Below, piece by piece: positions 1-64,000 of a stretch of 64,000 nt of DNA (positions are counted from its first letter, which is position 1; every line of letters begins with the position of its first letter). The DNA lies in the NCBI GenBank assembly GCA_022821275.1, contig JAJEDY010000033.1, positions 82,780 through 146,779 of the forward strand, written 5' to 3'. Made by a program: the position numbers and the translations under genes. This stretch comes from Candidatus Latescibacterota bacterium (GTDB lineage: Bacteria; Latescibacterota; UBA2968). Under the pieces are notes generated by a model. It was not told where the DNA came from. It worked only from the letters and a program-made list of their open reading frames with translations, and searched no databases.

Positions 1-1
1 A

Positions 2-1522
2 ACCGCCCTCATTTCCATTTTTTCCAATCTAATATCTTCGCTGAATGAATATTTCTCTGATAACCTCAACATGAGATTAAGTCTCAAAACAGGGTTGGGA
101 TTTTATTCTCATATCGGATACCTCAATTTTAGTTTTTTCGATCAAAGAGAAGCTGGCGAGATCATATCGAGATCAAGAGATGCCCTATCATCAGTAGGGG
201 GTATCATGAGTATCATCGGCACAACGTTTATGAGTGTGGGAACGCTGCTCGTATTCCCGCCTATCTTGTTCTATATGAACTGGAAGTTGGCTTTGCTAAG
301 TTTGGCTGTGTTGCCGTTTGATGCTGTGATATCGTGGTTCATGTCGAAATATACAGCCAGAAAAACCAGAGAAATTGCTGAGACGAATGCTGAAGCCTCT
401 GCAAAACGGATTGAGTTTATTTCGGGTATCAGAACTATCCAAGCTTTGAATATAGAAGATTATATGTTTTCTCGGATTAAGAACCTCACTATAGGAGCAG
501 CAAGGATAAGATTAAACATGTATTGCTGGCAGGGAGCATCGGGGTTTTTTATTAACGCTCTTCATGCTGGTGGGACGCTTCTGTATGGGTGGTATGGTTG
601 GACACAGATTCTCTCTGGCGATATGAGTCTGGGTAGTTATTTGGCTTTTACTGCTTATGTAGGCTATTTATCCGGCCCAATGCAAGGCTTGCTGAGTCTC
701 CTGATGGATTTTCGCACGGTTATTGTCCACATTGACCGCTTTCTCGAGGTGTACCACATTGTGCCAGAGATAAAAGAGGTTCCAGAATTACCCGAAGGCC
801 CTCCACTTGAAGGACACATTGAATTTCGCAATGTGTCCTTTTCATATAGAGAATCACAACCCGTTATCAGCGCCGTCACTGTTGAGATTGAGAGGGGAAA
901 GACCACAGCTATTGTGGGAAAAAGTGGCAATGGGAAGACGACATTTGTCCAATTGATTCCGAGATTTTACGATCCACAGGTTGGTGCTATTACCATTGAT
1001 GGGTGTAATATTAGACAGATGAGACTTTCGTCTCTGAGGCAACAAATTGGTCTCGTTCAGCAAGATCCATTTTTATTTTACGGCTCAATATTTGAAAATA
1101 TATCTGTAGGAAATAACAGCGTGGAAATGTGGCAAGTGGAGAGAGCAGCGCGGTTGGCGCATGCACATGATTTCATCCAGGAATTTTCAGAAGGATATAA
1201 CACCCAGGTGGGGGAACGAGGCACGCAGTTGTCGCAGGGGCAGAAACAGAGAATCGTGATCGCCAGAGCTATTCTTCGCAATACACCCATTCTGATTCTG
1301 GATGAAGCGACTTCAGCCCTGGATATGGAATCCGAAACAAAAATTCTACAAGCTTTACAAGAAATTAGAAAAGATAAAACAACGATTATTATCTCTCATA
1401 GACTTTCAACAATCAGGCATGCGGATTATATCCTGGTCATTGAAGACCATCGCGTGGCAGAACAAGGCACACACGATGAACTTATACATAACGGCAGAGT
1501 GTATAGTCAGCTTTACGGATGA
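2..1522 (+). CDS. ABC transporter permease/ATP-binding protein, exporter type (5'-truncated by window edge; C-terminal TMD part plus NBD)
   Basis: The frame is open from the window start. Walker A GKSGNGKTT, ABC signature LSQGQKQRIVIARA and Walker B ILILDEATSALD are all present. The TMD helices come before the NBD, as in peptide/bacteriocin exporters. Confidence 0.85.
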   Translation, partial: TALISIFSNLISSLNEYFSDNLNMRLSLKTGLGFYSHIGYLNFSFFDQREAGEIISRSRDALSSVGGIMSIIGTTFMSVGTLLVFPPILFYMNWKLALLSLAVLPFDAVISWFMSKYTARKTREIAETNAEASAKRIEFISGIRTIQALNIEDYMFSRIKNLTIGAARIRLNMYCWQGASGFFINALHAGGTLLYGWYGWTQILSGDMSLGSYLAFTAYVGYLSGPMQGLLSLLMDFRTVIVHIDRFLEVYHIVPEIKEVPELPEGPPLEGHIEFRNVSFSYRESQPVISAVTVEIERGKTTAIVGKSGNGKTTFVQLIPRFYDPQVGAITIDGCNIRQMRLSSLRQQIGLVQQDPFLFYGSIFENISVGNNSVEMWQVERAARLAHAHDFIQEFSEGYNTQVGERGTQLSQGQKQRIVIARAILRNTPILILDEATSALDMESETKILQALQEIRKDKTTIIISHRLSTIRHADYILVIEDHRVAEQGTHDELIHNGRVYSQLYG

Positions 1523-3372
1523 TCAGCCAAGAGGTTTTAATGGAGAACATAGACAAACTGGACTTTGGCAGATTGACGGGATTGGGCGTTAAAATAGCCA
1601 TTATCGACAGTGGAGCCGATTTTGAACATCCAGAAATCGGCCCTATTGCTCATGGTATAGACAGCAGAATAGATTCCGATGGACAGATTATTTGGGGAAC
1701 TGACTGTGCGGATCGATTGGGCCATGGCACTGCTTGCACGGGGATCATTCGCCAAATAGCACCTGACGCTGAAATTCATATTATCCGCATTTTCGAACAA
1801 TCTTTGGTTGCCGAGGGAAGAGTGTTAATAGCCGCTTTAAAGTGGGTCATAGATCAAGGGATAGATGTTGTCAATTTGAGTTTGGGCACAACGGATCGCC
1901 AGTATTTTGAGCCTATTCAAAAATTGTGCCAACAGGCTGCCCGCGAGAATATCATCCTCGTTGCAGCAGCGCACAACAGAGGAATCAAAAGTTATCCAGC
2001 TATTTTGCCAGATGTCATTGGCGTACAAGGAAGACCGATGCCAACGCTCAATGATTTTTATTTTCGAGCAAATAAAAATATTGAATGTGTCGCGCATGGC
2101 GGCGATCAGATTTTATGTTGGAGAAAATCGTCTAAAGTCATTGCAGCAGGGTCGAGTTTTGCCGCATCTCGTATCTCTGGCATCATTTGTTTGATTCGGC
2201 AAGTTTACCCATGTACCACTCTAAATACGACAAGGGAAATTCTATCGCTTCATTCCCGTCTGAAACCTACATTACCAATTCAAAATGATGCCGTATCTTC
2301 AGTCATTGAAGAACCAATATTGCCCTCAAAAACAAAAGAGATTCAACAATATCCTTGTATTGGACGAGCAGCCCTATTTGCAATCCACAAAGAGCTCGAA
2401 AATCTCATGCGTTTTGAGGACCTCCTCGAGTTTGATATACATCGTGTTGTCGATCCGTTGGAAAAGAGACTGGTGAGATATGATGACAATGGCCAGGCGA
2501 TTCTCCTGAATTCTGAACTAAGCGCGTGTCTTCAGGAGATATTGGAAAATGCCGACACGCTCATTATAGGCGATATGAGTCGTTTGAGTCGCCTTGTCGG
2601 ACGAGATGTATTGGCCGAAATTGCATATCGCGCTTTAGAAAACAATGTCAACATTTTCAGTTGTTTGCCACCGAAATACGATCATGACCTCTTTGCTATA
2701 ACAGCTAAAAAAGGGTTAAAGATATTCTATCCTCGATTAGACATAGAGGAGAGCGTTAGAGGAGATTTTTATTCTCAAATTGTAGATGCTCCGGTCATAG
2801 GCATTTGGAGCACGCAGGCACATTGTGATACATTTCGCGTTCAGCTCCAGTTGTTCAAAGAACTCGCCCAAATGGGATATAACATCGTTCAGATTGGAAC
2901 AGAGAACTATGCGGAGCTCTTTGATTTGGATTTCGTATTTCCAATTGGTTTGACAGACCAACTCGATATGTCTGAGCAGCACTATACATCGTATCTCAGC
3001 TATAAATTACACGCACTGACCCGAACAAAGCGGCCCGATCTCGTTTTGTTTTCGACCCGATCAACAATAATCCCAAATGATATTCATAAACCCGATCTTT
3101 CGTTTTTTCAGTCCATCGGTCTCCTAACGGGACTGAAACCGGATGCCTCTATCCTCGTTGTCGATGCTTCCGATCCGGACAACTATATTCAAGATGCGAT
3201 AGAAGCACTTCGCATCATGGGGCAATCGGCTACTATTTTACTCGTTGTTGAAAATGATAGGGATAGGATAGATGTTTTAAAAAGAAAATGCGATATATCA
3301 GTATTAGATATTCAGAGCGATGATGCTTCCAAAAAGATGGCTGAAATTGTTATCGATTATTTTGGTAACTAA
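1519..3372 (+). CDS. S8 subtilisin-like serine peptidase (N-terminal ~260 aa) fused to ~350 aa uncharacterised C-terminal domain; no signal peptide
   Basis: Catalytic Asp in IAIIDSGAD, His in GHGTACTG, oxyanion Asn in AAAHN and Ser in GSSFAASRISG. The start forms an ATGA overlap with the upstream ABC gene stop. Confidence 0.8.
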   Translation: MISQEVLMENIDKLDFGRLTGLGVKIAIIDSGADFEHPEIGPIAHGIDSRIDSDGQIIWGTDCADRLGHGTACTGIIRQIAPDAEIHIIRIFEQSLVAEGRVLIAALKWVIDQGIDVVNLSLGTTDRQYFEPIQKLCQQAARENIILVAAAHNRGIKSYPAILPDVIGVQGRPMPTLNDFYFRANKNIECVAHGGDQILCWRKSSKVIAAGSSFAASRISGIICLIRQVYPCTTLNTTREILSLHSRLKPTLPIQNDAVSSVIEEPILPSKTKEIQQYPCIGRAALFAIHKELENLMRFEDLLEFDIHRVVDPLEKRLVRYDDNGQAILLNSELSACLQEILENADTLIIGDMSRLSRLVGRDVLAEIAYRALENNVNIFSCLPPKYDHDLFAITAKKGLKIFYPRLDIEESVRGDFYSQIVDAPVIGIWSTQAHCDTFRVQLQLFKELAQMGYNIVQIGTENYAELFDLDFVFPIGLTDQLDMSEQHYTSYLSYKLHALTRTKRPDLVLFSTRSTIIPNDIHKPDLSFFQSIGLLTGLKPDASILVVDASDPDNYIQDAIEALRIMGQSATILLVVENDRDRIDVLKRKCDISVLDIQSDDASKKMAEIVIDYFGN

Positions 3373-3432
3373 TCAGATGTTGGAGACATTGCTTTAATAT
3401 TCAAGAGCAAATGAAATTGGAAAGGATATCAC

Positions 3433-4527
3433 ATGGCCTATCCACTGGCTATTTTTACACCCAGAATCGGTGCTTATTCTGAAACCTTTATTCACAAGCA
3501 TATAGAGAGATTATTACCCGGTCAAACGGTTGTTCTATCCCATGTAATCAGAAAGGTGAAATTTTGGGAAACATCATGCCCAACCCTCATTCTCAGCGAA
3601 ATCTCTCTGCCACGGTTTGGAAAGAAGAGAAAAATTGCTGCGTTTTCGCAGGCAATCCGTCAATTTTCGACTTTTCACGGCGTTGAAGTGATGATGGGCG
3701 AATTTTTAGATGTCTCATTGCCCATTTTTGAAATCGTGCGAGACATGGGGATACCATTTTATGTCCATTCACATGGTTATGATATGTCAGAGCGTCTTGA
3801 AGACCCGATGTGGCGAGAAGCATATCTTGCATACAATGGTGCCGCAGGAATCATAACAGTCAGCGAATTTAGCAGAAATCGACTGATAGATATTGGTTTA
3901 GAACCAGGTTTAATTAAGGTTGTCCCTTATGGTATTGATGTCCCTGATTCCTATTGCCGGAGGACTTCAGAGACTGTTTACTGTCTCGCAGTGGGGCGGA
4001 TGGTACCCAAAAAAGCACCTCTGATAACGATCAGAGCATTTGAGAAGGCAAGCCGCGAATGTCCTAATCTGCATTTGGATTTTATCGGTGATGGGGTATT
4101 ATTTTCTGCTGTAGAAGATTATGTTGAGAAAAATCAACTTTCTGATAAAATCACACTTCATGGTAGTCAACCAAATGATTTCGTTTTAGACCTGATGAAA
4201 AAATCAGAAATATTTTTACAGCACAGCATGACCGATCCTCAAACGGGCAATGAGGAAGGCTTGCCGGTTGCCATATTGGAAGCCATGGCAAATGGGTTAC
4301 CTGTCATAACTTCAAAGCATGCAGGCATTCCAGAAGCCGTAATTTCTGGCGTAAATGGTTATCTGGTGAATGAAGGTGATGAAAACAGCATGGCTCATTG
4401 TATTATTGATTTATACAATGACTCCGCAATGCGTGAAAAATTAGGGCGGAATAGTTGGCTACGTGCAAAGGAAAATTTTTCTTGGGAGGTAGAGAGACGA
4501 CATCTCATTAAGATCATGGATTTATAA
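3433..4527 (+). CDS. Glycosyltransferase family 1 (GT4-like, retaining GT-B)
   Basis: C-terminal EGLPVAILEAMANGLPVITSKHAGIPE is the GT1 EX7E region. It is 364 aa and a ggaaagga RBS sits upstream. Confidence 0.8.
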   Translation: MAYPLAIFTPRIGAYSETFIHKHIERLLPGQTVVLSHVIRKVKFWETSCPTLILSEISLPRFGKKRKIAAFSQAIRQFSTFHGVEVMMGEFLDVSLPIFEIVRDMGIPFYVHSHGYDMSERLEDPMWREAYLAYNGAAGIITVSEFSRNRLIDIGLEPGLIKVVPYGIDVPDSYCRRTSETVYCLAVGRMVPKKAPLITIRAFEKASRECPNLHLDFIGDGVLFSAVEDYVEKNQLSDKITLHGSQPNDFVLDLMKKSEIFLQHSMTDPQTGNEEGLPVAILEAMANGLPVITSKHAGIPEAVISGVNGYLVNEGDENSMAHCIIDLYNDSAMREKLGRNSWLRAKENFSWEVERRHLIKIMDL

Positions 4528-6126
4528 CGGCACATCGATATCAAATGCCGCTGTAATCAATTCTCGCGTATAATCCGTTTGTGGATTTGCAAATACGGTT
4601 TCTGTTGCGCCGTGTTCTACAACGACGCCGTCCTTCATCACGACGAGTTCATTGGCCAGTGCGCGCACGACCCGCAAGTCGTGGCTGATAAATAAATAAG
4701 CCAGATCGTGATCTTTTTGCAAGCGCCGGAGCAAGTCGATAATTTGCGACTGCACGGTCATATCCAGCGCACTTGTGGGTTCGTCCAGGACCACAAATCG
4801 GGGGCGCAATACCATGGCGCGCGCAATGGCAATGCGCTGTCGTTGTCCGCCTGAGAACTCGTGTGGAAAGCGATCCATCATTCCGGGTTCAAGCCCTACT
4901 TCATCCATTATTTCTGCTACGAGGTCTCGGCGTTTGTGATCGCTATCGCCCATGTCGTGAACCCGCAATCCCTCGGCTATAATGTGAAAGACCGATAGGC
5001 GCGGGCTTAAGGACCCGAAGGGGTCTTGAAAAACAATTTGCATCTCTCGTCTTAAGGGGCGCAGTGTCTTACTCGGCAGGTTCTGAATGCCCTGTCCGTT
5101 AAACTCGATTGGTCCCTGGCTGCTCAGCAAACGCAACAGGGCCAATCCCAATGTTGTTTTGCCCGAGCCGGATTCGCCGACAACACCGACGGTATGCCCG
5201 GCGCGAATGGTTACTGAAATGCCATCTACGGCTTTTATATGCCCGATGGTTCGCCGCAAAAATCCCCGCTGAATGGGGAACCACACTTTCAGATTATCTG
5301 CCTCGACGACGATGGGTGTCGATCCGTTTAGCGCGGTTGCTGTTCCCTTTGGCTGTGCATTTAGAAGTTTTTGTGTATAGGTGTGTTGCGGTTGCTCGAA
5401 GATGCGCGCGGTGTCTCCTTCTTCTACAATTTTCCCCTGGGTCATTACATAGACGCGATCCGCCACATGCCGAACGATTGTCAGGTCGTGCGTGATGAGC
5501 AAAATCGCCATGCCAAATTCGTCTTGCAGGTCTTTGAGCAATTTCAAAATTTGCGCTTGAATCGTCACATCCAGCGCAGTTGTAGGCTCATCGGCAATGA
5601 GTAAATCCGGCTCATTGGCCAGGGCCATGGCGATCATCACGCGTTGCCGCTGACCGCCCGATAGCTGGTGGGGATAGGATTTGAGGCGCATTTCGGGGTC
5701 GGGCAAGTGTACTTTTTGCAACAAGTTTATCGTGTGTTCCCGCGCTTGTTCTCGCGTCATTTTGCGATGTAACATCAGGGTTTCGCCGATCTGTTTTTCA
5801 ATTGTATGTAGCGGATTCAGTGAGGTCATCGGCTCCTGAAAAATCATCGCAATGCGGTCGCCGCGCAGTTGTTGCAGTCGCTCTTGTGGCGCGCCCAGCA
5901 TTTCCTCTCCGTCAAATTGCACGCTGCCGTGTGGATGTACAGCGCGCGGATAGGGGAGCAATTGCAATACGGAAAGTGCCGAGACGGATTTGCCCGAGCC
6001 CGATTCGCCTACCAGCGCGACGGTTTCGCCTTTTTCAATGTGAAACGATACGCCGCGCACAGCTTCGATGACCTGGTCTTCGAGTTGAAAATGCACGCCT
6101 AAATTTTGAACGTCTAACAAGCTCAC
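4522..6126 (-). CDS. yejF: Peptide ABC importer ATP-binding protein with two fused NBDs (YejF-like)
   Basis: Two copies of Walker A (GESGSGKS/GESGSGKT) and signature (LSGGQRQRV/FSGGQRQRI). The start is chosen at a GTG forming a GTGA overlap with the upstream permease stop; the ORF extends further 5' with a non-homologous N-terminus. Confidence 0.75.
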   Translation of the reverse strand: MSLLDVQNLGVHFQLEDQVIEAVRGVSFHIEKGETVALVGESGSGKSVSALSVLQLLPYPRAVHPHGSVQFDGEEMLGAPQERLQQLRGDRIAMIFQEPMTSLNPLHTIEKQIGETLMLHRKMTREQAREHTINLLQKVHLPDPEMRLKSYPHQLSGGQRQRVMIAMALANEPDLLIADEPTTALDVTIQAQILKLLKDLQDEFGMAILLITHDLTIVRHVADRVYVMTQGKIVEEGDTARIFEQPQHTYTQKLLNAQPKGTATALNGSTPIVVEADNLKVWFPIQRGFLRRTIGHIKAVDGISVTIRAGHTVGVVGESGSGKTTLGLALLRLLSSQGPIEFNGQGIQNLPSKTLRPLRREMQIVFQDPFGSLSPRLSVFHIIAEGLRVHDMGDSDHKRRDLVAEIMDEVGLEPGMMDRFPHEFSGGQRQRIAIARAMVLRPRFVVLDEPTSALDMTVQSQIIDLLRRLQKDHDLAYLFISHDLRVVRALANELVVMKDGVVVEHGATETVFANPQTDYTRELITAAFDIDVPL

Positions 6127-7229
6127 GCGCTCTTGCCCTCCGTTTGCGATAGGGTTTTGCGGACATCGAATGCATCGCGCACGGCTTCGCCGATAAATAC
6201 GAGTAGCGATAACATAATTGCCAGAATAAAAAATCCAGATAGACCCAGCCAGGGAGCCTGCAAATTGCGCTTGCCCTGATTGAGCAATTCTCCCAGTGAG
6301 GGAGAGGGGGGCGGAAGGCCAAAACCGAGAAAGTCCAGCGAGGTCAATACCGTGACAGATCCCACCAGTACAAAGGGCAAGAAGGTCAGTGTTGCCACCA
6401 TAGCATTGGGCAATACGTGTCGCCACATAATTGTCAAATCATTGACACCCAGAGCGCGTGCGGCGCGTACAAAATCAAAATTGCGCGCGCGCAAGAACTC
6501 GGCTCGCACCACACCGACGAGACGCATCCAGGAGAACAGCAGCATGATGACCAAGAGTGTCCAGAAAGTCGGCTCGATAATGCTGGCGATAATGATGATG
6601 ATAAACAGGGTGGGTAGCCCGCCCCAAATTTCGATAAATCTTTGAAATATGAGATCGACCCACCCTCCCAAGTAGCCTTGCACTGCGCCGGCTGCAATGC
6701 CTACTACAGAACTGAATACTGTGAGGGCGAGGGCAAATAAGACCGATAACCGAAATCCGTAAATCAATCGCGCGGTTACATCGCGTGCCTGATCATCGGT
6801 GCCCAGATAGTTTTGTATAGAAGGTGGTGCAGGTGCGGGATGTTTGAGTTCGTAGTTGATCGTATCGTAACGAAACGGTACCAGGGGCCAGATGATCCAT
6901 CCGTCTTTTTCAATTAGTTCTTGTACAAACGGATCGCGGTACTCGGCTTCGGTTTCAAAGTCGCCGCCAAAAGTTGTTTCGGGATAGGCTTTTAATGCGG
7001 GAAAATAAAACGCCCCCTTGTGTCGGACCAAAAGGGGTTTGTCATTGGCGATAAATTCTGCGGGCAAGCTCAATCCGAACAGGACGAGAAATATCCACAG
7101 GCTATAATAGCCGCGGCGATTTGCCTTAAAATTGTCCAGGCGTCGGCGCGTGAGGCTCGAAATTCGAAAGCCCAAAAATCGGTCTTCGCGCTCGGTGAGC
7201 GTATTATACTTCTCTGCTTTCAAAATCAA
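6123..7229 (-). CDS. yejE: Peptide ABC importer permease, DppC/YejE family
   Basis: [19 protein letters not shown] matches the YejE N-terminal region. A BPD-transporter permease fold is evident from the hydrophobic segments. The exact start is uncertain. Confidence 0.7.
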
Positions 7230-8310
7230 TCCTCGGATCTACCAGTGTATAAGTCAGGTCACTTACCAATTGCATCACCAATCCCAGCAAGGTAAAAAAG
7301 TAAAGCGTGGCAAACATGATCGGGTAATCGCGGTTGACCGTGGCTTCGTAGCCCAGGAGGCCCAGGCCGTCGAGGGAAAAAATAATCTCGGTCAATAGCG
7401 ATCCCGTGAACAGGATATTGACAAATGCACTCGGAAATCCCGCGATGACGATGAGCATCGCATTGCGAAAAACGTGCCCGTACAATACGCGGCGCTCTTC
7501 CAATCCCTTTGCCCGCGCCGTCATGACGTATTGTTTGTTGATTTCGTCCAGAAACGAATTTTTTGTCAGGAGGGTCAACCCGGCAAATCCACCAATTACC
7601 ATGGATGCGATGGGCAGTGCGAGGTGCCAAAAATAATCGGTGAGTTTGTGAAATAGACCAAACTGATCCCATTCGGGGGAGGTCAATCCCCTCAGAGGGA
7701 AAATGTCGAAATAACTGCCACCGGCAAATAATACAATTAAGAAGATCGCAAACATAAATCCCGGCACGGCATTGCCTATGACGATCACGCCCGAGGTCCA
7801 TACGTCGAATTTGGACCCGTCGCGCACGGCTTTGGTCACGCCCAGTGGTATGGAGATCAGGTAAACGAGCAATGTCGTCCACAAGCCGAGGGAGATCGAC
7901 ACGGGCATTTTGTCTATGACGATATCGACGACGGTTTGGTCGCGATAAAAACTTTCGCCAAAGTCGAATTGCAAATAGCGCACCATCATCTGATAGAAGC
8001 GCTCATGAGCCGGTTTGTCAAAGCCATACATCCGCTCCAATTCCGCGATGAGTTCGGGATCAAGCCCCTGCGCGCCGCGGTATTTGCTCGTCGATCCCTC
8101 ACTGCGCTGTCGGATTTGTTGAGATGAGGATAGTTCGCCTCCATCGCCGCCCACGCGGGCAGATGCATCTACTTCATGGCCCTGTATCTGTGCAATGGCT
8201 TGCTCAACAGGTCCACCAGGCGCGGCCTGAATGATCAAAAAATTGATCACCATGACGCCGAGTAGCGTTGGGAAGAATAGCAAAAAGCGTCTTAAAATAT
8301 AGGATCCCAT
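7204..8310 (-). CDS. yejB: Peptide ABC importer permease, DppB/YejB family
   Basis: Start trimmed to MGSYILRRF, whose ATG at 8310 lies immediately after the yejA stop. It is a multi-TM permease, and the longer ORF's N-terminal extension has no homology. Confidence 0.75.
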
Positions 8311-8315
8311 GGTAC

Positions 8316-10148
8316 TTAATTTTTCTTTAAGGCCTCTTCTTTTGCTGCATCGACCCACCACGTGTCGGGGAAATACTGCCAGGGTTGCGGCATGTATTTG
8401 GGCGAAATATCGGGTTTGCCAAATTTGTTCCAGTACACCACGCGGTGTGCGCGAATATGCCAGTGCGGCACTACGTAGTGACCCCACAGGAGTACGCGGT
8501 CCAATGCCCGGGTGGTCGCCACGAGAGTTTTTCTATCGGGCGCGTTGATTAGCTGATCTACCAGCGCATCTACGACGGGGTCTTTAATGCCCGCATAATT
8601 TCTCGTACCGGATTCATCCGCAGCCGCTGCTGTCCAGTAACCGCGCTGTTCGTTGCCCGGGCTTAATGACTGTCCCCTGAGGCTTACAATAGCATCAAAA
8701 TCGTATTCTTGAACGCGATTTTGATATTGCGATGTATCTACAATTTTAATTGCCGCTTCTACGCCGAGTCGCTCCAGGTTTTGAATGTACGGTCCTACAA
8801 TGCGTTCCCAGGAGGGCGAGTTGTTGATTAAAAATTCAATCATCATTGTTTCGCCAGATGCATCGTTGGTGAGTTTTCCTTCTTTTACTGACCACCCTGC
8901 TGATTTTAACATCCGCGTGGCTATGCGCAAGTTCTGGCGGATGTTGCCCGATCCATCTGTTGTGGGTGGTTTGTATTCTGCGGTAAATACTTCTTCGGGG
9001 ATCTGTCCTCGAAATGCTTCTAATATTTCGAGTTCCTGTCCCTGGGGCAATCCCGATGATGCGAGTTCTGTGTTGGAAAAGTAGCTCGTTGAACGCGCGT
9101 ATTGTCCGTAAAACAGATTGGTGTTGGTCCATTCAAAATCAAATGCATAAGCCAGTGCATGTCGCACTTTGGGATCGGCAAATTTGCTGCGTCGCGTGTT
9201 AAACCAGAATCCCTGCATCCCGGTGCCATTTTCGTGTGGGATTAATTCTTTGATCAATCTGCCCTCGGCCACAGCGGGAATATCGTACGCGGTTGCCCAG
9301 GATTTGGAGTTGTTTTGCAATGCAAAATCAAATTCGCCGCCTTTTTGCGCTTCGGTTGCTACGGTCCCGTCTTTGTAATAATCGTAGTGAATGACGTCCG
9401 GATTATAACGCCCTTTTTTTATGGTCAAATCCGCGCCCCAATAATTTTCGACGCGCTGGTACGTGATCGAACGCCCGGGATCGTGTGCTTCAATTTTGTA
9501 AGGTCCACTGCCGAGCGGCGGTTCCAGTGTTGTTTCTTCAAAATTTTTATCTTCCCAATAGTGTTTGGGTAAGATCGCCATTTGTCCGACAATGAGGGGC
9601 AATTCCCGATTGTCCTCTGCTGCAAATGTGAATTTCACCTGGCGTTCGCCAATCTTTTCAACCTGTTTTATATCCGCATAATAATTGCGATAAAAAGGAT
9701 GGCCTTTGGTTTGAATCGTTTGAAAAGTAAAAACGACATCTTCCGGAGTAATGGGTTTGCCGTCGTGCCATTGCGCCCCTGAGCGCAGTGTGAAGAGTAC
9801 CCATGAACGATCGGGGGGCACTTCAATGGATTCTGCGAGCAAACCGTATTCGGAAAAAGGCTCGTCCAGCGAGCGCTCTGTCAATGAGTCGTAGGTCAAC
9901 CCTAACCCATAAGCCGATACACCTTTGAGGATGAACTGATTCAAGCAATCATAGGTGCCGCCGGCACTCATTTTTATGGTGCCACCCCTGGGGGCATTGG
10001 GGTTGGCGTACTCAAAATGCTTAAAGTCAGGTCCGTATTTTAAGTCGCCGTACATCGATATCGCGTGCCCCTTGTAATTGGGCTGATCTGCCAATGGCAT
10101 TGCGACGACCAACAAACTCAATACCAGCGCGAATAAAATGGTTTTCAT
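8316..10148 (-). CDS. yejA: Extracellular solute-binding protein family 5 (oligopeptide/microcin-C-type SBP, YejA-like)
   Basis: Signal peptide [20 protein letters not shown]. It is 610 aa, the length and composition of SBP_bac_5 proteins, and is the first gene of the yejABEF-like operon. Confidence 0.8.
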
Positions 10149-10180
10149 GAACAGGCTCCTTTGTTAAAATGTCTAAGAAA

Positions 10181-10221
10181 GAGGGCAGACACACAGATTT
10201 GTCTCTACGTCTGCCCTTTTG
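10181..10221. promoter_or_regulatory. Stable stem-loop (GGGCAGAC / GTCTGCCC, 8 bp stem) followed by a T-run in the divergent yejA/birA intergenic region; lies in the yejA 5' leader
   Basis: Inverted repeat read directly in the sequence, with U-rich tracts on both strands. Confidence 0.25.
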
Positions 10222-10324
10222 AAGTATGTGGTATTTCCATTCTATTGTCAAGATACGGTGGTGGGAGATATACGGGTTCTGTCTTATGAAATAGACTTAA
10301 GCATACGAGATCAGGTTTTATTAT

Positions 10325-11068
10325 ATGAATTTTCTACCTCCCGAATGGCACGATCAACTCGCTTCGACCAATACGCATCTTCTCCAACGTTTATCTAAAG
10401 GTGAGAGGTTTTCTTCTGGCTTTGTTCTCGCAGCACGGGAGCAGACCGCTGGACGCGGGCGCTATCAGCGTCAATGGATCGCTCGTGCCAATGAGAATCT
10501 GACGTTTTCCTTTCTTCTCATTACAAGAGCCGCATTTTCCCAACTGACTTCTCTGCCTATTGCCATTGCGCTGGGTGTATCGGATGCGCTGAAAACTTAT
10601 GGCATCAGTGCGCAAACCAAGTGGCCCAATGATGTTTTGATCGACGGCGCTAAAATTTGTGGTATGCTCCTCGAGCGCAGCGATCAAAAACAGTCCGATG
10701 GTACGGCTATTGTTATTGGTATTGGTCTCAACGTGAACATGGATGCGACGACCGCGGTGCTGATTGACCGTCCCGTCACTTCTATGTGTCTTGAAACGGG
10801 ACGTGAGTACGACCTCGAACAGGTGCTCGCGCAAGTCCTTTCATCTGCTGCTCCATGGATTGACCGGTGGGAAGGAGAGGGTTTTGCCGCCTTTCGCACA
10901 GCATGGGAACACCGCTGTGTTTATATGGGTGAGGAGATTTCGGTTGGCGAAGGTGATGATGTGAAAACGGGCGTTCTCGCGGGGTTTGGCGACTGCGGCC
11001 AGCTTTTGTTGCGCGGGTCAGACGGTCGGGTGAGTGAGATTTGGGCAGGCGATGTCGCGGCGATTTAA
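10325..11068 (+). CDS. birA: Biotin--[acetyl-CoA-carboxylase] ligase (group I, no N-terminal HTH)
   Basis: GRGRYQRQWIA is the biotin-binding GRGRxGRxW motif. At 247 aa it lacks a DNA-binding domain. Confidence 0.8.
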   Translation: MNFLPPEWHDQLASTNTHLLQRLSKGERFSSGFVLAAREQTAGRGRYQRQWIARANENLTFSFLLITRAAFSQLTSLPIAIALGVSDALKTYGISAQTKWPNDVLIDGAKICGMLLERSDQKQSDGTAIVIGIGLNVNMDATTAVLIDRPVTSMCLETGREYDLEQVLAQVLSSAAPWIDRWEGEGFAAFRTAWEHRCVYMGEEISVGEGDDVKTGVLAGFGDCGQLLLRGSDGRVSEIWAGDVAAI

Positions 11069-11078
11069 GGGAGGGCGT

Positions 11079-12869
11079 TTATCCCACCATCGCAAGCGTC
11101 TGACCATTGGATACCTGATCGCCGACGTTGACGGGTATTTCGACGACTGTGCCCGCATTTGGAGAGGTGATCTGGACTTCCATTTTCATGGCTTCCAGAA
11201 TGAGGATCGCTTCGCCTGCCTGGACTTGATCTCCTGTGTGTTTCAAAATCCGAATGACTTTTCCGGGCATTTGCGCGCTTACGGGTTCGGTATTGGCGGG
11301 TGTTGATTCCTGTACGGATACCGTGTCTTCTATATCCACTGTATAAGCCGTGCCATCTACGGTGGCGATGTTGCCGTCAATTTGTACGCGCACGGATTTG
11401 CCATTGATCTGTAGCTTATATTCGGCTGCGCCGTCGGCAACTGGTACGGGTGCTTCATCCTGCTTTTCGATTTTCCGCACGCCAATTTCGGCATCGCCTT
11501 TCAAGAAGTCCATTCCCTTATCGCCGCACGTTGCGACGATGAAGATGTGTTCATCCGTTGCCTCAATTCCCTCGGCGTCCAACAGTTTCTTCGCGGCGCC
11601 TCTTCCCTTTTCGGGATCGGCATCATTGCGTTCGAGAGGTGGCTGGTCTGTGGGGTCAAGTCCCAACTGATTTGACGCGATTTTTACAACTTCGGGGTCG
11701 GGTGGGACGGGGGTTTTGCCAAAATAGCCGAGTACCATCTGCCCATAAGGTTCGGCGATTCTTTCCCAGGGACCGAACATCACATTGTTAAATGCCTGTT
11801 GAAAATAGAATTGCGATACGGGTGTGACAGATGTGCCAAAACCACCTCGCGCGACGACGTCGCCCATGGCTTTGATCATGTCGGGATATTTGTCCATGAT
11901 GCCATTGTCGCGCAACATCTGCGTGTTGGCCGTGAGCGCGCCGCCAGGCATCGGGCTCCAGGGGATCATGGGTTCGACTGCTGTGGCTTCTGGCGGCAAA
12001 AAGTAATCCGCCATGCATTCTTTAAACACTTCCTCGGCGTCGCGGACTTTCTCTATGTCGATATCCAGGTCGTAATTTGTGCCGCGAAGTGCGTGCCACA
12101 TCACCAGGATATCGGGTTGGCATGTGCCCCCTGAACACGGTGCCAGCGACAAGTCAATGGCATCGGCTCCCGCTTCCAGCGCGGCCAGATTGGCCTGTAC
12201 GCTGATCCCGGCCGTTTCATGGGTGTGAAAGTGGATAAATGTGCCGTCGGGCAGCAGTTGGCGCGCTCGTTTAATGGTTTCATACACTTTTGCCGGTACT
12301 GCGGTACCCGAAGCGTCCTTAAAGCACACGGAGTGATATGGAATATCGGCGTCTAAAATTTCGCGGAGTGTTTGTTCATAAAAATCTGCGTCGTGTGCGC
12401 CTGTGCAGCCGGGGGGCAATTCCATTAAGGTCACGCAGACTTGATGGTGCAATCCGGCTTCTGCGATGCATTGCCCGCTGTAGATCAAATTGTTGACGTC
12501 GTTGAGGGCGTCAAAATTGCGGATGGTCGTTATGCCGTGTTTTTTGAACAATTCGGCGTGTAGTTTGATGATGTCGCTCGACTGCGATTCCAATCCGACC
12601 ACATTCACCCCGCGCGCCAGGGTCTGCAAATTGGCCTCTGGTCCTGCGGCTTCCCGGAAGGCATCGGTCATTGCAAATGCATCTTCGTTGCAATAAAAGT
12701 ACAGGGACTGAAATCGCGCCCCGCCGCCGGCTTCATGGTAATCAATTCCGGCTTCGCGTGCGGCTTCTACTGCCGGTAAAAAGTCGGGCGTGAACACGCG
12801 CGCCCCATAAACCGACTGAAATCCGTCGCGAAATGCTGTATTCATAAATATTACTTTTTTCTTTGCCAT
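11079..12869 (-). CDS. oadA: Oxaloacetate decarboxylase alpha subunit / pyruvate carboxyltransferase with C-terminal biotinyl domain
   Basis: N-terminal carboxyltransferase TIM barrel (MNTAFRDGFQS) and a C-terminal biotin carrier with the EAMKME motif. Start trimmed to MAKKK (ATG at 12869), which has an aagga RBS. Confidence 0.8.
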   Translation of the reverse strand: MAKKKVIFMNTAFRDGFQSVYGARVFTPDFLPAVEAAREAGIDYHEAGGGARFQSLYFYCNEDAFAMTDAFREAAGPEANLQTLARGVNVVGLESQSSDIIKLHAELFKKHGITTIRNFDALNDVNNLIYSGQCIAEAGLHHQVCVTLMELPPGCTGAHDADFYEQTLREILDADIPYHSVCFKDASGTAVPAKVYETIKRARQLLPDGTFIHFHTHETAGISVQANLAALEAGADAIDLSLAPCSGGTCQPDILVMWHALRGTNYDLDIDIEKVRDAEEVFKECMADYFLPPEATAVEPMIPWSPMPGGALTANTQMLRDNGIMDKYPDMIKAMGDVVARGGFGTSVTPVSQFYFQQAFNNVMFGPWERIAEPYGQMVLGYFGKTPVPPDPEVVKIASNQLGLDPTDQPPLERNDADPEKGRGAAKKLLDAEGIEATDEHIFIVATCGDKGMDFLKGDAEIGVRKIEKQDEAPVPVADGAAEYKLQINGKSVRVQIDGNIATVDGTAYTVDIEDTVSVQESTPANTEPVSAQMPGKVIRILKHTGDQVQAGEAILILEAMKMEVQITSPNAGTVVEIPVNVGDQVSNGQTLAMVG

Positions 12870-12897
12870 AATTAAAATCCTTCGCCAAATGCCGAGC

Positions 12898-14025
12898 CTA
12901 CTGAACCAGTACCGACCACAAGATCCCCGCGGCAACAGCCGAACCGATCACGCCGGCTACATTGGGTGCCATGGCGTGCATTAACAAGAAATTGTGTGCG
13001 TCTTCTTGTTGTCCCACCATTTGCACGACGCGTGCAGAATCGGGTACTGCCGATACGCCTGCGGCACCTACGAGGGGATTGATTTTTTCTTTTGTCAACA
13101 CATTCATCAATTTTGCAAACAGGACGCCGCTGGCTGTAGCGACTGCAAAAGATAGCGCGCCCAGGCCAAAAATCAAAAGCGAATCAGGGGTCAAAAATGT
13201 CTGTGCCTCTGTGCTGGCGCCCACGGAAAAACCGAGTAAGATTGTCACAATATCGACCATTGCCGTGCGTGCGGATTCCGCCAATCGGTCTGTGACCATG
13301 CTCTCTTTTAGCAAGTTGCCAAAAAATAACATGCCCAGCAGGGTCAATGCGCCCGGTGCAATTAAGGTTGCGATCAAGAAGCCAGCGATTGGAAATATGA
13401 TGCGTTCGCGCTTGGAGGGTTTGCGCGGTTCGGGCATGCGAATCAGTCGCTCACTTCTTGTGGTCAACAGTTTCATGACAGGCGGCTGAATCACTGGCAC
13501 GAGTGCCATGTACGAATACGCGGCGATGGCGATGGCGCCCAAAAGATGGGGAGCCAATTTGGCCGATAAGAAAATCGCCGTCGGTCCGTCAGCCCCGCCA
13601 ATGATTCCGATGGCTCCGGATTCAGATGGTGAGAATCCCAGATATAGCGCACCGATTAAGGTCAGGAAGATGCCCATTTGCGCCGCTGCGCCCAGCAGTA
13701 CCAGTTTGGGATTGGAGAGCAGTGTCGAGAAATCGGTCATCGCGCCAATGCCCAAAAAGATCAGCGGCGGAAACAGGCCCGATGTCACGCCGAAGTAAAT
13801 ATAGCGCAAGACACTGCCTTCGTCGTAAACGCCGAGGGCCATGCTCGGTATAGCGGGGATGTTGCCCACGATCATGCCAAAGCCAATTGGCAGCAACAAC
13901 AGGGGTTCGTAATCTCTGGTGATCGCCAGGTGGATAAATACAATGCCGATTGCGATCATAACGACATTGCCCAAACTCAAGTTAGCAAATCCAGTTGTAT
14001 TCAAAAAATCGTAAAATATGTCCAT
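12898..14025 (-). CDS. oadB: Na+-translocating decarboxylase beta subunit
   Basis: 375 aa polytopic membrane protein typical of OadB/GcdB/MmdB, placed between the gamma and alpha subunit genes. Confidence 0.8.
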   Translation of the reverse strand: MDIFYDFLNTTGFANLSLGNVVMIAIGIVFIHLAITRDYEPLLLLPIGFGMIVGNIPAIPSMALGVYDEGSVLRYIYFGVTSGLFPPLIFLGIGAMTDFSTLLSNPKLVLLGAAAQMGIFLTLIGALYLGFSPSESGAIGIIGGADGPTAIFLSAKLAPHLLGAIAIAAYSYMALVPVIQPPVMKLLTTRSERLIRMPEPRKPSKRERIIFPIAGFLIATLIAPGALTLLGMLFFGNLLKESMVTDRLAESARTAMVDIVTILLGFSVGASTEAQTFLTPDSLLIFGLGALSFAVATASGVLFAKLMNVLTKEKINPLVGAAGVSAVPDSARVVQMVGQQEDAHNFLLMHAMAPNVAGVIGSAVAAGILWSVLVQ

Positions 14026-14057
14026 CCGTTACCTGAAAGTTTTTATGAACAATTACG

Positions 14058-14321
14058 TCAAGTTTTTCCCGTGCGCCTCAGGTGCATGACAAAACCGATG
14101 GCTGCCAGTGCAGAGCCGTCGTCTTCATCCTGTACAGGCACACCGTGATGTCCCGCAGATTCGGGAAATTTTTTTGCTACAACAGCCAATATTTTGGGCA
14201 ATATTACAATAAATGCACTGATCAATGTCAAAACGCTGAATACAATGATCATCCCGGTCAGCGCAATGCCCAGGCCCTGACCATCTTCAATATTTTGCAC
14301 GTTAAAGTTAAAATTGTACAT
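14058..14321 (-). CDS. oadG: Na+-translocating decarboxylase gamma subunit (OadG-like), single TM
   Basis: 87 aa with one N-terminal TM helix (IALTGMIIVFSVLTLISAFIVIL), as the first gene of the oadGBA-like operon. Confidence 0.6.
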   Translation of the reverse strand: MYNFNFNVQNIEDGQGLGIALTGMIIVFSVLTLISAFIVILPKILAVVAKKFPESAGHHGVPVQDEDDGSALAAIGFVMHLRRTGKT

Positions 14322-14481
14322 AGATTACCACATAGAAGCCCCAGTGAGTGGGGTCTTGTTTGCAATCGTAGAGGTTGTTCAATTCCACTACAACAGCACC
14401 GTAATAAGAGAGGATTGCAAGCCGTAAATAGTGCAAGAAATAGCGGGAATTGTCAAGGTAAAATAGGAAGGAATGGTGGAT

Positions 14482-14736
14482 TCAAAGAACGACCTTAATA
14501 CTGCGATGATGTCTGAGTGCCTCAAAGATATTGAGGCGGTGGGATTCGTCGAGGACGACCATATCGAGGTTTAAGCTGCGATACTTCCCATGCCTGCTCT
14601 GATTTGAAAAGGTCAGGGTATAATCGCTGTCGCCCACAATTTCGGCTATCGCCCGACGCATGTGTTCTTCTTCGCGCCCAATGATCTTAAAATTCCATGG
14701 ACACGGATACTCAATCTCTGATCGTCCTTCGAGCAT
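14482..14736 (-). CDS. YbeD/UPF0250 (DUF493) family small protein
   Basis: EYPCPWNFKIIGR matches the conserved YbeD core. 84 aa. Confidence 0.6.
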   Translation of the reverse strand: MLEGRSEIEYPCPWNFKIIGREEEHMRRAIAEIVGDSDYTLTFSNQSRHGKYRSLNLDMVVLDESHRLNIFEALRHHRSIKVVL

Positions 14737-14755
14737 AAAAAAATCCTTTCACAAC

Positions 14756-15298
14756 TTATCCACAATTTTCACATACCAGAGCAAAGCGCATCTGTCCGCT
14801 GTCAGGTATTTCGGTGTCAAAATCTGTTTTTACCCTGCCAGTTGTTCCGCAAAAATCGCATCGGCCAGTCTGATCGTATTCCGATTGGGCGGCGACTTTG
14901 AGCATGGTGCGTTCTTTGTGCGCGTAATTTTCATTTTCCACCTGTCGCATGAAGTTCAGCACTGTCTTATCGGTTTCATTTTTGCGGGCGCGTTCAAAAA
15001 TTTCATCCATTCTCGGGTCGTCGGGTACACCGCCATCTTCCAGCGTGTGCCAGGCGCGGGCGCGCACGTTTGAGTCTGGGTCTTCCATGAGTTTGAATAG
15101 CGCGGTCTGTATTTCGGGAACGGGATGCCGCACATGACACGGACATAAATTGGCAGCGGCTTCGTGTCGGTCTGCCGGGTCGTCGCTCTCTGCCAATGCC
15201 AGATAATGCGGAATATCTTCCCGTCGCAACCGAAGTTCGCCTATCTTTTTTGCTCTTTTCTGGTATTTATTCATTCCATAGCGTTTCTTTTTTGGCAT
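14756..15298 (-). CDS. HEAT/PBS-lyase-like repeat protein, function unknown
   Basis: Repeated xDxxxVRxxA helix pairs and a C-terminal CxxC...CxxC cluster. 180 aa. Confidence 0.45.
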   Translation of the reverse strand: MPKKKRYGMNKYQKRAKKIGELRLRREDIPHYLALAESDDPADRHEAAANLCPCHVRHPVPEIQTALFKLMEDPDSNVRARAWHTLEDGGVPDDPRMDEIFERARKNETDKTVLNFMRQVENENYAHKERTMLKVAAQSEYDQTGRCDFCGTTGRVKTDFDTEIPDSGQMRFALVCENCG

Positions 15299-15374
15299 GA
15301 TATGTCTCCTTCAAATAAGTGAGCAGATCCTTCTCATCATCTTCTATAAGACGATGTAACCCCCTTTTGAGTTT

Positions 15375-16406
15375 CTAAATCGGGTCAGCCAGTTCTATAT
15401 CATTTTTCCCGCGGTTTTTTACGCGGTAAAGGGCGGCGTCTGCTTTCTTGAGGGCGTCTTCCGTTGATTCGGGCACGCCGTGATAAACCCCAATGGATAT
15501 CGTGCCTTCCGTGCGTTCATCAACGGCCCGGTTCAAACGGCGGGCTATTGCATAAGCACGCGCTCTCGGCGTATTTTCAACTACTGCAGCAAATTCATCT
15601 CCCGCCAACCGCGACAACAAATCCGATCCGCGCAGCATGTCGCTCAATACCTGCGCCAAATCTGCAATAAATCGGTCGCCCGCATTGTGTCCCTTGCTGT
15701 CGTTGATGGCCTTGAGCGAATCGGAATCTATGTAGTAGAGTGCGAGGGGCTTCCCATTGCGATTTGCGCGTCGCACCATACGTGTAAATACCGCTTCAAA
15801 ACCGCGCCGATTGTAAAGGCCCGTCAAAAAATCTGTGCGCGATTCCAGTGTCATTCTTTGTACTCGTGCGGCGTTGATACGCGCAATTTCTCGAAAAAAG
15901 TTCAGGGAAATATCCGTTAGATATGATGCATCCTCTGCGGATTTTTCGGTCAACCAGATCACCTGCGGGATCGCGTGCTGTTTTGCCCGGGCGAGTACGC
16001 ATTGGGCCGTGGAAAAGATTATCTCGGACATTTGGGGTTGCAGGCCATAATCCTCGCTCGAGATTTTAATACCACCGCAAGATACGCGGTGTCCTATTTG
16101 CTCGGCAATCGCAGTGGGCAGAGATGGTGGGATTTCCTGAATACGCGTACCATCGGCATCAAAAAGCACGGCGATTTTGTTCTTTGCTATGCGAAAGCTA
16201 TCAGGGGCGGGAATAACAATGGAATTTAGCACTTTAAGCGCTTGTCTCATATTGTCCCCAGGCGCTTGATTGGGGGTGCCAATGCCCAAAATTAGCAATG
16301 CCCCAAATTGCCTGCGGTATAAAACATCCACGAGTGCGCGTTTCAAATCGGATGCGCCTGGCAATGCTCTGGTGTCCAGGCTATTTTGAAGTGCTGGAGA
16401 TGCCAT
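15375..16406 (-). CDS. GGDEF-domain protein with degenerate active site (AGDEF) and ~190 aa uncharacterised N-terminal sensor domain
   Basis: LTGLYNRRGFE ... RLAGDEFAAV. The first Gly of GGDEF is replaced by Ala. Start trimmed to MASPALQ (ATG at 16406) so it does not run into the dCMP deaminase gene. Confidence 0.7.
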   Translation of the reverse strand: MASPALQNSLDTRALPGASDLKRALVDVLYRRQFGALLILGIGTPNQAPGDNMRQALKVLNSIVIPAPDSFRIAKNKIAVLFDADGTRIQEIPPSLPTAIAEQIGHRVSCGGIKISSEDYGLQPQMSEIIFSTAQCVLARAKQHAIPQVIWLTEKSAEDASYLTDISLNFFREIARINAARVQRMTLESRTDFLTGLYNRRGFEAVFTRMVRRANRNGKPLALYYIDSDSLKAINDSKGHNAGDRFIADLAQVLSDMLRGSDLLSRLAGDEFAAVVENTPRARAYAIARRLNRAVDERTEGTISIGVYHGVPESTEDALKKADAALYRVKNRGKNDIELADPI

Positions 16407-16413
16407 GACCGCC

Positions 16414-16905
16414 TCAGACTCTGAAATCAAGGACAACGCGCTCTCTATATTCCTCCAGCGCGCGATAGCGAATGCCCGCACTGTTAAACATGCGGTAGGT
16501 GGCTTTTACGGAATCGGATTTTGGATATTTATTCGCCAGATATATCACTTCGCGAATGCCCGACTGAATAATCACTTTTGCACATTCATTGCACGGAAAT
16601 AAGGTGACGTAAAGCGTGCATTCATGCAGGTCTGCGCTGATTTTGTTCAATATTGCATTTAATTCCGCATGGCAAATATAGGGATATTTTGTATCGAGAA
16701 AGCCGCCTTCTCTGCCCCAGGGAAACTCATCGTCCGAACATCCAATGGGTAATCCGTTGTATCCAATGCCCACGATTTTATTTTTTTCGTTGATAATACA
16801 CGCGCCCACCTGTGTATTGGGGTCTTTGCTCCGTTGAGCTGATAGCAAAGCCACACCCATAAAATACTCATCCCACGATAAATAATCTACGCGTTTTTGC
16901 ATCAT
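16414..16905 (-). CDS. dCMP deaminase (ComEB/cytidine-deoxycytidylate deaminase zinc-binding family)
   Basis: HAELNAI and PCNECAK are the CDA zinc ligand motifs. 163 aa. Confidence 0.8.
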
Positions 16906-17046
16906 ATCCTTCTTTGTTGGTGATCAGCTAAAAACCTCCTGGGATCGCGGCTTAACATCATACCTCGATGACAGTTGATGCTCGTCACTCCTGCGCAGGC
17001 AGGAGTCCAGTTATTTCTCTCTTCACACTTCATCCCTCACACTTCC

Positions 17047-18066
17047 CTACGCCAGCCGGTCCAGCATTTCTCGTTTGACTTGAAACAATTGCGCTTCGTC
17101 CGCAAAAAATCGGCGCAATTCTTCGACTACCAGCGCGCCGATGCGATAGGATTGTAGCCCGGCACAATGCGGCGTTAAGACCACGTTGGGCAAACGGCGC
17201 AGTGGGCTGTCCATAGCAGGCGGTTCGGGGTCGGTTACGTCTAAAAAGGCGGAGAATCGCCCTTTTTGCAATTCTGCGATTAGCGCGGCTTCGTCGATAT
17301 TTGCACCGCGCGATGTATTGATAAATACGCAGTCGTCGCGCATGAGTTTGAAATGCGTCTCATTCCAGAGGTGATACGTAGCGTCCAATTTTGGCGCGTG
17401 AACGGTTACCACTTCTGCCTCGCGCGCTATTGTCTCCAGGTCCGCGAGTTCGGCGCCAAATTCCTCTGCGCGTTCTGGCGAGACAAAGGGATCGTAAAGC
17501 AATATGCGCGTGTGATAGGGGCGCAACAATCGCATCACGCGCTGCCCGACCTGACTGGCGCTAATGATGCCGACTGTGCGGCGATATAGCGAGCGGGATT
17601 CGGTCTTGTCCGGTTTTTTCTCGCCTTCTCGCATGGCGCGCGAATGGGAAAATACCCGGCGCAATCCCATGGTCATGAATCCCATGGTCATTTCCGCGAC
17701 ATCATCGGCTATCGCGGGCGCGGCACTTGTCACCACAATATCTTTTTCCCAGGCTTCATCGCAGATTTTTCCCTTTACAGTACCCGCGCCATAAGCCCAG
17801 ATTTTTAGCGTTGGCACGCCTTCCAGAATGGCAGGTGTCAAATCTCCCGAATTCCAACTCGTCATCGCCCCGTCCATTCCGTTTAGAAATTCAGCCGCTT
17901 CACCATCTACGATATCGCGGTCTTCGTCGTTGATTGTCACATTTGCAAAACTTTCCAATTTCTCTAAATCTCGGTCGCTCAATATTCTTTCTCTGAGCGA
18001 TTTTCGAATGACAATACCCACGTTTGGTTTGCTCACATTGATACTCCTTTGGTTACTGATTCTCAT
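17047..18066 (-). CDS. D-isomer-specific 2-hydroxyacid dehydrogenase (PGDH-like), paralog 1
   Basis: NAD-binding Rossmann GxGxxG region with a catalytic R/E/H arrangement. 339 aa. Confidence 0.75.
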   Translation of the reverse strand: MRISNQRSINVSKPNVGIVIRKSLRERILSDRDLEKLESFANVTINDEDRDIVDGEAAEFLNGMDGAMTSWNSGDLTPAILEGVPTLKIWAYGAGTVKGKICDEAWEKDIVVTSAAPAIADDVAEMTMGFMTMGLRRVFSHSRAMREGEKKPDKTESRSLYRRTVGIISASQVGQRVMRLLRPYHTRILLYDPFVSPERAEEFGAELADLETIAREAEVVTVHAPKLDATYHLWNETHFKLMRDDCVFINTSRGANIDEAALIAELQKGRFSAFLDVTDPEPPAMDSPLRRLPNVVLTPHCAGLQSYRIGALVVEELRRFFADEAQLFQVKREMLDRLA

Positions 18067-19021
18067 ATTCCGGATTGACCAGATGCACGGGTGCTTTTCC
18101 CGTCAGGATTCGCCGCGCTTCCCAGGCGGCTTTTTTTTGTAATTCAATGAGCGATTCTTCAGAATAAAAAGCCGAATGCGGGCTGTGAATTACCCGATCT
18201 GTGTGGATTAAACGATCCCCCGCTTCGGGCGGTTCCTGGCATCGCACATCGAGAGCAGCACCCGAAAGGGTGTTATTTTTCAATGCCGCGAGTAGTGCTG
18301 CTTCATCGATAATATCGCCCCGCGATGTGTTGATCAAACACGCTGTTGGCTTCATTTTTGCGAGGCTGTCGGCGTTGATCAGGCCCCGCGTTTCATCGGT
18401 AGATGGACAGTGGAGCGATACAAAATCCGATGTGCGAAGCAGGGTGTCCAAATCCGCAGCTTCGGCACCACAGGCACGCGCTTGTTCTTGTGTTAAAGAC
18501 CGCGAGTGGGCCAATACCTGTAGCCCAAAAGCCCGTGCGCGGGGAACGACTTCGCGCGCAATCTGCCCAAAGCCGATCAAGCCGAGTACCTGTCCCGTTA
18601 AACGCCGCAAGGGCAAGCCGGCCTGAATATCCCAGGTGCCGTCTCGGATTAGCCGATCGAAGTGTGCGACTTTGTGCGAAAGCCCCAGTAGCAGGGCCAT
18701 GGTTTGTTCGGCTACGTCGATAAAACAATAGTCGGGTACATTGGCTACGGGGATCCCTCGTTCTGTTGCATACGCTACATCGATATTGTCCAACCCCACG
18801 CCGTACCGCACGATGACTTTCAACTCGGGCAATGCAGATGCGATGACCGCGCGCGTTGTTTGCGCCCAGCATGTCATAATGCCCTGACATCCCTGCGCCA
18901 GACGGACGAGTGTTTCTTCTTCGCCATTGGGTGCGGGAATGAGTTCGGCACCGATTTCACTCAGGACACTTTTTTCGACGTCCAGATTTGCCCAGGCATA
19001 ATCTGTCACCAGAATTTTCAT
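18053..19021 (-). CDS. D-isomer-specific 2-hydroxyacid dehydrogenase (PGDH-like), paralog 2
   Basis: GLIGFGQIAREV Rossmann motif. Start trimmed to MKILVTDY (ATG at 19021), which forms an ATGA overlap with the M20 gene stop. Confidence 0.75.
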   Translation of the reverse strand: MKILVTDYAWANLDVEKSVLSEIGAELIPAPNGEEETLVRLAQGCQGIMTCWAQTTRAVIASALPELKVIVRYGVGLDNIDVAYATERGIPVANVPDYCFIDVAEQTMALLLGLSHKVAHFDRLIRDGTWDIQAGLPLRRLTGQVLGLIGFGQIAREVVPRARAFGLQVLAHSRSLTQEQARACGAEAADLDTLLRTSDFVSLHCPSTDETRGLINADSLAKMKPTACLINTSRGDIIDEAALLAALKNNTLSGAALDVRCQEPPEAGDRLIHTDRVIHSPHSAFYSEESLIELQKKAAWEARRILTGKAPVHLVNPEYENQ

Positions 19022-20379
19022 GCCTTTTCTCCGGTTGAAGATCCGCAAAATCGCGTGACAATATCGTATAAAATGCGCGTTGCAAAGACGAGATTTTCGA
19101 CTGAGGTGCGTTCGTTATGACCGTGTATCAAATTCATTTCTTTTTCTTCCCGCACTTGCCGATGGGGCATAAATCCGTAAACCTGTACATGGGGCCAGCG
19201 CGGACAAATATGCTTGGCATCTGTGCCCCCACTCATCAGCGCGGGGACTACGGTGGCGTCTGGGTCTCGTTCTGCCATGACCTGGACGATGGTTTCGTAT
19301 AGGGGCGAATTTGTACTCGCCTCTAAGGGGGGGCTGTATTGATCTACGATGAGGTCAATCTCGTCTCCAATCGAGGATCGGATTTCGGCTACAAAGCTCT
19401 TATCTGTCTGACCAGGGGCGAGCCGACCGTCAATCCGCGCAGTTGCTTCGGCGGGTATGACATTGATTTTACTGCCTGCTTCGAGGATTGTTGGTGAGAC
19501 CGTGTTGTGCAATAGGGCACGCAGTGAGGCGATCATATCTGGCGCGAGGGGCAATTTTTGCAATGCGTTTTCGCTGTCTGTCTCATCGAGTACGCGGCGC
19601 AACTGTTGTGCGGTCTCATCGTCCTGTGTCGCTGCAATGCCTTCTAAAAACGCGCGCAGTGTTTTAGAGGGGTGCATTGGAAGTTTTGCCTGTCCCAAAG
19701 AAGCTATGGCGCGGCTAAGTTTGACGACGGCATTGTCGCGGTGCGGGCGGGAGCCGTGTCCTGGGCGTCCTTTTGCTTGCAGGCGAAAGCGAAAAATGCC
19801 TTTTTGTCCCGTTTGACACGTATAAAAGTGTTTTCCATTTACATAAAAATCGCCGCCTCCGCCTTCTGTCAACACGTATTTTGCATCGACTTGTTCGGGA
19901 TGGTGATCGATGAGCCAACCGATGCCGTGGTTTCCTTTGCCCGCTTCTTCATCTGCGGTTGCTGCGTAGATTACGTCGCGGTTTAGTGTCACACCCTGCC
20001 GTTTTAAGAGCAAGAAGACCATGAGTTCTGCCGCGACCATGTTTTTCATGTCCAGTGCGCCGCGTCCCCAGATATAGCCGTTGTGCAATTCCCCGCCAAA
20101 GGGATCGCGCGACCATTTATCGGGTTCTACGGCGACGACGTCTGTATGTCCCAATAGCATGAGCGCGGGCGCGGTTCCACCTTTTAAGCGCGCTGTGACA
20201 TTTCCGCGTCCGGGTTCTGATTCTGTGATCGTAGCGTCAATGCCTTCGCGCTTCAATACATCGGCAATATAATTTGCACACAGGATTTCATTGCCCGGGG
20301 GATTGGTCGTGTTGCACCGAATCAGGTGCTGTAAGAAATTCGTTACTTCTTTTTCAATGTGGTGCCAGTTTATGGTCAT
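19018..20379 (-). CDS. M20 family metallopeptidase (ArgE/DapE/CPG2-like)
   Basis: HTDVV metal ligand and a GRGALDMKN catalytic region. 453 aa. Confidence 0.75.
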   Translation of the reverse strand: MTINWHHIEKEVTNFLQHLIRCNTTNPPGNEILCANYIADVLKREGIDATITESEPGRGNVTARLKGGTAPALMLLGHTDVVAVEPDKWSRDPFGGELHNGYIWGRGALDMKNMVAAELMVFLLLKRQGVTLNRDVIYAATADEEAGKGNHGIGWLIDHHPEQVDAKYVLTEGGGGDFYVNGKHFYTCQTGQKGIFRFRLQAKGRPGHGSRPHRDNAVVKLSRAIASLGQAKLPMHPSKTLRAFLEGIAATQDDETAQQLRRVLDETDSENALQKLPLAPDMIASLRALLHNTVSPTILEAGSKINVIPAEATARIDGRLAPGQTDKSFVAEIRSSIGDEIDLIVDQYSPPLEASTNSPLYETIVQVMAERDPDATVVPALMSGGTDAKHICPRWPHVQVYGFMPHRQVREEKEMNLIHGHNERTSVENLVFATRILYDIVTRFCGSSTGEKA

Positions 20380-20461
20380 TGTTTGATCGCCGATTAAGCG
20401 GATTAAAGGATTACACGGATTATGTCACACTGCCAGGAAAACGGGGTACAATGAATCGTTC

Positions 20462-21901
20462 TCAGGCCAGTTCATCTATGGTCCAGTCCGCGAGGGGGGT
20501 AAATTGAAGGGTGTCCAGTTCAAAGCCATAACCAAATGGTGCTTCGACGACGCTTTCTACGTTGAGCGTGCCATTGTGTACATTGAGCATGGGAAAGCCT
20601 CGCGCATGCTGGCGATAAAGGGTGCTGTGATGCGCGAGTACTTGTTTTTGGATGGCTTCGGGATACATGTGCAAGCCCGCAAAATAGTGATGCCCGTTGC
20701 GTTCCGAGTGATCCACGCCCAGCACAGCGAGTACAGCGAGGTCCTGTAATAAAGCCACGGGACCGACATTGGCGAGGTCTTCACTGCTTAAGATATATGT
20801 TCCCGAGGGGTCGCGTTGTTGGCGATGGGCGATTAAGCACGCATTGGCAATGCCTTTGAAAATGCCTTTACAATTTTTGTGGCTCGTGCCCACATAGCCG
20901 CAATCCAATGCCTGTGTTGCGCTGTCGAGTGCGCCGTCGGATTCGTCGATGATCATCGGGGGACGGTCGGTCCAATTTGTCAATACGGATTTGACGGTTG
21001 CGCTGAGGGCCATGTCGCGGTGAAGGGGTTGCTCGACAAAGATCAGTCCTTCCATAAAAGACGAGAGTACGGTGTCGCCTTGAATGGTGTTCCAGAGTTT
21101 TCTAAAGGGTTCGACCTCTGTGTACTGTTCGTTGCCATCGAGTGTGAAGGCGCATTGATCGGGCATCAGGTCCGCGATTTGTCGAAGGCGAGCAAGGTCC
21201 TGTTCTGCATCGCCGCACAGCTTAATTTTTAGATGTGTCAACTGATAGGCTTCGATATTTGCGGCCAATGATTGGGGCAGGCCGTCATTTACGCGGTCTT
21301 CGTCCGCGATGTTCTCGTCGGTCAAGGAATCGGCGAGGCCCACGGTGTGCCGCACGGTGATTGATCGCCGCGCCGCGTGTGGCAAGAGATCGCCGGGGGT
21401 GTTGCCGTGTAATTCACTGTGGATATCGGCAAGGCGAATGCCCAATGTATTTTCTTTTACTGCCTGTGCAAATGTCACGCCTTTTGCACGACAAAAGGCG
21501 TCGATCACTGCGCGTTCGATCATGCTGACGCCGAATGACCATAAGAGCGGCGGATAGGCCGTTGTTTTTGCCCAGGTGCGCTGTTTGGCGTAAATCGTCT
21601 GCCAGAGGTCAAATACCGAATTTTCTGTATCGCTGTGCAGGGCGATATCACAGGCATTTTGAATAACGGTGAGCATTTCATCTAGATCGGACTCAAATGG
21701 CGCGTCTGGATTTTTGGTGAACCACTTTGGCGGCAATCCCTCTGCAGCCAATCCAATTTCTGTTTTTCCATCGACTTTGACTCGCGCTCGCACAAATAAA
21801 TGGGGCAATGCCACGAGCGATGCTATTCCGTATTTAAACGGAAATCGCGTGTGCATGTTCAAGACATTGAGGTCGATTTTCTCTACTGATATACTCATCA
21901 A
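20462..21901 (-). CDS. Enolase-superfamily protein (mandelate racemase / muconate lactonizing enzyme-like)
   Basis: KIKLCG (KxK), LDGNE, FVEQP and IIDESD align with the MR/MLE metal ligand pattern. Confidence 0.5.
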   Translation of the reverse strand: MMSISVEKIDLNVLNMHTRFPFKYGIASLVALPHLFVRARVKVDGKTEIGLAAEGLPPKWFTKNPDAPFESDLDEMLTVIQNACDIALHSDTENSVFDLWQTIYAKQRTWAKTTAYPPLLWSFGVSMIERAVIDAFCRAKGVTFAQAVKENTLGIRLADIHSELHGNTPGDLLPHAARRSITVRHTVGLADSLTDENIADEDRVNDGLPQSLAANIEAYQLTHLKIKLCGDAEQDLARLRQIADLMPDQCAFTLDGNEQYTEVEPFRKLWNTIQGDTVLSSFMEGLIFVEQPLHRDMALSATVKSVLTNWTDRPPMIIDESDGALDSATQALDCGYVGTSHKNCKGIFKGIANACLIAHRQQRDPSGTYILSSEDLANVGPVALLQDLAVLAVLGVDHSERNGHHYFAGLHMYPEAIQKQVLAHHSTLYRQHARGFPMLNVHNGTLNVESVVEAPFGYGFELDTLQFTPLADWTIDELA

Positions 21902-23118
21902 GAGGGTTCCTTATTAAATACTGTGTTCCAGTCTATGCGGCCTGTGAATTGCATGGCGGCGAACAGAGTTGTGATGCATAACAGGGTGACAGCGAGTCCC
22001 GTGTAGCCGGGAAAGAAAAAGGTGTAGGAAAAGAGCACGAGATAGACAAATTGCCCCAGGCCAATTTCGACAAATGCCAGGCGTGTGCCCAGGACCAGCC
22101 TCATGTACGAGGTGACGAGGGCAATGGAGACCGCCGAAGATAGGACAAATGCGTAGTGGATGATCAGGTGGTCAACCAGATAAGCCAGTAGCAGGTGAAA
22201 ACTGAAGAAGGCGGCACCGATGAAGAAATAGTGCATCGGGTGCAGATCGAGGCCGCGCACAATGGAAAAGATAAAGAGCAAAAAGAAAAAAAGAAAGAGG
22301 GAGATGGGGGCGGCGGTGACGACTTTGCCGACCCAGGGACCGGGATTTAGACGGGCTGGAAGAATCATGCCCAGGTCAATGCCGGTGAGAAGATGGTTGT
22401 ATTTCCACGTCAGGGTCCAGGCGTCGCCATCGCGGGTCCTCGAGGTGGGAGACATGCTATCCTGGGGAAAGTCAATGGCGGCGAAGTCCGTGTGCATCAC
22501 CAGTTCAAAGTCCGATACCTGGTTGACGTGGTCCCCAAAACTGTATCGCCATTCGTCCAGGCCCTGGGAGTGATAGGAGAGGTCAATGGAGAGTTCCTGC
22601 CCGGGTGATAGCTCGATGGGTTGGATTAAATGACCGTTGCGGATTGGGAGTTCGGCAATGGATTGGCCGTCAACGGTTAAGGTGAAGTCGTCGTACACTG
22701 CCTGCGGGGCGGGCAGTTCCAGGTCGAAGGACAGGTGCCGGCTCTGGTCGGTGGGGTTGATCAAGGTGTAAGAGGCTGCGAATTGCACCTTGTAGGTGGA
22801 ATACCACAGCAAGCCTTTGCGCCGGTGTTCCAAAGAGAGGTCAACTTCAATGCGACTGGCTTTGAGGTTCAGGAGATGTTTCTCATCTACTGTGCGCGAG
22901 ACAGACTCGCCGTCGATGGTTTCGATATGGGTGACGCGCTCCAGCCAGTAGATTTGCGGTGCTCGCTGGGTCTGCGCTGTGCCCCAGAGGTGTCCCACAG
23001 CACTTTTGAGCTTGTCGTCCTGTTCCTCTGTGCGTATGTAGGTGGTGGCACTCAGAATAATCCAGCCCACTGCGATGCAGAAAAAGATGATGCCAATGGC
23101 GATGATGCGTTTGACCAT
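21898..23118 (-). CDS. CreD-like inner membrane protein
   Basis: An N-terminal TM helix, a large soluble region, then a 5-6 TM C-terminal bundle. Start trimmed to MVKRIIAIG, which has an aggag RBS. Confidence 0.45.
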   Translation of the reverse strand: MVKRIIAIGIIFFCIAVGWIILSATTYIRTEEQDDKLKSAVGHLWGTAQTQRAPQIYWLERVTHIETIDGESVSRTVDEKHLLNLKASRIEVDLSLEHRRKGLLWYSTYKVQFAASYTLINPTDQSRHLSFDLELPAPQAVYDDFTLTVDGQSIAELPIRNGHLIQPIELSPGQELSIDLSYHSQGLDEWRYSFGDHVNQVSDFELVMHTDFAAIDFPQDSMSPTSRTRDGDAWTLTWKYNHLLTGIDLGMILPARLNPGPWVGKVVTAAPISLFLFFFLLFIFSIVRGLDLHPMHYFFIGAAFFSFHLLLAYLVDHLIIHYAFVLSSAVSIALVTSYMRLVLGTRLAFVEIGLGQFVYLVLFSYTFFFPGYTGLAVTLLCITTLFAAMQFTGRIDWNTVFNKEPS

Positions 23119-23229
23119 GAAATTCTCCTCTGTGTAAATGTCTGTAACTGTCTTCTGTCTGTGCTGTTTATACACGCCATTGGTCAGAGTGTTCTTTTGA
23201 ATTTAATTTTTTTAGTATGATAAATTCCT

Positions 23230-23598
23230 TTATAGTGCTCGCCCGATTACAATACCGATCCAGCAGCCCGCGATGCAGAGGGTGACACTTAAGAGGATGT
23301 TCAGCAATGCGAGTAAAGGGTGACTCGTTTCCATCAGGTGCAGGGTTTCGATAGAAAAGGTCGAAAAAGTGGTGAACGCCCCCAGGAGACCTATTAGCAG
23401 GCCATCGCGCCAGGGCATGTCCATATATTCAGACAGGCATACGTAAAGGAGTCCCATAAGGATTGATCCGGTGACGTTGACTGTGAGCGTGCCATAGGGA
23501 AAGCCACGTCCGAACAGGATGTGTATGCTCATGGACATCCCGTAGCGCAATAAGGCTCCCAGAGCACCTCCACCAGCTATGAATAGTAGTTGCGCCAC
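23230..23598 (-). CDS. crcB: Fluoride ion channel CrcB/Fluc
   Basis: GTLTVNVTGSILMG and GAFTTFSTFS are the CrcB signatures. 122 aa with a GTG start. Confidence 0.85.
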   Translation of the reverse strand: MAQLLFIAGGGALGALLRYGMSMSIHILFGRGFPYGTLTVNVTGSILMGLLYVCLSEYMDMPWRDGLLIGLLGAFTTFSTFSIETLHLMETSHPLLALLNILLSVTLCIAGCWIGIVIGRAL

Positions 23599-23599
23599 T

Positions 23600-24022
23600 T
23601 TACTCGTCGCTGCTTCGCAGCAGGGATATGCCCGTCGCGCCTAAAAGCAGAGGTAGGCTGGCGTCGATGAGTATCCACACGAGAGATACGGTTTCTTCTC
23701 CTATTGCGGTAAATGCATCACTGTGGAGGTTGAAATAGTTCCAGAAAAACAGGATGCCGACAAATAATAAGCCGTAGAACTGGATGTTGGCGGCGAGGTA
23801 TTCGCGTGTAATCGCATCGCCGCCATCAATGCCTTTCTTGCGGATGTATCCGAATATCAGTCCCAGTATGATTGATAGCACCATTAACAGATTCAGGATG
23901 TTCCAAAACGGGCTGTATGGTTGTCCGTCGCTGGAGGTGTGATAGAGTGGTTCTATGACGGTGTGGATGGCAACCGCCACCCCTACAATAGTGAGAATTG
24001 CACCGACTATTTGTTTGAGCAT
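23600..24022 (-). CDS. Hypothetical 4-TM membrane protein co-transcribed upstream of crcB
   Basis: Four hydrophobic helices, and the stop lies 1 nt from the crcB start. Confidence 0.45.
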   Translation of the reverse strand: MLKQIVGAILTIVGVAVAIHTVIEPLYHTSSDGQPYSPFWNILNLLMVLSIILGLIFGYIRKKGIDGGDAITREYLAANIQFYGLLFVGILFFWNYFNLHSDAFTAIGEETVSLVWILIDASLPLLLGATGISLLRSSDE

Positions 24023-24171
24023 GATAAATTCCTTTCTAAGGATGGTTGTTTGTCAGGTCTGGTCTATAAAAGAAAAATGCCAGAGTCCAATGCTCTCTTT
24101 TTGCATGATGCCAAAGTTTTGCTCGGTTGGCAACGCAAAGTTTGTGTCCTAATGCGCCTTATCTTCACCCT

Positions 24172-25044
24172 TCACCCTTTCGGTATTGCCAGTGCGGGAA
24201 GTGGTTGGGGTGGTCGCTGTGCGGCGATGGCGGCGACCTGTTCGTCAGGGGTGAGAGGGACGAATCGTTCAGCTGCGTTGAGAACTTTTGGCAGCAGGCT
24301 GATTTCGCCACAGGTGGGGGCGGTGTGTACAGGCTGTGATAGGACCCACCAGAGGGACTGATCAATGGCTTCTTGTTCCCGGTGCGGGTCGTACCAGGTG
24401 TGGCAGTCTTTTGAATTTTCACCCCAGCCGCCGCGTGTGATCATTTTGATTGTTTGGATGCCGATGTCGCGCGCGTTTGCCTCGGCGAGTAGTGCTTCGG
24501 CGTCCCGGCGATAGTTCGCGTCTCGCATGCTTGCCGGATTCAGCGGGAACATGACGGTGTCGAAGTCGAAGCGCTTCAGGCTTTCCAGGATGGTACTCGG
24601 TACCTGCGGCCCGTGTCCGGTGATGCCCAGCCATTTGGTCAATCCCTGTTCGCGCATTTCTATCAGGGTTTCAAGTGCGCCACCCGGTGCGGTGGTTTTA
24701 TCCAGTTCGGATATAGTGCCGACTGAGTGGAGTTGGAACAGGTCGAAGTTTTCGACGTTTAGTCGCTTCATCATTTGTTCCACATCCCGCCACGCGTCGT
24801 CGCGCGTGCGACCGGTTGTTTTTGCGCCGAGGAATACGTCGTCCCGTATGTCGGGCATCCACGGAGCCACGCGTTCCATCGCGTGTCCATAACTCGGCGC
24901 GATGTCGATGTGGTTTACGCCGTGGTCGAGGATGAGTTGTATGGCGCGGTCCGCTTCGTCCTGATCCACATATCCTACCGAGAATGCGCCAAAGGTCGCT
25001 ACTGTGCTCTGATGACCTGTGCGTCCAAGGGTTCGTTTTTGCAT
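24172..25044 (-). CDS. Aldo/keto reductase
   Basis: DIAPSYGHAME region and a TIM-barrel AKR length of 290 aa. Confidence 0.8.
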   Translation of the reverse strand: MQKRTLGRTGHQSTVATFGAFSVGYVDQDEADRAIQLILDHGVNHIDIAPSYGHAMERVAPWMPDIRDDVFLGAKTTGRTRDDAWRDVEQMMKRLNVENFDLFQLHSVGTISELDKTTAPGGALETLIEMREQGLTKWLGITGHGPQVPSTILESLKRFDFDTVMFPLNPASMRDANYRRDAEALLAEANARDIGIQTIKMITRGGWGENSKDCHTWYDPHREQEAIDQSLWWVLSQPVHTAPTCGEISLLPKVLNAAERFVPLTPDEQVAAIAAQRPPQPLPALAIPKG

Positions 25045-25068
25045 GTATTATCCTTTTTCTTTTTACGG

Positions 25069-26394
25069 TTAATTTCCCTCAAGCTCTGCCGCGAGTCGCG
25101 CTAACCACGCATCTACATCTGCGGGAATATCCAGCGGTCGTCTGACCATGTTTATCTGCGGATATCCACCCACCTCTACCTGGCTATCTATCATCCGACC
25201 CTCGCGATCGAGAAACTCGCGTATAATCCTCTGATCTGTCTCATCGCGGTCTTTCGGACGCGCACCCGCGCTTTGTACTACATGTTCCACTACTGCTGAT
25301 GCAGGCAATGGTGTGATGTTACCCCAGATGGGTTTCTCTTCCAAAATGCGGATATTGCCCGAGGTCAAAGGCACATTAGTTCCTGTTCTATCCAGCGCGA
25401 TATTATCTTCGAGATACGCATCGCCCTTTGAGGATACCAGTGCCAGTCCCGACCGCGTATTGCTACCGTGAATCATTACATTGCCCACCACGCTCACGCG
25501 CGCATTTTGTGGAACGAGATTGGTATCGCTAAATTCGGCATCTGAAAAACTCAGTTGAATCGCCCGCGCACCCGGGTTGTAGATCAAATTGTTTACGATC
25601 ACCCCGGTTGTAAATGCCTTGAAATACGGGTTGCGATTTGCATTGTGGGCATACAAATTGCCGATGATGGCGATTTCTCGGCAGAAGTCGTGAATCAGCG
25701 ATCCCATGGAGTGGGGACCTTTGCTGTGCGATGCATCATTCAGGCATTCGGCGATAATGCAATTGACAAATGCGATGCGACGGGAAGTCGCATCTGGTCC
25801 CTCGGTATTTGGGCCAGATGCGCTCAAATTTTCATCTACTGCCCATGAAATAGAACAGTGGTCGATCAATATATTGTACGCATCAGCACCTGCTGTGGAG
25901 ATGCCATCTGGCTCCCACCCGCTTCTTTTTGCTTCGCCCGCATCGCCTGGGCGCACCCGAATATGCTGTAAAATTACATCGTGTGTCTGTATGAAAATGG
26001 CACCGCGAATGATCGTAATGCCCGGACTCGGCGCGGTTTGTCCCGCCACAGTTACAAATGGCTCGCGAATGTTCAACCGCGTTTTGTTCAGGTCAATGAC
26101 CCCTCCCACTTCAAATACCACAATACGCGGTCCTTGTGCAGATAGTGCCGCATCCAGTGATCCCTGTCCACTCGCCAACAGATTTGTCACCCGAATGACC
26201 CTGCCCCCGCGCCCACCAGGCGTGTTCATACCGAAATCGCTGGTCTGATTCTCTGTAATGTCAAAGCGGTGTGCATCCAGACCGTTGTCTGTGGGAGTAT
26301 CCCCATTTTCTGGATCTGTGGGTTTATTACCACCACACGCAATAAGCGCGACAAATGTATACAGCGCAATTTTTTGGATTATATGCCAGGTCAT
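25069..26394 (-). CDS. Pectate-lyase-like right-handed beta-helix lipoprotein
   Basis: Lipoprotein signal LIACGG, then GGRGGRVIRVTNL and repeated beta-helix rungs. Start trimmed to MTWHIIQK (ATG at 26394). Confidence 0.55.
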   Translation of the reverse strand: MTWHIIQKIALYTFVALIACGGNKPTDPENGDTPTDNGLDAHRFDITENQTSDFGMNTPGGRGGRVIRVTNLLASGQGSLDAALSAQGPRIVVFEVGGVIDLNKTRLNIREPFVTVAGQTAPSPGITIIRGAIFIQTHDVILQHIRVRPGDAGEAKRSGWEPDGISTAGADAYNILIDHCSISWAVDENLSASGPNTEGPDATSRRIAFVNCIIAECLNDASHSKGPHSMGSLIHDFCREIAIIGNLYAHNANRNPYFKAFTTGVIVNNLIYNPGARAIQLSFSDAEFSDTNLVPQNARVSVVGNVMIHGSNTRSGLALVSSKGDAYLEDNIALDRTGTNVPLTSGNIRILEEKPIWGNITPLPASAVVEHVVQSAGARPKDRDETDQRIIREFLDREGRMIDSQVEVGGYPQINMVRRPLDIPADVDAWLARLAAELEGN

Positions 26395-26493
26395 ATATAT
26401 AGCCTTCAAATTTCTTCTCTTGTAGTACGCGTGACATTTGGCTATTATTGAAATGCTACAGATGTAACAAATCAAGCAAAATGGAGATGGCCA

Positions 26494-26772
26494 TTGTCAC
26501 TGATATTTGAATGGGATGAAAATAAATCCAGAGAGAATGAGAGAAAACACGGTGTCAGTTTCGAAGAGGCAAAGACAATTTTTAACGATCCTTTTGCCAT
26601 TACAGTTTATGATCCAGATCATTCAATAAATGAAGACCGGTATATTGATTTGGGACTTTCATCAAAAGGAAGATTTCTCGTAGTCTCCTATACAGAAAGA
26701 GGGTCACGAATTCGTCTCATCAGCAGCAGAGAAGCCACCCGAGGGGAGCGCCGCAATTATGAAGGACAATAA
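26494..26772 (+). CDS. brnT: BrnT-like ribonuclease toxin (DUF497, RelE/ParE superfamily)
   Basis: EWDENKSRENERKHGVSFEEA is the typical BrnT N-terminus. 92 aa. Confidence 0.7.
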   Translation: MSLIFEWDENKSRENERKHGVSFEEAKTIFNDPFAITVYDPDHSINEDRYIDLGLSSKGRFLVVSYTERGSRIRLISSREATRGERRNYEGQ

Positions 26773-27016
26773 AAATAAGAAAATGCGATCGGAATACGAT
26801 TTCTCCGACGGAGTTCGGGGAAAACATTTTAAGGCTTACCGTGAAGGACATACGGTTAAAATAAGAAAAGAGGATGGCTCAATAGAAACCCGCTGTTTCA
26901 CAGAGGAAGACGGTTCTATTATGTTAGACCCAGATGTAAAACAACATTTCCCCGATTCCAATTCTGTAAATAAAGCACTCCGTTCATTAATCTCAGAATC
27001 GCGATCACCTGCCTGA
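26759..27016 (+). CDS. brnA: BrnA-like antitoxin
   Basis: An 85-aa protein overlapping the brnT stop by 14 nt, in the gene order usual for brnTA. Confidence 0.5.
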   Translation: MKDNKNKKMRSEYDFSDGVRGKHFKAYREGHTVKIRKEDGSIETRCFTEEDGSIMLDPDVKQHFPDSNSVNKALRSLISESRSPA

Positions 27017-27033
27017 ACCTGCTATCGCCTTAC

Positions 27034-28071
27034 TCAACGCCAGCGTTCTTCAAAAACCGAAATCGCGGTTTGCGCTGCCAGCATAGACGTTTGTACGCGC
27101 TCCTGATACCCACCCTGCATGGTCATTCCCGTCTCGATCGTAAATGATGGACCGTATTGATGCGCTCCGTAATCGGCCAGATTTAATCCTTCGCCGCGTT
27201 CCTGGGCAATTAACCAGAACACGCCGCGTTCTCCTGTCTCAAAAAACGATCCGGGCGTATAACCTGCTGGCGCAAGTTTAGATCCAGAATCGGCAACTGC
27301 TCGAATTATTGCATCTGCCATCCGCTTTTCCCACATTTCATCATTCTCATTGCGCTGGTGACGGGCAGAGAACCAGAAGCCGTCTCCTCCGTATTCGTGC
27401 AGGTCCAGTGTTAGTCCGGGCTGAATTTCAGCCATCAAATTGCGCGTGCAACGCGGTTCCACGGGCGACCAGGCTGTGTCGTGAAAGCGGTTGATGTGCA
27501 ATACTTCGCCTTCTGGACTGACAATTAGCGTATAGGCTCTCTGGCAGAGGGCAGTGCCTTCAATGTCTTCGGCACGCGATGGAAAGAAAATGCGCCGTCC
27601 AAAGAGTGGTTTTAAAAAATCGATTCCTACTTCGAATTTTCCAAAAACCCCCACAGTCGAATATCCGTATTCGCCGATGATTGCGATTACTGTTTCATCT
27701 TCTTCGTAGAGTACTTCGCCGCGTGCTTTTAGAATTTTCTCGACGTCCTCTATGGCGTTTAATTCTGGCTCTTCACCGAGGCTCAAACTCAGTGCATACG
27801 CATATCCGTTCATTCCCATTGGGTCTCGGGTGGGAATTATATAGACCTGATGCTCTGTGTCGAGCGCGTCCAGAAGTCCCATTGCCGCTCCGACTCCAGC
27901 CTGTTCTGTCGAATGGCTGCCCGCACTGATAAAAATAGCCGGTGTTTTATCTCCTCCGGTTCTGATACATACCAGCGGTGATCCATCCGGCGTATGTCCG
28001 AGTATCTGGGATGGGTAGCCTTTCTGTTCAATCCGTTGCAGGAGATCTGAATATCGATCAAAGATTTGCAT
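27034..28071 (-). CDS. M14/AstE-AspA family zinc carboxypeptidase-like protein
   Basis: SAGSHSTEQAG is the HxxE zinc-binding motif. 345 aa. Confidence 0.55.
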   Translation of the reverse strand: MQIFDRYSDLLQRIEQKGYPSQILGHTPDGSPLVCIRTGGDKTPAIFISAGSHSTEQAGVGAAMGLLDALDTEHQVYIIPTRDPMGMNGYAYALSLSLGEEPELNAIEDVEKILKARGEVLYEEDETVIAIIGEYGYSTVGVFGKFEVGIDFLKPLFGRRIFFPSRAEDIEGTALCQRAYTLIVSPEGEVLHINRFHDTAWSPVEPRCTRNLMAEIQPGLTLDLHEYGGDGFWFSARHQRNENDEMWEKRMADAIIRAVADSGSKLAPAGYTPGSFFETGERGVFWLIAQERGEGLNLADYGAHQYGPSFTIETGMTMQGGYQERVQTSMLAAQTAISVFEERWR

Positions 28072-28088
28072 GTGAATCCCTCCCTATG

Positions 28089-30881
28089 TTAAGGCGCAAC
28101 ACGCGCCCAGGCGGAATTTAAGATTCTGACTTCGTCGCAAGTAATCGCGGGATAGTCCCGCACGGTAATCGCGTTTTCTGTGGCCGATGCAATTTCAAAA
28201 CCGGTCTGAGGTGATTCTCCTGCCAGTAAATAAGAGCCGATGACTGCCTGTGGATTCTGCAATGGTTCTGCGAGGTGAAATATACTTTCCTCTACCGACT
28301 GGACCTTCAGAGTGGTATTCGCCTCTGTGAGGGAAATTTTCAAATTGCCACACGTCAATATTGTGCCGTTTAGCAGATAGCCCTGTACGCCTTGATCATT
28401 TATCGATACAAATGCAAATTGTGCGGCAGCGGTCACCGGCCCGAATTGTCGCTCTTTTTGGTCTTTCGTCGATATAATATAATCGGTGCGGTTCGGTAGT
28501 TTTACTTCAATTGCCAGAACACCAGCGTCTGAATCATCTGTGAGCAACCGTGCCCCAAGAAGTGGAGAGCTTTCGGTTTTGTAGGGTGCGATTACAGCGG
28601 CGTATTGGCTTGCAAGTGTCTCATTGTCATTCCTGGCTGAGTTTTCTGCAAAGATTTGTCTGATTGATGGTTTTTCCAATTCCTCAGGTGTTCCAACCCG
28701 CCAGCCGGGCGCGTCTGCGAGAATAATGCGGTTCGGTACATTTAATAACATCAGATCCAGATTTACATCCCGAAATTGCCATGTAAATGTAGTCGGTTCC
28801 TGGGGCGCAATTGCCTGTGGATTTTCGAGCCATATATCCCAGGCGTCTCCCAAAGTTACTGCCTGTGGCGATGGTGTTGCCGGGTTCATGCTCATTGGTG
28901 AGCCATTGCAGTGAAAATTGTACTGGTGGATCCGTCCGCCTTTGACCCTGAAAAGATCCACACTATAGGTTTGTCCTTCCGGCGTTGTCACCATTGTGCA
29001 GGTGCGCCGATATTCCCGGCACTGGGGGTACACATTTACGCCCGAGGCCTGTACTATCTCAATGCCGAGTGCTGTGCCAAATAATTCCAGGTTGGAACCG
29101 CAAGCCGTGTTGTTCTGCTCTTTCTCATCGACTACTACCAGGTTGTGCGATAGGCTGCTTTTTACCCAAACCTGTCCGCTGCGCCCGTCTGGAAGTTGCT
29201 GGCTGCTGCCCGAAAAATAACCGCGGTCCGAGGCGAGTTCCTCTCCATAGGCGTAGTAGCTCAGGCTTAAGATATCTTGCTGTCGGTGACTGGTTTGCAG
29301 GGTCCACAGGTGCTCATTGCCGTTTAAATAGAGGGCGGTGTCATCTCGACCACCTCGCAAGACGCCTACATGCCAGCCGGGGAACCATTCGGAATGCAGA
29401 AGTGGCGTCGCTGCCTCTGCATGTAGATCATAAGGGCGGTACCACAGCGCGTATTCCTGGCCTTTTTCGGATAAAGGTGCTCCTTGAACACTTTCCAGCA
29501 GGCCAGCGTACTCACCACCGAGACGAGCGGCGAGAATTTCAGCGGAAAGAAGGTTTGCTTCGGTATCGTACCGCGTATCGCCAATTATTGGCATGCGGTT
29601 GCCGGGTGCGAGCATTCTTGCCAGAGATAGTAGGGAGAGAGGGTAACGCCCACTTGAGAACATGTCTAACTGCTCGATCCGCTCGCCTTCTTCTGGCTGA
29701 TAACCGGGGGGATCGCTATATCCGTGTAGCAGGTCGGCCAGTTCATGTACGTTGGAAAGGTTGTGGGCCGAATAGGCTGGCGATTCCGAATAAAAACCAT
29801 CGTGGTGATACCGCTCCGCCAACATCCGATTGAAGCCATCCAGCGCGTGTCGCACCTTCTGGGGGTGTGCCAGAAGCGTTCCCACTTCGGCGCTTAATAC
29901 AAAAACCGCTGTGACCTTGTTGCTTAGAGAATTCCAGTGCATCATGTCCGCACACCCGGCGAGGATCAGGTCCTCTGTTATCCGTTGCTCCGTATCCCGG
30001 TCTATCAACTTACGACCAGGCGCGTATTCTGCATCGCGGATCAGATTGTAGGCAATGGTTAATACAAATAGTGCCCCGGCATCGCTTCCTTTTCCGTGGA
30101 CGTTCATGCGGCCCGCGCCCCAGAATCCGTTGTTCATCGTCGAATAATCCTCAAATTGGTGCAAGCCGTAAGCATGGCGGATCGCATCTTTTGGAAAGCG
30201 CCCTCCGCGGGGACCACCTTCGGCCTCTTCTTTGCCCATGTTGGCCGCTACCTCTGCAGGCGGCAAGTCCGCAACACTTCCGTCGTAGGAGTGGTAGAGA
30301 TAATTCGGGAATACCCGGGCGATCCGGTCGAGGATCCACATCGCGCGCTCGGCGTATTCAATTTCATCCGTTACTGCGTAGAGTTTGGCGAGTGTCAATG
30401 CCTGGTTTCGCGCCCAGCCTGCTTTGCGATCTCGAATATGACCGCTAAAACTCGTCATTGTGGGGCGGTCTCCAAGCCATTTGAGCGCGTGCTTTGCGCG
30501 GTTTTCGGGGTCGGCTACTTCTTCGGGTGTCTCGTAATAGGTGAATTGTTGACCCATCCGCGGACATACCAGTACGCCGGTCTCCGGGTACTGGGCGTTG
30601 GGATAAACTGCGCCACAGGCACGACACGTAATCTCATCCGGTCTGTCAATGTGCCAGTCAAAGAGTCCGCCGCCCATTAACGATTGTTTGCCCACACAGT
30701 GCGGACAGTTCTGGCCGTAATGCGTGCCGGGAGTCAATTCGGGGATCATTGTGTCGAAAAACGCTCGATCTTGCCGCATGGCAAATGCAACGCTTTGCGC
30801 CCAGCTATTCACGATTTCCTGCGCCCAACCGTAGCGAGATAGATTTTGTCGGGCGTTTTCGATATCTCCGGGTTTGTACAT
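28089..30881 (-). CDS. Heparinase II/III-like polysaccharide lyase family protein
   Basis: About 930 aa with an alpha/alpha-toroid N-terminal half and a beta-rich C-terminal half, which is the composition of heparinase II/III and alginate lyase-like proteins. Start trimmed to MYKPGD (ATG at 30881). Confidence 0.5.
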   Translation of the reverse strand: MYKPGDIENARQNLSRYGWAQEIVNSWAQSVAFAMRQDRAFFDTMIPELTPGTHYGQNCPHCVGKQSLMGGGLFDWHIDRPDEITCRACGAVYPNAQYPETGVLVCPRMGQQFTYYETPEEVADPENRAKHALKWLGDRPTMTSFSGHIRDRKAGWARNQALTLAKLYAVTDEIEYAERAMWILDRIARVFPNYLYHSYDGSVADLPPAEVAANMGKEEAEGGPRGGRFPKDAIRHAYGLHQFEDYSTMNNGFWGAGRMNVHGKGSDAGALFVLTIAYNLIRDAEYAPGRKLIDRDTEQRITEDLILAGCADMMHWNSLSNKVTAVFVLSAEVGTLLAHPQKVRHALDGFNRMLAERYHHDGFYSESPAYSAHNLSNVHELADLLHGYSDPPGYQPEEGERIEQLDMFSSGRYPLSLLSLARMLAPGNRMPIIGDTRYDTEANLLSAEILAARLGGEYAGLLESVQGAPLSEKGQEYALWYRPYDLHAEAATPLLHSEWFPGWHVGVLRGGRDDTALYLNGNEHLWTLQTSHRQQDILSLSYYAYGEELASDRGYFSGSSQQLPDGRSGQVWVKSSLSHNLVVVDEKEQNNTACGSNLELFGTALGIEIVQASGVNVYPQCREYRRTCTMVTTPEGQTYSVDLFRVKGGRIHQYNFHCNGSPMSMNPATPSPQAVTLGDAWDIWLENPQAIAPQEPTTFTWQFRDVNLDLMLLNVPNRIILADAPGWRVGTPEELEKPSIRQIFAENSARNDNETLASQYAAVIAPYKTESSPLLGARLLTDDSDAGVLAIEVKLPNRTDYIISTKDQKERQFGPVTAAAQFAFVSINDQGVQGYLLNGTILTCGNLKISLTEANTTLKVQSVEESIFHLAEPLQNPQAVIGSYLLAGESPQTGFEIASATENAITVRDYPAITCDEVRILNSAWARVAP

Positions 30882-30894
30882 TTCGGCATCTCCC

Positions 30895-31713
30895 TTATGT
30901 GCCGTAGAGTGTATCGGCTGTTTTGCCCAAAATCCATGCTCTGTCTTCATCTGACAAAAAATCCATCGCTTCAATTACGCGAAAACCAACTGCTTCTCCG
31001 CGTTGTGGATTCTCCGGAAATCCCGTACATCCCAGCATCCGTTCAGGCCCAAAAGCCTCGTACACGGCTCTGACATAGGGATACACATCCTCGTGTGGCC
31101 AGGGTTGCTCGGATATCCCATCAATCCGGGTCGCTTTAACAACGAGATTGGGATATTTTGCCGCTGCCAGCAAGATCCCGAAACTGCCGTTCAGCCCCTC
31201 GGACAGTATCGGCTCGCCCAGGTGATCTACTATCACATTTACCTCGGGAAATTGTTGCAACATCGGCTCCAGCAGTGGAATCTGATGGCAGCGTCCAAAC
31301 CATGTAAACGGCACGCCCAGTCTTTGTGCCGTCTCCCAAAGTGCATGCTGCCCAGGGTCTGACAACCACGACGCATCCCGATCTTTAATCGGATACAATC
31401 GCATTCCCTGCACCCCGTGATTCCGGTGCAGACGCGCCAGCGTTTCGGATGCGTCGGGTTTCTGGGGATCGATCAGCGCTACCCCGTGCAGGCGATCTGG
31501 AAATCGCCTCAAGCAATCGCACATATATCGATTGTCATACCCGTGATACATGCACTGGATCAGTACGGTGCGGTCTATTTCATTGAGATCCATGTACCTG
31601 ATGAGATTTTCCACCAGCCCCGGATAATCGGGCCGTTGCGCGGTCATGTCATCGTTATGGGTAAACGGCGGTGTCCCCATTGTCCATACGTGTACGTGAG
31701 AATCGATGCGCAT
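30895..31713 (-). CDS. Amidohydrolase-2 family metal-dependent hydrolase (TIM barrel)
   Basis: Start trimmed to MRIDSHVHVW, the HxH metal motif (ATG at 31713). Confidence 0.7.
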   Translation of the reverse strand: MRIDSHVHVWTMGTPPFTHNDDMTAQRPDYPGLVENLIRYMDLNEIDRTVLIQCMYHGYDNRYMCDCLRRFPDRLHGVALIDPQKPDASETLARLHRNHGVQGMRLYPIKDRDASWLSDPGQHALWETAQRLGVPFTWFGRCHQIPLLEPMLQQFPEVNVIVDHLGEPILSEGLNGSFGILLAAAKYPNLVVKATRIDGISEQPWPHEDVYPYVRAVYEAFGPERMLGCTGFPENPQRGEAVGFRVIEAMDFLSDEDRAWILGKTADTLYGT

Positions 31714-31726
31714 GGTCTCCTCCCAT

Positions 31727-32641
31727 TTAATAGGCATCCCCATCCGCCAGGACAAGCTCACACAGGGCATCGAGCGTAATCCCCACGGGGAGCATCTCCA
31801 TTTGCTCGCAGAAATCACCAATTGATCTGAGTATCAACTCCAGGTTCTGCCTTGCGGGATGCCCGGGGTCGGAATAATCCTGATCATTATGGCTGTCCGT
31901 CACAAGGGTGCCAAACCGGGGATCTTCGGTCCGGAAACGATTTAGCACATCCCGAATAACTGCTCTGTGGTCGTACGTGTGCGGGACATAGGACCACTCA
32001 TAACCCTGCTCGCCCGCATGGCCCTGCGCAACCGGCCTGCCAAATGCTGCGGATACCGGTACATTGATAAAGTCGCTATTTCCTCGTATCAAACGAAATT
32101 CCAGATGCGCCCGGTGAGGATAGGGCTCTGCACCGGCCCAAACACTGCAGTGCGCGGGCAAAACCCGCCCTGGATTTGAAAGACTGCCGCCCACAAATCC
32201 CAGTTCGCGCAGCACGCCGAATGTGCAATCATTGGCGGAAAAATAACCCGCTCTGAAATAACGGGGCGCCTTGCCCAGCGCAGACGCCCATATCTCCATT
32301 GCCTCTTGAATAATCTCGCGCTGTGTACGCGCAGAATACGCGCCCAGATCGTATTTGTATCTTCCCTCTCTGAGCTTGTATGGATGCAAATGTAGCCCCA
32401 AACACGCGCCCTGATCTTGCAGTGTCTGAAGCAGATCTGCATTTTCAAGCGCTACTTCCGGGTGTGCAAAAAGCGTGACTGGAAACCCGTACGCCTTTGC
32501 CGTCTCAACGAAAAAATAGATCGACCGTTCACTCTCCCGGTAATCCGCAGGGCCACTGCCCGACATTCGCCTCGCATGTGGGGTCACGTCGGATCTGGCC
32601 GTCTCGCAGTCCATTGTCAGCAACACATAAACTTTTTTCAA
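31727..32641 (-). CDS. Putative polysaccharide deacetylase (CE4-like)
   Basis: LTMDCE N-terminal motif resembling NodB TFDDG, and His-rich segments. Confidence 0.4.
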   Translation of the reverse strand: MKKVYVLLTMDCETARSDVTPHARRMSGSGPADYRESERSIYFFVETAKAYGFPVTLFAHPEVALENADLLQTLQDQGACLGLHLHPYKLREGRYKYDLGAYSARTQREIIQEAMEIWASALGKAPRYFRAGYFSANDCTFGVLRELGFVGGSLSNPGRVLPAHCSVWAGAEPYPHRAHLEFRLIRGNSDFINVPVSAAFGRPVAQGHAGEQGYEWSYVPHTYDHRAVIRDVLNRFRTEDPRFGTLVTDSHNDQDYSDPGHPARQNLELILRSIGDFCEQMEMLPVGITLDALCELVLADGDAY

Positions 32642-32669
32642 ACTACGCCCCTGTAGGATAGTCTGGTTC

Positions 32670-33497
32670 TCACAGGTTTAAAATTCTCACTGCATTGTTG
32701 TGCAAGATATCCTCCAGTGCATCGGGGGCGAGCATGCGCTTGAGGAATGGGAGACTCAATTGCGCGAAACACGCGCCGCGGGAGAGGCCCGCACCCTTGC
32801 CATCTCTGCACGGGCAGTCCGTGGCAAACATCAACTTTTTGCCATGCCGTGCCAGGAATCCCGCGGTGAAGTCCTCGTCTCGCGTCAGTCCGCCCAGACC
32901 CGAACCCGCGGATAAGTCGGCAAACATATTGGGGTAGTCTGCCAATAGCCGATCTATTAAGCCGCCGGGTTTGACGGTGCCTTTGGGATATAAGGTCTCT
33001 TCGGGGGCGGGTACGTCGGCGCTGATATGCGCCCACCACGATTGGGCATGGCCGATGAATTTAATATTGGTGAATTTTTTTAGTAGTATTTCGAGGTGTT
33101 CAATCCCTTGATTATATCCCCGCGCGCCTTCTTGAAAATGCCAGGTTACGGGCCAGTTCAATTCATTGCAGACTGCCAGTACTTTTTCCAATCGCGGATC
33201 GTCCAATCGCAGGTGCTGTTTTTGTTCGCCATAGCCCTTAAAGATGTCGCTGGCGGCGCGTTTTTCCAGTTCGGGTACGGCGTCTTTTCGCGTGACATCT
33301 ACATGGCAGAAGGGTATGATGATGTCCGGGTAATCCCGATGCGCCTTTACTATGTCTTCGGTCATCCAGCCAAACTCGTCGTCGCCATCTTCAATGGGTA
33401 GCATGACGGCTTTTTCTGCGCCAATGGCTTCGATATGTGTGATGGTTTCTTCAACCGATCTGCCGTTGTGTGTGAGATGTAAATGCGCGTCGATCAT
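32670..33497 (-). CDS. Amidohydrolase family protein
   Basis: Start trimmed to MIDAHLHL. The ATG at 33497 forms an ATGA overlap with the upstream gene, and the long Arg-rich extension of the ORF is spurious. Confidence 0.65.
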   Translation of the reverse strand: MIDAHLHLTHNGRSVEETITHIEAIGAEKAVMLPIEDGDDEFGWMTEDIVKAHRDYPDIIIPFCHVDVTRKDAVPELEKRAASDIFKGYGEQKQHLRLDDPRLEKVLAVCNELNWPVTWHFQEGARGYNQGIEHLEILLKKFTNIKFIGHAQSWWAHISADVPAPEETLYPKGTVKPGGLIDRLLADYPNMFADLSAGSGLGGLTRDEDFTAGFLARHGKKLMFATDCPCRDGKGAGLSRGACFAQLSLPFLKRMLAPDALEDILHNNAVRILNL

Positions 33498-34582
33498 GTC
33501 AATACCTCCAGCAATTTTTCTGCGACTGCGGTTTCTTCTCCTATTTGCATGGTCATCGGGTCGATTAAAATACCTCTGGCACTTCGCCGTACGACAATTG
33601 ATGGTTCGCCCTCTTTCAATGCGTGGATTACGGCATCGCGCTGTTCTTCCGGCAGGTCTATGTATGCGCGGGGTGCGATCTCGGGCGCGGCATCCTGCCC
33701 TTCGGTCATTACATAGGCGTTTGTTATGTTTTTGACTGCATCTACGACAACGCGAACTTGCCCGTGCCATCGCTGGCAGTCTTCATCATCGCTTCGGCTC
33801 AAAAACAGATCTACAGCGGCGATCAATCCCAGGATTTCTTCTTTGCCGACTTTCATGCCGCGTCCAATTGCCGAATGCGGACTCGCATTGATCCGCACGG
33901 CTTCTACGCAATCCGCTTTTCCCACGACCAGACCGCTGTTTTGAGGCCCGCACAATCCCTTGCCGCCGCTGAATGTCACCAGGCTCGCACCCATTTCGAC
34001 GAGTTCGGTTAAGTTTGACCGGGGAGGTAACTGTGCAGCCGCATCTACCATGACGGGTACGCCTTTTTTGTCGGCGCGGGCGATGACTTCTGCGAGTTGT
34101 TCTTTGCTCTGTTTGCCCAAAAAATGCACGACAGCCGCTGTTTTTTCGCCGATTCCGCCTATGAGGTCTTCACTGGTTACCGCTTGTTTGCTGCCCACTC
34201 GCACGAGTTTGCCTCCGCAGACTTCTATGCCCTGATGGATGTACGTATGGCTATCGACCAGGCTGATTACAAATTCGTTTTGCCATCCCTGTGTATGTGG
34301 CAACTGACGCGCTTTAGCTATTTCAGGTCCGGTCAAACACGCCGCAGCGGATAATTGTACACCGCTGGCTGCGCCACATGAGATAAAGGCCGCAGGTACG
34401 CCAATGCGGTCTGCCAGATATTCACCTGCTTTTACGAGCAGGTCGTTCAAATCGACAAATGATCCTCCCGCCGCGCACATCGCCTCCAGGACTTCATCTG
34501 GCATTAAGCTGCCGCCGAGTGTGGTAATGGTGCCACTCGCGTTGATAAATGGTTTTACGCCGAGTGTGTCGTAGGTGATCAT
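33494..34582 (-). CDS. SelA-like PLP-dependent enzyme (DgaE / D-glucosaminate-6-phosphate ammonia-lyase-like)
   Basis: FSGGKGLCGPQ contains the PLP-lysine motif of the SelA family. 362 aa. Confidence 0.65.
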   Translation of the reverse strand: MITYDTLGVKPFINASGTITTLGGSLMPDEVLEAMCAAGGSFVDLNDLLVKAGEYLADRIGVPAAFISCGAASGVQLSAAACLTGPEIAKARQLPHTQGWQNEFVISLVDSHTYIHQGIEVCGGKLVRVGSKQAVTSEDLIGGIGEKTAAVVHFLGKQSKEQLAEVIARADKKGVPVMVDAAAQLPPRSNLTELVEMGASLVTFSGGKGLCGPQNSGLVVGKADCVEAVRINASPHSAIGRGMKVGKEEILGLIAAVDLFLSRSDDEDCQRWHGQVRVVVDAVKNITNAYVMTEGQDAAPEIAPRAYIDLPEEQRDAVIHALKEGEPSIVVRRSARGILIDPMTMQIGEETAVAEKLLEVLT

Positions 34583-34594
34583 TGTAAGGTCCTT

Positions 34595-35374
34595 TCAATA
34601 AGGAAACGTCTCTGAGTCCTCTGCCTGTGACAGTTCAGCAAAGAATCGCCCGGTTCCTTCCACGGCTGAGTTTAAGACTGTTTCACCTTTTTGCGCTGAG
34701 GCTTTACGCGCATCGCCGCCAGCGGATGTGGGCAAATACAAATGCCAGGGGCGCACAAAGTCGATGTGAAATTCTCGTAGTGTTTTCAATTTGGGATATT
34801 GGGGAGGATTGTTGGTTATCAGATCTTCGCGCACGAGTTCGGGGCGCAAGAACAGGATTTGGGAGGTTTCTTCTTCGCCTGCGTGATCGCTGCGGTTTTC
34901 CCATGTAGCTTTTGCGTCTTCCGATGCACAGGATCCCGTGCTGATCAGGCATGTGAAGAGTCCATCTTGTGCTGCCAAATCGCGCTGTACTGCGCGGATG
35001 GTGTCGGGATTGCCGCCGTGACCATTGATGAAGACAATGCGGTGTACATTTTCCGCACGGCACATTGTGACGAGGTCTTTTAACAGGTTCATAAATGTGG
35101 GGACTTGCATGCGGCACGCGAATGGAAAGGCGCGAAAGTTGTTGTTTAAGCTCATTCGCTGCGTGGGCAAACACAGGACGCGCCCGCCCAGTTCATTGGC
35201 TTTGCGCGTGCCCCCGTAAGCCACGTATTCGACCTGAAAGCTGTCCGTCCCATAGGGCAATGCAGGTCCGTGTGGTTCGGTGGAGCCTATGGGGATGACC
35301 GCTACATTGGGTGCGAGTGATCGCACGTCGTCTATGGTCATTTCTTCCAGGATGCCCGAGAGTTTCTGGCGCAT
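34595..35374 (-). CDS. Creatininase family amidohydrolase
   Basis: IPIGSTEPHGPALPYGTD and FINGHGGN are the creatininase signatures. Confidence 0.8.
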   Translation of the reverse strand: MRQKLSGILEEMTIDDVRSLAPNVAVIPIGSTEPHGPALPYGTDSFQVEYVAYGGTRKANELGGRVLCLPTQRMSLNNNFRAFPFACRMQVPTFMNLLKDLVTMCRAENVHRIVFINGHGGNPDTIRAVQRDLAAQDGLFTCLISTGSCASEDAKATWENRSDHAGEEETSQILFLRPELVREDLITNNPPQYPKLKTLREFHIDFVRPWHLYLPTSAGGDARKASAQKGETVLNSAVEGTGRFFAELSQAEDSETFPY

Positions 35375-35395
35375 AATAAGCCTCGTCTATGTGTA

Positions 35396-37483
35396 ATGCT
35401 GTGCGAATGGTGGGACGCTCATGATAAGTTGCCATTTCTTCCATGTCAAGGGATCGGCGGGGGAAGGGACAGGGTAATATTACGCAGCTTGACCGATGCT
35501 GTTCTCGGTGTTATTATGGACGCCTATTTTTTATTCTCCATATTTCGGTGTCCTATGACCATTCGCGCGATTATTATTGGCCTTTGCCTATCTGTTTGGG
35601 TGAATTTTTGGCCTGCGTATAGCAGCCTGATTCTGCGTTCTTCTCGCGCGGATTTTGCACACCTGTCTGTGGCTTTTCTTATTCCCTTTTTGGCCTTGCT
35701 CGCTTTTAATCACGTTTTTTCGCGCAGATTCAGGGGCCTCTCATCCTTTGAGCTCATCGCGATATGTAGCATTGGCATGGTGGCTGCCAATATGCAAGGC
35801 GAGTGGCTTTCGGGTTATTTTCTCGGCGTTGTTACTGCGCCCATTTATTTTGCGTCAACGCAAAATATGTGGGCCGAAAGGCTGTGGCCGCATTTTACCG
35901 AGTGGAATGTGCTGACAGACCGCGCTGCGGCTACGGGGTTTTACGAAGGGCTGCCGCCCGGTGCTCCTTTTCCCTGGGATGCGTGGATCGCGCTTTTTCC
36001 CGGCTGGATCCTTTTTTTGGGTGCTGTATTTCTCGCCAATTTCTGTGTGGTTATTCTCCTTCGCAAACAGTGGATGGAATACGAGCGGCTCTCTTTTCCC
36101 ATTGCTACGGCACTTCTCGAACTGACGGGTACGGGTGATTCAAAAGATGCGTTTGCCAATCTCGTTCGCTCGCGCTTTTTTCAGATTGGATTTGCACTCA
36201 TTTTTGGCGTTTTTTGCTGGAATGTCGCCTCATGGTTTGTCGCGGCATTGCCCCGTCTAGATGTTATGAGGCAGATCAATATCCCCATTGGTCGCGGTTT
36301 TCCACCGCTGTGGTTTCTCTTTCAGCCGATGACGATTGCATTTGCCTATTTCACGAAATCAGATGTGTTGTATAGCATCTGGTTTTTTCACCTGCTCGCG
36401 ATTCTTCAGGTTGGTATTTTCAATCGCTTTGGTTTGGATTTTGGCGGTTCCGATATGTGGTGTTCTATGGCCCCGGCTATTGGGTGGCAGAGTTTTGGTG
36501 GGTTTATTGTTCTCGTTCTGTGGGGGCTGTGGATGGCGCGCGCCCATTTGCGCAATGTCTGGCGCAAGGTGTGGTCTCGCAATGCACCGATAGATGATGA
36601 GGGGGAACTTTTATCCTACCGCACGGCATTTATTATTTTGATCTTGTGCAGTATTTACACGGTTTTCTTTCTCGTGCAATCGGGTATGAATGTCCTTACC
36701 TTACTCACCTTTTGGGGGGCTACGCTGATTCTCTATCTCGGTCTTGCACATATTATCGCCGAGAGCGGTTTGGTTTTTTTACGCGGTCCTATTACTGCTC
36801 AGGCATTTACCTGGCATGTCCTTGGTGTTGCGGGTATGGGGGTGCCGAGCGCTGTTGCACTGGGGCTGACGTACACATTTTTTTGCGATGCCAAAACTTT
36901 TGCGATTACAACGCTGGCGCATGTCCCGCGTCTGGCCGCGGTTGTGCCCGCCGAACGCCGACGCGCTTTTGTTCCCGCGATTGCCACAGGTGCCTTGATC
37001 GGCGCAACCACTGTTATTGCCTTTACTCTCTATCAGGGCTATTACGGTATTGGCAGCTATAATTTTGGGGTGGTTAGTTTTAATGGGTCCGGCGACGGTG
37101 CCGTGGGTTCGTGGACTTATACCGCCAACCGCATACACGCCGGGACGATGAGTACGGATTGGAATCGCGTGCGGTTTTTGGGTATTGGCGCCGTTTTTAC
37201 AGGTATTTTGCTCTATATTCGCTATCGCTTTCCCCACTTTCCACTTCATCCGATTGGGTTTACAATTTCATCGTCGGGCGTCTTGCGCAGTAGCCTTTTT
37301 TCTATTTTCTTTAGCTGGGCGATTAAAACGCTCGTTCTCAAATTTGGCGGTCTTGAACTCTATCGCAAAATCGCGCCTTTGTTTCTGGGTATGCTTGCCG
37401 GTCAAATAGCCGGTATTGCATTGGGCGTTGTTGTGGATGCGCTTTTTTTCCCGGGCAATGGCCACAAACTCAACAGGTGGTAA
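35396..37483 (+). CDS. Large polytopic membrane protein, unrecognised family (paralog A of 43622..45568)
   Basis: At least 14 hydrophobic segments. ILLRKQWMEYERLSFP and the C-terminal FFPGNGHKLNRW are shared with the paralog. The true start may be an internal Met. Confidence 0.6.
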   Translation: MLCEWWDAHDKLPFLPCQGIGGGRDRVILRSLTDAVLGVIMDAYFLFSIFRCPMTIRAIIIGLCLSVWVNFWPAYSSLILRSSRADFAHLSVAFLIPFLALLAFNHVFSRRFRGLSSFELIAICSIGMVAANMQGEWLSGYFLGVVTAPIYFASTQNMWAERLWPHFTEWNVLTDRAAATGFYEGLPPGAPFPWDAWIALFPGWILFLGAVFLANFCVVILLRKQWMEYERLSFPIATALLELTGTGDSKDAFANLVRSRFFQIGFALIFGVFCWNVASWFVAALPRLDVMRQINIPIGRGFPPLWFLFQPMTIAFAYFTKSDVLYSIWFFHLLAILQVGIFNRFGLDFGGSDMWCSMAPAIGWQSFGGFIVLVLWGLWMARAHLRNVWRKVWSRNAPIDDEGELLSYRTAFIILILCSIYTVFFLVQSGMNVLTLLTFWGATLILYLGLAHIIAESGLVFLRGPITAQAFTWHVLGVAGMGVPSAVALGLTYTFFCDAKTFAITTLAHVPRLAAVVPAERRRAFVPAIATGALIGATTVIAFTLYQGYYGIGSYNFGVVSFNGSGDGAVGSWTYTANRIHAGTMSTDWNRVRFLGIGAVFTGILLYIRYRFPHFPLHPIGFTISSSGVLRSSLFSIFFSWAIKTLVLKFGGLELYRKIAPLFLGMLAGQIAGIALGVVVDALFFPGNGHKLNRW

Positions 37484-37486
37484 AAA

Positions 37487-39031
37487 GTGACTTTTGACCT
37501 GATTATTTGCAATGCAACAGTGATTGACGGCACGGGCCGAACGCCTGGTTTTCAGGCGGATGTTGGCATTTGTGGGGATCGCATTGAGGCCATTGGCGAT
37601 TTGTCTCAGGCAGAGGCCGATACGATTATTGACGCGACGGGGCATATCGTCTGTCCCGGTTTTATCGATGTGCACGTTCATTCGGAAATTGCCCTGCTCA
37701 CAGGTGTTCATCGCTATGCGGAAGTGCAGCAGGGGATTACGACGCAACTTCTGACGCCCGATGGGTTTGGGTGGACGGGGCTGTCGCCCGAGCGCACGCG
37801 CGAATTGTGGACATATACGCGCTTTTCCGTTGGCGAGGTCGATATACCTATTGGCTGGCAAACGCCTGAGGATTATCTGAGTCTTTTTCCCAATAACAGC
37901 CCGGCAAATGTGTATCCGCAAGTTCCTCATTGCGCGGTTCGCCTGTCTGCATGCGGGTGGGATGCGCGCCCCGCAACGGATGATGAGATTGTACAGATGG
38001 CGGATCTTACGCGACAATGGATGGAGGCGGGGGCTGGCGCGCTCAATCTGGGGCTCGATTATCAGCCGAGTGCCAATGCGGATTTTAGGGAGCTTGTCGC
38101 GCTTTGCAAAGTCGCGGCGGAATACGGGGGTATTTACGCGGCTCATGTGCGCTATCACACGATTGGGCGCGTTGCTGCATGGGAAGAGACTATTGCGCTT
38201 TCCCGCGCTGCAAATATCCCGGTTCACATCTCGCACGAGCGGGTCAACGATGAGAATGCCGATTTGCTGGAGAGAATCGAGCGCGAGGATATTGATCTGA
38301 CATTTGAGTCTTATCTCTATCCGGCCGGGATGACCCATTTGTACATGATGTTGCCCATGAAATTTCAGGTCGGCAGTCCGGATGAGGTCAATGCGCGTCT
38401 TGAAGACCCAGAGATTCGCGCTGAGTCCGTCGCCGAACTCAAGACATGGCTCGGGCGCGGCGATCAAATCGTGGGTTACACTGGCTCGGGCAAGTACACG
38501 GGAGAACGTCTGTGCGATCTCGCGGCTCAGGCAAATATGTCTATCGAAGATTTTGCCTACGATCTGATTTTTCAGGAGCGGGAAGATCATGCCGTTATTT
38601 TTCCATGGCAGGTTGATCCCAAAGTAGCCGCGCAGACCGTGACGCGCACAACCACTCATCCGCGTATGATGATTGCCAGTGATGGTATTTTTAATATTCC
38701 GCATCCGCATCCGCGGGGTTTTGGGTGTTTTGCGCGCGTGCTGGGTCATTTTGTGCGCGAGCGCGAGTTGCTGACGTTTGAGGAAGCGATCTACAAGATG
38801 AGCGGTTTTCCCGCACAGCGTTTCAATATTCCCGACCGGGGCGAACTCGCTGTGGGCAAGGCCGCTGATCTCGTTATTTTTAATCCCGATACGGTGGCTG
38901 CGAGATCTACTTTTGAAAATTCCACGTTGCCGCCAGTCGGTATTTCGCATGTTTTTGTCAACGGACAGTTCGTCATTGCTAATGGAGAACCCACAGGTGC
39001 GTTGCCCGGTCAGGTGCTGCGCCGCGTTTAA
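37487..39031 (+). CDS. N-acyl-D-amino-acid deacylase (D-aminoacylase) family amidohydrolase
   Basis: ICNATVIDGTG ... CPGFIDVHVHSE gives the HxH metal ligands. 514 aa. Confidence 0.8.
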   Translation: MTFDLIICNATVIDGTGRTPGFQADVGICGDRIEAIGDLSQAEADTIIDATGHIVCPGFIDVHVHSEIALLTGVHRYAEVQQGITTQLLTPDGFGWTGLSPERTRELWTYTRFSVGEVDIPIGWQTPEDYLSLFPNNSPANVYPQVPHCAVRLSACGWDARPATDDEIVQMADLTRQWMEAGAGALNLGLDYQPSANADFRELVALCKVAAEYGGIYAAHVRYHTIGRVAAWEETIALSRAANIPVHISHERVNDENADLLERIEREDIDLTFESYLYPAGMTHLYMMLPMKFQVGSPDEVNARLEDPEIRAESVAELKTWLGRGDQIVGYTGSGKYTGERLCDLAAQANMSIEDFAYDLIFQEREDHAVIFPWQVDPKVAAQTVTRTTTHPRMMIASDGIFNIPHPHPRGFGCFARVLGHFVRERELLTFEEAIYKMSGFPAQRFNIPDRGELAVGKAADLVIFNPDTVAARSTFENSTLPPVGISHVFVNGQFVIANGEPTGALPGQVLRRV

Positions 39032-39033
39032 TT

Positions 39034-39780
39034 ATGCCTATTCAAGTGAAAATTTGCGATACGCCCGACGATGTGGCCCGCGCTGCCGCATCGGAAATTG
39101 CCGCGCTTATTCGCCAGAAGCCAGATGCTGTGCTGGGTTTGGCGACGGGATCAACGCCTGTGAAGACGTATGCCGAACTCGTGCGGATGAATCAGGGGGG
39201 GCTGAGTTTTTCGCGGCTGACGACCTTTAATCTCGATGATTACTGGGGGCTTGATGGCACGCATCCACAGAGTTATCGTTATTTTATGAATCACGCGTTT
39301 TTTGACGGTACCGATATCCGACTCTGGAATACGCATGTACCCAATGGCACGGCAGTGGATGCCGATCTCGAGTGCGGGGCTTTTGAAACCAGGATACGGG
39401 CGTGTGGTGGTGTGGATTTGTGGTTGCTCGGCATTGGTCGCAATGGACATATTGCTTTTAATGAGCCTGGCAGTGCGCCCGATTCTCGCACCCGTCTGGT
39501 CGATTTGACCGAGAGTACGATTGCGGCGAATAGTCGCTTTTTTAAGCATGTTGAAGATGTGCCCAAACAGGCGCTTACTGCGGGGATTGCGACGATCTGT
39601 GAGGCGAAGCGCATTATCCTTTTGGCGACGGGTAAGGATAAGGCGAGAGTGGTTGCCCGCGCTGTACAGGGTGTTCCACATCCGGTCTGCCCGGCGAGTT
39701 TTTTACAGACACATTCGGATTGTACGTTTATTTTAGATAGAGAGGCGGCATCGGAAGTTAGCCTTGCTCTTAACTCGTAA
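39034..39780 (+). CDS. nagB: Glucosamine-6-phosphate deaminase
   Basis: GLATGSTP and FNLDDYWGL are the NagB signatures. Confidence 0.85.
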   Translation: MPIQVKICDTPDDVARAAASEIAALIRQKPDAVLGLATGSTPVKTYAELVRMNQGGLSFSRLTTFNLDDYWGLDGTHPQSYRYFMNHAFFDGTDIRLWNTHVPNGTAVDADLECGAFETRIRACGGVDLWLLGIGRNGHIAFNEPGSAPDSRTRLVDLTESTIAANSRFFKHVEDVPKQALTAGIATICEAKRIILLATGKDKARVVARAVQGVPHPVCPASFLQTHSDCTFILDREAASEVSLALNS

Positions 39781-39806
39781 TTTTTAATTAAACAGAAAGG
39801 TTTATT

Positions 39807-40901
39807 ATGAAAAAAACCCTTGCCGTGCTCGAAGGCGATGGCATTGGTCCCGAGATTGTACGCGAAGGGATTAAAGCGCTTCGCACGATTGAAAAAAAGT
39901 TCGATCACGAATTTGTGCTCGAATACGCGCCTTTTGGTGCGGCGTCGTATTTTGACGAGGGCAGTCCGTTTCCCGATGAGACAAAAGCCCTGTGTGATCG
40001 GGCAGACGCGATTATCAAGGGTCCGGTGGGGCTTTCTATTGAAGAGACGAAGAAAATTCCACAGGAGTCGCGTCCGGAACTCGGGGCTATTCTGCCTTTG
40101 CGAAAGCGTTTTAATACGTATGCCAATTATCGCCCGGTCAGGCTGCCCAAATCTCTCGCGTCATTTTCCCCCTTGCGCGATAGCGTCGTTGGAGAGGGTA
40201 TTGATATTCTCATGATTCGGGAACTTGTGGGTGGTATTTATTTTGGGGAGAAAGAAGAAGGTACTGCCACGGGTATGAAATACGCGCGTGACGATTGTAT
40301 TTATACCGAAGAACAGGTGCGAGCAATTGGGAAAATTGCGTTTGATGAAGCCCGACGTCTCGGTGTTAAGATGACCCATGTCCACAAATCCAATGTGCTG
40401 GCGACGTCTCGGCTTTGGGATGCGCTTATCGAAGATATGGCAAAAGAATACGACGATGTCGAATACGTGTCGATTATCGTCGATAATGCGGCTTTTCAAC
40501 TCGTTAGAGATCCCAGGCAATTCAATGGGGTTATGCTTCTGGAAAATATGCAAGGCGATATTCTGACCGATCAGGCGGGCGGTTTGCTCGGTTCTCTCGG
40601 TTTGATGCCTTCGGCGTGTATGGGGCCAGAAAAGGGCTATGTGGAACCGGCGCACGGCTCGGCACCCGATATCGCGGGGCAAAATATCGCCAATCCCTAT
40701 TCTATGATTGGCAGTATTGCATTTTTGCTGGATAAATGTCTGGGTCTCAAAGAGGAGTCAGACGCTTTGTGGAATGCTATGTTTGATATTCTCGAAAGAG
40801 GATATGCCACTTCTGAACTCGCCTCAGAAATAACCGATCCCAAGAATGTTCTTTCGACCAGCGATTTTGGCGATATGGTCGTCGATATTTTGAGTCACTA
40901 A
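39807..40901 (+). CDS. Isocitrate/isopropylmalate dehydrogenase family oxidoreductase (LeuB/tartrate DH-like)
   Basis: LEGDGIGPEI N-terminal NAD(P) motif. 364 aa. Confidence 0.75.
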   Translation: MKKTLAVLEGDGIGPEIVREGIKALRTIEKKFDHEFVLEYAPFGAASYFDEGSPFPDETKALCDRADAIIKGPVGLSIEETKKIPQESRPELGAILPLRKRFNTYANYRPVRLPKSLASFSPLRDSVVGEGIDILMIRELVGGIYFGEKEEGTATGMKYARDDCIYTEEQVRAIGKIAFDEARRLGVKMTHVHKSNVLATSRLWDALIEDMAKEYDDVEYVSIIVDNAAFQLVRDPRQFNGVMLLENMQGDILTDQAGGLLGSLGLMPSACMGPEKGYVEPAHGSAPDIAGQNIANPYSMIGSIAFLLDKCLGLKEESDALWNAMFDILERGYATSELASEITDPKNVLSTSDFGDMVVDILSH

Positions 40902-40913
40902 AGGAGATTTTTT

Positions 40914-41984
40914 ATGAGCAATATCATCGCTTTTATTGGTACCTATACTCGCACTGGCAGCAAAGGTATTTACGTTCACCGATTCAATACCGAGACCGGT
41001 GAACTCACTCCGGCTAATAGCATCGAGAGTGAGAATCCGACATTTCTCGCCATTCATCCCAATGGGCGATTTCTCTATGCGGTCAATGAGATCAGTGAAT
41101 ACAATGGCGAGAGCGCGGGGGCGATTAGCGCTTATGCCATTGATGCAGAGGCTGCAGATCTCGCGTTTATCAACCGGCAATCGACAATAGGCACGGGTCC
41201 CTGTCATTTGAATATCGACGCGACGGGTCGCTATGCTGTGGTGGCAAATTACGGTGGGGGTAGTACCTGTATTTTGCCTCTTGGGGAAGACGGTGCGTTG
41301 GGCGAAGCGTCGGATTTTATTCAGCACGAGGGCAGTAGTGTCAATCCGCAACGGCAGCAGGGTCCCCACGCCCATTCTGCGAATATTTCACCGGATAATA
41401 AACGCGTTTATGTTGCCGATCTCGGTTTGGACAAGGTGTTGATTTTTGAGCTCGATCTCGAAAACGGCAAACTCGTTGCGAATGACCCGCCATCTGTCTC
41501 TGTTGCGCCCGGTGAGGGACCGCGCCATTTTGCTTTTCACCCCGGGGGACAATACGCCTATCTGATCAATGAGATCGGAAATACTGTCAATGCGTACGCC
41601 TATGATGCAGAGACCGGCGCGTTGACCGAGTTGCAATCTATCGCCACATTGCCCGGGGATTTTTCAGATACGAGCCATACGGCGGATATTCACGTTTCAT
41701 CCGATGGAAAGTTTGTGTATGGGTCAAATCGCGGTCACGATAGTGTCGCCATTTTTGCGGTTGACGAGTCCAGCGGTCACTTGACGCCGGTCGATATTCA
41801 CTCCACTGGCGGAGAGACGCCTCGCAATATCGCGCTTTCGCCCGATGGCAATTACTTGCTCGCGGAGAATCAAAGTAGCGATACAATTGTTTCTTTCGCC
41901 ATCGACCGCGAGACCGGAAAATTGACAGAGACAGGACATGTCGTGGAAGTGCCCATGCCCGTTTGCCTGAAGTTTTTGGCGTAG
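40914..41984 (+). CDS. 7-bladed beta-propeller lactonase (6-phosphogluconolactonase / carboxy-muconate cyclase-like)
   Basis: Repeating blade pattern, and YVANYGGGS resembles the YbhE/Pgl family. Confidence 0.7.
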   Translation: MSNIIAFIGTYTRTGSKGIYVHRFNTETGELTPANSIESENPTFLAIHPNGRFLYAVNEISEYNGESAGAISAYAIDAEAADLAFINRQSTIGTGPCHLNIDATGRYAVVANYGGGSTCILPLGEDGALGEASDFIQHEGSSVNPQRQQGPHAHSANISPDNKRVYVADLGLDKVLIFELDLENGKLVANDPPSVSVAPGEGPRHFAFHPGGQYAYLINEIGNTVNAYAYDAETGALTELQSIATLPGDFSDTSHTADIHVSSDGKFVYGSNRGHDSVAIFAVDESSGHLTPVDIHSTGGETPRNIALSPDGNYLLAENQSSDTIVSFAIDRETGKLTETGHVVEVPMPVCLKFLA

Positions 41985-41999
41985 AAGGAGAGGTTTGCG

Positions 42000-43493
42000 A
42001 TGTCCAGTGATCGTCCCAATGTGCTTTTGATTATGACGGATCAGCAACCCGTATCGACTATCGGTTGTTATGGCAATTCGGTTGTCGAGACACCCGCGCA
42101 GGACCGCCTGGCACGAGAGGGTATGCGGTTTGACAATTTTTATATTGCGGCGTTTCCGTGTACGCCGTCTCGAGCGACGTATTTGACCGGGCGCTATACG
42201 CACAATCACGGGGTGATGACCAACAATGTGGAATTAGACGATGCGTTGCCGTCAATTGGCAATACATTTCGCGATGCGGGCTATCAAACCGCGTGGATTG
42301 GCAAGTGGCATTTGGGGGGGAATATGTATCGCGAGCTTACAGGACGCGGTCCGTTTGACGATTGCTGGGTGCAAAAGCGGGTAGATAGTACGCGGGATTT
42401 TGAGTTTGTACAGGTGGAAGGCGGCACAGGCGAGGATGAACCCCGCAGTGGATTTGATCACTGGGTTGGGGGATGGAAGCATTTCAAGGCGTATTTGCAG
42501 ACGACCAGTTTGCCCGATGAGGTTAAAAATGCGCCTCGCGTGGGCAATCACCAGGCAGCGCCGAGTGCGCCAGACCGGGAGCACAGTGTGAGTTTGTTGG
42601 GGGAGGATCACCACATGGCACACTTTTTTGCCGATGAGATGGTGTCGTTTCTCAATGCCAATCGGGACAATTCATTTTGTGCGGTGTTGTCTTTTTACGG
42701 ACCGCATTTGCCCGTCTGCCCGCCCGAGCCATGGGATTCGATGTACGATTTGGACGATGTACCCCTGCCCGATAATTACGATGCGCCATTGGAGGATAAG
42801 CCGCGTTTTCAATCGGGTCATGACCGCACTTATGTGCGCGATGTCTGGTCGAGAGATGAGGTTCGGGACTATATTCGGCGTTATTGGGGATATGTGAGTT
42901 ATATCGACGCACAAGTCGAGCGGGTGCTCAACGCGCTGGATGACAATGGTCAGGCGGAGAATACGATTGTGATGTTTGTTTCAGATCACGGCGATATGGT
43001 GGGTCAGTTTGGCATGGTGTATAAGCTGACGTATTGTGGCTACGATACGTTGATGAAGGTGCCGTGTTTGGTGCGGTGGCCCGGGCGGATTGAGGCGGGG
43101 TCTGTGAATACTTCACTGAATAGCAGTGTGGATGTGATGCCCACGCTGCTGGATCTGGCGGGTATGGATATTCCCGAGGGGGTGGATGGCGAGAGTATAG
43201 GCGGTGTTTTGAAGGGCGAGCGCGATGTTGCGCGAGAAGAGATTTTTACGGATTTGATGAATCGCGGTGTGATGCTCAGGCAGGGAACGTGGAAGTTTGT
43301 GTTGAATTGGAAGCCCTCAGATGGCGAGCGCGATTTGGACGAGCTTTACAATCTGGCGGAGGATTCTCTTGAGGAATACAATCTGGTGTATCGGGATCGC
43401 GCGCGTGCCGCATCGATGCGAGATCGCATTTTGAGTTGGTTAGAGGAGACGGGACATCCGTATGTAAATACTATCCGGGAACAGGCATTTTGA
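42000..43493 (+). CDS. Sulfatase (formylglycine-dependent)
   Basis: CTPSRATYLTGRY is the CxPxR FGly motif. The N-terminus LLIMTDQQ is typical of arylsulfatases. Confidence 0.85.
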   Translation: MSSDRPNVLLIMTDQQPVSTIGCYGNSVVETPAQDRLAREGMRFDNFYIAAFPCTPSRATYLTGRYTHNHGVMTNNVELDDALPSIGNTFRDAGYQTAWIGKWHLGGNMYRELTGRGPFDDCWVQKRVDSTRDFEFVQVEGGTGEDEPRSGFDHWVGGWKHFKAYLQTTSLPDEVKNAPRVGNHQAAPSAPDREHSVSLLGEDHHMAHFFADEMVSFLNANRDNSFCAVLSFYGPHLPVCPPEPWDSMYDLDDVPLPDNYDAPLEDKPRFQSGHDRTYVRDVWSRDEVRDYIRRYWGYVSYIDAQVERVLNALDDNGQAENTIVMFVSDHGDMVGQFGMVYKLTYCGYDTLMKVPCLVRWPGRIEAGSVNTSLNSSVDVMPTLLDLAGMDIPEGVDGESIGGVLKGERDVAREEIFTDLMNRGVMLRQGTWKFVLNWKPSDGERDLDELYNLAEDSLEEYNLVYRDRARAASMRDRILSWLEETGHPYVNTIREQAF

Positions 43494-43510
43494 GAGCCAT
43501 CTTGAATTGA

Positions 43511-43545
43511 AAAGGGTTGTCATCGCGCGATGGCGACCCTTTTTG
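43511..43545. terminator. Bidirectional rho-independent terminator (A-run, GC hairpin, T-run) between the convergent sulfatase and membrane-protein B genes
   Basis: AAAAGGGTTGTCATCGCG / CGCGATGGCGACCCTTTTT read directly. Confidence 0.5.
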
Positions 43546-43621
43546 GCGAATAGACGAATAGACGAACCCCACCCAACCACCTAACTACTATCGTTGATTC
43601 GTTGATTCGCTGATTCGTTCC

Positions 43622-45568
43622 TTACCACGAATGTACCATGTGACCGTTGCCGGGGAAGTAGATGTGATCTACGAGTGTGGAAAGGCCAACGCCGAGGGTG
43701 TAGCCGATTAAGAGGCCGATGAAGAAGGGTTGCAAATTGCGGTAGAGCCGAATGCCGCCGATGCGCAATACAATGGATTTGAATGCCCAGACGAGAAAGA
43801 CGGTGAAGGCTGTGACTCTGACGGGATAGACATATCCCACGGTGAATCCCACCGGATGGAGGGGCCACCACGCAAAGCGCAGGCGCATGAGGCTCAAAAA
43901 CAGGGTGCCGAGCGCGCCAGCAGCCAGAAATTGCCATTCAACGCGGCCAAAAGAGGTCGGTTCCGATGCCCAGGAGACGACGCGGTCAAACATGCGCTGG
44001 CTGTACCCGCCGAATACAAAGACGTGGCGGATGTTGGCGGCGCCGGTCGCGCCGTAACAGAGGTTGAGGGTGTAGATAATTGAGACGGCAAAACCGATGA
44101 CAAAGGCGAGCATTAAGGCCGCGACCATGCGATTGCGCGGCCAGCGAAATACGTCGTGAATTTTGGCGGTGTGAGTTAGAGATGGGAGGATGTATTCGCG
44201 GTGGCTTTCCACGCTGTTGGCCGATAGTGCCATGCCGACGTGGTCGGGGGTTTGCACGTTTGTGCCGAGCGCGGCAGCGGCGAGTTCCTGGGTTCGCAGT
44301 GGGGTTTCGACATATACGAGGCCAGTTTCTGCGACGATTTTGGCCAGGCCGATGAAGTAGATCAAGAGTAGGCCGAGTTGTATTGCAATGCCGAGTAGAG
44401 AAATGCCCAGCGCGTACATCCAGGCACTGGCATAGATGAGCGAGATGATCAGGCCGATCACTGCCGTGCGATAAGACAGGAGTTCGGTTTTGTCCTGTGC
44501 ATCGGGTTGCCAGAGTGCGCGGATGACGGTTCCAATATGTTGCCGCGCCATGAAGAGGCCAAACAGGGCAAATGCGATGAAGCCACCGACTTGCTGTAGC
44601 AATAGGCCGCTGCCAAAGTCTTTGCCCACTGTGATGCCAAAGCGGTTTAATGCGCCGATTTCGATGAGCGAGAGGATGTGGAATAGCCAGATGGAGAGCA
44701 GGACTTCGAGGTTGGTGAGATAGCCAAAGGCGGTCATGACAAAGTTGAATTTGATTTGTAGCGGAGGAAAGTCGTGTCCAAATGAGATGGCGGTACGGTA
44801 TGTGGGACCAATGGGTATGATTGGGAGATTGTGCCAGAAGAGGGGTAGTATATTCCAGGATAAGATGAATAAGGCGATGCCAAATCCCGTCCAGAATAAT
44901 TTGTTTTTCAAAAAGCCGATTTGTCCCGATGCTGTATCCCGAATCATGAGTATGGGCAATTGCGCGAGGGGGAAGGTGATGCGTTCGTGTTCGACCCATT
45001 GTTTGCGCAAGATGACGGTGATGCACAAACAGGCGATGAATAGTGCGAAGAAGAATGTGAACCACCAGAAGAGCGGCACAGCCCAGACGTGATAGGGAGT
45101 GGAGAGATGCGCTGGCAATCCTTCCCACAAATTGGTGATGTCGCCCGCGCGATTGCTGGGTACAGCCCAGGGTTGGATGTGTTCGTGGGTAAATTCCGCC
45201 CATCGGTTTTCTGGCGTGGCTTTGTAATAGGGGCTGGCGAGTACGGCGATCAGGCGCCCGGCGACGTTTTTGGTGGGAAAAACGCTGCCTATAAATCCCA
45301 TGCAGAGGATGAGTCCCAATTCATGCGGGCGAAGCATCCAGTTCTCCCGGATTCTTTTGAGCAGGGGATTGATCAGGAAGATAAGGAGAAAGGGTAGCCA
45401 CAATGACATGGGCATGTGGCCGAGGGATACGCGGGATGCGCGAAGGCGATAGGTTGTGTCGGTGGCAAAATAGCAGATGACAAGGGTGAGGATCAGGCCG
45501 ACGATAATGGCGCGGGTGGTGATGTGTGACGTGGGTTCAGGCTGTGGCGCGGGATTGGGTACGCTCAT
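43622..45568 (-). CDS. Large polytopic membrane protein, unrecognised family (paralog B of 35396..37483)
   Basis: ILRKQWVEHERITFP and the C-terminal YFPGNGHMVHSW match paralog A. 648 aa. Confidence 0.65.
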   Translation of the reverse strand: MSVPNPAPQPEPTSHITTRAIIVGLILTLVICYFATDTTYRLRASRVSLGHMPMSLWLPFLLIFLINPLLKRIRENWMLRPHELGLILCMGFIGSVFPTKNVAGRLIAVLASPYYKATPENRWAEFTHEHIQPWAVPSNRAGDITNLWEGLPAHLSTPYHVWAVPLFWWFTFFFALFIACLCITVILRKQWVEHERITFPLAQLPILMIRDTASGQIGFLKNKLFWTGFGIALFILSWNILPLFWHNLPIIPIGPTYRTAISFGHDFPPLQIKFNFVMTAFGYLTNLEVLLSIWLFHILSLIEIGALNRFGITVGKDFGSGLLLQQVGGFIAFALFGLFMARQHIGTVIRALWQPDAQDKTELLSYRTAVIGLIISLIYASAWMYALGISLLGIAIQLGLLLIYFIGLAKIVAETGLVYVETPLRTQELAAAALGTNVQTPDHVGMALSANSVESHREYILPSLTHTAKIHDVFRWPRNRMVAALMLAFVIGFAVSIIYTLNLCYGATGAANIRHVFVFGGYSQRMFDRVVSWASEPTSFGRVEWQFLAAGALGTLFLSLMRLRFAWWPLHPVGFTVGYVYPVRVTAFTVFLVWAFKSIVLRIGGIRLYRNLQPFFIGLLIGYTLGVGLSTLVDHIYFPGNGHMVHSW

Positions 45569-45760
45569 AGGAAGTGTGAAGTGTGAAGGATAAAGTGTGA
45601 AGTAGGAAGTGTGAAGTGTTATCCGCAGATGAACGCAGATGAACGCAGATGAAAAACATCATTGAAAAGTGAAGGGTGAGATGAAGTACCAGCCTTTGGG
45701 GGGTTGGGCGGGGTCTTCTAACTTCTTCCTTCTAACTTCTTCCTTTTAATATACGGAGGG
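45569..45760. repeat. Intergenic cluster of short tandem repeats: GAAGTGT heptamer array, 3x CGCAGATGAA, 2x TTCTAACTTCTTCC
   Basis: Repeats read directly. The CGCAGATGAA units occupy 45625..45654. Confidence 0.6.
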
Positions 45761-45764
45761 CGTT

Positions 45765-46403
45765 ATGCCATTTCAAGTTTTTGACTATCGCAAGGATATT
45801 ACCAATATGCTGGTGACACCCCAGATTCGTTCGCGATTTTTGAAGATGGAGGTGGGGCAGTTTAATCAGAGTCATACGCACGATTTGGGGCACGAGATTT
45901 TTCTGATTTTGCAAGGGCAGGCAGAGTTTGATATCGAGGGGCACAAGGAGGTGTTGGGTCCCGGGCAGATGTGTATTGCTCTGACAGATGAGGCGCATAC
46001 GGTGCGCAATGTGGGCGATGATGAGGTGATTATGTATTTGTCAGTGACACCGCATATTTTGCCTACGCATACGTATTGGACGGCAGAGGGGGAGAAGGAG
46101 CCGCCGCGATTTGCGAATTCTTTTTCTTATGATCAGGCGCCGGATTTGAGCGTTGGTGCAGACGCAAGAGCAGATGAACATTTGCAATCTGTGGAAGATT
46201 TTGTCGCGTGCGTAGAGGAGACAGCAGAGACGCAACGCGCGCGGGTTGCGGCTTTCAAGAAGGCATTCGCAGAGGGCGATTCGGAAGCCGCATTCAAAGC
46301 GCGAGATGCGATGTGGGACGCACTGTATCCGATGTTTAAGGCCGTTCACGAGTTGGCTGGTGTGTGGAATGCTTTCGCACATCGGACGGTGGATGAAGAA
46401 TGA
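45765..46403 (+). CDS. Cupin-2 domain protein
   Basis: HTHDLGHEIFLILQGQAEFDIEG is the cupin motif 1 region. Confidence 0.6.
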   Translation: MPFQVFDYRKDITNMLVTPQIRSRFLKMEVGQFNQSHTHDLGHEIFLILQGQAEFDIEGHKEVLGPGQMCIALTDEAHTVRNVGDDEVIMYLSVTPHILPTHTYWTAEGEKEPPRFANSFSYDQAPDLSVGADARADEHLQSVEDFVACVEETAETQRARVAAFKKAFAEGDSEAAFKARDAMWDALYPMFKAVHELAGVWNAFAHRTVDEE

Positions 46404-46430
46404 AGGATGAAGTGTGAAGTAATTAATTGT

Positions 46431-46456
46431 AGGGGCGACCCCCTGTGGTCGCCCGC
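46431..46456. other. Perfect 8-bp GC stem-loop (GGGCGACC-CCCTGT-GGTCGCCC) between the cupin and isomerase genes, preceded by another GAAGTGTGAAG repeat copy
   Basis: Read directly. There is no U-tract, so it is probably not an intrinsic terminator. Confidence 0.3.
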
Positions 46457-46473
46457 TTACAGAAAGGACACAC

Positions 46474-47274
46474 ATGGGCAAATTTAGACTGGCTTGTCAT
46501 TTGATTCAGTTTCGGGGCGAGCAGCACGAAAATCCCGAGAAGGTGCTGGCAGAAGTGGCTGAGGCCGGGTGGGATGGGGTGGAGGGGTTGAAGATCGATA
46601 GTGGCGATGATCTGGTTGCTAAAGCCAATCTGGCGAGGAAGAATGGTTTGCATCTGGTCAATGTGGGGGGACCGAGCCCGCTCGACCGGGTTCGGTTCAA
46701 TATCGCTTTGGGCAATGATGCGGCAGAGGTGCCGTCGTGTCGTCGCGCGATGTGGGGTGGCGATGATCCGAGCGATGAAGATGTTGAAAATGCGGCTCGC
46801 TCGCTCGATGAGGTGCTGGCATATTGCAAGGCGCACAATGTGAAGGGTTTTCACCACGCGCATATGCGGACGTTGATTGAGACGGTTGAAGATGCCGAGA
46901 GATTGATGACGGCAGCGCCCGATTTGTGGTTGCTCTACGATACGGGACACATGCTGGCGGCGGGTAGCGATCCGATGCAGGTTTTTGAACGCGATGTGTT
47001 GCGGAATCGGATTGGACATGTGCATTTGAAGGATGTGCATGCCAATGATCCCGCATCATGGAATCACCGCACGGGGCAGTTTAATGAGGAAGCGCGATTT
47101 GCAGAACTCGGCGCGGGGAATATGGGGTTTGACGCACGCGCAGCGTTGGAGAAGTTGGAGGAAGTGGGTTACGATGGGTGGGTGTCAGTAGAACTCGACC
47201 GGCCCTATCCGCCCAAACCCCCGGCAGAGGCGGCAAAGTCCAATCTCGATTATCTGCGAAGCATAGGATATTGA
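46474..47274 (+). CDS. Sugar phosphate isomerase/epimerase (xylose-isomerase-like TIM barrel)
   Basis: 266 aa with AP-endonuclease-2/XylA-like TIM barrel composition, conserved Glu/His/Asp ligands, and an aaagga RBS. Confidence 0.7.
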   Translation: MGKFRLACHLIQFRGEQHENPEKVLAEVAEAGWDGVEGLKIDSGDDLVAKANLARKNGLHLVNVGGPSPLDRVRFNIALGNDAAEVPSCRRAMWGGDDPSDEDVENAARSLDEVLAYCKAHNVKGFHHAHMRTLIETVEDAERLMTAAPDLWLLYDTGHMLAAGSDPMQVFERDVLRNRIGHVHLKDVHANDPASWNHRTGQFNEEARFAELGAGNMGFDARAALEKLEEVGYDGWVSVELDRPYPPKPPAEAAKSNLDYLRSIGY

Positions 47275-47281
47275 CATGCGT

Positions 47282-48064
47282 CTATACGACGTTGGACAAT
47301 CCGCCGTCGAGGTTAATCGCCGTGCCTGTGATGAAAGAAGCGCATTCCGAAGTGAGAAAGGCGACAAGAGCACCAGCATCAGAGGGTTCACCTAAACGTC
47401 CCAGCGGATGTTCTTCAGCCCGCTCAGTCCAATAGTCCTGTAGAGTGCCAGGAGAACCTTCCGCTTTCCAGGCGCGTTCTCCCTGTGCGCTCTTGATAGA
47501 AGTCAAGCACACGGTGTTTACGAGGATATTGTAAGGCAATAGTTCCTTAGATAGCGCTTTGGTCATCGCTATTCCCGCTGCGCGGCTCACGGAGGTTGGA
47601 TAAGAAGCTGCGCCAGGCTGTTTGCCCCCCGGATGCGTGACGTTGATAATCCGTCCTCCGCCGATATGTTTCATGTGGGGGATGACCAGGCGTACGCAAC
47701 GTACAGCCCCCATCAGTTTCAGGTCTAAATCGGCATGCCAATCATCGTCGTCCAAGTCATCGAAGGCGCTCGCGGCTGACCGGCCGGCGTTGTTGACCAG
47801 GATGTCAATCCGTCCGAAATGCTGAACCGCTGTGTTGATGAAGTTTGTTAGTGTTTCCGGTTTGGTCACGTCAGCAGGGACAGCAAGAACATCACCATCA
47901 GTTGAGGTGCGAAGTTCTTCCGCTGCCTGCTGCAAGACATCATCGCGTCGCGCACAAATCGCGACCTTTGCGCCCTCTTCCAGGAACCGCAATGCGATTC
48001 CCCTGCCGATTCCCTCGCTGCCGCCCGTAATAACCGCAACTTTTCCCGTCAATCCAAGGTCCAT
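47282..48064 (-). CDS. SDR family oxidoreductase
   Basis: TGGSEGIGRGIA (TGxxxGIG), NNAG and the YxxxK region. Confidence 0.8.
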   Translation of the reverse strand: MDLGLTGKVAVITGGSEGIGRGIALRFLEEGAKVAICARRDDVLQQAAEELRTSTDGDVLAVPADVTKPETLTNFINTAVQHFGRIDILVNNAGRSAASAFDDLDDDDWHADLDLKLMGAVRCVRLVIPHMKHIGGGRIINVTHPGGKQPGAASYPTSVSRAAGIAMTKALSKELLPYNILVNTVCLTSIKSAQGERAWKAEGSPGTLQDYWTERAEEHPLGRLGEPSDAGALVAFLTSECASFITGTAINLDGGLSNVV

Positions 48065-48414
48065 ATCAATTCTCCTTATTTAATTGCTTTTAAAGAAAAT
48101 ACCCTTTTCCTTGGCAATGCGGAACCGTTTTTTGACTCTCTGTTCTTGTTCTGGGTTGGTGACGGGATATTCGTCAAAGATGTGACCGCGGCCTTCCATG
48201 CGGGGGGCGCCGTGTTGTTTAAGTGTTTTCTGAAGTTTCGGCAATGCAGAAGAGGATGTTTGGGCGTTGTGTCATTTTGATTTGTCCTGGAGATTTTTTG
48301 GTGGTTTTGGTGGATTTTGGTTGTATTATATACGACATTTGGAGAGCTTGTGCAAATATCGGAATATGCGAAGGTGACTACTCCCAACGCTGAATCAGTT
48401 GGGCTTCTTGGTGG

Positions 48415-49068
48415 TTACCCGATAAAATCATTCGGGCACATGCATTCCACCTGACGTTGTAGCCCCAACGTCAATATGTTTATCGCAGCGTTGTGGTCTC
48501 TGTCGAGAGACACCCCACACGCACATTCATGCCAGCGTTGGGAGAGTGGTTTTTTCTCTACAATACCACATCCTGAGCATGTCTGACTTGTGTATTTGGG
48601 GGTGACGGGTTTGAATCCAATACCAGCTTCTTCCGCTTTGTATTGGAGGCAATGCCGAAACATTGACCATGCCGCATCGCTTATGGATTTAGACAATCGA
48701 CGGTTCTGTTGCATGTCTTGAACATCGAGTTTCTCTGCCGCTCGGCAACCGTTGGAAAACTGCGGATACGTGATAGAATCATAGCGATTTTGACCTTTGT
48801 ATCTGGGAAAGCCTGCTTTCTCACCGGTCTTTGCTTTCTCTTTGAGACGGCGGAAGAACGCTTTGAATGCCAAATCAACACGTACCGCGACTTGTTGTAG
48901 GACTTGACTATAGACCTGGACAAAGCCATTGTGTTGGTGTTTCAGCACCGGCAACATCTTTTGCTGGTCATAGCAGGACAAGGACGCCTTGCTATTCTTA
49001 TAGGTTTGTACCCTGGATGCCACAAGTTGGTTGTATAGCAAGCGACATTCTTCAATATGCACCAGCAA
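48415..49068 (-). pseudogene. tnpB: IS200/IS605-family TnpB (OrfB) relic with in-frame internal deletion removing the WED/RuvC-I region; no tnpA present
   Basis: The N-terminal REC-like part (GFPRYKGQNRYDSITY) is joined directly to RuvC-II (LSKSISDAAWSMF...YKAEEAG), the zinc finger (CSGCG...CACG) and RuvC-III (RDHNAAINI). 217 aa versus about 400 aa for an intact TnpB. Confidence 0.65.
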
Positions 49069-49312
49069 GATTTTTCTTGCTTTCCCGTTGGCCGCAACCT
49101 GTATTTGAATGATTTAACCATATATAAAATATACACTTATATGGACTTTTTGTCAAGCGAAAGTAGCCCGTATTTGGCGACAAGGCAACGTCCATATACG
49201 CTAAAGCTATAACGGGAAGCCTATCGGCGCAATTCGACAGAAATGTCGCGAGGATTTTGACGTCCTTGCCCGGCGTCTCGAAGCCGCGGTAAACACCTGA
49301 ACGAGGTTTGAT

Positions 49313-52300
49313 ATGACGAGAAAACTCCCCTATAAACCCTGGCATGAGGTCGTACAACTGCGCGACGACCTGAAGACAGGCGAACTCTCGCTGGCCGTAT
49401 TTGCCGCTGACCTGTACGATGTGGTCATGCAAAAAGGCCAACGACCAATTTACGAAGACCCCGACAAGTTCTTCGCGCTCACCTTCCCCACCTACAACCT
49501 GCGAGAACTGGTCAAAGATGTGTGTCTCCGCCTGGCTGGTCAGACCGACAAAGCGTATCGAAAACTCTCCGTCAACTACGGCGGCGGCAAAACCCATACA
49601 CTCATCGCACTCAGACATCTGGCACACGACCCAGACGCGCTGCCCGATCTGCCAGCAGTCCGGGAATTTGAGGCCCACATTGGCTTCAAGTCTCCAAAGG
49701 CACGGGTCGCGGCACTGTGCTTCGACAAGATTGACCTGGAAATGGGCGTCGAGACAACGGGCCCCGATGGCACTACCAGAATGCTCAAGTATCCCTGGAG
49801 CATTCTCGCCTTTCAATTGGCGGGAGCGGACGGCCTCAAGCTCATCCACGCCGAAAGCAAAGACGAGGAACGCGAAACACCACCCGCGGAACCACTTGTT
49901 GTAGAACTGCTGTCGAGGCCACAAGAAAAGGATCTTTCAACCCTCGTTCTCCTCGATGAAGTATTGATGTATATCCGCACAAAAGTGGAAAATGACCCGG
50001 ACTGGCGTGGACGGTTAACGAGCTTCTTTCAATACCTCACGCAAGCCGTTGTGAAGGTAGATCGCTGTGCCATGGTAGCCTCACTTCTCGCCTCGGACCC
50101 CAAAAAGCATGACAAATTGGGAAACGAATTGTTTCAAGACGTATCCGACGTCTTTGGTCGCCAGATGGAAGAAGACGCCAGTCCCGTGAGCAAAGAGGAT
50201 GTGGCAGAGGTTCTGCGACGGCGCTTCTTCAAACCCGAGTCCATTAGCGATGAGGGCGTTTTCCGTCCGCATGTGACCTCGGTGGTGAGTAACATCGCCG
50301 CACTCGACGAACAGACCAAAAAAGAGCAGGTAAACGCGGAAAAACGCTATTTAGACAGTTATCCCTTTCACCCGGACCTCACCGAAATCTTCTACACCCG
50401 CTGGACCCAACTCGAAGGATTCCAGCGCACCCGCGGCATCTTGCGGACATTTGCCATTGCCCTGCGCGATGCGGAAAAGTGGGACACAAGCCCGTTGGTG
50501 GGGCCAAATGTGTTTTTGGACGACCCGGAAAAGAGCGATCTTGCCGAATCCGCAGGAGAACTCGCATCCTTTGCCAGCGTTGACACAGACACTGGCAGCC
50601 ACCAGCAATGGCGTCCCATTCTCGAAGGCGAACTCGACAAAGCGCGTGAGATTCAATCCGAAGCGACGGGTCTGCACCACCGGGAGATAGAACAGGCAGT
50701 CATTTCGGTATTTCTAAGTTCTCAGCCAATCGGTCACAAAGCATTGATGCCCGAGTTACTCGTACTGCTTGGAGCAGCCAACCCGGACAAGATAGAATTG
50801 GAAAAAGCCCTGCGTCGCTGGACCGACGTGTCCTGGTTTTTAGACGAAGTGGAGATCGCCACAGGAGAAACCGACTCGGGCGACCAGTTGCCGAAGGCAT
50901 GGCGGCTGGGCAATCGCCCCAATCTGCGCCAGATGCATCACGACGCCTGTAGTACGCGCGTACCACTCCCACTCGTGGAATCACAGGTTATCGATGCCAT
51001 CGAAAAACTCAAGGAACTCACCACGGGCGCATCCGCGGCGGGAGCAAGAGTTCACACCTTACCGGAACGCCCATCCGATATCGCAGACGATGGCGAGTTT
51101 CACTACGCAGTCCTCGGTCCAAAATCAGCCTCGGAATCCGGCAAACCCAGCGCGGAAGCGAAGCGGTTCATCAACGAGACGACCGCGGCTGACCGCCCTC
51201 GGGTCTATCGCAATGCAATCGTCCTCGCCGTTCCTTCCAGAGATGGCCTCGATGCCGTGCGTACACGAGTTCGAGAGTATCTGGGCTGGCAAGAAGTCCG
51301 CGATCAACTCAAGGGCCAGCAGATTGATCCCATTCGAGAACAGATGCTCGCCGATGAAATAAGGACGGCAAGCAAACGCATCCCGGATGCGATCAGGCAG
51401 GCATATTCCATAGTCGTGACCGTCAACGAAACCAATGATATCCATGCTTTCAAAATCGTAGTGACCGACGAACCTTTATTCACGATTATCAAAGCCGACA
51501 AGCGATCGCGCATCCAGGAAACCGCGATCAGCGCAGAGGCAATGATGCCAGGCGGCCCCTACGACTTGTGGCGAGAAGACGAGCAATCTCGTCGGGTCAA
51601 GGATCTGGTCGGTGCTTTCGCCCAGTACCCAAAACTGCCCAAGATGCTACGCGGAAAGGAGATTCTGGATACAGTTGTACAAGGCGTTCAGCAGGGAATC
51701 TGGGTGGCACAGATCGTGCGACCAGACCGTACAGTCAGGACATTCTGGCATACGACTATTGATGAGCCTGCTCTTAAAGACTCCAGTCTGGAGGTATTTC
51801 TACCTGAATTTGCCACACTGAGCGAGCTCGCGCCCGATTTGTTGGCATATCAGAGGCTCCCGGGGTTCTGGTCGGGCGAAGAAATCAGTGTCCAGGACGT
51901 GTACGACTACTTCGCTGGTGGTCACACTGTTACCGTACCCCAAGAAGGATATGAAGAAATACTCACCATCCCGAAATGCGAACCAGCAGATGTCGAGACC
52001 GCGATTTCACAAGCCGTAGAACAAGGGCTGGTGTGGTTGACCAGCGGACCGGCGTCAATTTTGAAGGAACCTGTCCCTGCCGGTGTGCTCAGCCCCACTG
52101 CGATATTGCAACCCCCACCCGAACGGATTGACGTTGCCGAACTAATGGCCGATTCAATCCCAGATGCGTGGAAAAACGATAAGACAAACGCCCTTGCCAT
52201 CACCACTGCGCTCTCGACCCAGCGGGGCATGACCCTCCCCTGGCACACAGTGAAATCGGCGATAGATGATGGTATCCGCGCCCGATGGATAGAACTCAGC

Positions 52301-52627
52301 GACAGCAACATCACATGGCCGTGCGACTTCAATGGTGCCCAGCAGGTGGTTCTTCAGATTCCCCAAAACGAAAAAATTCGCGAGGATGAAAAGGACCGCT
52401 ACCAGCCGACGCCATCGGGACCGCTTACTGCCGAAGCTGCCCTGGAAGCCAACGGCATCCAAGATTTGGCGGATCAGATCCCAGGCATAACTAAAGCAGC
52501 GGTCGGCAGTAACCTAAAATTTAACGTCCGTATCGAGTTCAGCGGAGAAACCACTCCCGATCCAGAGCAAGTACAAAAGATCAACGAGTTGCTCTCTGAT
52601 GTGTCCGACGATCTAAAGCTCTCTTGA
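49313..52627 (+). CDS. DUF499-family P-loop ATPase (BrxC/PglY-like), 1104 aa
   Basis: The N-terminus KPWHEV...LAVFAADLYDV...YEDPDKFFALTFPTYNLREL...SVNYGGGKTHTLIALRHL follows the DUF499 consensus, including a GGGKTH Walker A. The region is visibly GC-richer than its flanks. Confidence 0.7.
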   Translation: MTRKLPYKPWHEVVQLRDDLKTGELSLAVFAADLYDVVMQKGQRPIYEDPDKFFALTFPTYNLRELVKDVCLRLAGQTDKAYRKLSVNYGGGKTHTLIALRHLAHDPDALPDLPAVREFEAHIGFKSPKARVAALCFDKIDLEMGVETTGPDGTTRMLKYPWSILAFQLAGADGLKLIHAESKDEERETPPAEPLVVELLSRPQEKDLSTLVLLDEVLMYIRTKVENDPDWRGRLTSFFQYLTQAVVKVDRCAMVASLLASDPKKHDKLGNELFQDVSDVFGRQMEEDASPVSKEDVAEVLRRRFFKPESISDEGVFRPHVTSVVSNIAALDEQTKKEQVNAEKRYLDSYPFHPDLTEIFYTRWTQLEGFQRTRGILRTFAIALRDAEKWDTSPLVGPNVFLDDPEKSDLAESAGELASFASVDTDTGSHQQWRPILEGELDKAREIQSEATGLHHREIEQAVISVFLSSQPIGHKALMPELLVLLGAANPDKIELEKALRRWTDVSWFLDEVEIATGETDSGDQLPKAWRLGNRPNLRQMHHDACSTRVPLPLVESQVIDAIEKLKELTTGASAAGARVHTLPERPSDIADDGEFHYAVLGPKSASESGKPSAEAKRFINETTAADRPRVYRNAIVLAVPSRDGLDAVRTRVREYLGWQEVRDQLKGQQIDPIREQMLADEIRTASKRIPDAIRQAYSIVVTVNETNDIHAFKIVVTDEPLFTIIKADKRSRIQETAISAEAMMPGGPYDLWREDEQSRRVKDLVGAFAQYPKLPKMLRGKEILDTVVQGVQQGIWVAQIVRPDRTVRTFWHTTIDEPALKDSSLEVFLPEFATLSELAPDLLAYQRLPGFWSGEEISVQDVYDYFAGGHTVTVPQEGYEEILTIPKCEPADVETAISQAVEQGLVWLTSGPASILKEPVPAGVLSPTAILQPPPERIDVAELMADSIPDAWKNDKTNALAITTALSTQRGMTLPWHTVKSAIDDGIRARWIELSDSNITWPCDFNGAQQVVLQIPQNEKIREDEKDRYQPTPSGPLTAEAALEANGIQDLADQIPGITKAAVGSNLKFNVRIEFSGETTPDPEQVQKINELLSDVSDDLKLS

Positions 52628-52821
52628 GTCGGATGAAGCAACAAAGCGTTCTGGCAATGCCGCTTGAAGGATCCACCTCAAGCGAAATGGAAGCCGCCGA
52701 ATAACGCAGACGCAATCAAACTCACGGTGTAAATTATGAGGTGGAGGTCATGGAGGCCCGCGTTGCGCTACGGCACCAAGACCCCTCGCCGTCAGGGAGT
52801 CTCAACATGACGACAACAGCC

Positions 52822-54408
52822 ATGCGTTTCTTCAACACCGCTGGTCCCATCAAGGCGGAGATGCACTACCACATTCCGCCCCTGGCCCGGCTCGACGTCG
52901 ATGACCTCCTGATGCTCATCCGACAGGAAAAGTACTTCGTCCTGCACGCGCCTCGCCAGACCGGCAAGACCTCCGCGCTCCTATCACTAAGGGACGACCT
53001 CAATGCCAGCGGCGAGTTCCGCTGTGCGTACGTCAACGTCGAAATCGGACAAGCGGCACGGGAAGACGTGGGCGCGGCCATGCAGGCGATTCTCAGCGCG
53101 CTGGGTCGTGCTGCACGCCACACGCTGGACGACCTGTTCATCTCTCAAGTCTGGCCCGACATTCTCGATAGCGCCGGTCCCAACGACGCGCTGGGAGAAA
53201 CTCTTGCACGCTGGGCCGAGTCGGATGCCAGACCGCTGGTGCTCATGATCGACGAGATCGACGCGCTGATCGGCGACACCCTGCTGTCCGTGCTGCGACA
53301 ATTGCGCGCTGGCTACCCGGAGCGTCCGCGCCGGTTTCCACAGAGCGTGATCTTGTGCGGCGTGCGCGATGTGCGCGATTACCGCATCCAATCTTCCGCC
53401 GAGAATGCCATCATCGCCGGGGGCAGCGCGTTCAATATTCGCGCCGAGTCCCTGCGGCTTGGAGACTTCTCTTACGACGACGTCGAATCGCTGCTGGAAC
53501 AACACACCGCAGAGACCGGACAGACATTCGCCGAAGAGGCGCGCGCCGCGGTCTGGGAACTGACCCAGGGCCAGCCCTGGCTGGTCAACGCCCTGGCCTA
53601 CGAAGCCTGCTTCAAGAACAAAGCCGGACGCGACCGCAGCCAGTCAATCACCGCCGACGCCATCCAGAACGCACGCGAACAGTTGATCCTGCGCCGCGAG
53701 ACCCACCTGGACCAACTCACCGACAAGCTCCAGGAGGAACGGGTGCGCCGGGTAATCGAACCGCTACTAAAAGGATCCGATGAAGCTGGCTCGTTTGCCG
53801 ACGACGACTTGCAGTACGTACGCGACCTGGGCCTCGTGCGCACCGACAATCCAATTGCCGTTGCCAACCCAATTTATCGCGAGGTAGTCCCGCGCGACCT
53901 CACCTACACCACCCAGGCGGGCTTTCATCATGACCCGACCTGGTACATTGATGCTAACGGCACCCTGCAAGCAGGCAAGCTACTGGCCGCGTTCCAGACG
54001 TTTTTCCGCGAGCACTCCGAGCACTGGATAGAGCGATTCCAGTACAAGGAAGCCGGTCCGCAGTTGTTGCTACAGGCATTTTTGCAGCGCATCATCAACA
54101 GCGGCGGACGGATTGAACGCGAGTATGGCCTGGGTCGGATGCGGACGGATTTGCTGGTGGTATGGCCGGTGGACGGGGATTCCAGCAGGATACAGAAGGT
54201 CGTCATTGAGTGCAAACTACTGCACCGGAATCTGGAGCAGACATTGCGCGACGGGCTTGAGCAAACACGCGCCTACATGGACCGTTGCGCGACGGTGGAA
54301 GGACACCTCGTACTCTTTGACCGCACCGAGGACAAGTCGTGGGACGACAAGGTGTATCGCCGCGACGAAACCGAAGGCGGCGCACCGGTCACGGTGTGGG
54401 GGATGTGA
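52822..54408 (+). CDS. Predicted AAA ATPase (AAA_35-like N-terminus) fused to C-terminal PD-(D/E)xK nuclease domain
   Basis: The MRFFNTAGPIKAEMHYHIP start is characteristic of the family, and the Walker A is APRQTGKTSALL. The C-terminal DLLVVWPVDGD...VVIECK gives the D...ExK nuclease motif. Start trimmed to M28 of the ORF. Confidence 0.65.
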   Translation: MRFFNTAGPIKAEMHYHIPPLARLDVDDLLMLIRQEKYFVLHAPRQTGKTSALLSLRDDLNASGEFRCAYVNVEIGQAAREDVGAAMQAILSALGRAARHTLDDLFISQVWPDILDSAGPNDALGETLARWAESDARPLVLMIDEIDALIGDTLLSVLRQLRAGYPERPRRFPQSVILCGVRDVRDYRIQSSAENAIIAGGSAFNIRAESLRLGDFSYDDVESLLEQHTAETGQTFAEEARAAVWELTQGQPWLVNALAYEACFKNKAGRDRSQSITADAIQNAREQLILRRETHLDQLTDKLQEERVRRVIEPLLKGSDEAGSFADDDLQYVRDLGLVRTDNPIAVANPIYREVVPRDLTYTTQAGFHHDPTWYIDANGTLQAGKLLAAFQTFFREHSEHWIERFQYKEAGPQLLLQAFLQRIINSGGRIEREYGLGRMRTDLLVVWPVDGDSSRIQKVVIECKLLHRNLEQTLRDGLEQTRAYMDRCATVEGHLVLFDRTEDKSWDDKVYRRDETEGGAPVTVWGM

Positions 54409-54471
54409 TTGGGGAACTGATGGAAACTGCTGAGTAACTCAGAAAGAGATCAAAATAGGAGCGCATCAACC

Positions 54472-55596
54472 ATGAAAATCACCGACGTGGAAACCATCGT
54501 AATCCAAAACATCCAGCCTTATCGCGGGGGGCGATACTGGCTCTTTATCCAGCTCATCACCGACGAAGGCATCGTCGGACTGGGCGAGCGACCTTCGGGA
54601 AATGCCACCAATTTGGACTCTCAAATCAGCCTCATCAAAAACCTGTGCCAGCAATTCGCCATTGGCACAAGCCCCTTTGACATCGAAAGCCTGTGGCAGC
54701 GCATCTTTGCGTCTCGACACGACTATCGCCACCCCGGCCTCGACGCCACACCCGCCTTAAGCGCCATTGAAATGGCGTGTTGGGACATCGTCGGCAAAGC
54801 ATTGAACCAGCCCATCTACAACCTGATCGGCGGCAGAGTCCACGAAAAACTCAGGGCTTATGCCTATATGCCAACCGATGGCATCTGGGAAAATCCAGAA
54901 CGCGCGGGCGAGATTGCAACCCGTCTGGTCGCGGAAGGAAACACCGCCTGCAAATTCGATCCCTTCCACCCAATCTTTCCCAATCCGCGCGACTTCTCAC
55001 TCAAAACCATCCGCCACGTCGCCAAAATATTCAAAAGCATCCGGGACGCAGTCGGCGACGAATTGGAAATCGGCATCGGCACCCACGGACAATTCAGCAC
55101 ATCTGGCGCAATCCGCGTGGCAAAAGAACTGGAAGAATTCAGTCCCTTCTGGTTCGAAGAACCCGTCCCCCCAGAAAACATCGACGAAATGGCCCGGGTC
55201 GCCGCCCACACCAGCATTCCAATCGCCACGGGCGAGCGACTCGTCACCAAATACGAATTTGCCGAACTCCTCAAAAAACAGGCCGCGCAAATCCTGCAAT
55301 TAGACGTGGGACAATGCGGCGGAATATTGGAATCGAAAAAAATCGCCAGCATGGCCGAAGCCCACTACGCCCTCATCGCACCCCACATGTATTGCGGACC
55401 AGTCGCCGCAGCCGCCGCAGTGCAACTCGACACATGCTCGCCGAATTTCTTAATCCAGGAATTCAACGCCAACGACCTCCACAGCGAAATATTCAAAGAA
55501 CCAATCCTATTTGAAAACGGCTATATCACCCCGCCAACAGGACCTGGTCTGGGCATCGAACTCGACGAATCAGTGGTTGCGAAACACCGCGCGTAA
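54472..55596 (+). CDS. Enolase-superfamily dehydratase (mandelate racemase / D-galactonate or mannonate dehydratase-like)
   Basis: MKITDVETIVIQ...GLGE N-terminal capping domain and a TIM barrel with acidic metal ligands. 374 aa. Confidence 0.7.
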   Translation: MKITDVETIVIQNIQPYRGGRYWLFIQLITDEGIVGLGERPSGNATNLDSQISLIKNLCQQFAIGTSPFDIESLWQRIFASRHDYRHPGLDATPALSAIEMACWDIVGKALNQPIYNLIGGRVHEKLRAYAYMPTDGIWENPERAGEIATRLVAEGNTACKFDPFHPIFPNPRDFSLKTIRHVAKIFKSIRDAVGDELEIGIGTHGQFSTSGAIRVAKELEEFSPFWFEEPVPPENIDEMARVAAHTSIPIATGERLVTKYEFAELLKKQAAQILQLDVGQCGGILESKKIASMAEAHYALIAPHMYCGPVAAAAAVQLDTCSPNFLIQEFNANDLHSEIFKEPILFENGYITPPTGPGLGIELDESVVAKHRA

Positions 55597-55671
55597 GGTT
55601 GCGTAAAATTGTGTTATCGGCTATAATCTATTGTTGCCATGTCATCATTATGAGACGCTAAGGAGAACAGC

Positions 55672-55947
55672 ATGAAAGTACGACAACCGCGTTATAGCAA
55701 AGAAGAGTTCGCCCGACGTGGTCAGACATTCTACGAGCAACAAGTGAGGGCGCAGGTGGAAGAAGGCAACAGTGGCAGGATCGTGGCGATTGATATTGAG
55801 ACAGGTGAGTTCGAGGTAGCGGACGACCCACTTGCCGCCTCTGACCAACTTTTTGCGCGTTGTCCAGATGCACAGCCGTGGTTGATCCGCATCGGCCACC
55901 GTGCGCTACATCGGTTCGGACACTCTCATGCCAGTGGTTTGACATGA
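55672..55947 (+). CDS. Small hypothetical protein, translationally coupled partner of the retropepsin-like protease
   Basis: 91 aa whose stop overlaps the next gene's ATG (ATGA at 55944..55947). An aggagaa RBS lies upstream. Confidence 0.45.
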   Translation: MKVRQPRYSKEEFARRGQTFYEQQVRAQVEEGNSGRIVAIDIETGEFEVADDPLAASDQLFARCPDAQPWLIRIGHRALHRFGHSHASGLT

Positions 55948-56321
55948 TTGAGGGTACAGTAAACGAGAATTACGAGGCGACCATACACCTTACCCTTCGC
56001 GGCACTGCCGGGGAGGAACATGACATTGAGGCCATAATCGATACCGGCTTCACCGGTCATCTGACGCTCCCCATGGCGTTGATTGACCGACTGGCTCTGC
56101 CCTGGCAAAGTCGTGGCCAGGCACTACTGGCCGATGGCAGTTTGCACGTATTCGACGCGTACATAGGGATTGTGTTATGGAACGGACAGGATCGCACGGT
56201 AGAAGTGGACGCGGCAGACACTGATCCCCTTGTAGGAATGGGTTTACTCAGAGGGCACGGCCTGAGAGTGGATGTAGTGGAAAATGGCGCGGTGAAGATT
56301 GAGAAGTTGGTTTCTGGATAA
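55944..56321 (+). CDS. Retropepsin-like (clan AA) aspartic protease
   Basis: AIIDTGFTGHLTLP is the D-T-G active-site motif, and GMGLLRG resembles the flap/dimer region. About 125 aa. Confidence 0.65.
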   Translation: MIEGTVNENYEATIHLTLRGTAGEEHDIEAIIDTGFTGHLTLPMALIDRLALPWQSRGQALLADGSLHVFDAYIGIVLWNGQDRTVEVDAADTDPLVGMGLLRGHGLRVDVVENGAVKIEKLVSG

Positions 56322-56367
56322 AATCTTTGTTAGCTGGTGTTACCCTGTTTGTTTGGAAAGTTTATCT

Positions 56368-56406
56368 AAAAAAAAAGCGGTGATCCGAAGACCACCGCTT
56401 TTTTCC
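56368..56406. terminator. Bidirectional rho-independent terminator (A9, GCGGTG...CACCGC, T6)
   Basis: Read directly. It lies between the convergent aspartic protease and HtrA-like genes. Confidence 0.6.
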
Positions 56407-56421
56407 GTTTATCGCGAACGC

Positions 56422-57576
56422 TTACTTGTCGCGATGCAAAATCTGTCGCAAACGCCCGACTTCTTGTTGCAGATAATTGATATGTTGATAAACCGCTGCG
56501 TCTTCGGGCTTGACCCGAGATGCTGGACGCAAAGCGATCAAAGCAGCGCTATCCATCTGATCCAGCTCGACCTGTATCGCCACCACCTGTCCCTCGCGCC
56601 GAATCCCCAGCGTTGCGGTCTCGCCCGGCGTACTTTCCAGCACCATCCGCTTCAAATGCACCGGACCACCAATGGCGCGCCCGCGATATGAAAGCACCAC
56701 ATCGCCCGGCTGAATCCCGCCCTCAGTCGCGGGACTATTGGGCTGCACATTGACCACCACCACCTCGTTGCCCCGTTGCGCAACCTCCACACCCAATTTG
56801 CCATACGCCACCTGCCCGTGTGCAACCAGTGCGCGCGCCACCCGCATCGCGCGATTAATCGGAATGACAAAAACCGACGACGGAAGGGAATGCCATCCAA
56901 ACAGAGAACCATCGTTTTGTGTAACGGCGCGAATCGGGTCTTCATAGCGCCACACCATGCCCCCAACCCGTCCATTACCGCAAAACACAGGTGCCCCGCC
57001 ATAACTGCTCTGCACGCGGGCTGACACCTGCAACAAATCTCTATCCCGATAGATTCCGTACACCATCCCAACAGAAGGCACCAGATTGCCAAAGTCATTG
57101 CCCAGCAAAAGGGCGTAATGCCCAATTTTAATATGCTGTGAATCTCCCACCACAACCGTGGGCAAATTTTCTGCCTCAACGCGAATAACAGCAATCCCCG
57201 AAATCGGATCTGCTCCCACGAGCGAAGCCCGCACCTGTACGCCAGAAGCCAGCGTCACCCGAATCTCATCGGCATCTGCAATAGCGGCTTCAATCGTTAA
57301 AATATAACCCTGGGGATCAAAAATAAACCCCGTACCGTGGGTAAACACCGAACCAAACGGCCCGCTATCTGCCCGCGCACGGGGTGGATACAGCGTGTGA
57401 ATCCGCACCACACTCTGCCGATTATCTTTCAAAATTGCAGCAATTTCCTCTTCAAGCCTGCACAACAGGCTGCGTTCTTCCGTCCATCCCTTGCCCACAA
57501 AGAGCAGGCACAACGCCATTGCGCAACACAAAGATCTCATGATCCCGCCTCTCTCCACTTGTCGAGTCAACGTCAA
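56422..57576 (-). CDS. HtrA/DegP-like S1C protease homolog with PDZ domain; catalytic His and Ser apparently substituted
   Basis: GYILTIEAAI replaces the canonical TNNHVV (His to Ala), and SSYGGAP replaces GNSGGAL (Ser to Tyr). Asp is retained. A C-terminal PDZ-like region is present (GIQPGDVVLSYRGRAI). It is co-operonic with the anti-sigma factor. Confidence 0.65.
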   Translation of the reverse strand: MTLTRQVERGGIMRSLCCAMALCLLFVGKGWTEERSLLCRLEEEIAAILKDNRQSVVRIHTLYPPRARADSGPFGSVFTHGTGFIFDPQGYILTIEAAIADADEIRVTLASGVQVRASLVGADPISGIAVIRVEAENLPTVVVGDSQHIKIGHYALLLGNDFGNLVPSVGMVYGIYRDRDLLQVSARVQSSYGGAPVFCGNGRVGGMVWRYEDPIRAVTQNDGSLFGWHSLPSSVFVIPINRAMRVARALVAHGQVAYGKLGVEVAQRGNEVVVVNVQPNSPATEGGIQPGDVVLSYRGRAIGGPVHLKRMVLESTPGETATLGIRREGQVVAIQVELDQMDSAALIALRPASRVKPEDAAVYQHINYLQQEVGRLRQILHRDK

Positions 57577-58193
57577 AATGAATACGAAACGGGAACCTGT
57601 TTCACGCGGCGCAAATCGCGCATATCCGATGGTAGATGCTTCAACCGCGATGCGGAATCCACACGCGCCGAATCCCGATAATGACGAGAATTCAGACTAT
57701 AAGACTCCTTGGACAAACGCTCCAATTCCAGAGCACCGACATCGACACTGGGCAATCTCTCGCCCGGCACCAGTGGAATCTCCTGGCGCTCCACTGCCAC
57801 TTGTGGGGCAGGTGTCATATCGCTATGAAAAACCACCTGAGTCAACCCCAGGCCGATCACCACAGCCGCAGCCAGCGTTGTAATCGTCCGCGAAACAGAA
57901 GAAAACATAGTGCGCCGCGCCCTGTGCAAAAGCTGTTTTTCTTTTGCCATTGCCATTGCCAAATGGCTACGCAGGGTAAAATCAAACTCAGCCGATGGGC
58001 GCACCTGTGGCAATTGTGCCATGCGCTCCTTCAAAGCTTGCACATCGGTCAGCAAAGTGCGACAATGCTCGCACTCGGCAGCTTTGCGCTCCATTTCCGC
58101 CATCTCAACCGGACTCATTTCGCCATCTACATAAGCCGAAACGCGCGCTTCAAAATCAGTAACGGTCATGTCTCGATTTAACCTCCGTTTCAA
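57573..58193 (-). CDS. Anti-sigma factor, zinc-finger (zf-HC2) type with one TM
   Basis: ECEHCRTLL is the HxxxCxxC motif. A central hydrophobic helix (ITTLAAAVVIGLGL) follows. Confidence 0.65.
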   Translation of the reverse strand: MKRRLNRDMTVTDFEARVSAYVDGEMSPVEMAEMERKAAECEHCRTLLTDVQALKERMAQLPQVRPSAEFDFTLRSHLAMAMAKEKQLLHRARRTMFSSVSRTITTLAAAVVIGLGLTQVVFHSDMTPAPQVAVERQEIPLVPGERLPSVDVGALELERLSKESYSLNSRHYRDSARVDSASRLKHLPSDMRDLRRVKQVPVSYSF

Positions 58194-58199
58194 GATATC

Positions 58200-58811
58200 T
58201 CAAACATTCAGGCCCACATCTCGGCCTTCATTTTTCAATTTTTGTTGCAATTTTAAGCGCCCGCGATTGACGCGTGACTTCACCGTCCCAACCGGACACT
58301 TCACAATTTCAGAAATCTCATAATACGACATACCTTCCACATCGCGCAACAAAATCACCTGGCGATAATTATCGGGCAACGAAGCAATAGCACTCTGAAT
58401 CTCCACATCGACCAGCGAAGACTCTGCCATTTGATCGGGACGCATAGACTCATCGGGCAAATCCATGCCCGTATCTGACTCCTCGTCTCGGTCCAGCGAA
58501 AACAACCGCCATCGCTTGCGCCTTCTCAATTCACTCTTGGCCAAATTACCGGCAATCGTAAACAGCCATGTAGAAAAATTGGCAATTGCGCGGTATTCCT
58601 CGCGCTTTCCAAACGCGCGCAAAAACGCCTCTTGCACGATATCTTCTGCTGTTTCCCGATCGCCCACAAAGCGAAAAACAAAATTGTACAACCGCCCTTG
58701 ATAGCGCCGCACAATTTTTCCATAAGCATCAATATCACCAGCGGAGACCTCAGCTAAAATCTCCACATCGGGTTGTTCGCCAAGTCCATATCTCGAATTT
58801 GCCATAAGCAT
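58200..58811 (-). CDS. ECF (group IV) RNA polymerase sigma-70 factor
   Basis: Region 2 ([13 protein letters not shown]) and region 4 ([21 protein letters not shown]). Start trimmed to MLMANS. Confidence 0.8.
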
Positions 58812-59010
58812 GGAATCCCTCCCCTTCGGGCATGTATCCCCTCTCATCCCAAAGCTTTATATCCTCAATCCTACTATTAAACCCTTCACACGCCCTCAGG
58901 GTTCCCAAAAATACGCGCCGCCTGTTTTTCCGCATTGCGCCTTCATCAATCCCGTCTTATATTCAACTTCCCAAATTCGATACGCCCATTTAAGAAAGCG
59001 AGGAACTCCG

Positions 59011-61005
59011 ATGGCAGCAAATCAGGTCGTCGAACAAAACGGACAATACATCCCACCGCAAACGCTCAGCACCAATGCACATGTCCCCACCATAGATGCC
59101 TACGGGCAACAATACGAAAAATCAATTGCCGATCCCGAAGCATTCTGGGCAGAAATCGCCGATTCATTCCACTGGTACAAAAAATGGGACACCGTGCGAT
59201 CCTACAACTACAATATAGATAACGGACCAATCTCTATCAAGTGGTTTGAAGGAGCCAAAACCAACATCACATACAACTGCATTGACCGTCACCTCGCATC
59301 TCGAGGAGACCAGGTCGCCATCATCTGGGAAGGTAACGAGCCTGGTGAAGACGCCAAACTCACCTACAGTGAACTGCACGAACAAGTCTGCAAATTCGCC
59401 AACGTACTCAAATCCCGAGGCGTAAAAAAAGGCGACTGCGTCTCCATCTACATGCCCATGATCCCCGAACTCGCCATCGCCATGCTGGCCTGTGCGCGCA
59501 TCGGCGCTGTCCACTCCATCGTCTTTGGTGGCTTCTCAGCCGAAGCACTGGCAGACCGCATCGTCGATTCCGCCTGCCAGATCGTACTCACCACAGATGG
59601 CATGTTCCGCGGCGACCGCCCCATGGAACGCAAGCAACCCGCCGACGAAGCCATCGCATTGGCCAACTCGCGCATGGGGAACACCAGCGTTCACACCTGC
59701 ATCGTCGTCCAGCGCGTGGGCGAAGACAGTGGCATCGCATGTCCCATGAGTGAAGGACGCGACTTATGGTGGCACGAAGCCATGTCAGGAGTCGATGCAA
59801 ACTGCCCATGCGAAGAAATGGACGCCGAAGACCCGCTCTTCATACTCTACACCTCTGGCTCCACCGGCAAACCCAAAGGCGTACAGCACAATGTAGGTGG
59901 CTACATGGTGTACACGGGCTACACGCACAAAAACGTCTTTGACTATCAGGACGGCGACATCTACTTTTGCGCTGCTGACATCGGCTGGATCACGGGCCAC
60001 TCCTACATCATCTATGGACCCCTATCAAACGCCGCCACCACCATCATGTTTGAAAGCACGCCCGTCTATCCCGACCCGGGCCGTTACTGGCAGGTCATCG
60101 ACAAATACAAAGTCAACCAATTCTACACCGCGCCCACAGCCATACGCGCCCTCACCAGAGAAGGCGACGAATGGCCCGCCAAATACGACTTATCATCCCT
60201 CAAAATACTCGGCACAGTGGGCGAACCCATCAACCCCGAAGCCTGGCAATGGTATCACCGCAATATCGGACGAGAGCGGTGTCCCATCGTAGATACCTGG
60301 TGGCAAACCGAAACCGGGGGCATTCTCATCAGTCCCCTGCCCGGCGCAACCCCCACCAAACCCGGATCCGCGACCTTCCCCCTCTACGGCATCAAACCCG
60401 TGGTACTCGAACCCGAATCGGGCAAAATTGTCGATGGCAATGGCGTCGATGGCGTACTCGCCATCTCAGAACCCTGGCCGGGACAAATGCGCACCGTCTA
60501 TGGCGATCACAAACGCTTTGAAGAAACCTACTTTCAACAATACAAAGGCTACTACTTCACGGGTGACGGCTGCCGCCGCGACGAAGACGGCTACTACTGG
60601 ATCACCGGTCGCGTGGATGACGTCATCAACATCTCGGGCCACCGCATGGGCACCGCCGAAGTTGAAAGCGCCCTGGTCTCACACGCCAAAGTGGCCGAAG
60701 CCGCAGTCGTCGGTTTCCCGCACGAAATCAAAGGACAGGGCATCTATGCCTACGTCACCCTCAACGTGGGCGAAGCCTATACCGACGACCTCAAAGCCGA
60801 ACTCGTCCAGCAAGTCCGCACCGAAATCGGCCCCATCGCCACCCCAGACGTAATCCACTGGGCACCGGGACTGCCCAAAACGCGATCGGGGAAAATCATG
60901 CGCCGAATCCTGCGCAAAATCGCCGAAAACGACACCTCGGACCTCGGCGACACCTCAACCCTCGCCGACCCAACCGTCGTTGACGACCTCCTCGCCAACC
61001 AATAA
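59011..61005 (+). CDS. acs: Acetyl-CoA synthetase (AMP-forming)
   Basis: [15 protein letters not shown]-binding motif and the Acs-specific N-terminus [15 protein letters not shown]. Start trimmed to MAANQ (ATG at 59011), which has an aggaa RBS. 664 aa. Confidence 0.9.
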
Positions 61006-61010
61006 GGCAC

Positions 61011-61048
61011 AAAAAAAGCGGGCACGATTGTGTGCCCGCCTCTTTTTG
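61011..61048. terminator. Bidirectional rho-independent terminator (A7, GCGGGCAC-GATTGT-GTGCCCGC, CTCTTTTT)
   Basis: Read directly. It lies between the convergent acs and rpn-like genes. Confidence 0.6.
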
Positions 61049-61061
61049 ATTGACCATCATC

Positions 61062-62048
61062 TCACAGCACGTCATCTAAAATATGTTCAAATGCTTCAAG
61101 ACTGGACACCTGGACCGCCGAGCGGAGCACCTGTTTGAGGCGTTGCAAATCTTCAATGGCGGCAATGCGAGCAGATAGGGGATGCGACGCAGGGAGATCA
61201 AATCGAACCTCTAACACATCGAGAATATCTGCAATCGCGCGGTCTCTTTCACCTCGCTTAAGGCCCTGCTCAAGGCCCTGCTCAAGGCCCTGCTCAAGAC
61301 CCTGCTCAAGACCCTGCTCTCTGCCCTCCTCAAGGCCCTTCTCTCTCGCTTCCTCTCTACTTTGTTGAGTAAGGGATTGAAAAAGAGATGATTCGCGGAT
61401 CAGATCCATGATACCCTCCTTAAAAATAATATCAGAAATCGTTTCAGACTCATATACTAACTCGCTCAATGCCACCATGCCAGCCAGATAATCCGCCCTA
61501 TATGATCTATAGATAGGGCGCGTCCGAGCGGTGTGAATACACTGTTGCAACCACGCATCCGAGGCCATCTCGTCGGGTGGCTTCATCAATGGCGTGAAAG
61601 GAATCAGACCCGATTGCCCCGATTCGAGGACGTGCTCGCCTTCTATCTCAATCAGCCTGATCACCCTGTAATGAATCGCTATTGGGTAGCCAGGACGCTC
61701 CTGGACATAGTATCCGGGATCGCGCCGCCCTGCATTGGGACGCAGGTAGATCACATTGGAATAAATCGGCAGGCCGTGTTGCCGAATAGCATGTCCAATA
61801 TAGCCTGCCATGCGGCGCGGCATAGGCGGATTGGTGCTATCAGTCGTTTGAAACTCGTTGTGAACCAATACCTCCTCGTCATCGATACGCACGCGAATCA
61901 GGCTATCGGTCTGGTGTGCTTCAACAGTGTATTGCTCTGTGTCAATGACGGCAAGAACTTCAACGTCCTCGCGTCCGAGGGTGAAACTGGCAAAGTCGTC
62001 GGGATAAGTTTGAATGAGGTGTTTAGATATTGCATCAAATTCGGCCAT
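61062..62048 (-). CDS. Rpn/YhgA-like recombination-promoting nuclease (PD-(D/E)xK putative transposase) with DUF4351-like C-terminus
   Basis: The conserved VLVHNEFQT (EFQ) core. The C-terminal region contains the (GLEQ)n repeat. 328 aa. Confidence 0.65.
   Translation of the reverse strand: MAEFDAISKHLIQTYPDDFASFTLGREDVEVLAVIDTEQYTVEAHQTDSLIRVRIDDEEVLVHNEFQTTDSTNPPMPRRMAGYIGHAIRQHGLPIYSNVIYLRPNAGRRDPGYYVQERPGYPIAIHYRVIRLIEIEGEHVLESGQSGLIPFTPLMKPPDEMASDAWLQQCIHTARTRPIYRSYRADYLAGMVALSELVYESETISDIIFKEGIMDLIRESSLFQSLTQQSREEAREKGLEEGREQGLEQGLEQGLEQGLEQGLKRGERDRAIADILDVLEVRFDLPASHPLSARIAAIEDLQRLKQVLRSAVQVSSLEAFEHILDDVL
61260..61343. repeat. Seven units of a 12-bp in-frame tandem repeat (AAGGCCCTGCTC and variants) inside the rpn-like gene, encoding (EQGL)n on the minus strand
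   Basis: Read directly. Confidence 0.6.
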
Positions 62049-62230
62049 GTGAGATGCCCCAGATCTGAGAGTTGGTCGTATTTTGGACTAACGCAACAGT
62101 CAGACCTCAAGCAAATATCAGGCCAATGTCACAAAATTGAGTGATAAAAAAGGCTCGACAGAAACGCAGGCACCTCATTATGCTTTCAATATGCAGTATT
62201 GCGGTCTTATTCACAACTTGAATTTAAATC

Positions 62231-62260
62231 CGCAGATGGACGCAGATGGACACAGATGAA
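62231..62260. repeat. 3x CGCAGATGRA tandem repeat, second copy of the element seen at 45625..45654
   Basis: Read directly. It sits in a 540-bp non-coding region. Confidence 0.5.
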
Positions 62261-62589
62261 AGGCAAAAGGGTACATTTTGAGCCATGAACAGGCGGCATA
62301 GTGAAAGATATGTGCCACTTGCCCGAAGCCAGCCAATCCCCCTGTCAGAATCAGGATGGGCAGGATGTGAGGATTTACAGGATACCCGTCTCCTCTCAAG
62401 CCACCCATCCAAACTCATATGGTTGTTATGTGTTTCTATATTCTCACGGAATATGGGTTATTTCTGCGCGATGCTATCCTAATAGTCGTCCCGCATGTAT
62501 TTGAAGGGTTTAAAACCCTTATCAAGGAAATTGCGGTCTCTCCGTACTCGCATCCATGCACGCGCATATTGTAGTAATGTATCAACGTT

Positions 62590-63180
62590 TTAGACACTTG
62601 CAACCTCCAGACTCATACTCGCTTGAAAAAGGCAACTGTAGTGCTTTTTTAAAATACAACTCACAACTTCCATCAGGTCGTCAATGTCGCCAGCACTCAA
62701 TGGATAATTTGTATCAAGTGCTTGTGAATTGTTAAAGTAATCCTTGTCCATATGCACTATTGCTTTGTCTCTATGTGCCTTAATTCGATCAATAATCTTC
62801 TGCCGAGCCTGCAGTTGGGCAATCTGACAATCAATTATGCAGCGATATTTCTCAGGCTTAATAGGTTCGTAGTCGCGTTCGATTTTGTTGAAGCGCGTAG
62901 GATTCATTGATGCGGCGTGTTCTTTCGCTTTGTTCAACCAGTCACGGAGCGATCTGTCCTCTTTTTCTGAGAAAAACATAAACAACTCAACTAAAATAAT
63001 GCGTGATAAGCTATAATCAGCAACCCAAAAGAAATGGGCACCAAGATTTAAAGCCTCAATTCTGGCAGGTGTATTCCACTCATAAATACTCTTGAGCTGC
63101 TGATCCAAACTCTTGATATTGCGATAGCGATAAATTAGCGTGTTAAGATAAGTCCGAAGTTCATTATGCGGATTTTTCAT
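62590..63180 (-). CDS. HEPN-domain protein (AbiU2-like abortive-infection family candidate)
   Basis: AHRDKAIVH gives the Rx5H HEPN motif near the C-terminus. About 196 aa, AT-rich. Start trimmed to MKNPHNEL. Confidence 0.4.
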   Translation of the reverse strand: MKNPHNELRTYLNTLIYRYRNIKSLDQQLKSIYEWNTPARIEALNLGAHFFWVADYSLSRIILVELFMFFSEKEDRSLRDWLNKAKEHAASMNPTRFNKIERDYEPIKPEKYRCIIDCQIAQLQARQKIIDRIKAHRDKAIVHMDKDYFNNSQALDTNYPLSAGDIDDLMEVVSCILKKHYSCLFQASMSLEVASV

Positions 63181-63437
63181 TAGAAACAACCTCCTATATG
63201 CGATTCGGAGACGAAAGAGATACGACATCTTGATCGCATCAAAGACCTTTCTTGCCCTTAGTCACGTCCGGCTGCGAGCAGATCTATAGTCACTTGTAGG
63301 CATCATCAACCATATTGGTCCTGAATAATCTCAAGAGCCTTGGCTGTGAACTTGTCAGAATCGCCCCAATTATCTAAAGTGCGATTTTGCATCTTTGATT
63401 CGCGGCATGTAGTTCATAGTGAAAACACCTCCCGTTG

Positions 63438-63740
63438 TTATTTCACCAATCCCTTTTGTCGGCCACGACGTAGTGTGCGTTTTTGGTCTGCGGGGTTTGA
63501 GGGATAGGCAGTGATAACGCGCCCGTCTCGTATGACGACCTTGCGATTCACAAGCCGGCTCAGTGCTTGTATCTCTCGCTTGCGAGTCTCGATCTCGTGG
63601 GCGGCATCCCGATTACGCATAAAATAGGTCTCGTCGTCAATCTGCGTTCCATACGCGAGAATGATCGGTATATCCGCTTTGCGAATGCCGCGCTGTTGCA
63701 GGCGTGTCTCGGCGTGTCGGCTATAAATGAGATCGGTCAT
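63438..63740 (-). CDS. DUF4258-family small protein (toxin-like)
   Basis: YSRHAETRLQQRGIRKADI matches the DUF4258 H..ER..ERGI core. 100 aa. Confidence 0.5.
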   Translation of the reverse strand: MTDLIYSRHAETRLQQRGIRKADIPIILAYGTQIDDETYFMRNRDAAHEIETRKREIQALSRLVNRKVVIRDGRVITAYPSNPADQKRTLRRGRQKGLVK

Positions 63741-63940
63741 TCGTCGTCTCCTTCTTTTTCGATTTTGGACCTGGTTTTAGAGACATTCTCAAACCACTTT
63801 CTTATATCGTCTCCCTGTGGCGACGTAGCTATAAACTTTGCGGATACGTTTTCTTTTTCTTTCTCAGGAATTTCCTTGAAGATGTCCAGTACCTTATCTT
63901 CGAGCCACTTCGCACGCTCCTCACCGGCATCTTCTGCCAT
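63737..63940 (-). CDS. Small acidic hypothetical protein, upstream ATGA-coupled partner of the DUF4258 gene (antitoxin-like)
   Basis: 67 aa and highly charged. Its stop overlaps the DUF4258 start by 4 nt. Confidence 0.35.
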   Translation of the reverse strand: MAEDAGEERAKWLEDKVLDIFKEIPEKEKENVSAKFIATSPQGDDIRKWFENVSKTRSKIEKEGDDE

Positions 63941-64000
63941 CAGTTGCTCGGGAATCTCGGAGAGCCGCGCACAACCAGTTTCAAGGCATATCCTGGCAAT

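What the first reader, a model, noticed from the sequence alone, without database searches (positions are those of the whole stretch)
1..4527. AT-rich cassette at the contig edge: peptide-type ABC exporter, intracellular S8 peptidase fused to an unknown 350-aa domain, and a GT1 glycosyltransferase
The first 4.5 kb is clearly AT-richer than the rest of the window. It encodes, tightly coupled (ATGA overlap), the end of an ABC exporter and a signal-peptide-less subtilisin with an intact D/H/N/S set fused to a C-terminal domain I cannot assign. That architecture is reminiscent of PatA-like or LanP-like leader peptidases. A family-1 glycosyltransferase follows. This combination is what one expects for maturation and export of a ribosomal, possibly glycosylated, peptide. 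Any precursor and modification genes would lie upstream of the window.
Basis: partly seen in the sequence, partly recalled or inferred. Interest (0 to 1): 0.55.

Follow-up and report, generated by a model that had tools for sequence, protein, structure and literature searches.

The report
Leader-guided small-protein export cassette
The window's AT-rich left edge is the last third of a mobile nine-gene cassette from an uncultured Latescibacterota bacterium that most likely cuts a conserved leader off a highly variable ~107-residue protein and exports it, which makes it an undescribed relative of bacteriocin and peptide-maturation systems.

Summary
Window 1-4527 is AT-rich (GC 0.423 vs 0.522±0.018) and encodes the last 506 codons of an ABC exporter, a signal-less S8 peptidase fused to a ~340-aa domain, and a glycosyltransferase.

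A 100%-identical contig (L001) supplies the missing upstream DNA. The island is about 11.3 kb and nine genes: AraC-type response regulator, GT28-like GT, HlyD-type adaptor, 107-aa ORF, TPR + C39-like lipoprotein, 127-aa lipoprotein, ABC, S8 fusion, GT.

The "unknown" domain has a DUF1611/DgcN fold and is related to TIGR04066 "peptide maturation" proteins. Its Walker-A motif is degenerate in this clade only, and the ACP and radical-SAM partners seen in relatives are absent.

The 107-aa ORF has a conserved 22-residue leader (86% identity) and a hypervariable core (31%). The same leader type sits in front of unrelated Gly-rich cores in distant S8-DUF1611 loci.

The core and the TPR/C39 gene form an exchangeable allele block.

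Best reading: a QhpE/QhpF-like system that removes the leader and exports a polymorphic small protein. PatA/LanP membership, the GT1 assignment and glycosylation are not supported or were not tested. I rate it a new variant of a known kind.

The parts
1..1522 (+). 3' part (codons 62-567, frame from base 2) of a 567-aa half-size ABC exporter (six-helix membrane domain plus ATPase). It has no N-terminal C39 peptidase domain.
   Evidence: Pfam ABC_membrane 119.8 bits and ABC_tran 110.9 bits. The full gene is L001 6657-8360, and its ABC_membrane match starts at residue 22. NCBIfam does not separate the MsbA-like, HlyB-like and bacteriocin-type models (337-380 bits, all below their cutoffs).
1540..3372 (+). 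S8 peptidase-DUF1611 fusion protein, 610 aa. An alternative ATG at 1519 would give 617 aa and an ATGA overlap with the ABC stop codon.
   Evidence: P0001 is 100% identical and is called from the ATG at 1540.
1585..2244 (+). Subtilase catalytic domain, closest to QhpE-type cytoplasmic leader peptidases. Catalytic codons: D 1606-1608, H 1723-1725, N 1975-1977, S 2155-2157.
   Evidence: Pfam PF00082. NF049966 QhpE 135.5 bits, cutoff 165. D, H and S invariant and N >=90% conserved in 40 homologues. AF2 pLDDT about 85-97 in this domain, and Foldseek matches subtilisins at E 1e-14.
2266..2346 (+). Disordered interdomain linker (residues 243-269).
   Evidence: pLDDT below 50 for residues 243-269. This stretch and the end of the S8 domain are the most variable part between L001 and L002 (66-70%).
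2347..3369 (+). DUF1611/DgcN-fold domain (Rossmann-like lobe plus P-loop lobe), homologous to TIGR04066 peptide-maturation proteins.
   Evidence: PF07755 matches 9 of 11 aligned family members but neither of the two window-clade sequences in that alignment. PDB profile hit 2g0t, E 3e-6. AF2 pLDDT 82.5, pTM 0.84. Foldseek: 2g0t 6.8e-11 (TM 0.63-0.65), 2obn, and 7xrj DgcN 5.7e-9. TIGR04066 scores 59 bits here and 139 bits over the model's full length in the outgroup L089.
2809..2838 (+). Degenerate Walker-A position. It reads STQAHCDTFR where all 33 readable distant members have GT[SG]xxQ[GN]KFT (mostly GTS[SA]QQGKFT).
   Evidence: with coordinates. The same degeneration is present in all six window-clade members and in L092.
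3433..4527 (+). GT-B glycosyltransferase of the Glycos_transf_1 / GT4 type. It is the last gene of the cassette, and its stop overlaps by 6 nt the stop of the convergent yejF-like gene.
   Evidence: Pfam PF00534 108.7 bits and PF13439. Present in L001, L002/L003 and L091/L092; absent in L084; replaced by an IS in L086; split by an IS in L087. Coordinates.
4522..10148 (-). Right-hand flank, not part of the cassette: a yejABEF-like oligopeptide ABC importer operon at normal GC. It marks the island boundary.
   Evidence: The same cassette in L091/L092 has different flanks.

Best explanation
Window 1-4527 is the 3' third of an ~11.3-kb, nine-gene, AT-rich mobile cassette of a Latescibacterota lineage.

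Proposed steps, all inferred rather than shown:
1. A 107-aa pre-protein encoded 2.9 kb upstream of the window carries a conserved 22-residue N-terminal leader (MKTLVKRxxRPYHLELG[C/W/Y]VEAY) and a hypervariable ~85-residue hydrophilic core.
2. The cytoplasmic S8 domain removes the leader near AY|G, as QhpE does for QhpC.
3. The half-size ABC exporter, which has no peptidase domain of its own, exports the core together with the HlyD/AprE-type adaptor.
4. The fused DUF1611 domain has lost its Walker-A Gly-Lys and its ACP partner. It probably now serves as a non-catalytic docking or scaffold module.
5. Outside the cytoplasm the core meets a TPR + C39-like cysteine-peptidase lipoprotein that diversifies together with it (binding, and possibly a second cleavage), and a conserved 127-aa lipoprotein that is a paralogue of the core.
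6. An AraC-type response regulator controls the cassette.
7. The GT28-like and GT4 glycosyltransferases may glycosylate the Ser/Thr-rich core or an unrelated acceptor.

The biological role (bacteriocin, signal or recognition tag) is not resolved.
For: Gene content and synteny:
- L001 equals the window (0 mismatches in 8888 bp) and shows the nine genes.
- The same order occurs in L002/L003, L084, L086, L087 and, at a different chromosomal site, in L091/L092.
- The cassette has low GC at both sites.

Leader and core:
- Leader identity is 0.86 and core identity 0.31 among six alleles.
- The core DNA cannot be aligned inside flanks that are 92-96% identical.
- Only 10 hits were found among 1.84e9 representatives.

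The leader is shared across the wider family:
- L010, L012, L013, L089, L090 and, weakly, L008 have small ORFs with the same leader pattern and unrelated, mostly Gly/Ala-rich hydrophobic cores, next to S8-DUF1611 genes.
- About 55 S8-only loci give no hit better than E~2.

Export logic:
- The conserved 127-aa paralogue of the core (hhalign 95.6%, E 1e-8) carries a lipoprotein signal where the 107-aa protein carries the leader. The fold therefore works outside the cytoplasm, and the 107-aa protein needs a non-Sec route.
- The ABC has no C39 domain.
- The S8 domain has no signal peptide or prodomain and is closest to QhpE.
- QhpE cleaves a 28-residue leader in the cytoplasm before export through the ABC exporter QhpF (PMC7876137).

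DUF1611 domain. ACP and rSAM are present in relatives and absent here.

Co-diversification:
- L001-L084: small ORF 96%, TPR/C39 92%, other genes 77-94%.
- L001-L002: 42% and 69%, other genes 90-99%.
- The DNA mosaic is shown.
- An independent second case: L092 is closest to L002 only for these two genes.
- The C39-like Cys and His are conserved in all alleles.
Against: - No step has been shown experimentally. The cleavage site is only inferred from where conservation ends.
- The small ORF and the TPR/C39 gene are adjacent, so joint replacement could reflect linkage alone rather than functional pairing.
- No outer-membrane channel is encoded in the cassette, so release from the cell is uncertain.
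- The S8 domain scores below the QhpE cutoff (135.5 vs 165).
- Leader residue 18 (Cys in most alleles) is Trp in the window strain.
- IS insertions and losses in L086, L087 and L093 show the cassette is dispensable and often decaying.
- The two glycosyltransferases have no assigned acceptor.
- The host assignment to Latescibacterota rests on a contig-length match for a 77%-identical relative.
Confidence: 0.62

Rival explanations
1. A glycosylated bacteriocin (glycocin-like RiPP) cluster. The GTs modify the core, the S8 domain removes the leader, the ABC and adaptor export an antimicrobial product, and the co-varying TPR/C39 lipoprotein or the 127-aa lipoprotein provides self-immunity. This shares the processing and export steps with the best explanation. 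It adds two further claims: glycosylation of the core and antimicrobial function.
For: - The outgroup cores are Gly/Ala-rich, hydrophobic and end in Cys, which is bacteriocin-like.
- The core is 18-23% Ser+Thr with conserved DTT and GDT motifs.
- The GT28-like GT is ancestral to the family, since L089 has a close homologue.
- Allele diversity with a linked partner gene resembles toxin-immunity polymorphism.
- The related SacP23/CLI_3235 cluster yields an active bacteriocin (PMC10731318).
Against: - The window-clade core is an ~85-residue, acidic, Cys-free hydrophilic protein, unlike known glycocins or class II bacteriocins.
- The GT4 is lost or disrupted in 3 of 6 lineages.
- The GTs are GT-B enzymes of the GT28/GT1-like and GT4 types, whereas known glycocin S/O-glycosyltransferases are GT2 (my own knowledge).
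- The conserved lipoprotein does not co-vary with the core, which is unusual for an immunity protein.
Confidence: 0.18
2. A strain-specific signalling or kin-recognition system. The exported polymorphic protein is a pherotype-like ligand. The co-diversifying periplasmic TPR/C39 lipoprotein is its specific receptor or processing enzyme. The orphan AraC-type response regulator provides the transcriptional output.
For: - Exchangeable allele blocks inside conserved machinery.
- Variability is concentrated in the N-terminal TPR part of the lipoprotein (46-48% between L001 and L002).
- A TPR protein lies next to the precursor in three subfamilies (L010, L089, L090).
- A response regulator is conserved at the head of the cassette.
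Against: - The cassette has no histidine kinase.
- Nothing links the lipoprotein to the regulator.
- The TPR proteins of the outgroups lack signal peptides, so the topology differs between subfamilies.
- The adjacency of the two variable genes may explain their joint replacement.
Confidence: 0.12
3. A glycolipid or polysaccharide export cassette (DevBCA/HepA- or MsbA-like ABC plus adaptor plus two GTs), in which the peptidase and the small ORFs are incidental.
For: - The ABC scores similarly against the MsbA-related, HepA and glucan-exporter models (337-380 bits), and the adaptor hits DevB weakly.
- The cassette has two GTs, and the GT4's best NCBIfam hits are EPS/PEP-CTERM-type enzymes, all far below their cutoffs.
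Against: - No polymerase, flippase, sugar-nucleotide or lipid-carrier genes are present.
- The peptidase fusion, ABC, adaptor and leader-bearing ORF travel together across subfamilies that lack the GT4.
- The S8 catalytic triad is invariant.
- The GT4 is dispensable.
Confidence: 0.05
4. A decaying relic. The cassette is an inactivated remnant of an ACP-dependent peptide-maturation system and has no current function.
For: - The Walker A is degenerate, and the ACP and BtrH-like genes are lost.
- Relatives carry IS insertions, split genes and remnants.
- The response regulator in L084 is truncated.
Against: - In the window strain all nine ORFs are intact.
- The S8 triad and the C39-like Cys/His are conserved.
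- ABC, adaptor and GT28 are 85-99% identical across lineages and at two chromosomal sites.
- The degenerate motif is itself conserved across the clade.
Confidence: 0.03

Closest known systems
QhpE/QhpF of the quinohemoprotein amine dehydrogenase (qhp) operon
   Same: A cytoplasmic, prodomain-less subtilisin removes an N-terminal leader (28 residues in QhpC) from a small protein, which a dedicated ABC exporter without a peptidase domain then exports (PMC7876137). QhpE is the best NCBIfam match for the S8 domain.
   Different: - The score is below the family cutoff (135.5 vs 165).
- There are no qhpA/B/D/G genes, no radical-SAM crosslinking enzyme and no Cys in the core.
- The peptidase is fused to a DUF1611 domain.
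- The substrate is polymorphic and is paired with a TPR/C39 lipoprotein.
TIGR04066-type peptide maturation systems (CLI_3235 / SacP23 sactipeptide clusters)
   Same: These clusters combine a subtilase, a TIGR04066 (DUF1611-like) protein and an ABC exporter around a leader-bearing precursor (PMC10731318). The window's C-terminal domain is homologous to TIGR04066.
   Different: - There the protease and the TIGR04066 protein are separate genes and come with a radical-SAM maturase and an ACP-like protein. Here they are fused, the rSAM and ACP are absent, and the Walker A is degenerate.
- The precursor is unrelated: 107 aa, with a Cys-free core.
DUF1611 / DgcN (D-glutamate N-acetyltransferase; PDB 7xrj, 2g0t, 2obn)
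   Same: The two-lobe fold is the same (Foldseek E 6.8e-11 to 5.7e-9, TM about 0.6-0.65).
   Different: - Sequence identity is 12-17%.
- The window sequence is not recognised by PF07755.
- The Gly-Lys of the P-loop is lost.
- It is fused to a protease, in a peptide-export context rather than amino-acid catabolism.
Class II bacteriocin / double-glycine-leader export (C39-ABC plus accessory protein) and type I secretion
   Same: An N-terminal leader is removed at export, and a dedicated ABC works with an HlyD-family adaptor.
   Different: - The ABC lacks the C39 domain.
- The leader has no GG motif and ends in AY-[G/S/N]-acidic.
- Cleavage is assigned to a separate cytoplasmic serine peptidase.
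- The C39-like domain present here is on a periplasmic TPR lipoprotein.
- No outer-membrane factor is encoded.
ACP-containing S8-DUF1611 systems of Latescibacterota, Gemmatimonadota, KSB1 and Ignavibacteriota (uncharacterised; L004-L016, L089, L090)
   Same: They share the same fusion protein (35-41% identity), the leader type, the ABC, the adaptor, the AraC-type regulator, a TPR protein next to the precursor, and a GT28-like GT in L089.
   Different: - Those have an intact GxxxxGK motif, an adjacent ACP, often a BtrH-like protein or an rSAM enzyme, and short Gly-rich hydrophobic cores.
- The window clade has none of these.
- It has instead an 85-residue hydrophilic core, a periplasmic TPR/C39 lipoprotein and a lipoprotein paralogue of the core.

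Membership tests
Peptidase family S8 (subtilases) | Asp-His-Ser catalytic triad with the oxyanion Asn, in subtilase order, and the subtilisin fold | tested here: met
   PF00082 70.9 bits against a cutoff of 21.8. D23, H62 and S206 invariant and N146 >=90% conserved in 40 homologues. Foldseek matches subtilisins at E 1e-14.
QhpE (NF049966) | Score at or above the curated cutoff | tested here: not met
   135.5 bits against a cutoff of 165. The outgroup L089 scores 159.8.
QhpE (NF049966) | qhp operon context (QhpA/B/C/D/G) | tested here: not met
   None of these genes is present in L001 or in the syntenic loci.
PatA/PatG cyanobactin proteases (TIGR03895) | Family-level score and the DUF/macrocyclase architecture | tested here: not met
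   26.8 bits against a cutoff of 421. There are no cyanobactin genes.
LanP lanthipeptide leader peptidases | Association with lanthipeptide synthetase genes (LanB/C, LanM, LanKC or LanL) and a LanA precursor | tested here: not met
   No such genes lie within 8 kb upstream or 5 kb downstream. The core has no Cys.
DUF1611 / DgcN | Two-lobe DUF1611 fold | tested here: met
   AF2 pTM 0.84. Foldseek: 2g0t, 2obn and 7xrj at E 7e-11 to 6e-9. PDB profile hit 2g0t at 3e-6.
DUF1611 / DgcN | Pfam PF07755 match and an intact GxxxxGK P-loop | tested here: not met
   The window sequence matches 0 Pfam families, whereas 9 of 11 relatives match. The motif reads STQAHCDTFR instead of GTS[SA]QQGKFT.
TIGR04066 peptide maturation system | Score at or above the cutoff, with the partner ACP-like protein (TIGR04069) and radical-SAM maturase | tested here: not met
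   59.2 bits against a cutoff of 200. No ACP or rSAM occurs in any window-clade locus.
Peptide-cleavage/export ABC transporters (TIGR01193, bacteriocin_ABC) | N-terminal C39 peptidase domain on the transporter | tested here: not met
   The full-length protein is 567 aa and its ABC_membrane match starts at residue 22. The NCBIfam alignment starts at model position 205.
RiPP / leader-peptide-guided maturation (general definition) | A precursor with a conserved leader and a variable core, next to a leader peptidase and an exporter | tested here: met
   Leader identity 0.86 against core identity 0.31. The same leader is shared across subfamilies with unrelated cores.
RiPP / leader-peptide-guided maturation (general definition) | Post-translational modification of the core by enzymes encoded in the cluster | not testable with these tools
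   The only candidate modifiers are the two GTs and the degenerate DUF1611 domain. Mass spectrometry is needed.
Type I secretion system | ABC plus membrane-fusion protein plus outer-membrane factor, and a C-terminal secretion signal on the substrate | tested here: not met
   The ABC and an HlyD/AprE-type adaptor are present. No outer-membrane factor is in the cassette. The conserved signal on the substrate is N-terminal.
Glycosyltransferase, Pfam Glycos_transf_1 (CAZy GT4-type GT-B) | Pfam PF00534 C-terminal domain with a GT4-type N-terminal domain | tested here: met
   PF00534 108.7 bits and PF13439 35.8 bits.
   The window GT has no MGT/UGT-type hit among the Pfam and NCBIfam hits shown. Weak MGT/YjiC/MurG similarity belongs to the upstream GT28-like gene instead.
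Known anti-phage defence systems (PADLOC) | A specific model hit to any cassette protein | tested here: not met
   Only generic ATPase, TPR and subtilase similarities were found.

The most novel reading that the evidence does not exclude
The cassette may be a strain-specific self/non-self or pherotype module of an uncultured phylum. A leader-guided exporter delivers a hypervariable ~85-residue protein to a co-diversifying periplasmic TPR + C39-like peptidase lipoprotein. The ligand-partner pair is swapped between lineages by recombination while the processing and export machinery stays constant. That machinery descends from ACP-dependent peptide-acylating bacteriocin systems and keeps a dead DUF1611 enzyme domain as a scaffold.
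Probability: 0.2. Interest if true: 0.75.

Novelty: new variant of a known kind. Interest (0 to 1): 0.55.

Why it matters
- It identifies the substrate and the likely logic of a widespread but uncharacterised protein family. S8-DUF1611 fusions gave 235 hits in the word-filtered search, from several candidate and poorly studied phyla.
- It defines a new leader type (…K[R/P]…Y…[V/L]xAY-[G/S/N]-acidic) that can be used to mine precursors which no curated library recognises.
- The window's clade is a natural experiment. The enzyme domain has lost its nucleotide-binding motif and its ACP partner, while the peptidase, the exporter and the leader are retained. The cargo has changed from a short Gly-rich peptide to a polymorphic small protein paired with a fast-evolving periplasmic TPR/cysteine-peptidase lipoprotein.
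- If the polymorphism reflects toxin-immunity or ligand-receptor specificity, this would be a first look at strain-level antagonism or recognition in Latescibacterota.
- A sequence-specific cytoplasmic leader peptidase could also be useful as a processing tool.

Tried and rejected
- Exact look-up of the 617-aa translation found nothing, because the gene is called from the ATG at 1540.
- The word-based search with the 107-aa ORF found only 3 relatives. Synteny and an exhaustive profile search were needed instead.
- PDB and Foldseek searches with the full-length fusion were swamped by subtilisins. I repeated them with the C-terminal domain alone.
- Literature searches for DUF1611 gave nothing relevant. 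DarH/BtrH led to dialkylresorcinol pathways, not RiPPs.
- No Rfam family and no tRNA is present in the window.
- Promoter and terminator scans were no better than shuffles.
- No terminal repeats mark the island.
- PADLOC ruled out membership of a known defence system.
- P0129 (2162 aa, 26 repeats) is a spurious repeat translation.
- P0135 could not be located on any contig.
- P0134 lies on a 2.5-kb contig with transposases, so it gives no useful context.
- The C39-like domain has no sequence relative in the PDB.
- My first tblastn query for the DUF1611 part was cut out of frame, so that column should be ignored.
The host assignment is therefore indirect.
- A lipoprotein reading of the leader (…LELGC…) was considered and rejected. 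The N-terminus has no hydrophobic core, and the Cys is replaced by Trp or Tyr in two alleles.

Full report
**1. Observation**

The first 4.5 kb of the window holds three co-directional ORFs:
- one open from the window edge to 1522;
- 1519/1540-3372;
- 3433-4527.

Pfam assigns ABC_membrane + ABC_tran to the first. It assigns Peptidase_S8 to only the first ~240 residues of the second, and Glycos_transf_1 plus Glyco_transf_4 to the third.

The block has GC 0.423. Equal-sized windows in the rest average 0.522 ± 0.018 and never fall below 0.490. GC3 is 0.36-0.42, against 0.52-0.57 in the neighbouring operon.

The S8 catalytic Asp, His and Ser are invariant, and the oxyanion Asn is at least 90% conserved, in an alignment of 40 homologues (window coordinates). 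The Asp lies 23 residues from the N-terminus, so there is no signal peptide and no prodomain.

- The ATGA overlap exists. However an AAGAGG ribosome-binding site precedes the ATG at 1540, and the relative L084 has no upstream ATG. The likely start is therefore 1540.
- The edge is the window's edge, not the end of the DNA.
- The GT is of the GT4 type, not CAZy GT1 (Pfam-to-CAZy correspondence from my own knowledge).

**2. The missing upstream half**

A protein 100% identical to the S8 fusion (P0001) lies on a contig, L001, that matches the window without a mismatch over 8,888 bp and extends 6,838 bp further upstream. The complete AT-rich block has nine genes, all at GC 0.40-0.44:

| Gene | L001 coordinates |
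|---|---|
| AraC-type response regulator | 144-947 |
| GT28-like GT-B glycosyltransferase | 977-2251 |
| HlyD/AprE-type adaptor | 2311-3504 |
| 107-aa ORF, no family match | 3673-3996 |
| 691-aa lipoprotein, N-terminal TPR repeats plus Peptidase_C39_2 domain | 4135-6210 |
| 127-aa lipoprotein, no family match | 6225-6608 |
| 567-aa ABC exporter | 6657-8360 |
| S8 fusion | 8378-10210 |
| GT4 | 10271-11365 |

- In L002 the low-GC block runs from about 1,200 to about 13,100 with sharp edges.
- The same gene order occurs in five relatives at the same chromosomal site, next to a yejABEF-like operon.
- In L091/L092 it occurs at a different site, between YceI/IDH and DUF58/chromate-transporter genes, and is still AT-rich.
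- The cassette therefore moves as a unit.
- One relative, L084, lies on a contig of 5,557,749 bp. That is the length of OZ220741.1, a Candidatus Latescibacterota chromosome. The window's lineage is inferred to be Latescibacterota.

**3. The "unknown" 350-aa domain**

- More distant homologues of the fusion (35-41% identity, many phyla) carry PF07755/PF17396, that is DUF1611.
- A profile of the C-terminal domains hits the DUF1611 structure 2G0T at E 3e-6.
- An AlphaFold model of the window's own domain (pLDDT 82.5, pTM 0.84) matches 2G0T, 2OBN and the N-acetyltransferase DgcN (7XRJ) over both lobes, at E 7e-11 to 6e-9 and TM about 0.6-0.65.
- NCBIfam relates the domain to TIGR04066, "peptide maturation system protein". 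The score is 59 bits here, and 139 bits over the model's full length in the outgroup L089.
- All 33 distant members with a readable motif keep a Walker-A-like GT[SG]xxQ[GN]KFT, mostly GTS[SA]QQGKFT (a 34th is truncated there). All six members of the window's clade, and L092, read [G/S]T[Q/R]A[H/S][C/H]DTFR instead, so the Gly-Lys is gone.
- The full-length model shows two well-folded domains joined by a disordered linker at residues 243-269.

**4. What travels with the fusion protein**

I clustered the neighbours of 24 full-length family loci. The recurring partners are:
- an ABC exporter in nearly all loci;
- an acyl-carrier protein directly beside the fusion gene in Latescibacterota, KSB1 and Ignavibacteriota loci;
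- radical-SAM/SPASM peptide maturases in the Ignavibacteriota and Clostridia loci;
- a BtrH-like protein;
- an HlyD-type adaptor;
- an AraC-type response regulator;
- a TPR protein next to a small ORF;
- a GT28-like GT in L089, whose N-terminus is nearly identical to the one in L001.

In the published SacP23/CLI_3235 sactipeptide cluster, a subtilase, a TIGR04066 protein, an ACP-like protein, a radical-SAM enzyme and an ABC exporter are separate genes (PMC10731318).

The window's clade has neither an ACP nor a radical-SAM enzyme. That fits the loss of the P-loop. The DUF1611 domain here is most simply read as a retained non-catalytic module. This is an inference.

**5. The substrate**

- The 107-aa ORF is the most variable gene of the cassette. 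Its first 22 residues (MKTLVKRxxRPYHLELG[C/W/Y]VEAY) are 86% identical on average among six distinct alleles. The remaining ~85 residues are 31% identical.
- Between L001 and L002 the core DNA cannot be aligned, although the flanks are 92-96% identical.
- An exhaustive profile search of 1.84 billion representatives found only ten hits, about eight of them distinct alleles.
- The core has no Cys, is 18-23% Ser+Thr, and keeps short islands: DTT, GD[ST][VI]xV, GDT, WD and a C-terminal DT.
- The same leader pattern precedes unrelated cores in other subfamilies of the fusion protein:
  - L089: MKVTLVKPSRHYSLDVVSAYNDEDD + Gly-rich hydrophobic core ending in Cys
  - L090: similar
  - L013: MSKLIKPQKQSYTGEDSQVLAYS + hydrophobic core
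  - L010/L012: MKI[V/A]KLHKPQRMG…NVLAYS[G/S]EEDE
  - L008: weak match
- A leader HMM finds these and nothing better than E≈2 in about 55 loci that hold only a QhpE-like S8 gene.
- The leader is thus the constant feature shared by the machinery, and the core is free to vary. This is the signature of leader-guided processing.
- Curated libraries recognise none of these precursors.

**6. Why export**

- The 127-aa protein is a conserved paralogue of the core (81-97% identical among lineages; hhalign 95.6%, E 1e-8). It carries a lipoprotein signal peptide in the place where the 107-aa protein carries the leader.
- The fold therefore works outside the cytoplasm. The 107-aa protein has no Sec-type signal and needs another route.
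- The cassette supplies an ABC exporter that lacks a peptidase domain of its own, an adaptor, and a cytoplasmic subtilase whose nearest named relative is QhpE.
- QhpE cuts a 28-residue leader from QhpC in the cytoplasm before the ABC exporter QhpF translocates it (PMC7876137).
- By analogy the S8 domain removes the leader near AY|G and the ABC/adaptor pair exports the core. Every step here is inferred.

**7. The allele block**

Protein identities between loci:

| Pair | Small ORF | TPR/C39 lipoprotein | Other genes |
|---|---|---|---|
| L001-L002 | 42% | 69% (46-48% in the N-terminal TPR part) | 90-99% |
| L001-L084 | 96% | 92% | 77-94% |

- At the DNA level, L001-L002 identity drops to 63-86% across L001 3,600-6,300, where L001-L084 rises to 87-99% (93-99% over 3,300-5,400).
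- In a cassette at another chromosomal site (L092), the small ORF is closest to L002's (74% vs 41-49%) and so is the TPR/C39 protein (79% vs 67-72%). The other seven genes show no such preference.
- The TPR/C39 protein is the second most divergent gene in every pair.
- Its C39-like Cys (GxC[G/S]SATLK) and His (GH[F/V]TL[V/I]VGYDE) are conserved in all alleles, and most alleles have a lipobox.
- I read it as the cognate extracytoplasmic partner of the exported core, for binding through the TPR part and possibly a second cleavage.
- Caveat: the two genes are adjacent, so linkage alone could produce their joint replacement.
- The S8 fusion does not co-vary with the core, as expected if it reads the conserved leader.

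**8. Glycosyltransferases**

- The GT in the window is the last gene of the cassette at both chromosomal sites, so it is an original member.
- It is absent in L084, replaced by an IS in L086 and split by an IS in L087.
- The upstream GT28-like GT is conserved everywhere and is present in outgroup L089. It resembles UGT/YjiC/MurG enzymes only in the nucleotide-sugar-binding part.
- Whether either enzyme glycosylates the Ser/Thr-rich core cannot be decided from sequence.

**9. Rivals**

- A polysaccharide or glycolipid exporter is unlikely. There are no polymerase, flippase or precursor genes, and the peptidase, ABC and leader-bearing ORF travel together where the GT4 is missing.
- No known defence system matches.
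- A decaying relic is unlikely for the window strain. All nine ORFs are intact and the catalytic residues are conserved. Relatives do, however, show IS insertions, split genes and a remnant.
- The biological role (bacteriocin with immunity, strain-specific signal or recognition tag, or a structural envelope protein) is open. I give the glycosylated-bacteriocin reading about 0.18 and the signalling or recognition reading about 0.12, as elaborations of the same processing and export core.

**10. Comparison and novelty**

The system works like QhpE/QhpF and like leader-dependent bacteriocin export. It fails the membership tests for:
- QhpE (score and operon context);
- PatA and LanP;
- C39-ABC bacteriocin exporters;
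- type I secretion (N-terminal signal, no outer-membrane factor);
- the TIGR04066 system (score, ACP and rSAM partners).

The wider S8-DUF1611 family appears uncharacterised in the searchable literature. The window's clade is a derived form of it. I rate it a new variant of a known kind, interest 0.55.

Noticed in passing
window 35396-37483 (+) and 43622-45568 (-); 42000-43493 (+): Two paralogous DUF6785+DUF6784 proteins on opposite strands lie around a sulfatase gene. The 42-47 kb stretch has unusually strong GC skew (0.19-0.29).
   Followed up: no
window 49313-52627 (+) and 52741-54408 (+): A 1104-aa DUF499 protein is followed by an AAA_22/AAA_35 ATPase. This coincides with the window's GC peak (0.627 at 53-54 kb) and may be another foreign or NTPase-based module.
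   Followed up: no
window 62001-63500: A second low-GC spot (0.42) with no ORF of 220 aa or more.
   Followed up: no
L001 3724-3726 (leader residue 18 of the 107-aa ORF; upstream of the window): The otherwise conserved Cys in the leader (…LELGCVEAY…) is Trp in the window's strain and Tyr in L002. L084 carries the same core allele as the window strain but keeps Cys.
   Followed up: partly
L001 4140-4197 and 6218-6275: The signal-peptide coding segments of the TPR/C39 lipoprotein gene and the 127-aa lipoprotein gene form a 58-nt direct repeat at 84% identity. This suggests a shared origin or gene conversion of the export signal.
   Followed up: no
L084 and L010 (the L084 contig matches OZ220741.1, the L010 record, in length): By that length match, one Latescibacterota genome carries both a window-type cassette (degenerate P-loop, no ACP) and a paralogous system with an intact P-loop, an ACP, a CPBP protease and its own leader-bearing ORF.
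   Followed up: partly
L086 3397-5232 and 11984-13235; L087 7927-9084 and 12415-13572; L093 11013-11654: Transposases have repeatedly inserted into or next to the cassette. They split the ABC and GT4 genes in L087 and leave only an adaptor plus small-ORF remnant in L093.
   Followed up: partly
window 4522-10148 (-): A yejABEF-like oligopeptide/microcin-type ABC importer operon abuts the cassette, and its yejF-like stop codon overlaps the GT4 stop by 6 nt. The adjacency is absent at the cassette's second chromosomal site (L091/L092), so it is probably coincidental.
   Followed up: partly
window 28089-30974 (-): A 961-aa protein has a weak heparinase II/III-like C-terminal domain. Together with the sulfatase it hints at sulfated-polysaccharide use by the host.
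   Followed up: no

Follow-up and report, generated by a model that had tools for sequence, protein, structure and literature searches.

What do two large, related membrane proteins contribute to the catabolic gene cluster that they bracket in Candidatus Latescibacterota, an uncultured and sulfatase-rich phylum represented in marine and sponge-associated samples? A sequence-only reading of the 64,000-nucleotide stretch analyzed here (the window) had suggested that they may be transporters, or a transporter and a sensor, of an unrecognised family dedicated to a sulfated amino-sugar-like substrate. The two proteins, hereafter ORF A and ORF B, are as follows.

35555..37483, plus strand: ORF A, 642 aa, DUF6785+DUF6784 membrane protein with a predicted OPT/YSL-superfamily fold (Pfam, AF2, Foldseek)
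43622..45568, minus strand: ORF B, 648 aa, DUF6785+DUF6784 membrane protein with a predicted OPT/YSL-superfamily fold (Pfam, AF2, Foldseek)

Their paralogy was borne out by BLASTP of A against B, which gave 33% identity across ~650 residues at E 1e-110, far beyond chance. The common blocks quoted earlier were found in the A/B alignment as ILLRKQWMEYERLSFPI / VILRKQWVEHERITFPL and NMWAE / NRWAE, with FFPGNGHKLNRW / YFPGNGHMVHSW at the C-terminal end. Each is polytopic, with 12-13 hydrophobic segments by strict Kyte-Doolittle analysis and about 16 or more membrane helices in the AlphaFold models (pLDDT 86.9 for ORF A; pLDDT 93.5 and pTM 0.93 for ORF B). Apart from these two, the 24-48 kb catabolic island encodes no polytopic membrane protein.

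Both ORFs are present where they had been placed, but the start first given for ORF A, 35396, is an over-extension. The true start is almost certainly 35555, corresponding to Met54 of the 695-aa reading, because the homologs of ORF A are all ~642 aa (a 98% homolog has exactly 642), a promoter-like site sits within the supposed N-terminal extension, and strain L004, which is 98% identical and lacks ORF A, keeps the sequence up to 35532. The segment precisely missing in that strain is 35533-37474. The promoter-like sites in this region are the following.

35421..35449, minus strand: candidate promoter TTGACA-17-TATCAT, facing the divergent operon that begins with the creatininase-family and DgaE-like genes (11/12, by consensus match only)
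35489..35517, plus strand: candidate promoter TTGACC-17-TATTAT with TG, upstream of ORF A and its operon (10/12, by consensus match only)

Further promoter-like sites lie upstream of ORF B, at 45776-45748 and 45615-45587, and ORF B appears to form a separate transcription unit.

Contrary to what had been supposed, the family is already catalogued, as Pfam DUF6785 (PF20581) and DUF6784 (PF20580). ORF A scored 293.3 bits (E 3.8e-87) and 79.1 bits (E 3.1e-22) against the two models, respectively, and ORF B 354.3 bits (E 1.2e-105) and 84.8 bits (E 5.1e-24). All four scores exceed the gathering cut-offs of 25 and 26.4 bits, and A and B are full-length members. Neither domain name is mentioned in the literature searched, and NCBIfam has no model for the family. 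Both domains were present in every retrieved homolog, and our analysis indicates that together they make up one OPT-like transporter, DUF6785 and DUF6784 being its N-terminal and C-terminal portions, respectively. The family has its own invariant residues and a C-terminal FPGxGHxxxxW motif, and it occurs mainly in Latescibacterota and neighbouring phyla, whose genomes each carry many paralogs. The absence of MFS, SSS, RND and ABC motifs noted earlier held: no such Pfam or NCBIfam signature was found in A or B, Foldseek matches to transporters of these four types had a TM of 0.16 or less at E above 0.01, and no recurrent ATPase or binding-protein partner was found among 116 neighbours of family genes.

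To our knowledge, barley YS1 (HvYS1) is the only OPT superfamily member with a solved structure, and very few bacterial members are characterised. When the predicted AlphaFold models of A and B, rather than experimental structures, were compared with the PDB by Foldseek, the ORF B model matched 7wsr_A (E 6.1e-9, probability 1.00, TM 0.66/0.71) and the ORF A model matched 7wst_A (E 6.7e-8, TM 0.60/0.63) and 7wsr_A (TM 0.62/0.66). The models would therefore share the overall fold of HvYS1 (PDB 7wsr/7wst) over essentially their full length, at TM 0.60-0.71 and probability 1.00, and there was no match beyond HvYS1 at E 0.001 or better. Profile-profile comparison agreed with the fold comparison. 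The sequences used were the PDB-deposited HvYS1 and database proteins verified as PF03169, and the OPT profile (A5) consisted of 24 diverse proteins, every one so verified. With hhalign, the DUF6785 family profile (A1) aligned to it with 95.6% probability and E 1.2e-8 over 500 columns, and profile A4 at E 4.2e-5, compared with E 0.05-0.24 for reversed-profile nulls. Alignments to the single HvYS1 sequence (E 0.2) or to a narrow plant-only YSL profile (P 0.011, probability 3.7%) were not convincing; the convincing result needed the diverse OPT profile.

The relation is visible only by fold and profile-profile comparison. PDB sequence searches yielded nothing meaningful, whether the query was ORF B by itself or the family profile. 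PF03169 at E up to 0.01 matched neither window protein (0/2), and when 68 family members were scanned with a limit of E 10, a single one matched it (1/68, E 0.023). Hence, DUF6785/DUF6784 proves to be a very distant, separate family within the OPT/YSL superfamily (TC 2.A.67). Confident remote homology, which the sequence-only reading had named in advance as the finding that would speak against it, was thus found, and its statement that the family has no relatives among known transporter families does not hold. Two Pfam domains of unknown function are in this way assigned to a fold and to a superfamily, and a function that can be tested is proposed for them.

The two groups are alike in size (~650 aa) and in their stand-alone single-polypeptide architecture, and their N-terminal halves carry motifs in the same order: TxR[AG] before TM1, the Glu of QE[NL], and R-x8-L-x-[FY]-P. 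Only ~12% of residues are identical, however. Of the OPT hallmark motif R-x8-L-x-[FY]-P-S-G-T-A-T-A, the R, L, F/Y and P are conserved in both OPT and DUF6785, whereas DUF6785 has L, A, Q/E, V, P and L in place of S200, G201, T202, A203, T204 and A205. The proposed proton sites of HvYS1, Asp446, Asp490 and Asp494, align with A/T, L/V and V/F in DUF6785, in a C-terminal half where the alignment is less reliable; in the OPT set, D494 is present in 24/24 proteins and D446 in 23/24. Since neither the proposed proton-site aspartates nor PSGTATA are conserved, the coupling ion and the mechanism may differ from those of HvYS1. A distant bacterial OPT branch without these aspartates could reveal what the elevator mechanism cannot do without.

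Homology to OPT/YSL now backs the transporter role. We consider it likely that A and B are secondary-active inner-membrane transporters of this remote branch, with A importing the substrate of a deacylase and B a related substrate or serving an overlapping role. By analogy with barley YS1, they would most likely be ion-coupled "elevator" importers, in which a rather large organic substrate would travel with a mobile core domain past the scaffold domain. Our results show paralogy, family membership, fold, remote homology and the statistics of gene context, and from them we infer transport direction, ion coupling, the elevator mechanism and the substrate identities. The neighbouring genes are the following.

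28089..35374, minus strand: divergent set of soluble enzymes, with no membrane protein among them
37487..39031, plus strand: D-aminoacylase-family amidohydrolase (Pfam Amidohydro_3)
39034..39780, plus strand: NagB-type glucosamine-6-phosphate deaminase/isomerase (TIGR00502, 271 bits against a cut-off of 236.9)
39807..40901, plus strand: isocitrate/isopropylmalate-dehydrogenase-family enzyme (Iso_dh/LeuB-like; below the leuB cut-off)
40914..41984, plus strand: 7-bladed beta-propeller lactonase (PF10282, E 7e-125)
42000..43493, plus strand: Cys-type formylglycine sulfatase with a CTPSR motif (Pfam Sulfatase and SGSH_C)

The enzyme genes between A and B are as originally described, according to Pfam, TIGR00502, their PDB relatives and the CTPSR motif. 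The amidohydrolase starts 4 bp beyond the ORF A stop codon, and its PDB relatives are D-aminoacylase (1.6e-61), N-acyl-D-glutamate deacylase (2.1e-60) and PpOngB, a GlcNAc1A deacetylase (6.5e-50). The sulfatase, whose best PDB relative is an N-acetylglucosamine-6-sulfatase (6.3e-45), lacks a signal peptide and is convergent with ORF B. The divergent set, which is probably part of the same catabolic island, comprises a heparinase II/III-like protein, two Amidohydro_2 enzymes, a polysaccharide-deacetylase-like protein, a DgaE-family PLP ammonia-lyase and a creatininase-family amidase.

Genes at related loci, called by a codon-usage model, preserve part of the pairing with this cluster: the association of ORF A with the amidohydrolase recurs, whereas ORF B, the sulfatase and the bracketing arrangement do so only in strains that are 97-98% identical. 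Among the orthologs of ORF A (at least 54% identity), an ortholog of the D-aminoacylase-family gene lies immediately downstream in 6/15 loci (40%), and NagB (L084/85, L096, L139) and the IsoDH-like enzyme and lactonase (L084/85) sometimes accompany it. One 78% ortholog of ORF A keeps the operon without the sulfatase; the sulfatase is an add-on specific to the lineage of the window. Strain L004, which lacks ORF A, has ORF B and the operon, so ORF A is not essential for the operon. ORF B has no conserved partner gene. Its 66-70% orthologs occur in an unrelated context, near genes for PdxA, GNAT, 2OG-oxygenase, GT4 and an LMF1/DCC1-like membrane protein, and we rejected it as a conserved partner of the cluster on account of these PdxA, GNAT, 2OG-oxygenase and GT4 neighbours.

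Because ORF B and the sulfatase occur together only in near-identical strains and the orthologs of ORF B lie elsewhere, dedication to a sulfated amino sugar does not hold for the family as a whole. The idea of such a dedicated transporter family without known relatives has in its favour the missing MFS, SSS, RND and ABC signatures, the failure to find a PDB relative by sequence alone, and the presence in the window of a GlcNAc-6-sulfatase-related sulfatase, NagB, a DgaE-like lyase and a heparinase-like protein. It appears extremely improbable given the controlled OPT/YSL homology, the ortholog operon that does without a sulfatase, the restriction of the sulfatase, NagB and ORF B combination to 97-98% identical strains, and the very heterogeneous family neighbourhoods. 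Sulfatase homologs were found near DUF6785 genes in ~14 further loci, but we claim no enrichment, as sulfatases are abundant in these genomes and a background rate is not computable.

Across Latescibacterota, the family is multi-copy and its neighbours are varied and mostly catabolic, including enolase-superfamily enzymes, xylose-isomerase-like TIM barrels, GFO/IDH/MocA proteins, PhyH and 2OG oxygenases, sulfatases and amidohydrolases. As the subfamilies adjoin different genes, each paralog probably has its own substrate. Response-regulator genes are the commonest single neighbour type (6/116), with some histidine-kinase and GAF proteins as well, and glycosyltransferase family 1/4 genes (5/116) are among the commonest; both leave room for non-catabolic roles of some paralogs. 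The family might accordingly be thought to export or flip a cell-envelope or secreted glycoconjugate instead of importing nutrients, a reading to which the GT4, GNAT and LMF1/DCC1-like genes near the ORF B orthologs would also lend themselves. We regard this as quite unlikely, since the neighbours are mostly of catabolic types, degradative cytoplasmic enzymes make up the operon that the gene leads, both in the window and at the loci of A orthologs, and the glycosyltransferase gene at the ORF B orthologs is set apart by an oppositely oriented gene. Moreover, OPT/YSL features include the proton-coupled import of peptides, glutathione, folate or metal chelates, and the characterised members cited are all importers (PMC9691689, PMC12687453).

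The regulator genes, together with the transcription of ORF B apart from the enzymes, might likewise suggest that A, B or both act as membrane sensors or transceptors for substrate availability and carry no flux. However, A and B consist only of a transporter body, with Pfam matches and a predicted YS1-like fold covering nearly their whole length. No regulator gene adjoins either of them in the window, the association with regulators is weak and not clade-specific, and the island encodes no further transporter to carry the flux. Neither an additional domain nor a signalling partner that accompanies the family consistently was found; the sensor role entertained by the sequence-only reading thus finds no support, and we judge it very unlikely.

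Another arrangement would make A and B the two subunits of one heteromeric transporter serving the bracketed cluster, in analogy to YS1, which purifies mainly as a homodimer formed via its scaffold domain and C-terminal strand (PMC9691689). At least two DUF6785 genes share a locus in 30/83 loci, often on the same strand with 7-122 bp between them, and in L085 three family copies flank the orthologous operon. Nevertheless, when 113 family genes were clustered, tandem partners were mostly recent duplicates of the same clade (59-82% identical) and not two conserved partner clades, and the extra copies in L085 were all A-clade; we therefore rejected heterodimers as a general rule for co-located copies. 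A orthologs are found without B and B orthologs without A, the near-identical strain L004 has B but precisely lacks A, and the two genes lie on opposite strands with apparently separate promoters. A heteromer of A and B is accordingly improbable.

Returning to A and B as separate importers, ORF A, at the head of its operon, most likely imports the substrate of the cytoplasmic deacylase encoded immediately downstream. Gene adjacency and enzyme-family resemblance, the basis of the proposal, point to an N-acylated D-amino-acid-like compound, e.g., an N-acetyl-hexosaminic acid or a related amino-sugar-derived acid; more generally, ORF A probably imports an N-acylated amino-acid-like or amino-sugar-acid-like compound. 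ORF B, an old paralog from another clade, would have been recruited beside a lineage-specific cytoplasmic sulfatase; it probably imports a related substrate, which may be sulfated, or has a function overlapping that of A. ORF A and its D-aminoacylase-family enzyme offer a concrete first target for substrate identification.

Only tentatively, we extend this proposal to the family. OPT may have in DUF6785/DUF6784 a bacteria-specific sister family that had gone unrecognised and that multiplied into many substrate-specific paralogs in Latescibacterota and allied phyla. This family would have been repurposed from peptide and metal-chelate uptake, with an ion-coupling site unlike that of YS1, and would now be a main route by which bulky, anionic compounds derived from carbohydrates, such as N-acyl or sulfated amino-sugar acids, cross the inner membrane to be degraded entirely in the cytoplasm. 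The gene context suggests amino-sugar-like or N-acyl-amino-acid-like compounds, in contrast to the peptides or metal chelates of OPT/YSL. Knowing the substrates of the family would clarify how Latescibacterota take up complex organic matter, for which the breakdown enzymes, sulfatases included, appear cytoplasmic.

The nearest known counterpart of the ORF A operon is the ong cluster of Pseudoalteromonas for the catabolism of N-acetyl-glucosaminic acid (GlcNAc1A), whose transporter OngIT belongs to the SSS family (PMC9537276). Both loci encode an inner-membrane importer together with a cytoplasmic D-aminoacylase-family deacetylase (an OngB relative), and they share the logic of import, deacylation and deamination. 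The transporters have unrelated folds, and the use of an SSS-family rather than an OPT-like protein in the known GlcNAc1A pathway is a point against the substrate proposed for ORF A (PMC9537276). The ong cluster has an OngC-type fold-type-III deaminase; the window has none, and carries NagB, the DgaE-like lyase, the IsoDH-like enzyme, the lactonase and the sulfatase. True D-aminoacylases are slightly closer relatives of the window amidohydrolase than OngB is.

The two long open reading frames that the sequence-only reading had placed at 35396..37483 (+) and 43622..45568 (-) were present in the window, and the genes claimed to lie between them were all confirmed. The main features of this island are as follows.

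28089-30974: heparinase II/III-like protein, 961 aa
35449-35421: promoter-like consensus match, facing the opposite way beside the following site
35489-35517: promoter-like site TTGACC-17-TATTAT, near-consensus match, within the supposed extension of ORF A
35555-37483 (+): ORF A, 642 aa
37487-39031: D-aminoacylase-family amidohydrolase between A and B, 4-bp junction with ORF A
between A and B: NagB, TIGR00502 score exceeding the cut-off
between A and B: isocitrate/isopropylmalate-dehydrogenase-family enzyme (IsoDH), under the leuB cut-off
between A and B: 7-bladed lactonase
42000-43493: Cys-type sulfatase between A and B, CTPSR motif
43622-45568 (-): ORF B, 648 aa

BLASTP aligned A and B at 33% identity over ~650 residues (E 1e-110), and the blocks previously quoted for their paralogy (ILRKQW.E.ER..FP, the WAE region and the C-terminal FPGNGH....W) were all found in this alignment. 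On this basis, we regard the two proteins as true paralogs that diverged anciently. The forward-strand frame of ORF A was upheld, but its start at 35396 was not. Translation almost certainly begins at the ATG at 35555, because homologs are ~642 aa throughout and a 98% identical one spans exactly the 642-aa version, the promoter-like site at 35489-35517 falls within the supposed extension, and a close relative of this strain without ORF A keeps the window sequence as far as 35532. The conserved charged residues of ORF B are E83, R188, E195, H344, D359, E362, R367, K597 and D634.

Although the two proteins had been assigned to an unrecognised family, their first ~500 residues match DUF6785 (PF20581) and their last ~90 match DUF6784 (PF20580), both far over the Pfam threshold. 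The family thus has Pfam entries but no assigned function; NCBIfam lacks a model of it, and no sequence-related solved structure was found. In database searches, homologs numbered 274 for B and 223 for A, every one with both domains. PF20581 and PF20580 seem to cover the N-terminal and C-terminal portions of a single transporter. The closest homologs come from metagenome-assembled genomes of Candidatus Latescibacterota, part of them labelled Gemmatimonadota, and further ones from Planctomycetota, Handelsmanbacteria, Zixibacteria and Desulfobacterales. Copies of the locus 97-98% identical to that of the window occur on several complete chromosomes, and scanning a single genome for each species confirmed at least 582 DUF6785/DUF6784 stretches.

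The supposition that the family has no known relatives did not survive profile comparison with the OPT/Yellow-Stripe-like (YSL) transporter superfamily (PF03169). Neither A nor B matches PF03169 itself, and only one of 68 family members touches it (E 0.023). The deposited sequence of the solved barley Yellow Stripe 1 (HvYS1) was retrieved from the PDB using a maize YS1 sequence as bait; plant YSLs, all PF03169, were collected, and diverse representatives were gathered by exhaustive profile search. The family matched HvYS1 alone (E 0.2) and a narrow plant profile (P 0.011) weakly. Against an OPT profile of 24 diverse full-length proteins, with PF03169 verified for each, hhalign gave 95.6% probability and E 1.2e-8 over 500 co-linear columns, and an independent A-clade profile gave E 4.2e-5, compared with E 0.05-0.24 and probabilities of at most 1.1% for reversed-profile controls. 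The family therefore has a confidently identified remote relative among known transporter families, and the superfamily assignment is a solid, conventional remote-homology result.

In the hhalign mapping, the conserved anchors common to both families lie in the N-terminal half, where T17/R19, E83, R188, L197, F199, P200, S292 and G311 of ORF B correspond to T50/R52, E114, R187, L196, F/Y198, P199, S289 and G310 of YS1. The earlier-noted block ILRKQWVEHERLxFP corresponds to the OPT motif LRKxxxxDYKLxYPSGTATA, whose SGTATA part is not conserved in DUF6785. The aspartates proposed as the proton site of HvYS1 (D446, D490 and D494, the last invariant in the 24-protein OPT set) map to uncharged residues in the family, within a C-terminal half whose alignment is less certain. 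Because these aspartates are missing, the coupling ion and binding-site chemistry are probably unlike those of HvYS1. DUF6785/DUF6784 is best described as a separate family inside the OPT superfamily, distinct from OPT proper and set apart by divergent motifs, a non-peptide gene context and its great expansion within an uncultured phylum. It was already catalogued as two DUFs; the literature searched, which covered Latescibacteria genome analyses as well as recent studies of OPT/YSL evolution, mentions neither these domains nor the OPT link.

The claimed pairing of the two proteins with the catabolic cluster held for A and the amidohydrolase in part of the A orthologs of at least 54% identity, but for B, the sulfatase and the bracketing arrangement it did not extend beyond near-identical strains. 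The full order (B, sulfatase, lactonase, IsoDH, NagB, amidohydrolase, A) is confined to strains that share 97-98% identity with the window. The 78% ortholog of A heads an operon of DUF6785, Amidohydro_3, NagB-like, kinase, Iso_dh and lactonase genes that lacks a sulfatase and is adjoined by two more A-clade copies, and a 62% ortholog retains its adjacent amidohydrolase. Across deduplicated metagenomic and genomic loci, 6 of the 15 A-clade genes with ≥54% identity are directly followed by an orthologous amidohydrolase (E 1e-218 or better), versus 0/22 at 45-54% and 0/15 under 45%. What is conserved is therefore the pair of ORF A and the D-aminoacylase-family enzyme, joined at times by NagB, IsoDH and lactonase; B and the sulfatase were added only in the window's lineage. 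In the operon of the 78% ortholog, an acetate-kinase-family gene (385 aa; L084 7765-8922, L085 9310-10467) sits between the NagB-like and Iso_dh genes, and the presence of a kinase and absence of a sulfatase suggest a phosphorylating variant of the same pathway.

Orthologs of B at 66-70% identity sit in another setting, which is consistent across loci (L001/L002 7463-13000, also L008 and L016): PdxA-family, GNAT and RidA genes flank one side, a 2OG-Fe(II) oxygenase flanks the opposite side, and neither a sulfatase nor NagB is present. The differing conserved context hints that this subfamily has a different substrate.

On the 98% identical Latescibacterota chromosome L004 (OZ244847.1), window positions 35533-37474, nearly exactly the ORF A coding sequence, are missing (the gap corresponds to L004 18019-18202), yet the promoter region, downstream operon and ORF B are retained. 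The presence of ORF A thus varies between near-identical strains, as a clean gene-sized polymorphism, and the gene is not essential. That L004 holds B without A also makes it unlikely that the two proteins form a fixed heteromer. Moreover, the extra copies beside the 78% A-ortholog operon are all A-clade, and clustering of 113 genes showed that neighbouring copies are mostly recent duplicates of the same clade (59-82% identical) rather than two conserved partner types. Two or more copies occur in 30 of 83 loci, often spaced by 7-122 bp on the same strand. Because the same chromosomes turn up repeatedly among the best 80 loci, and one contig of 8,426,055 bp carries at least nine distinct A-clade paralogs (P0147, P0154, P0156, P0179, P0208, P0210, P0214, P0235 and P0237), the family is strongly multi-copy in these organisms. 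At another locus (L060 7972-13967), three DUF6785 genes stand in succession, and local and genome-wide multiplication is extreme.

A Pfam census of 116 immediate neighbours at 40 non-redundant loci found 148 families, none dominant. Response regulators (6) and GT1/GT4 glycosyltransferases (5) were the commonest, followed by PdxA, the enolase superfamily, xylose-isomerase-like TIM barrels, GFO/IDH/MocA, PhyH, GNAT and 2OG oxygenases (three each); sulfatases numbered 2/116, and no ATPase or binding protein recurred among these neighbours. Such heterogeneity, without a dominant or recurrent partner, is what a family of stand-alone carriers would show if its subfamilies differed in substrate. The occasional glycosyltransferase neighbours suggest exporters or flippases and are the sole hint in that direction, and a sensor role, previously considered, is unsupported by domain or partner evidence. 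Dedication of the family to a sulfated amino sugar likewise fails, given these neighbours and the sulfatase-free operon of the 78% A ortholog.

A and B are the sole polytopic membrane proteins in the island of soluble catabolic enzymes at 24-48 kb in the window, and no signal peptides were seen on these enzymes, including the sulfatase and the heparinase-like protein, when the N-termini of the translations were read by eye. Therefore, the substrates of the island would have to enter intact. By their OPT homology, A and B would be ion-coupled, elevator-type importers. The 4-bp junction and conserved adjacency indicate that A probably feeds the amidohydrolase. Among proteins of solved structure, this enzyme is related to D-aminoacylase, N-acyl-D-glutamate deacylase and OngB, which deacetylates N-acetyl-glucosaminic acid (PMC9537276, PMC12017989). 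With modest confidence, we infer that A imports an N-acylated D-amino-acid-like compound, such as an N-acetyl-hexosaminic acid. This proposal is consistent with the lactonase, NagB and DgaE-like neighbours. It also agrees with what OPT proteins are known to carry, namely carboxylates with an amide or amine group (peptides, glutathione, chelates of nicotianamine and mugineic acid, and folate; PMC9691689, PMC12687453). B, which has its own promoter-like sites and is convergent with the sulfatase, probably either overlaps with A in function or brings in a related compound that may be sulfated; functional overlap would accord with the loss of A in L004. The apparent lack of signal peptides on the sulfatase (42000-43493) and heparinase-like protein (28089-30974) implies that desulfation and lyase steps are cytoplasmic, which is unusual in contrast to periplasmic polysaccharide-utilisation systems.

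Just outside the catabolic island, 49313-54408 (+) encodes a 1104-aa protein matching the PADLOC HmaC AAA+ ATPase model (8.8e-77) and Pfam DUF499, and a 555-aa AAA_22-type ATPase comes next; these genes could belong to an anti-phage defence system. A 217-aa ORF at 48415-49068 (-) matches Cas12f1-like_TNB (2e-23) over only the C-terminal TNB/RuvC-proximal part of a TnpB/Cas12f-like protein and is probably a truncated TnpB remnant at the island boundary. Elsewhere, 11079-14321 (-) encodes a biotin-carboxyl-carrier and carboxyltransferase protein (PYC_OADA, HMGL-like, Biotin_lipoyl), then a ~7-TM protein and a small 2-TM protein, an arrangement resembling a sodium-pumping oxaloacetate/methylmalonyl-CoA decarboxylase operon.
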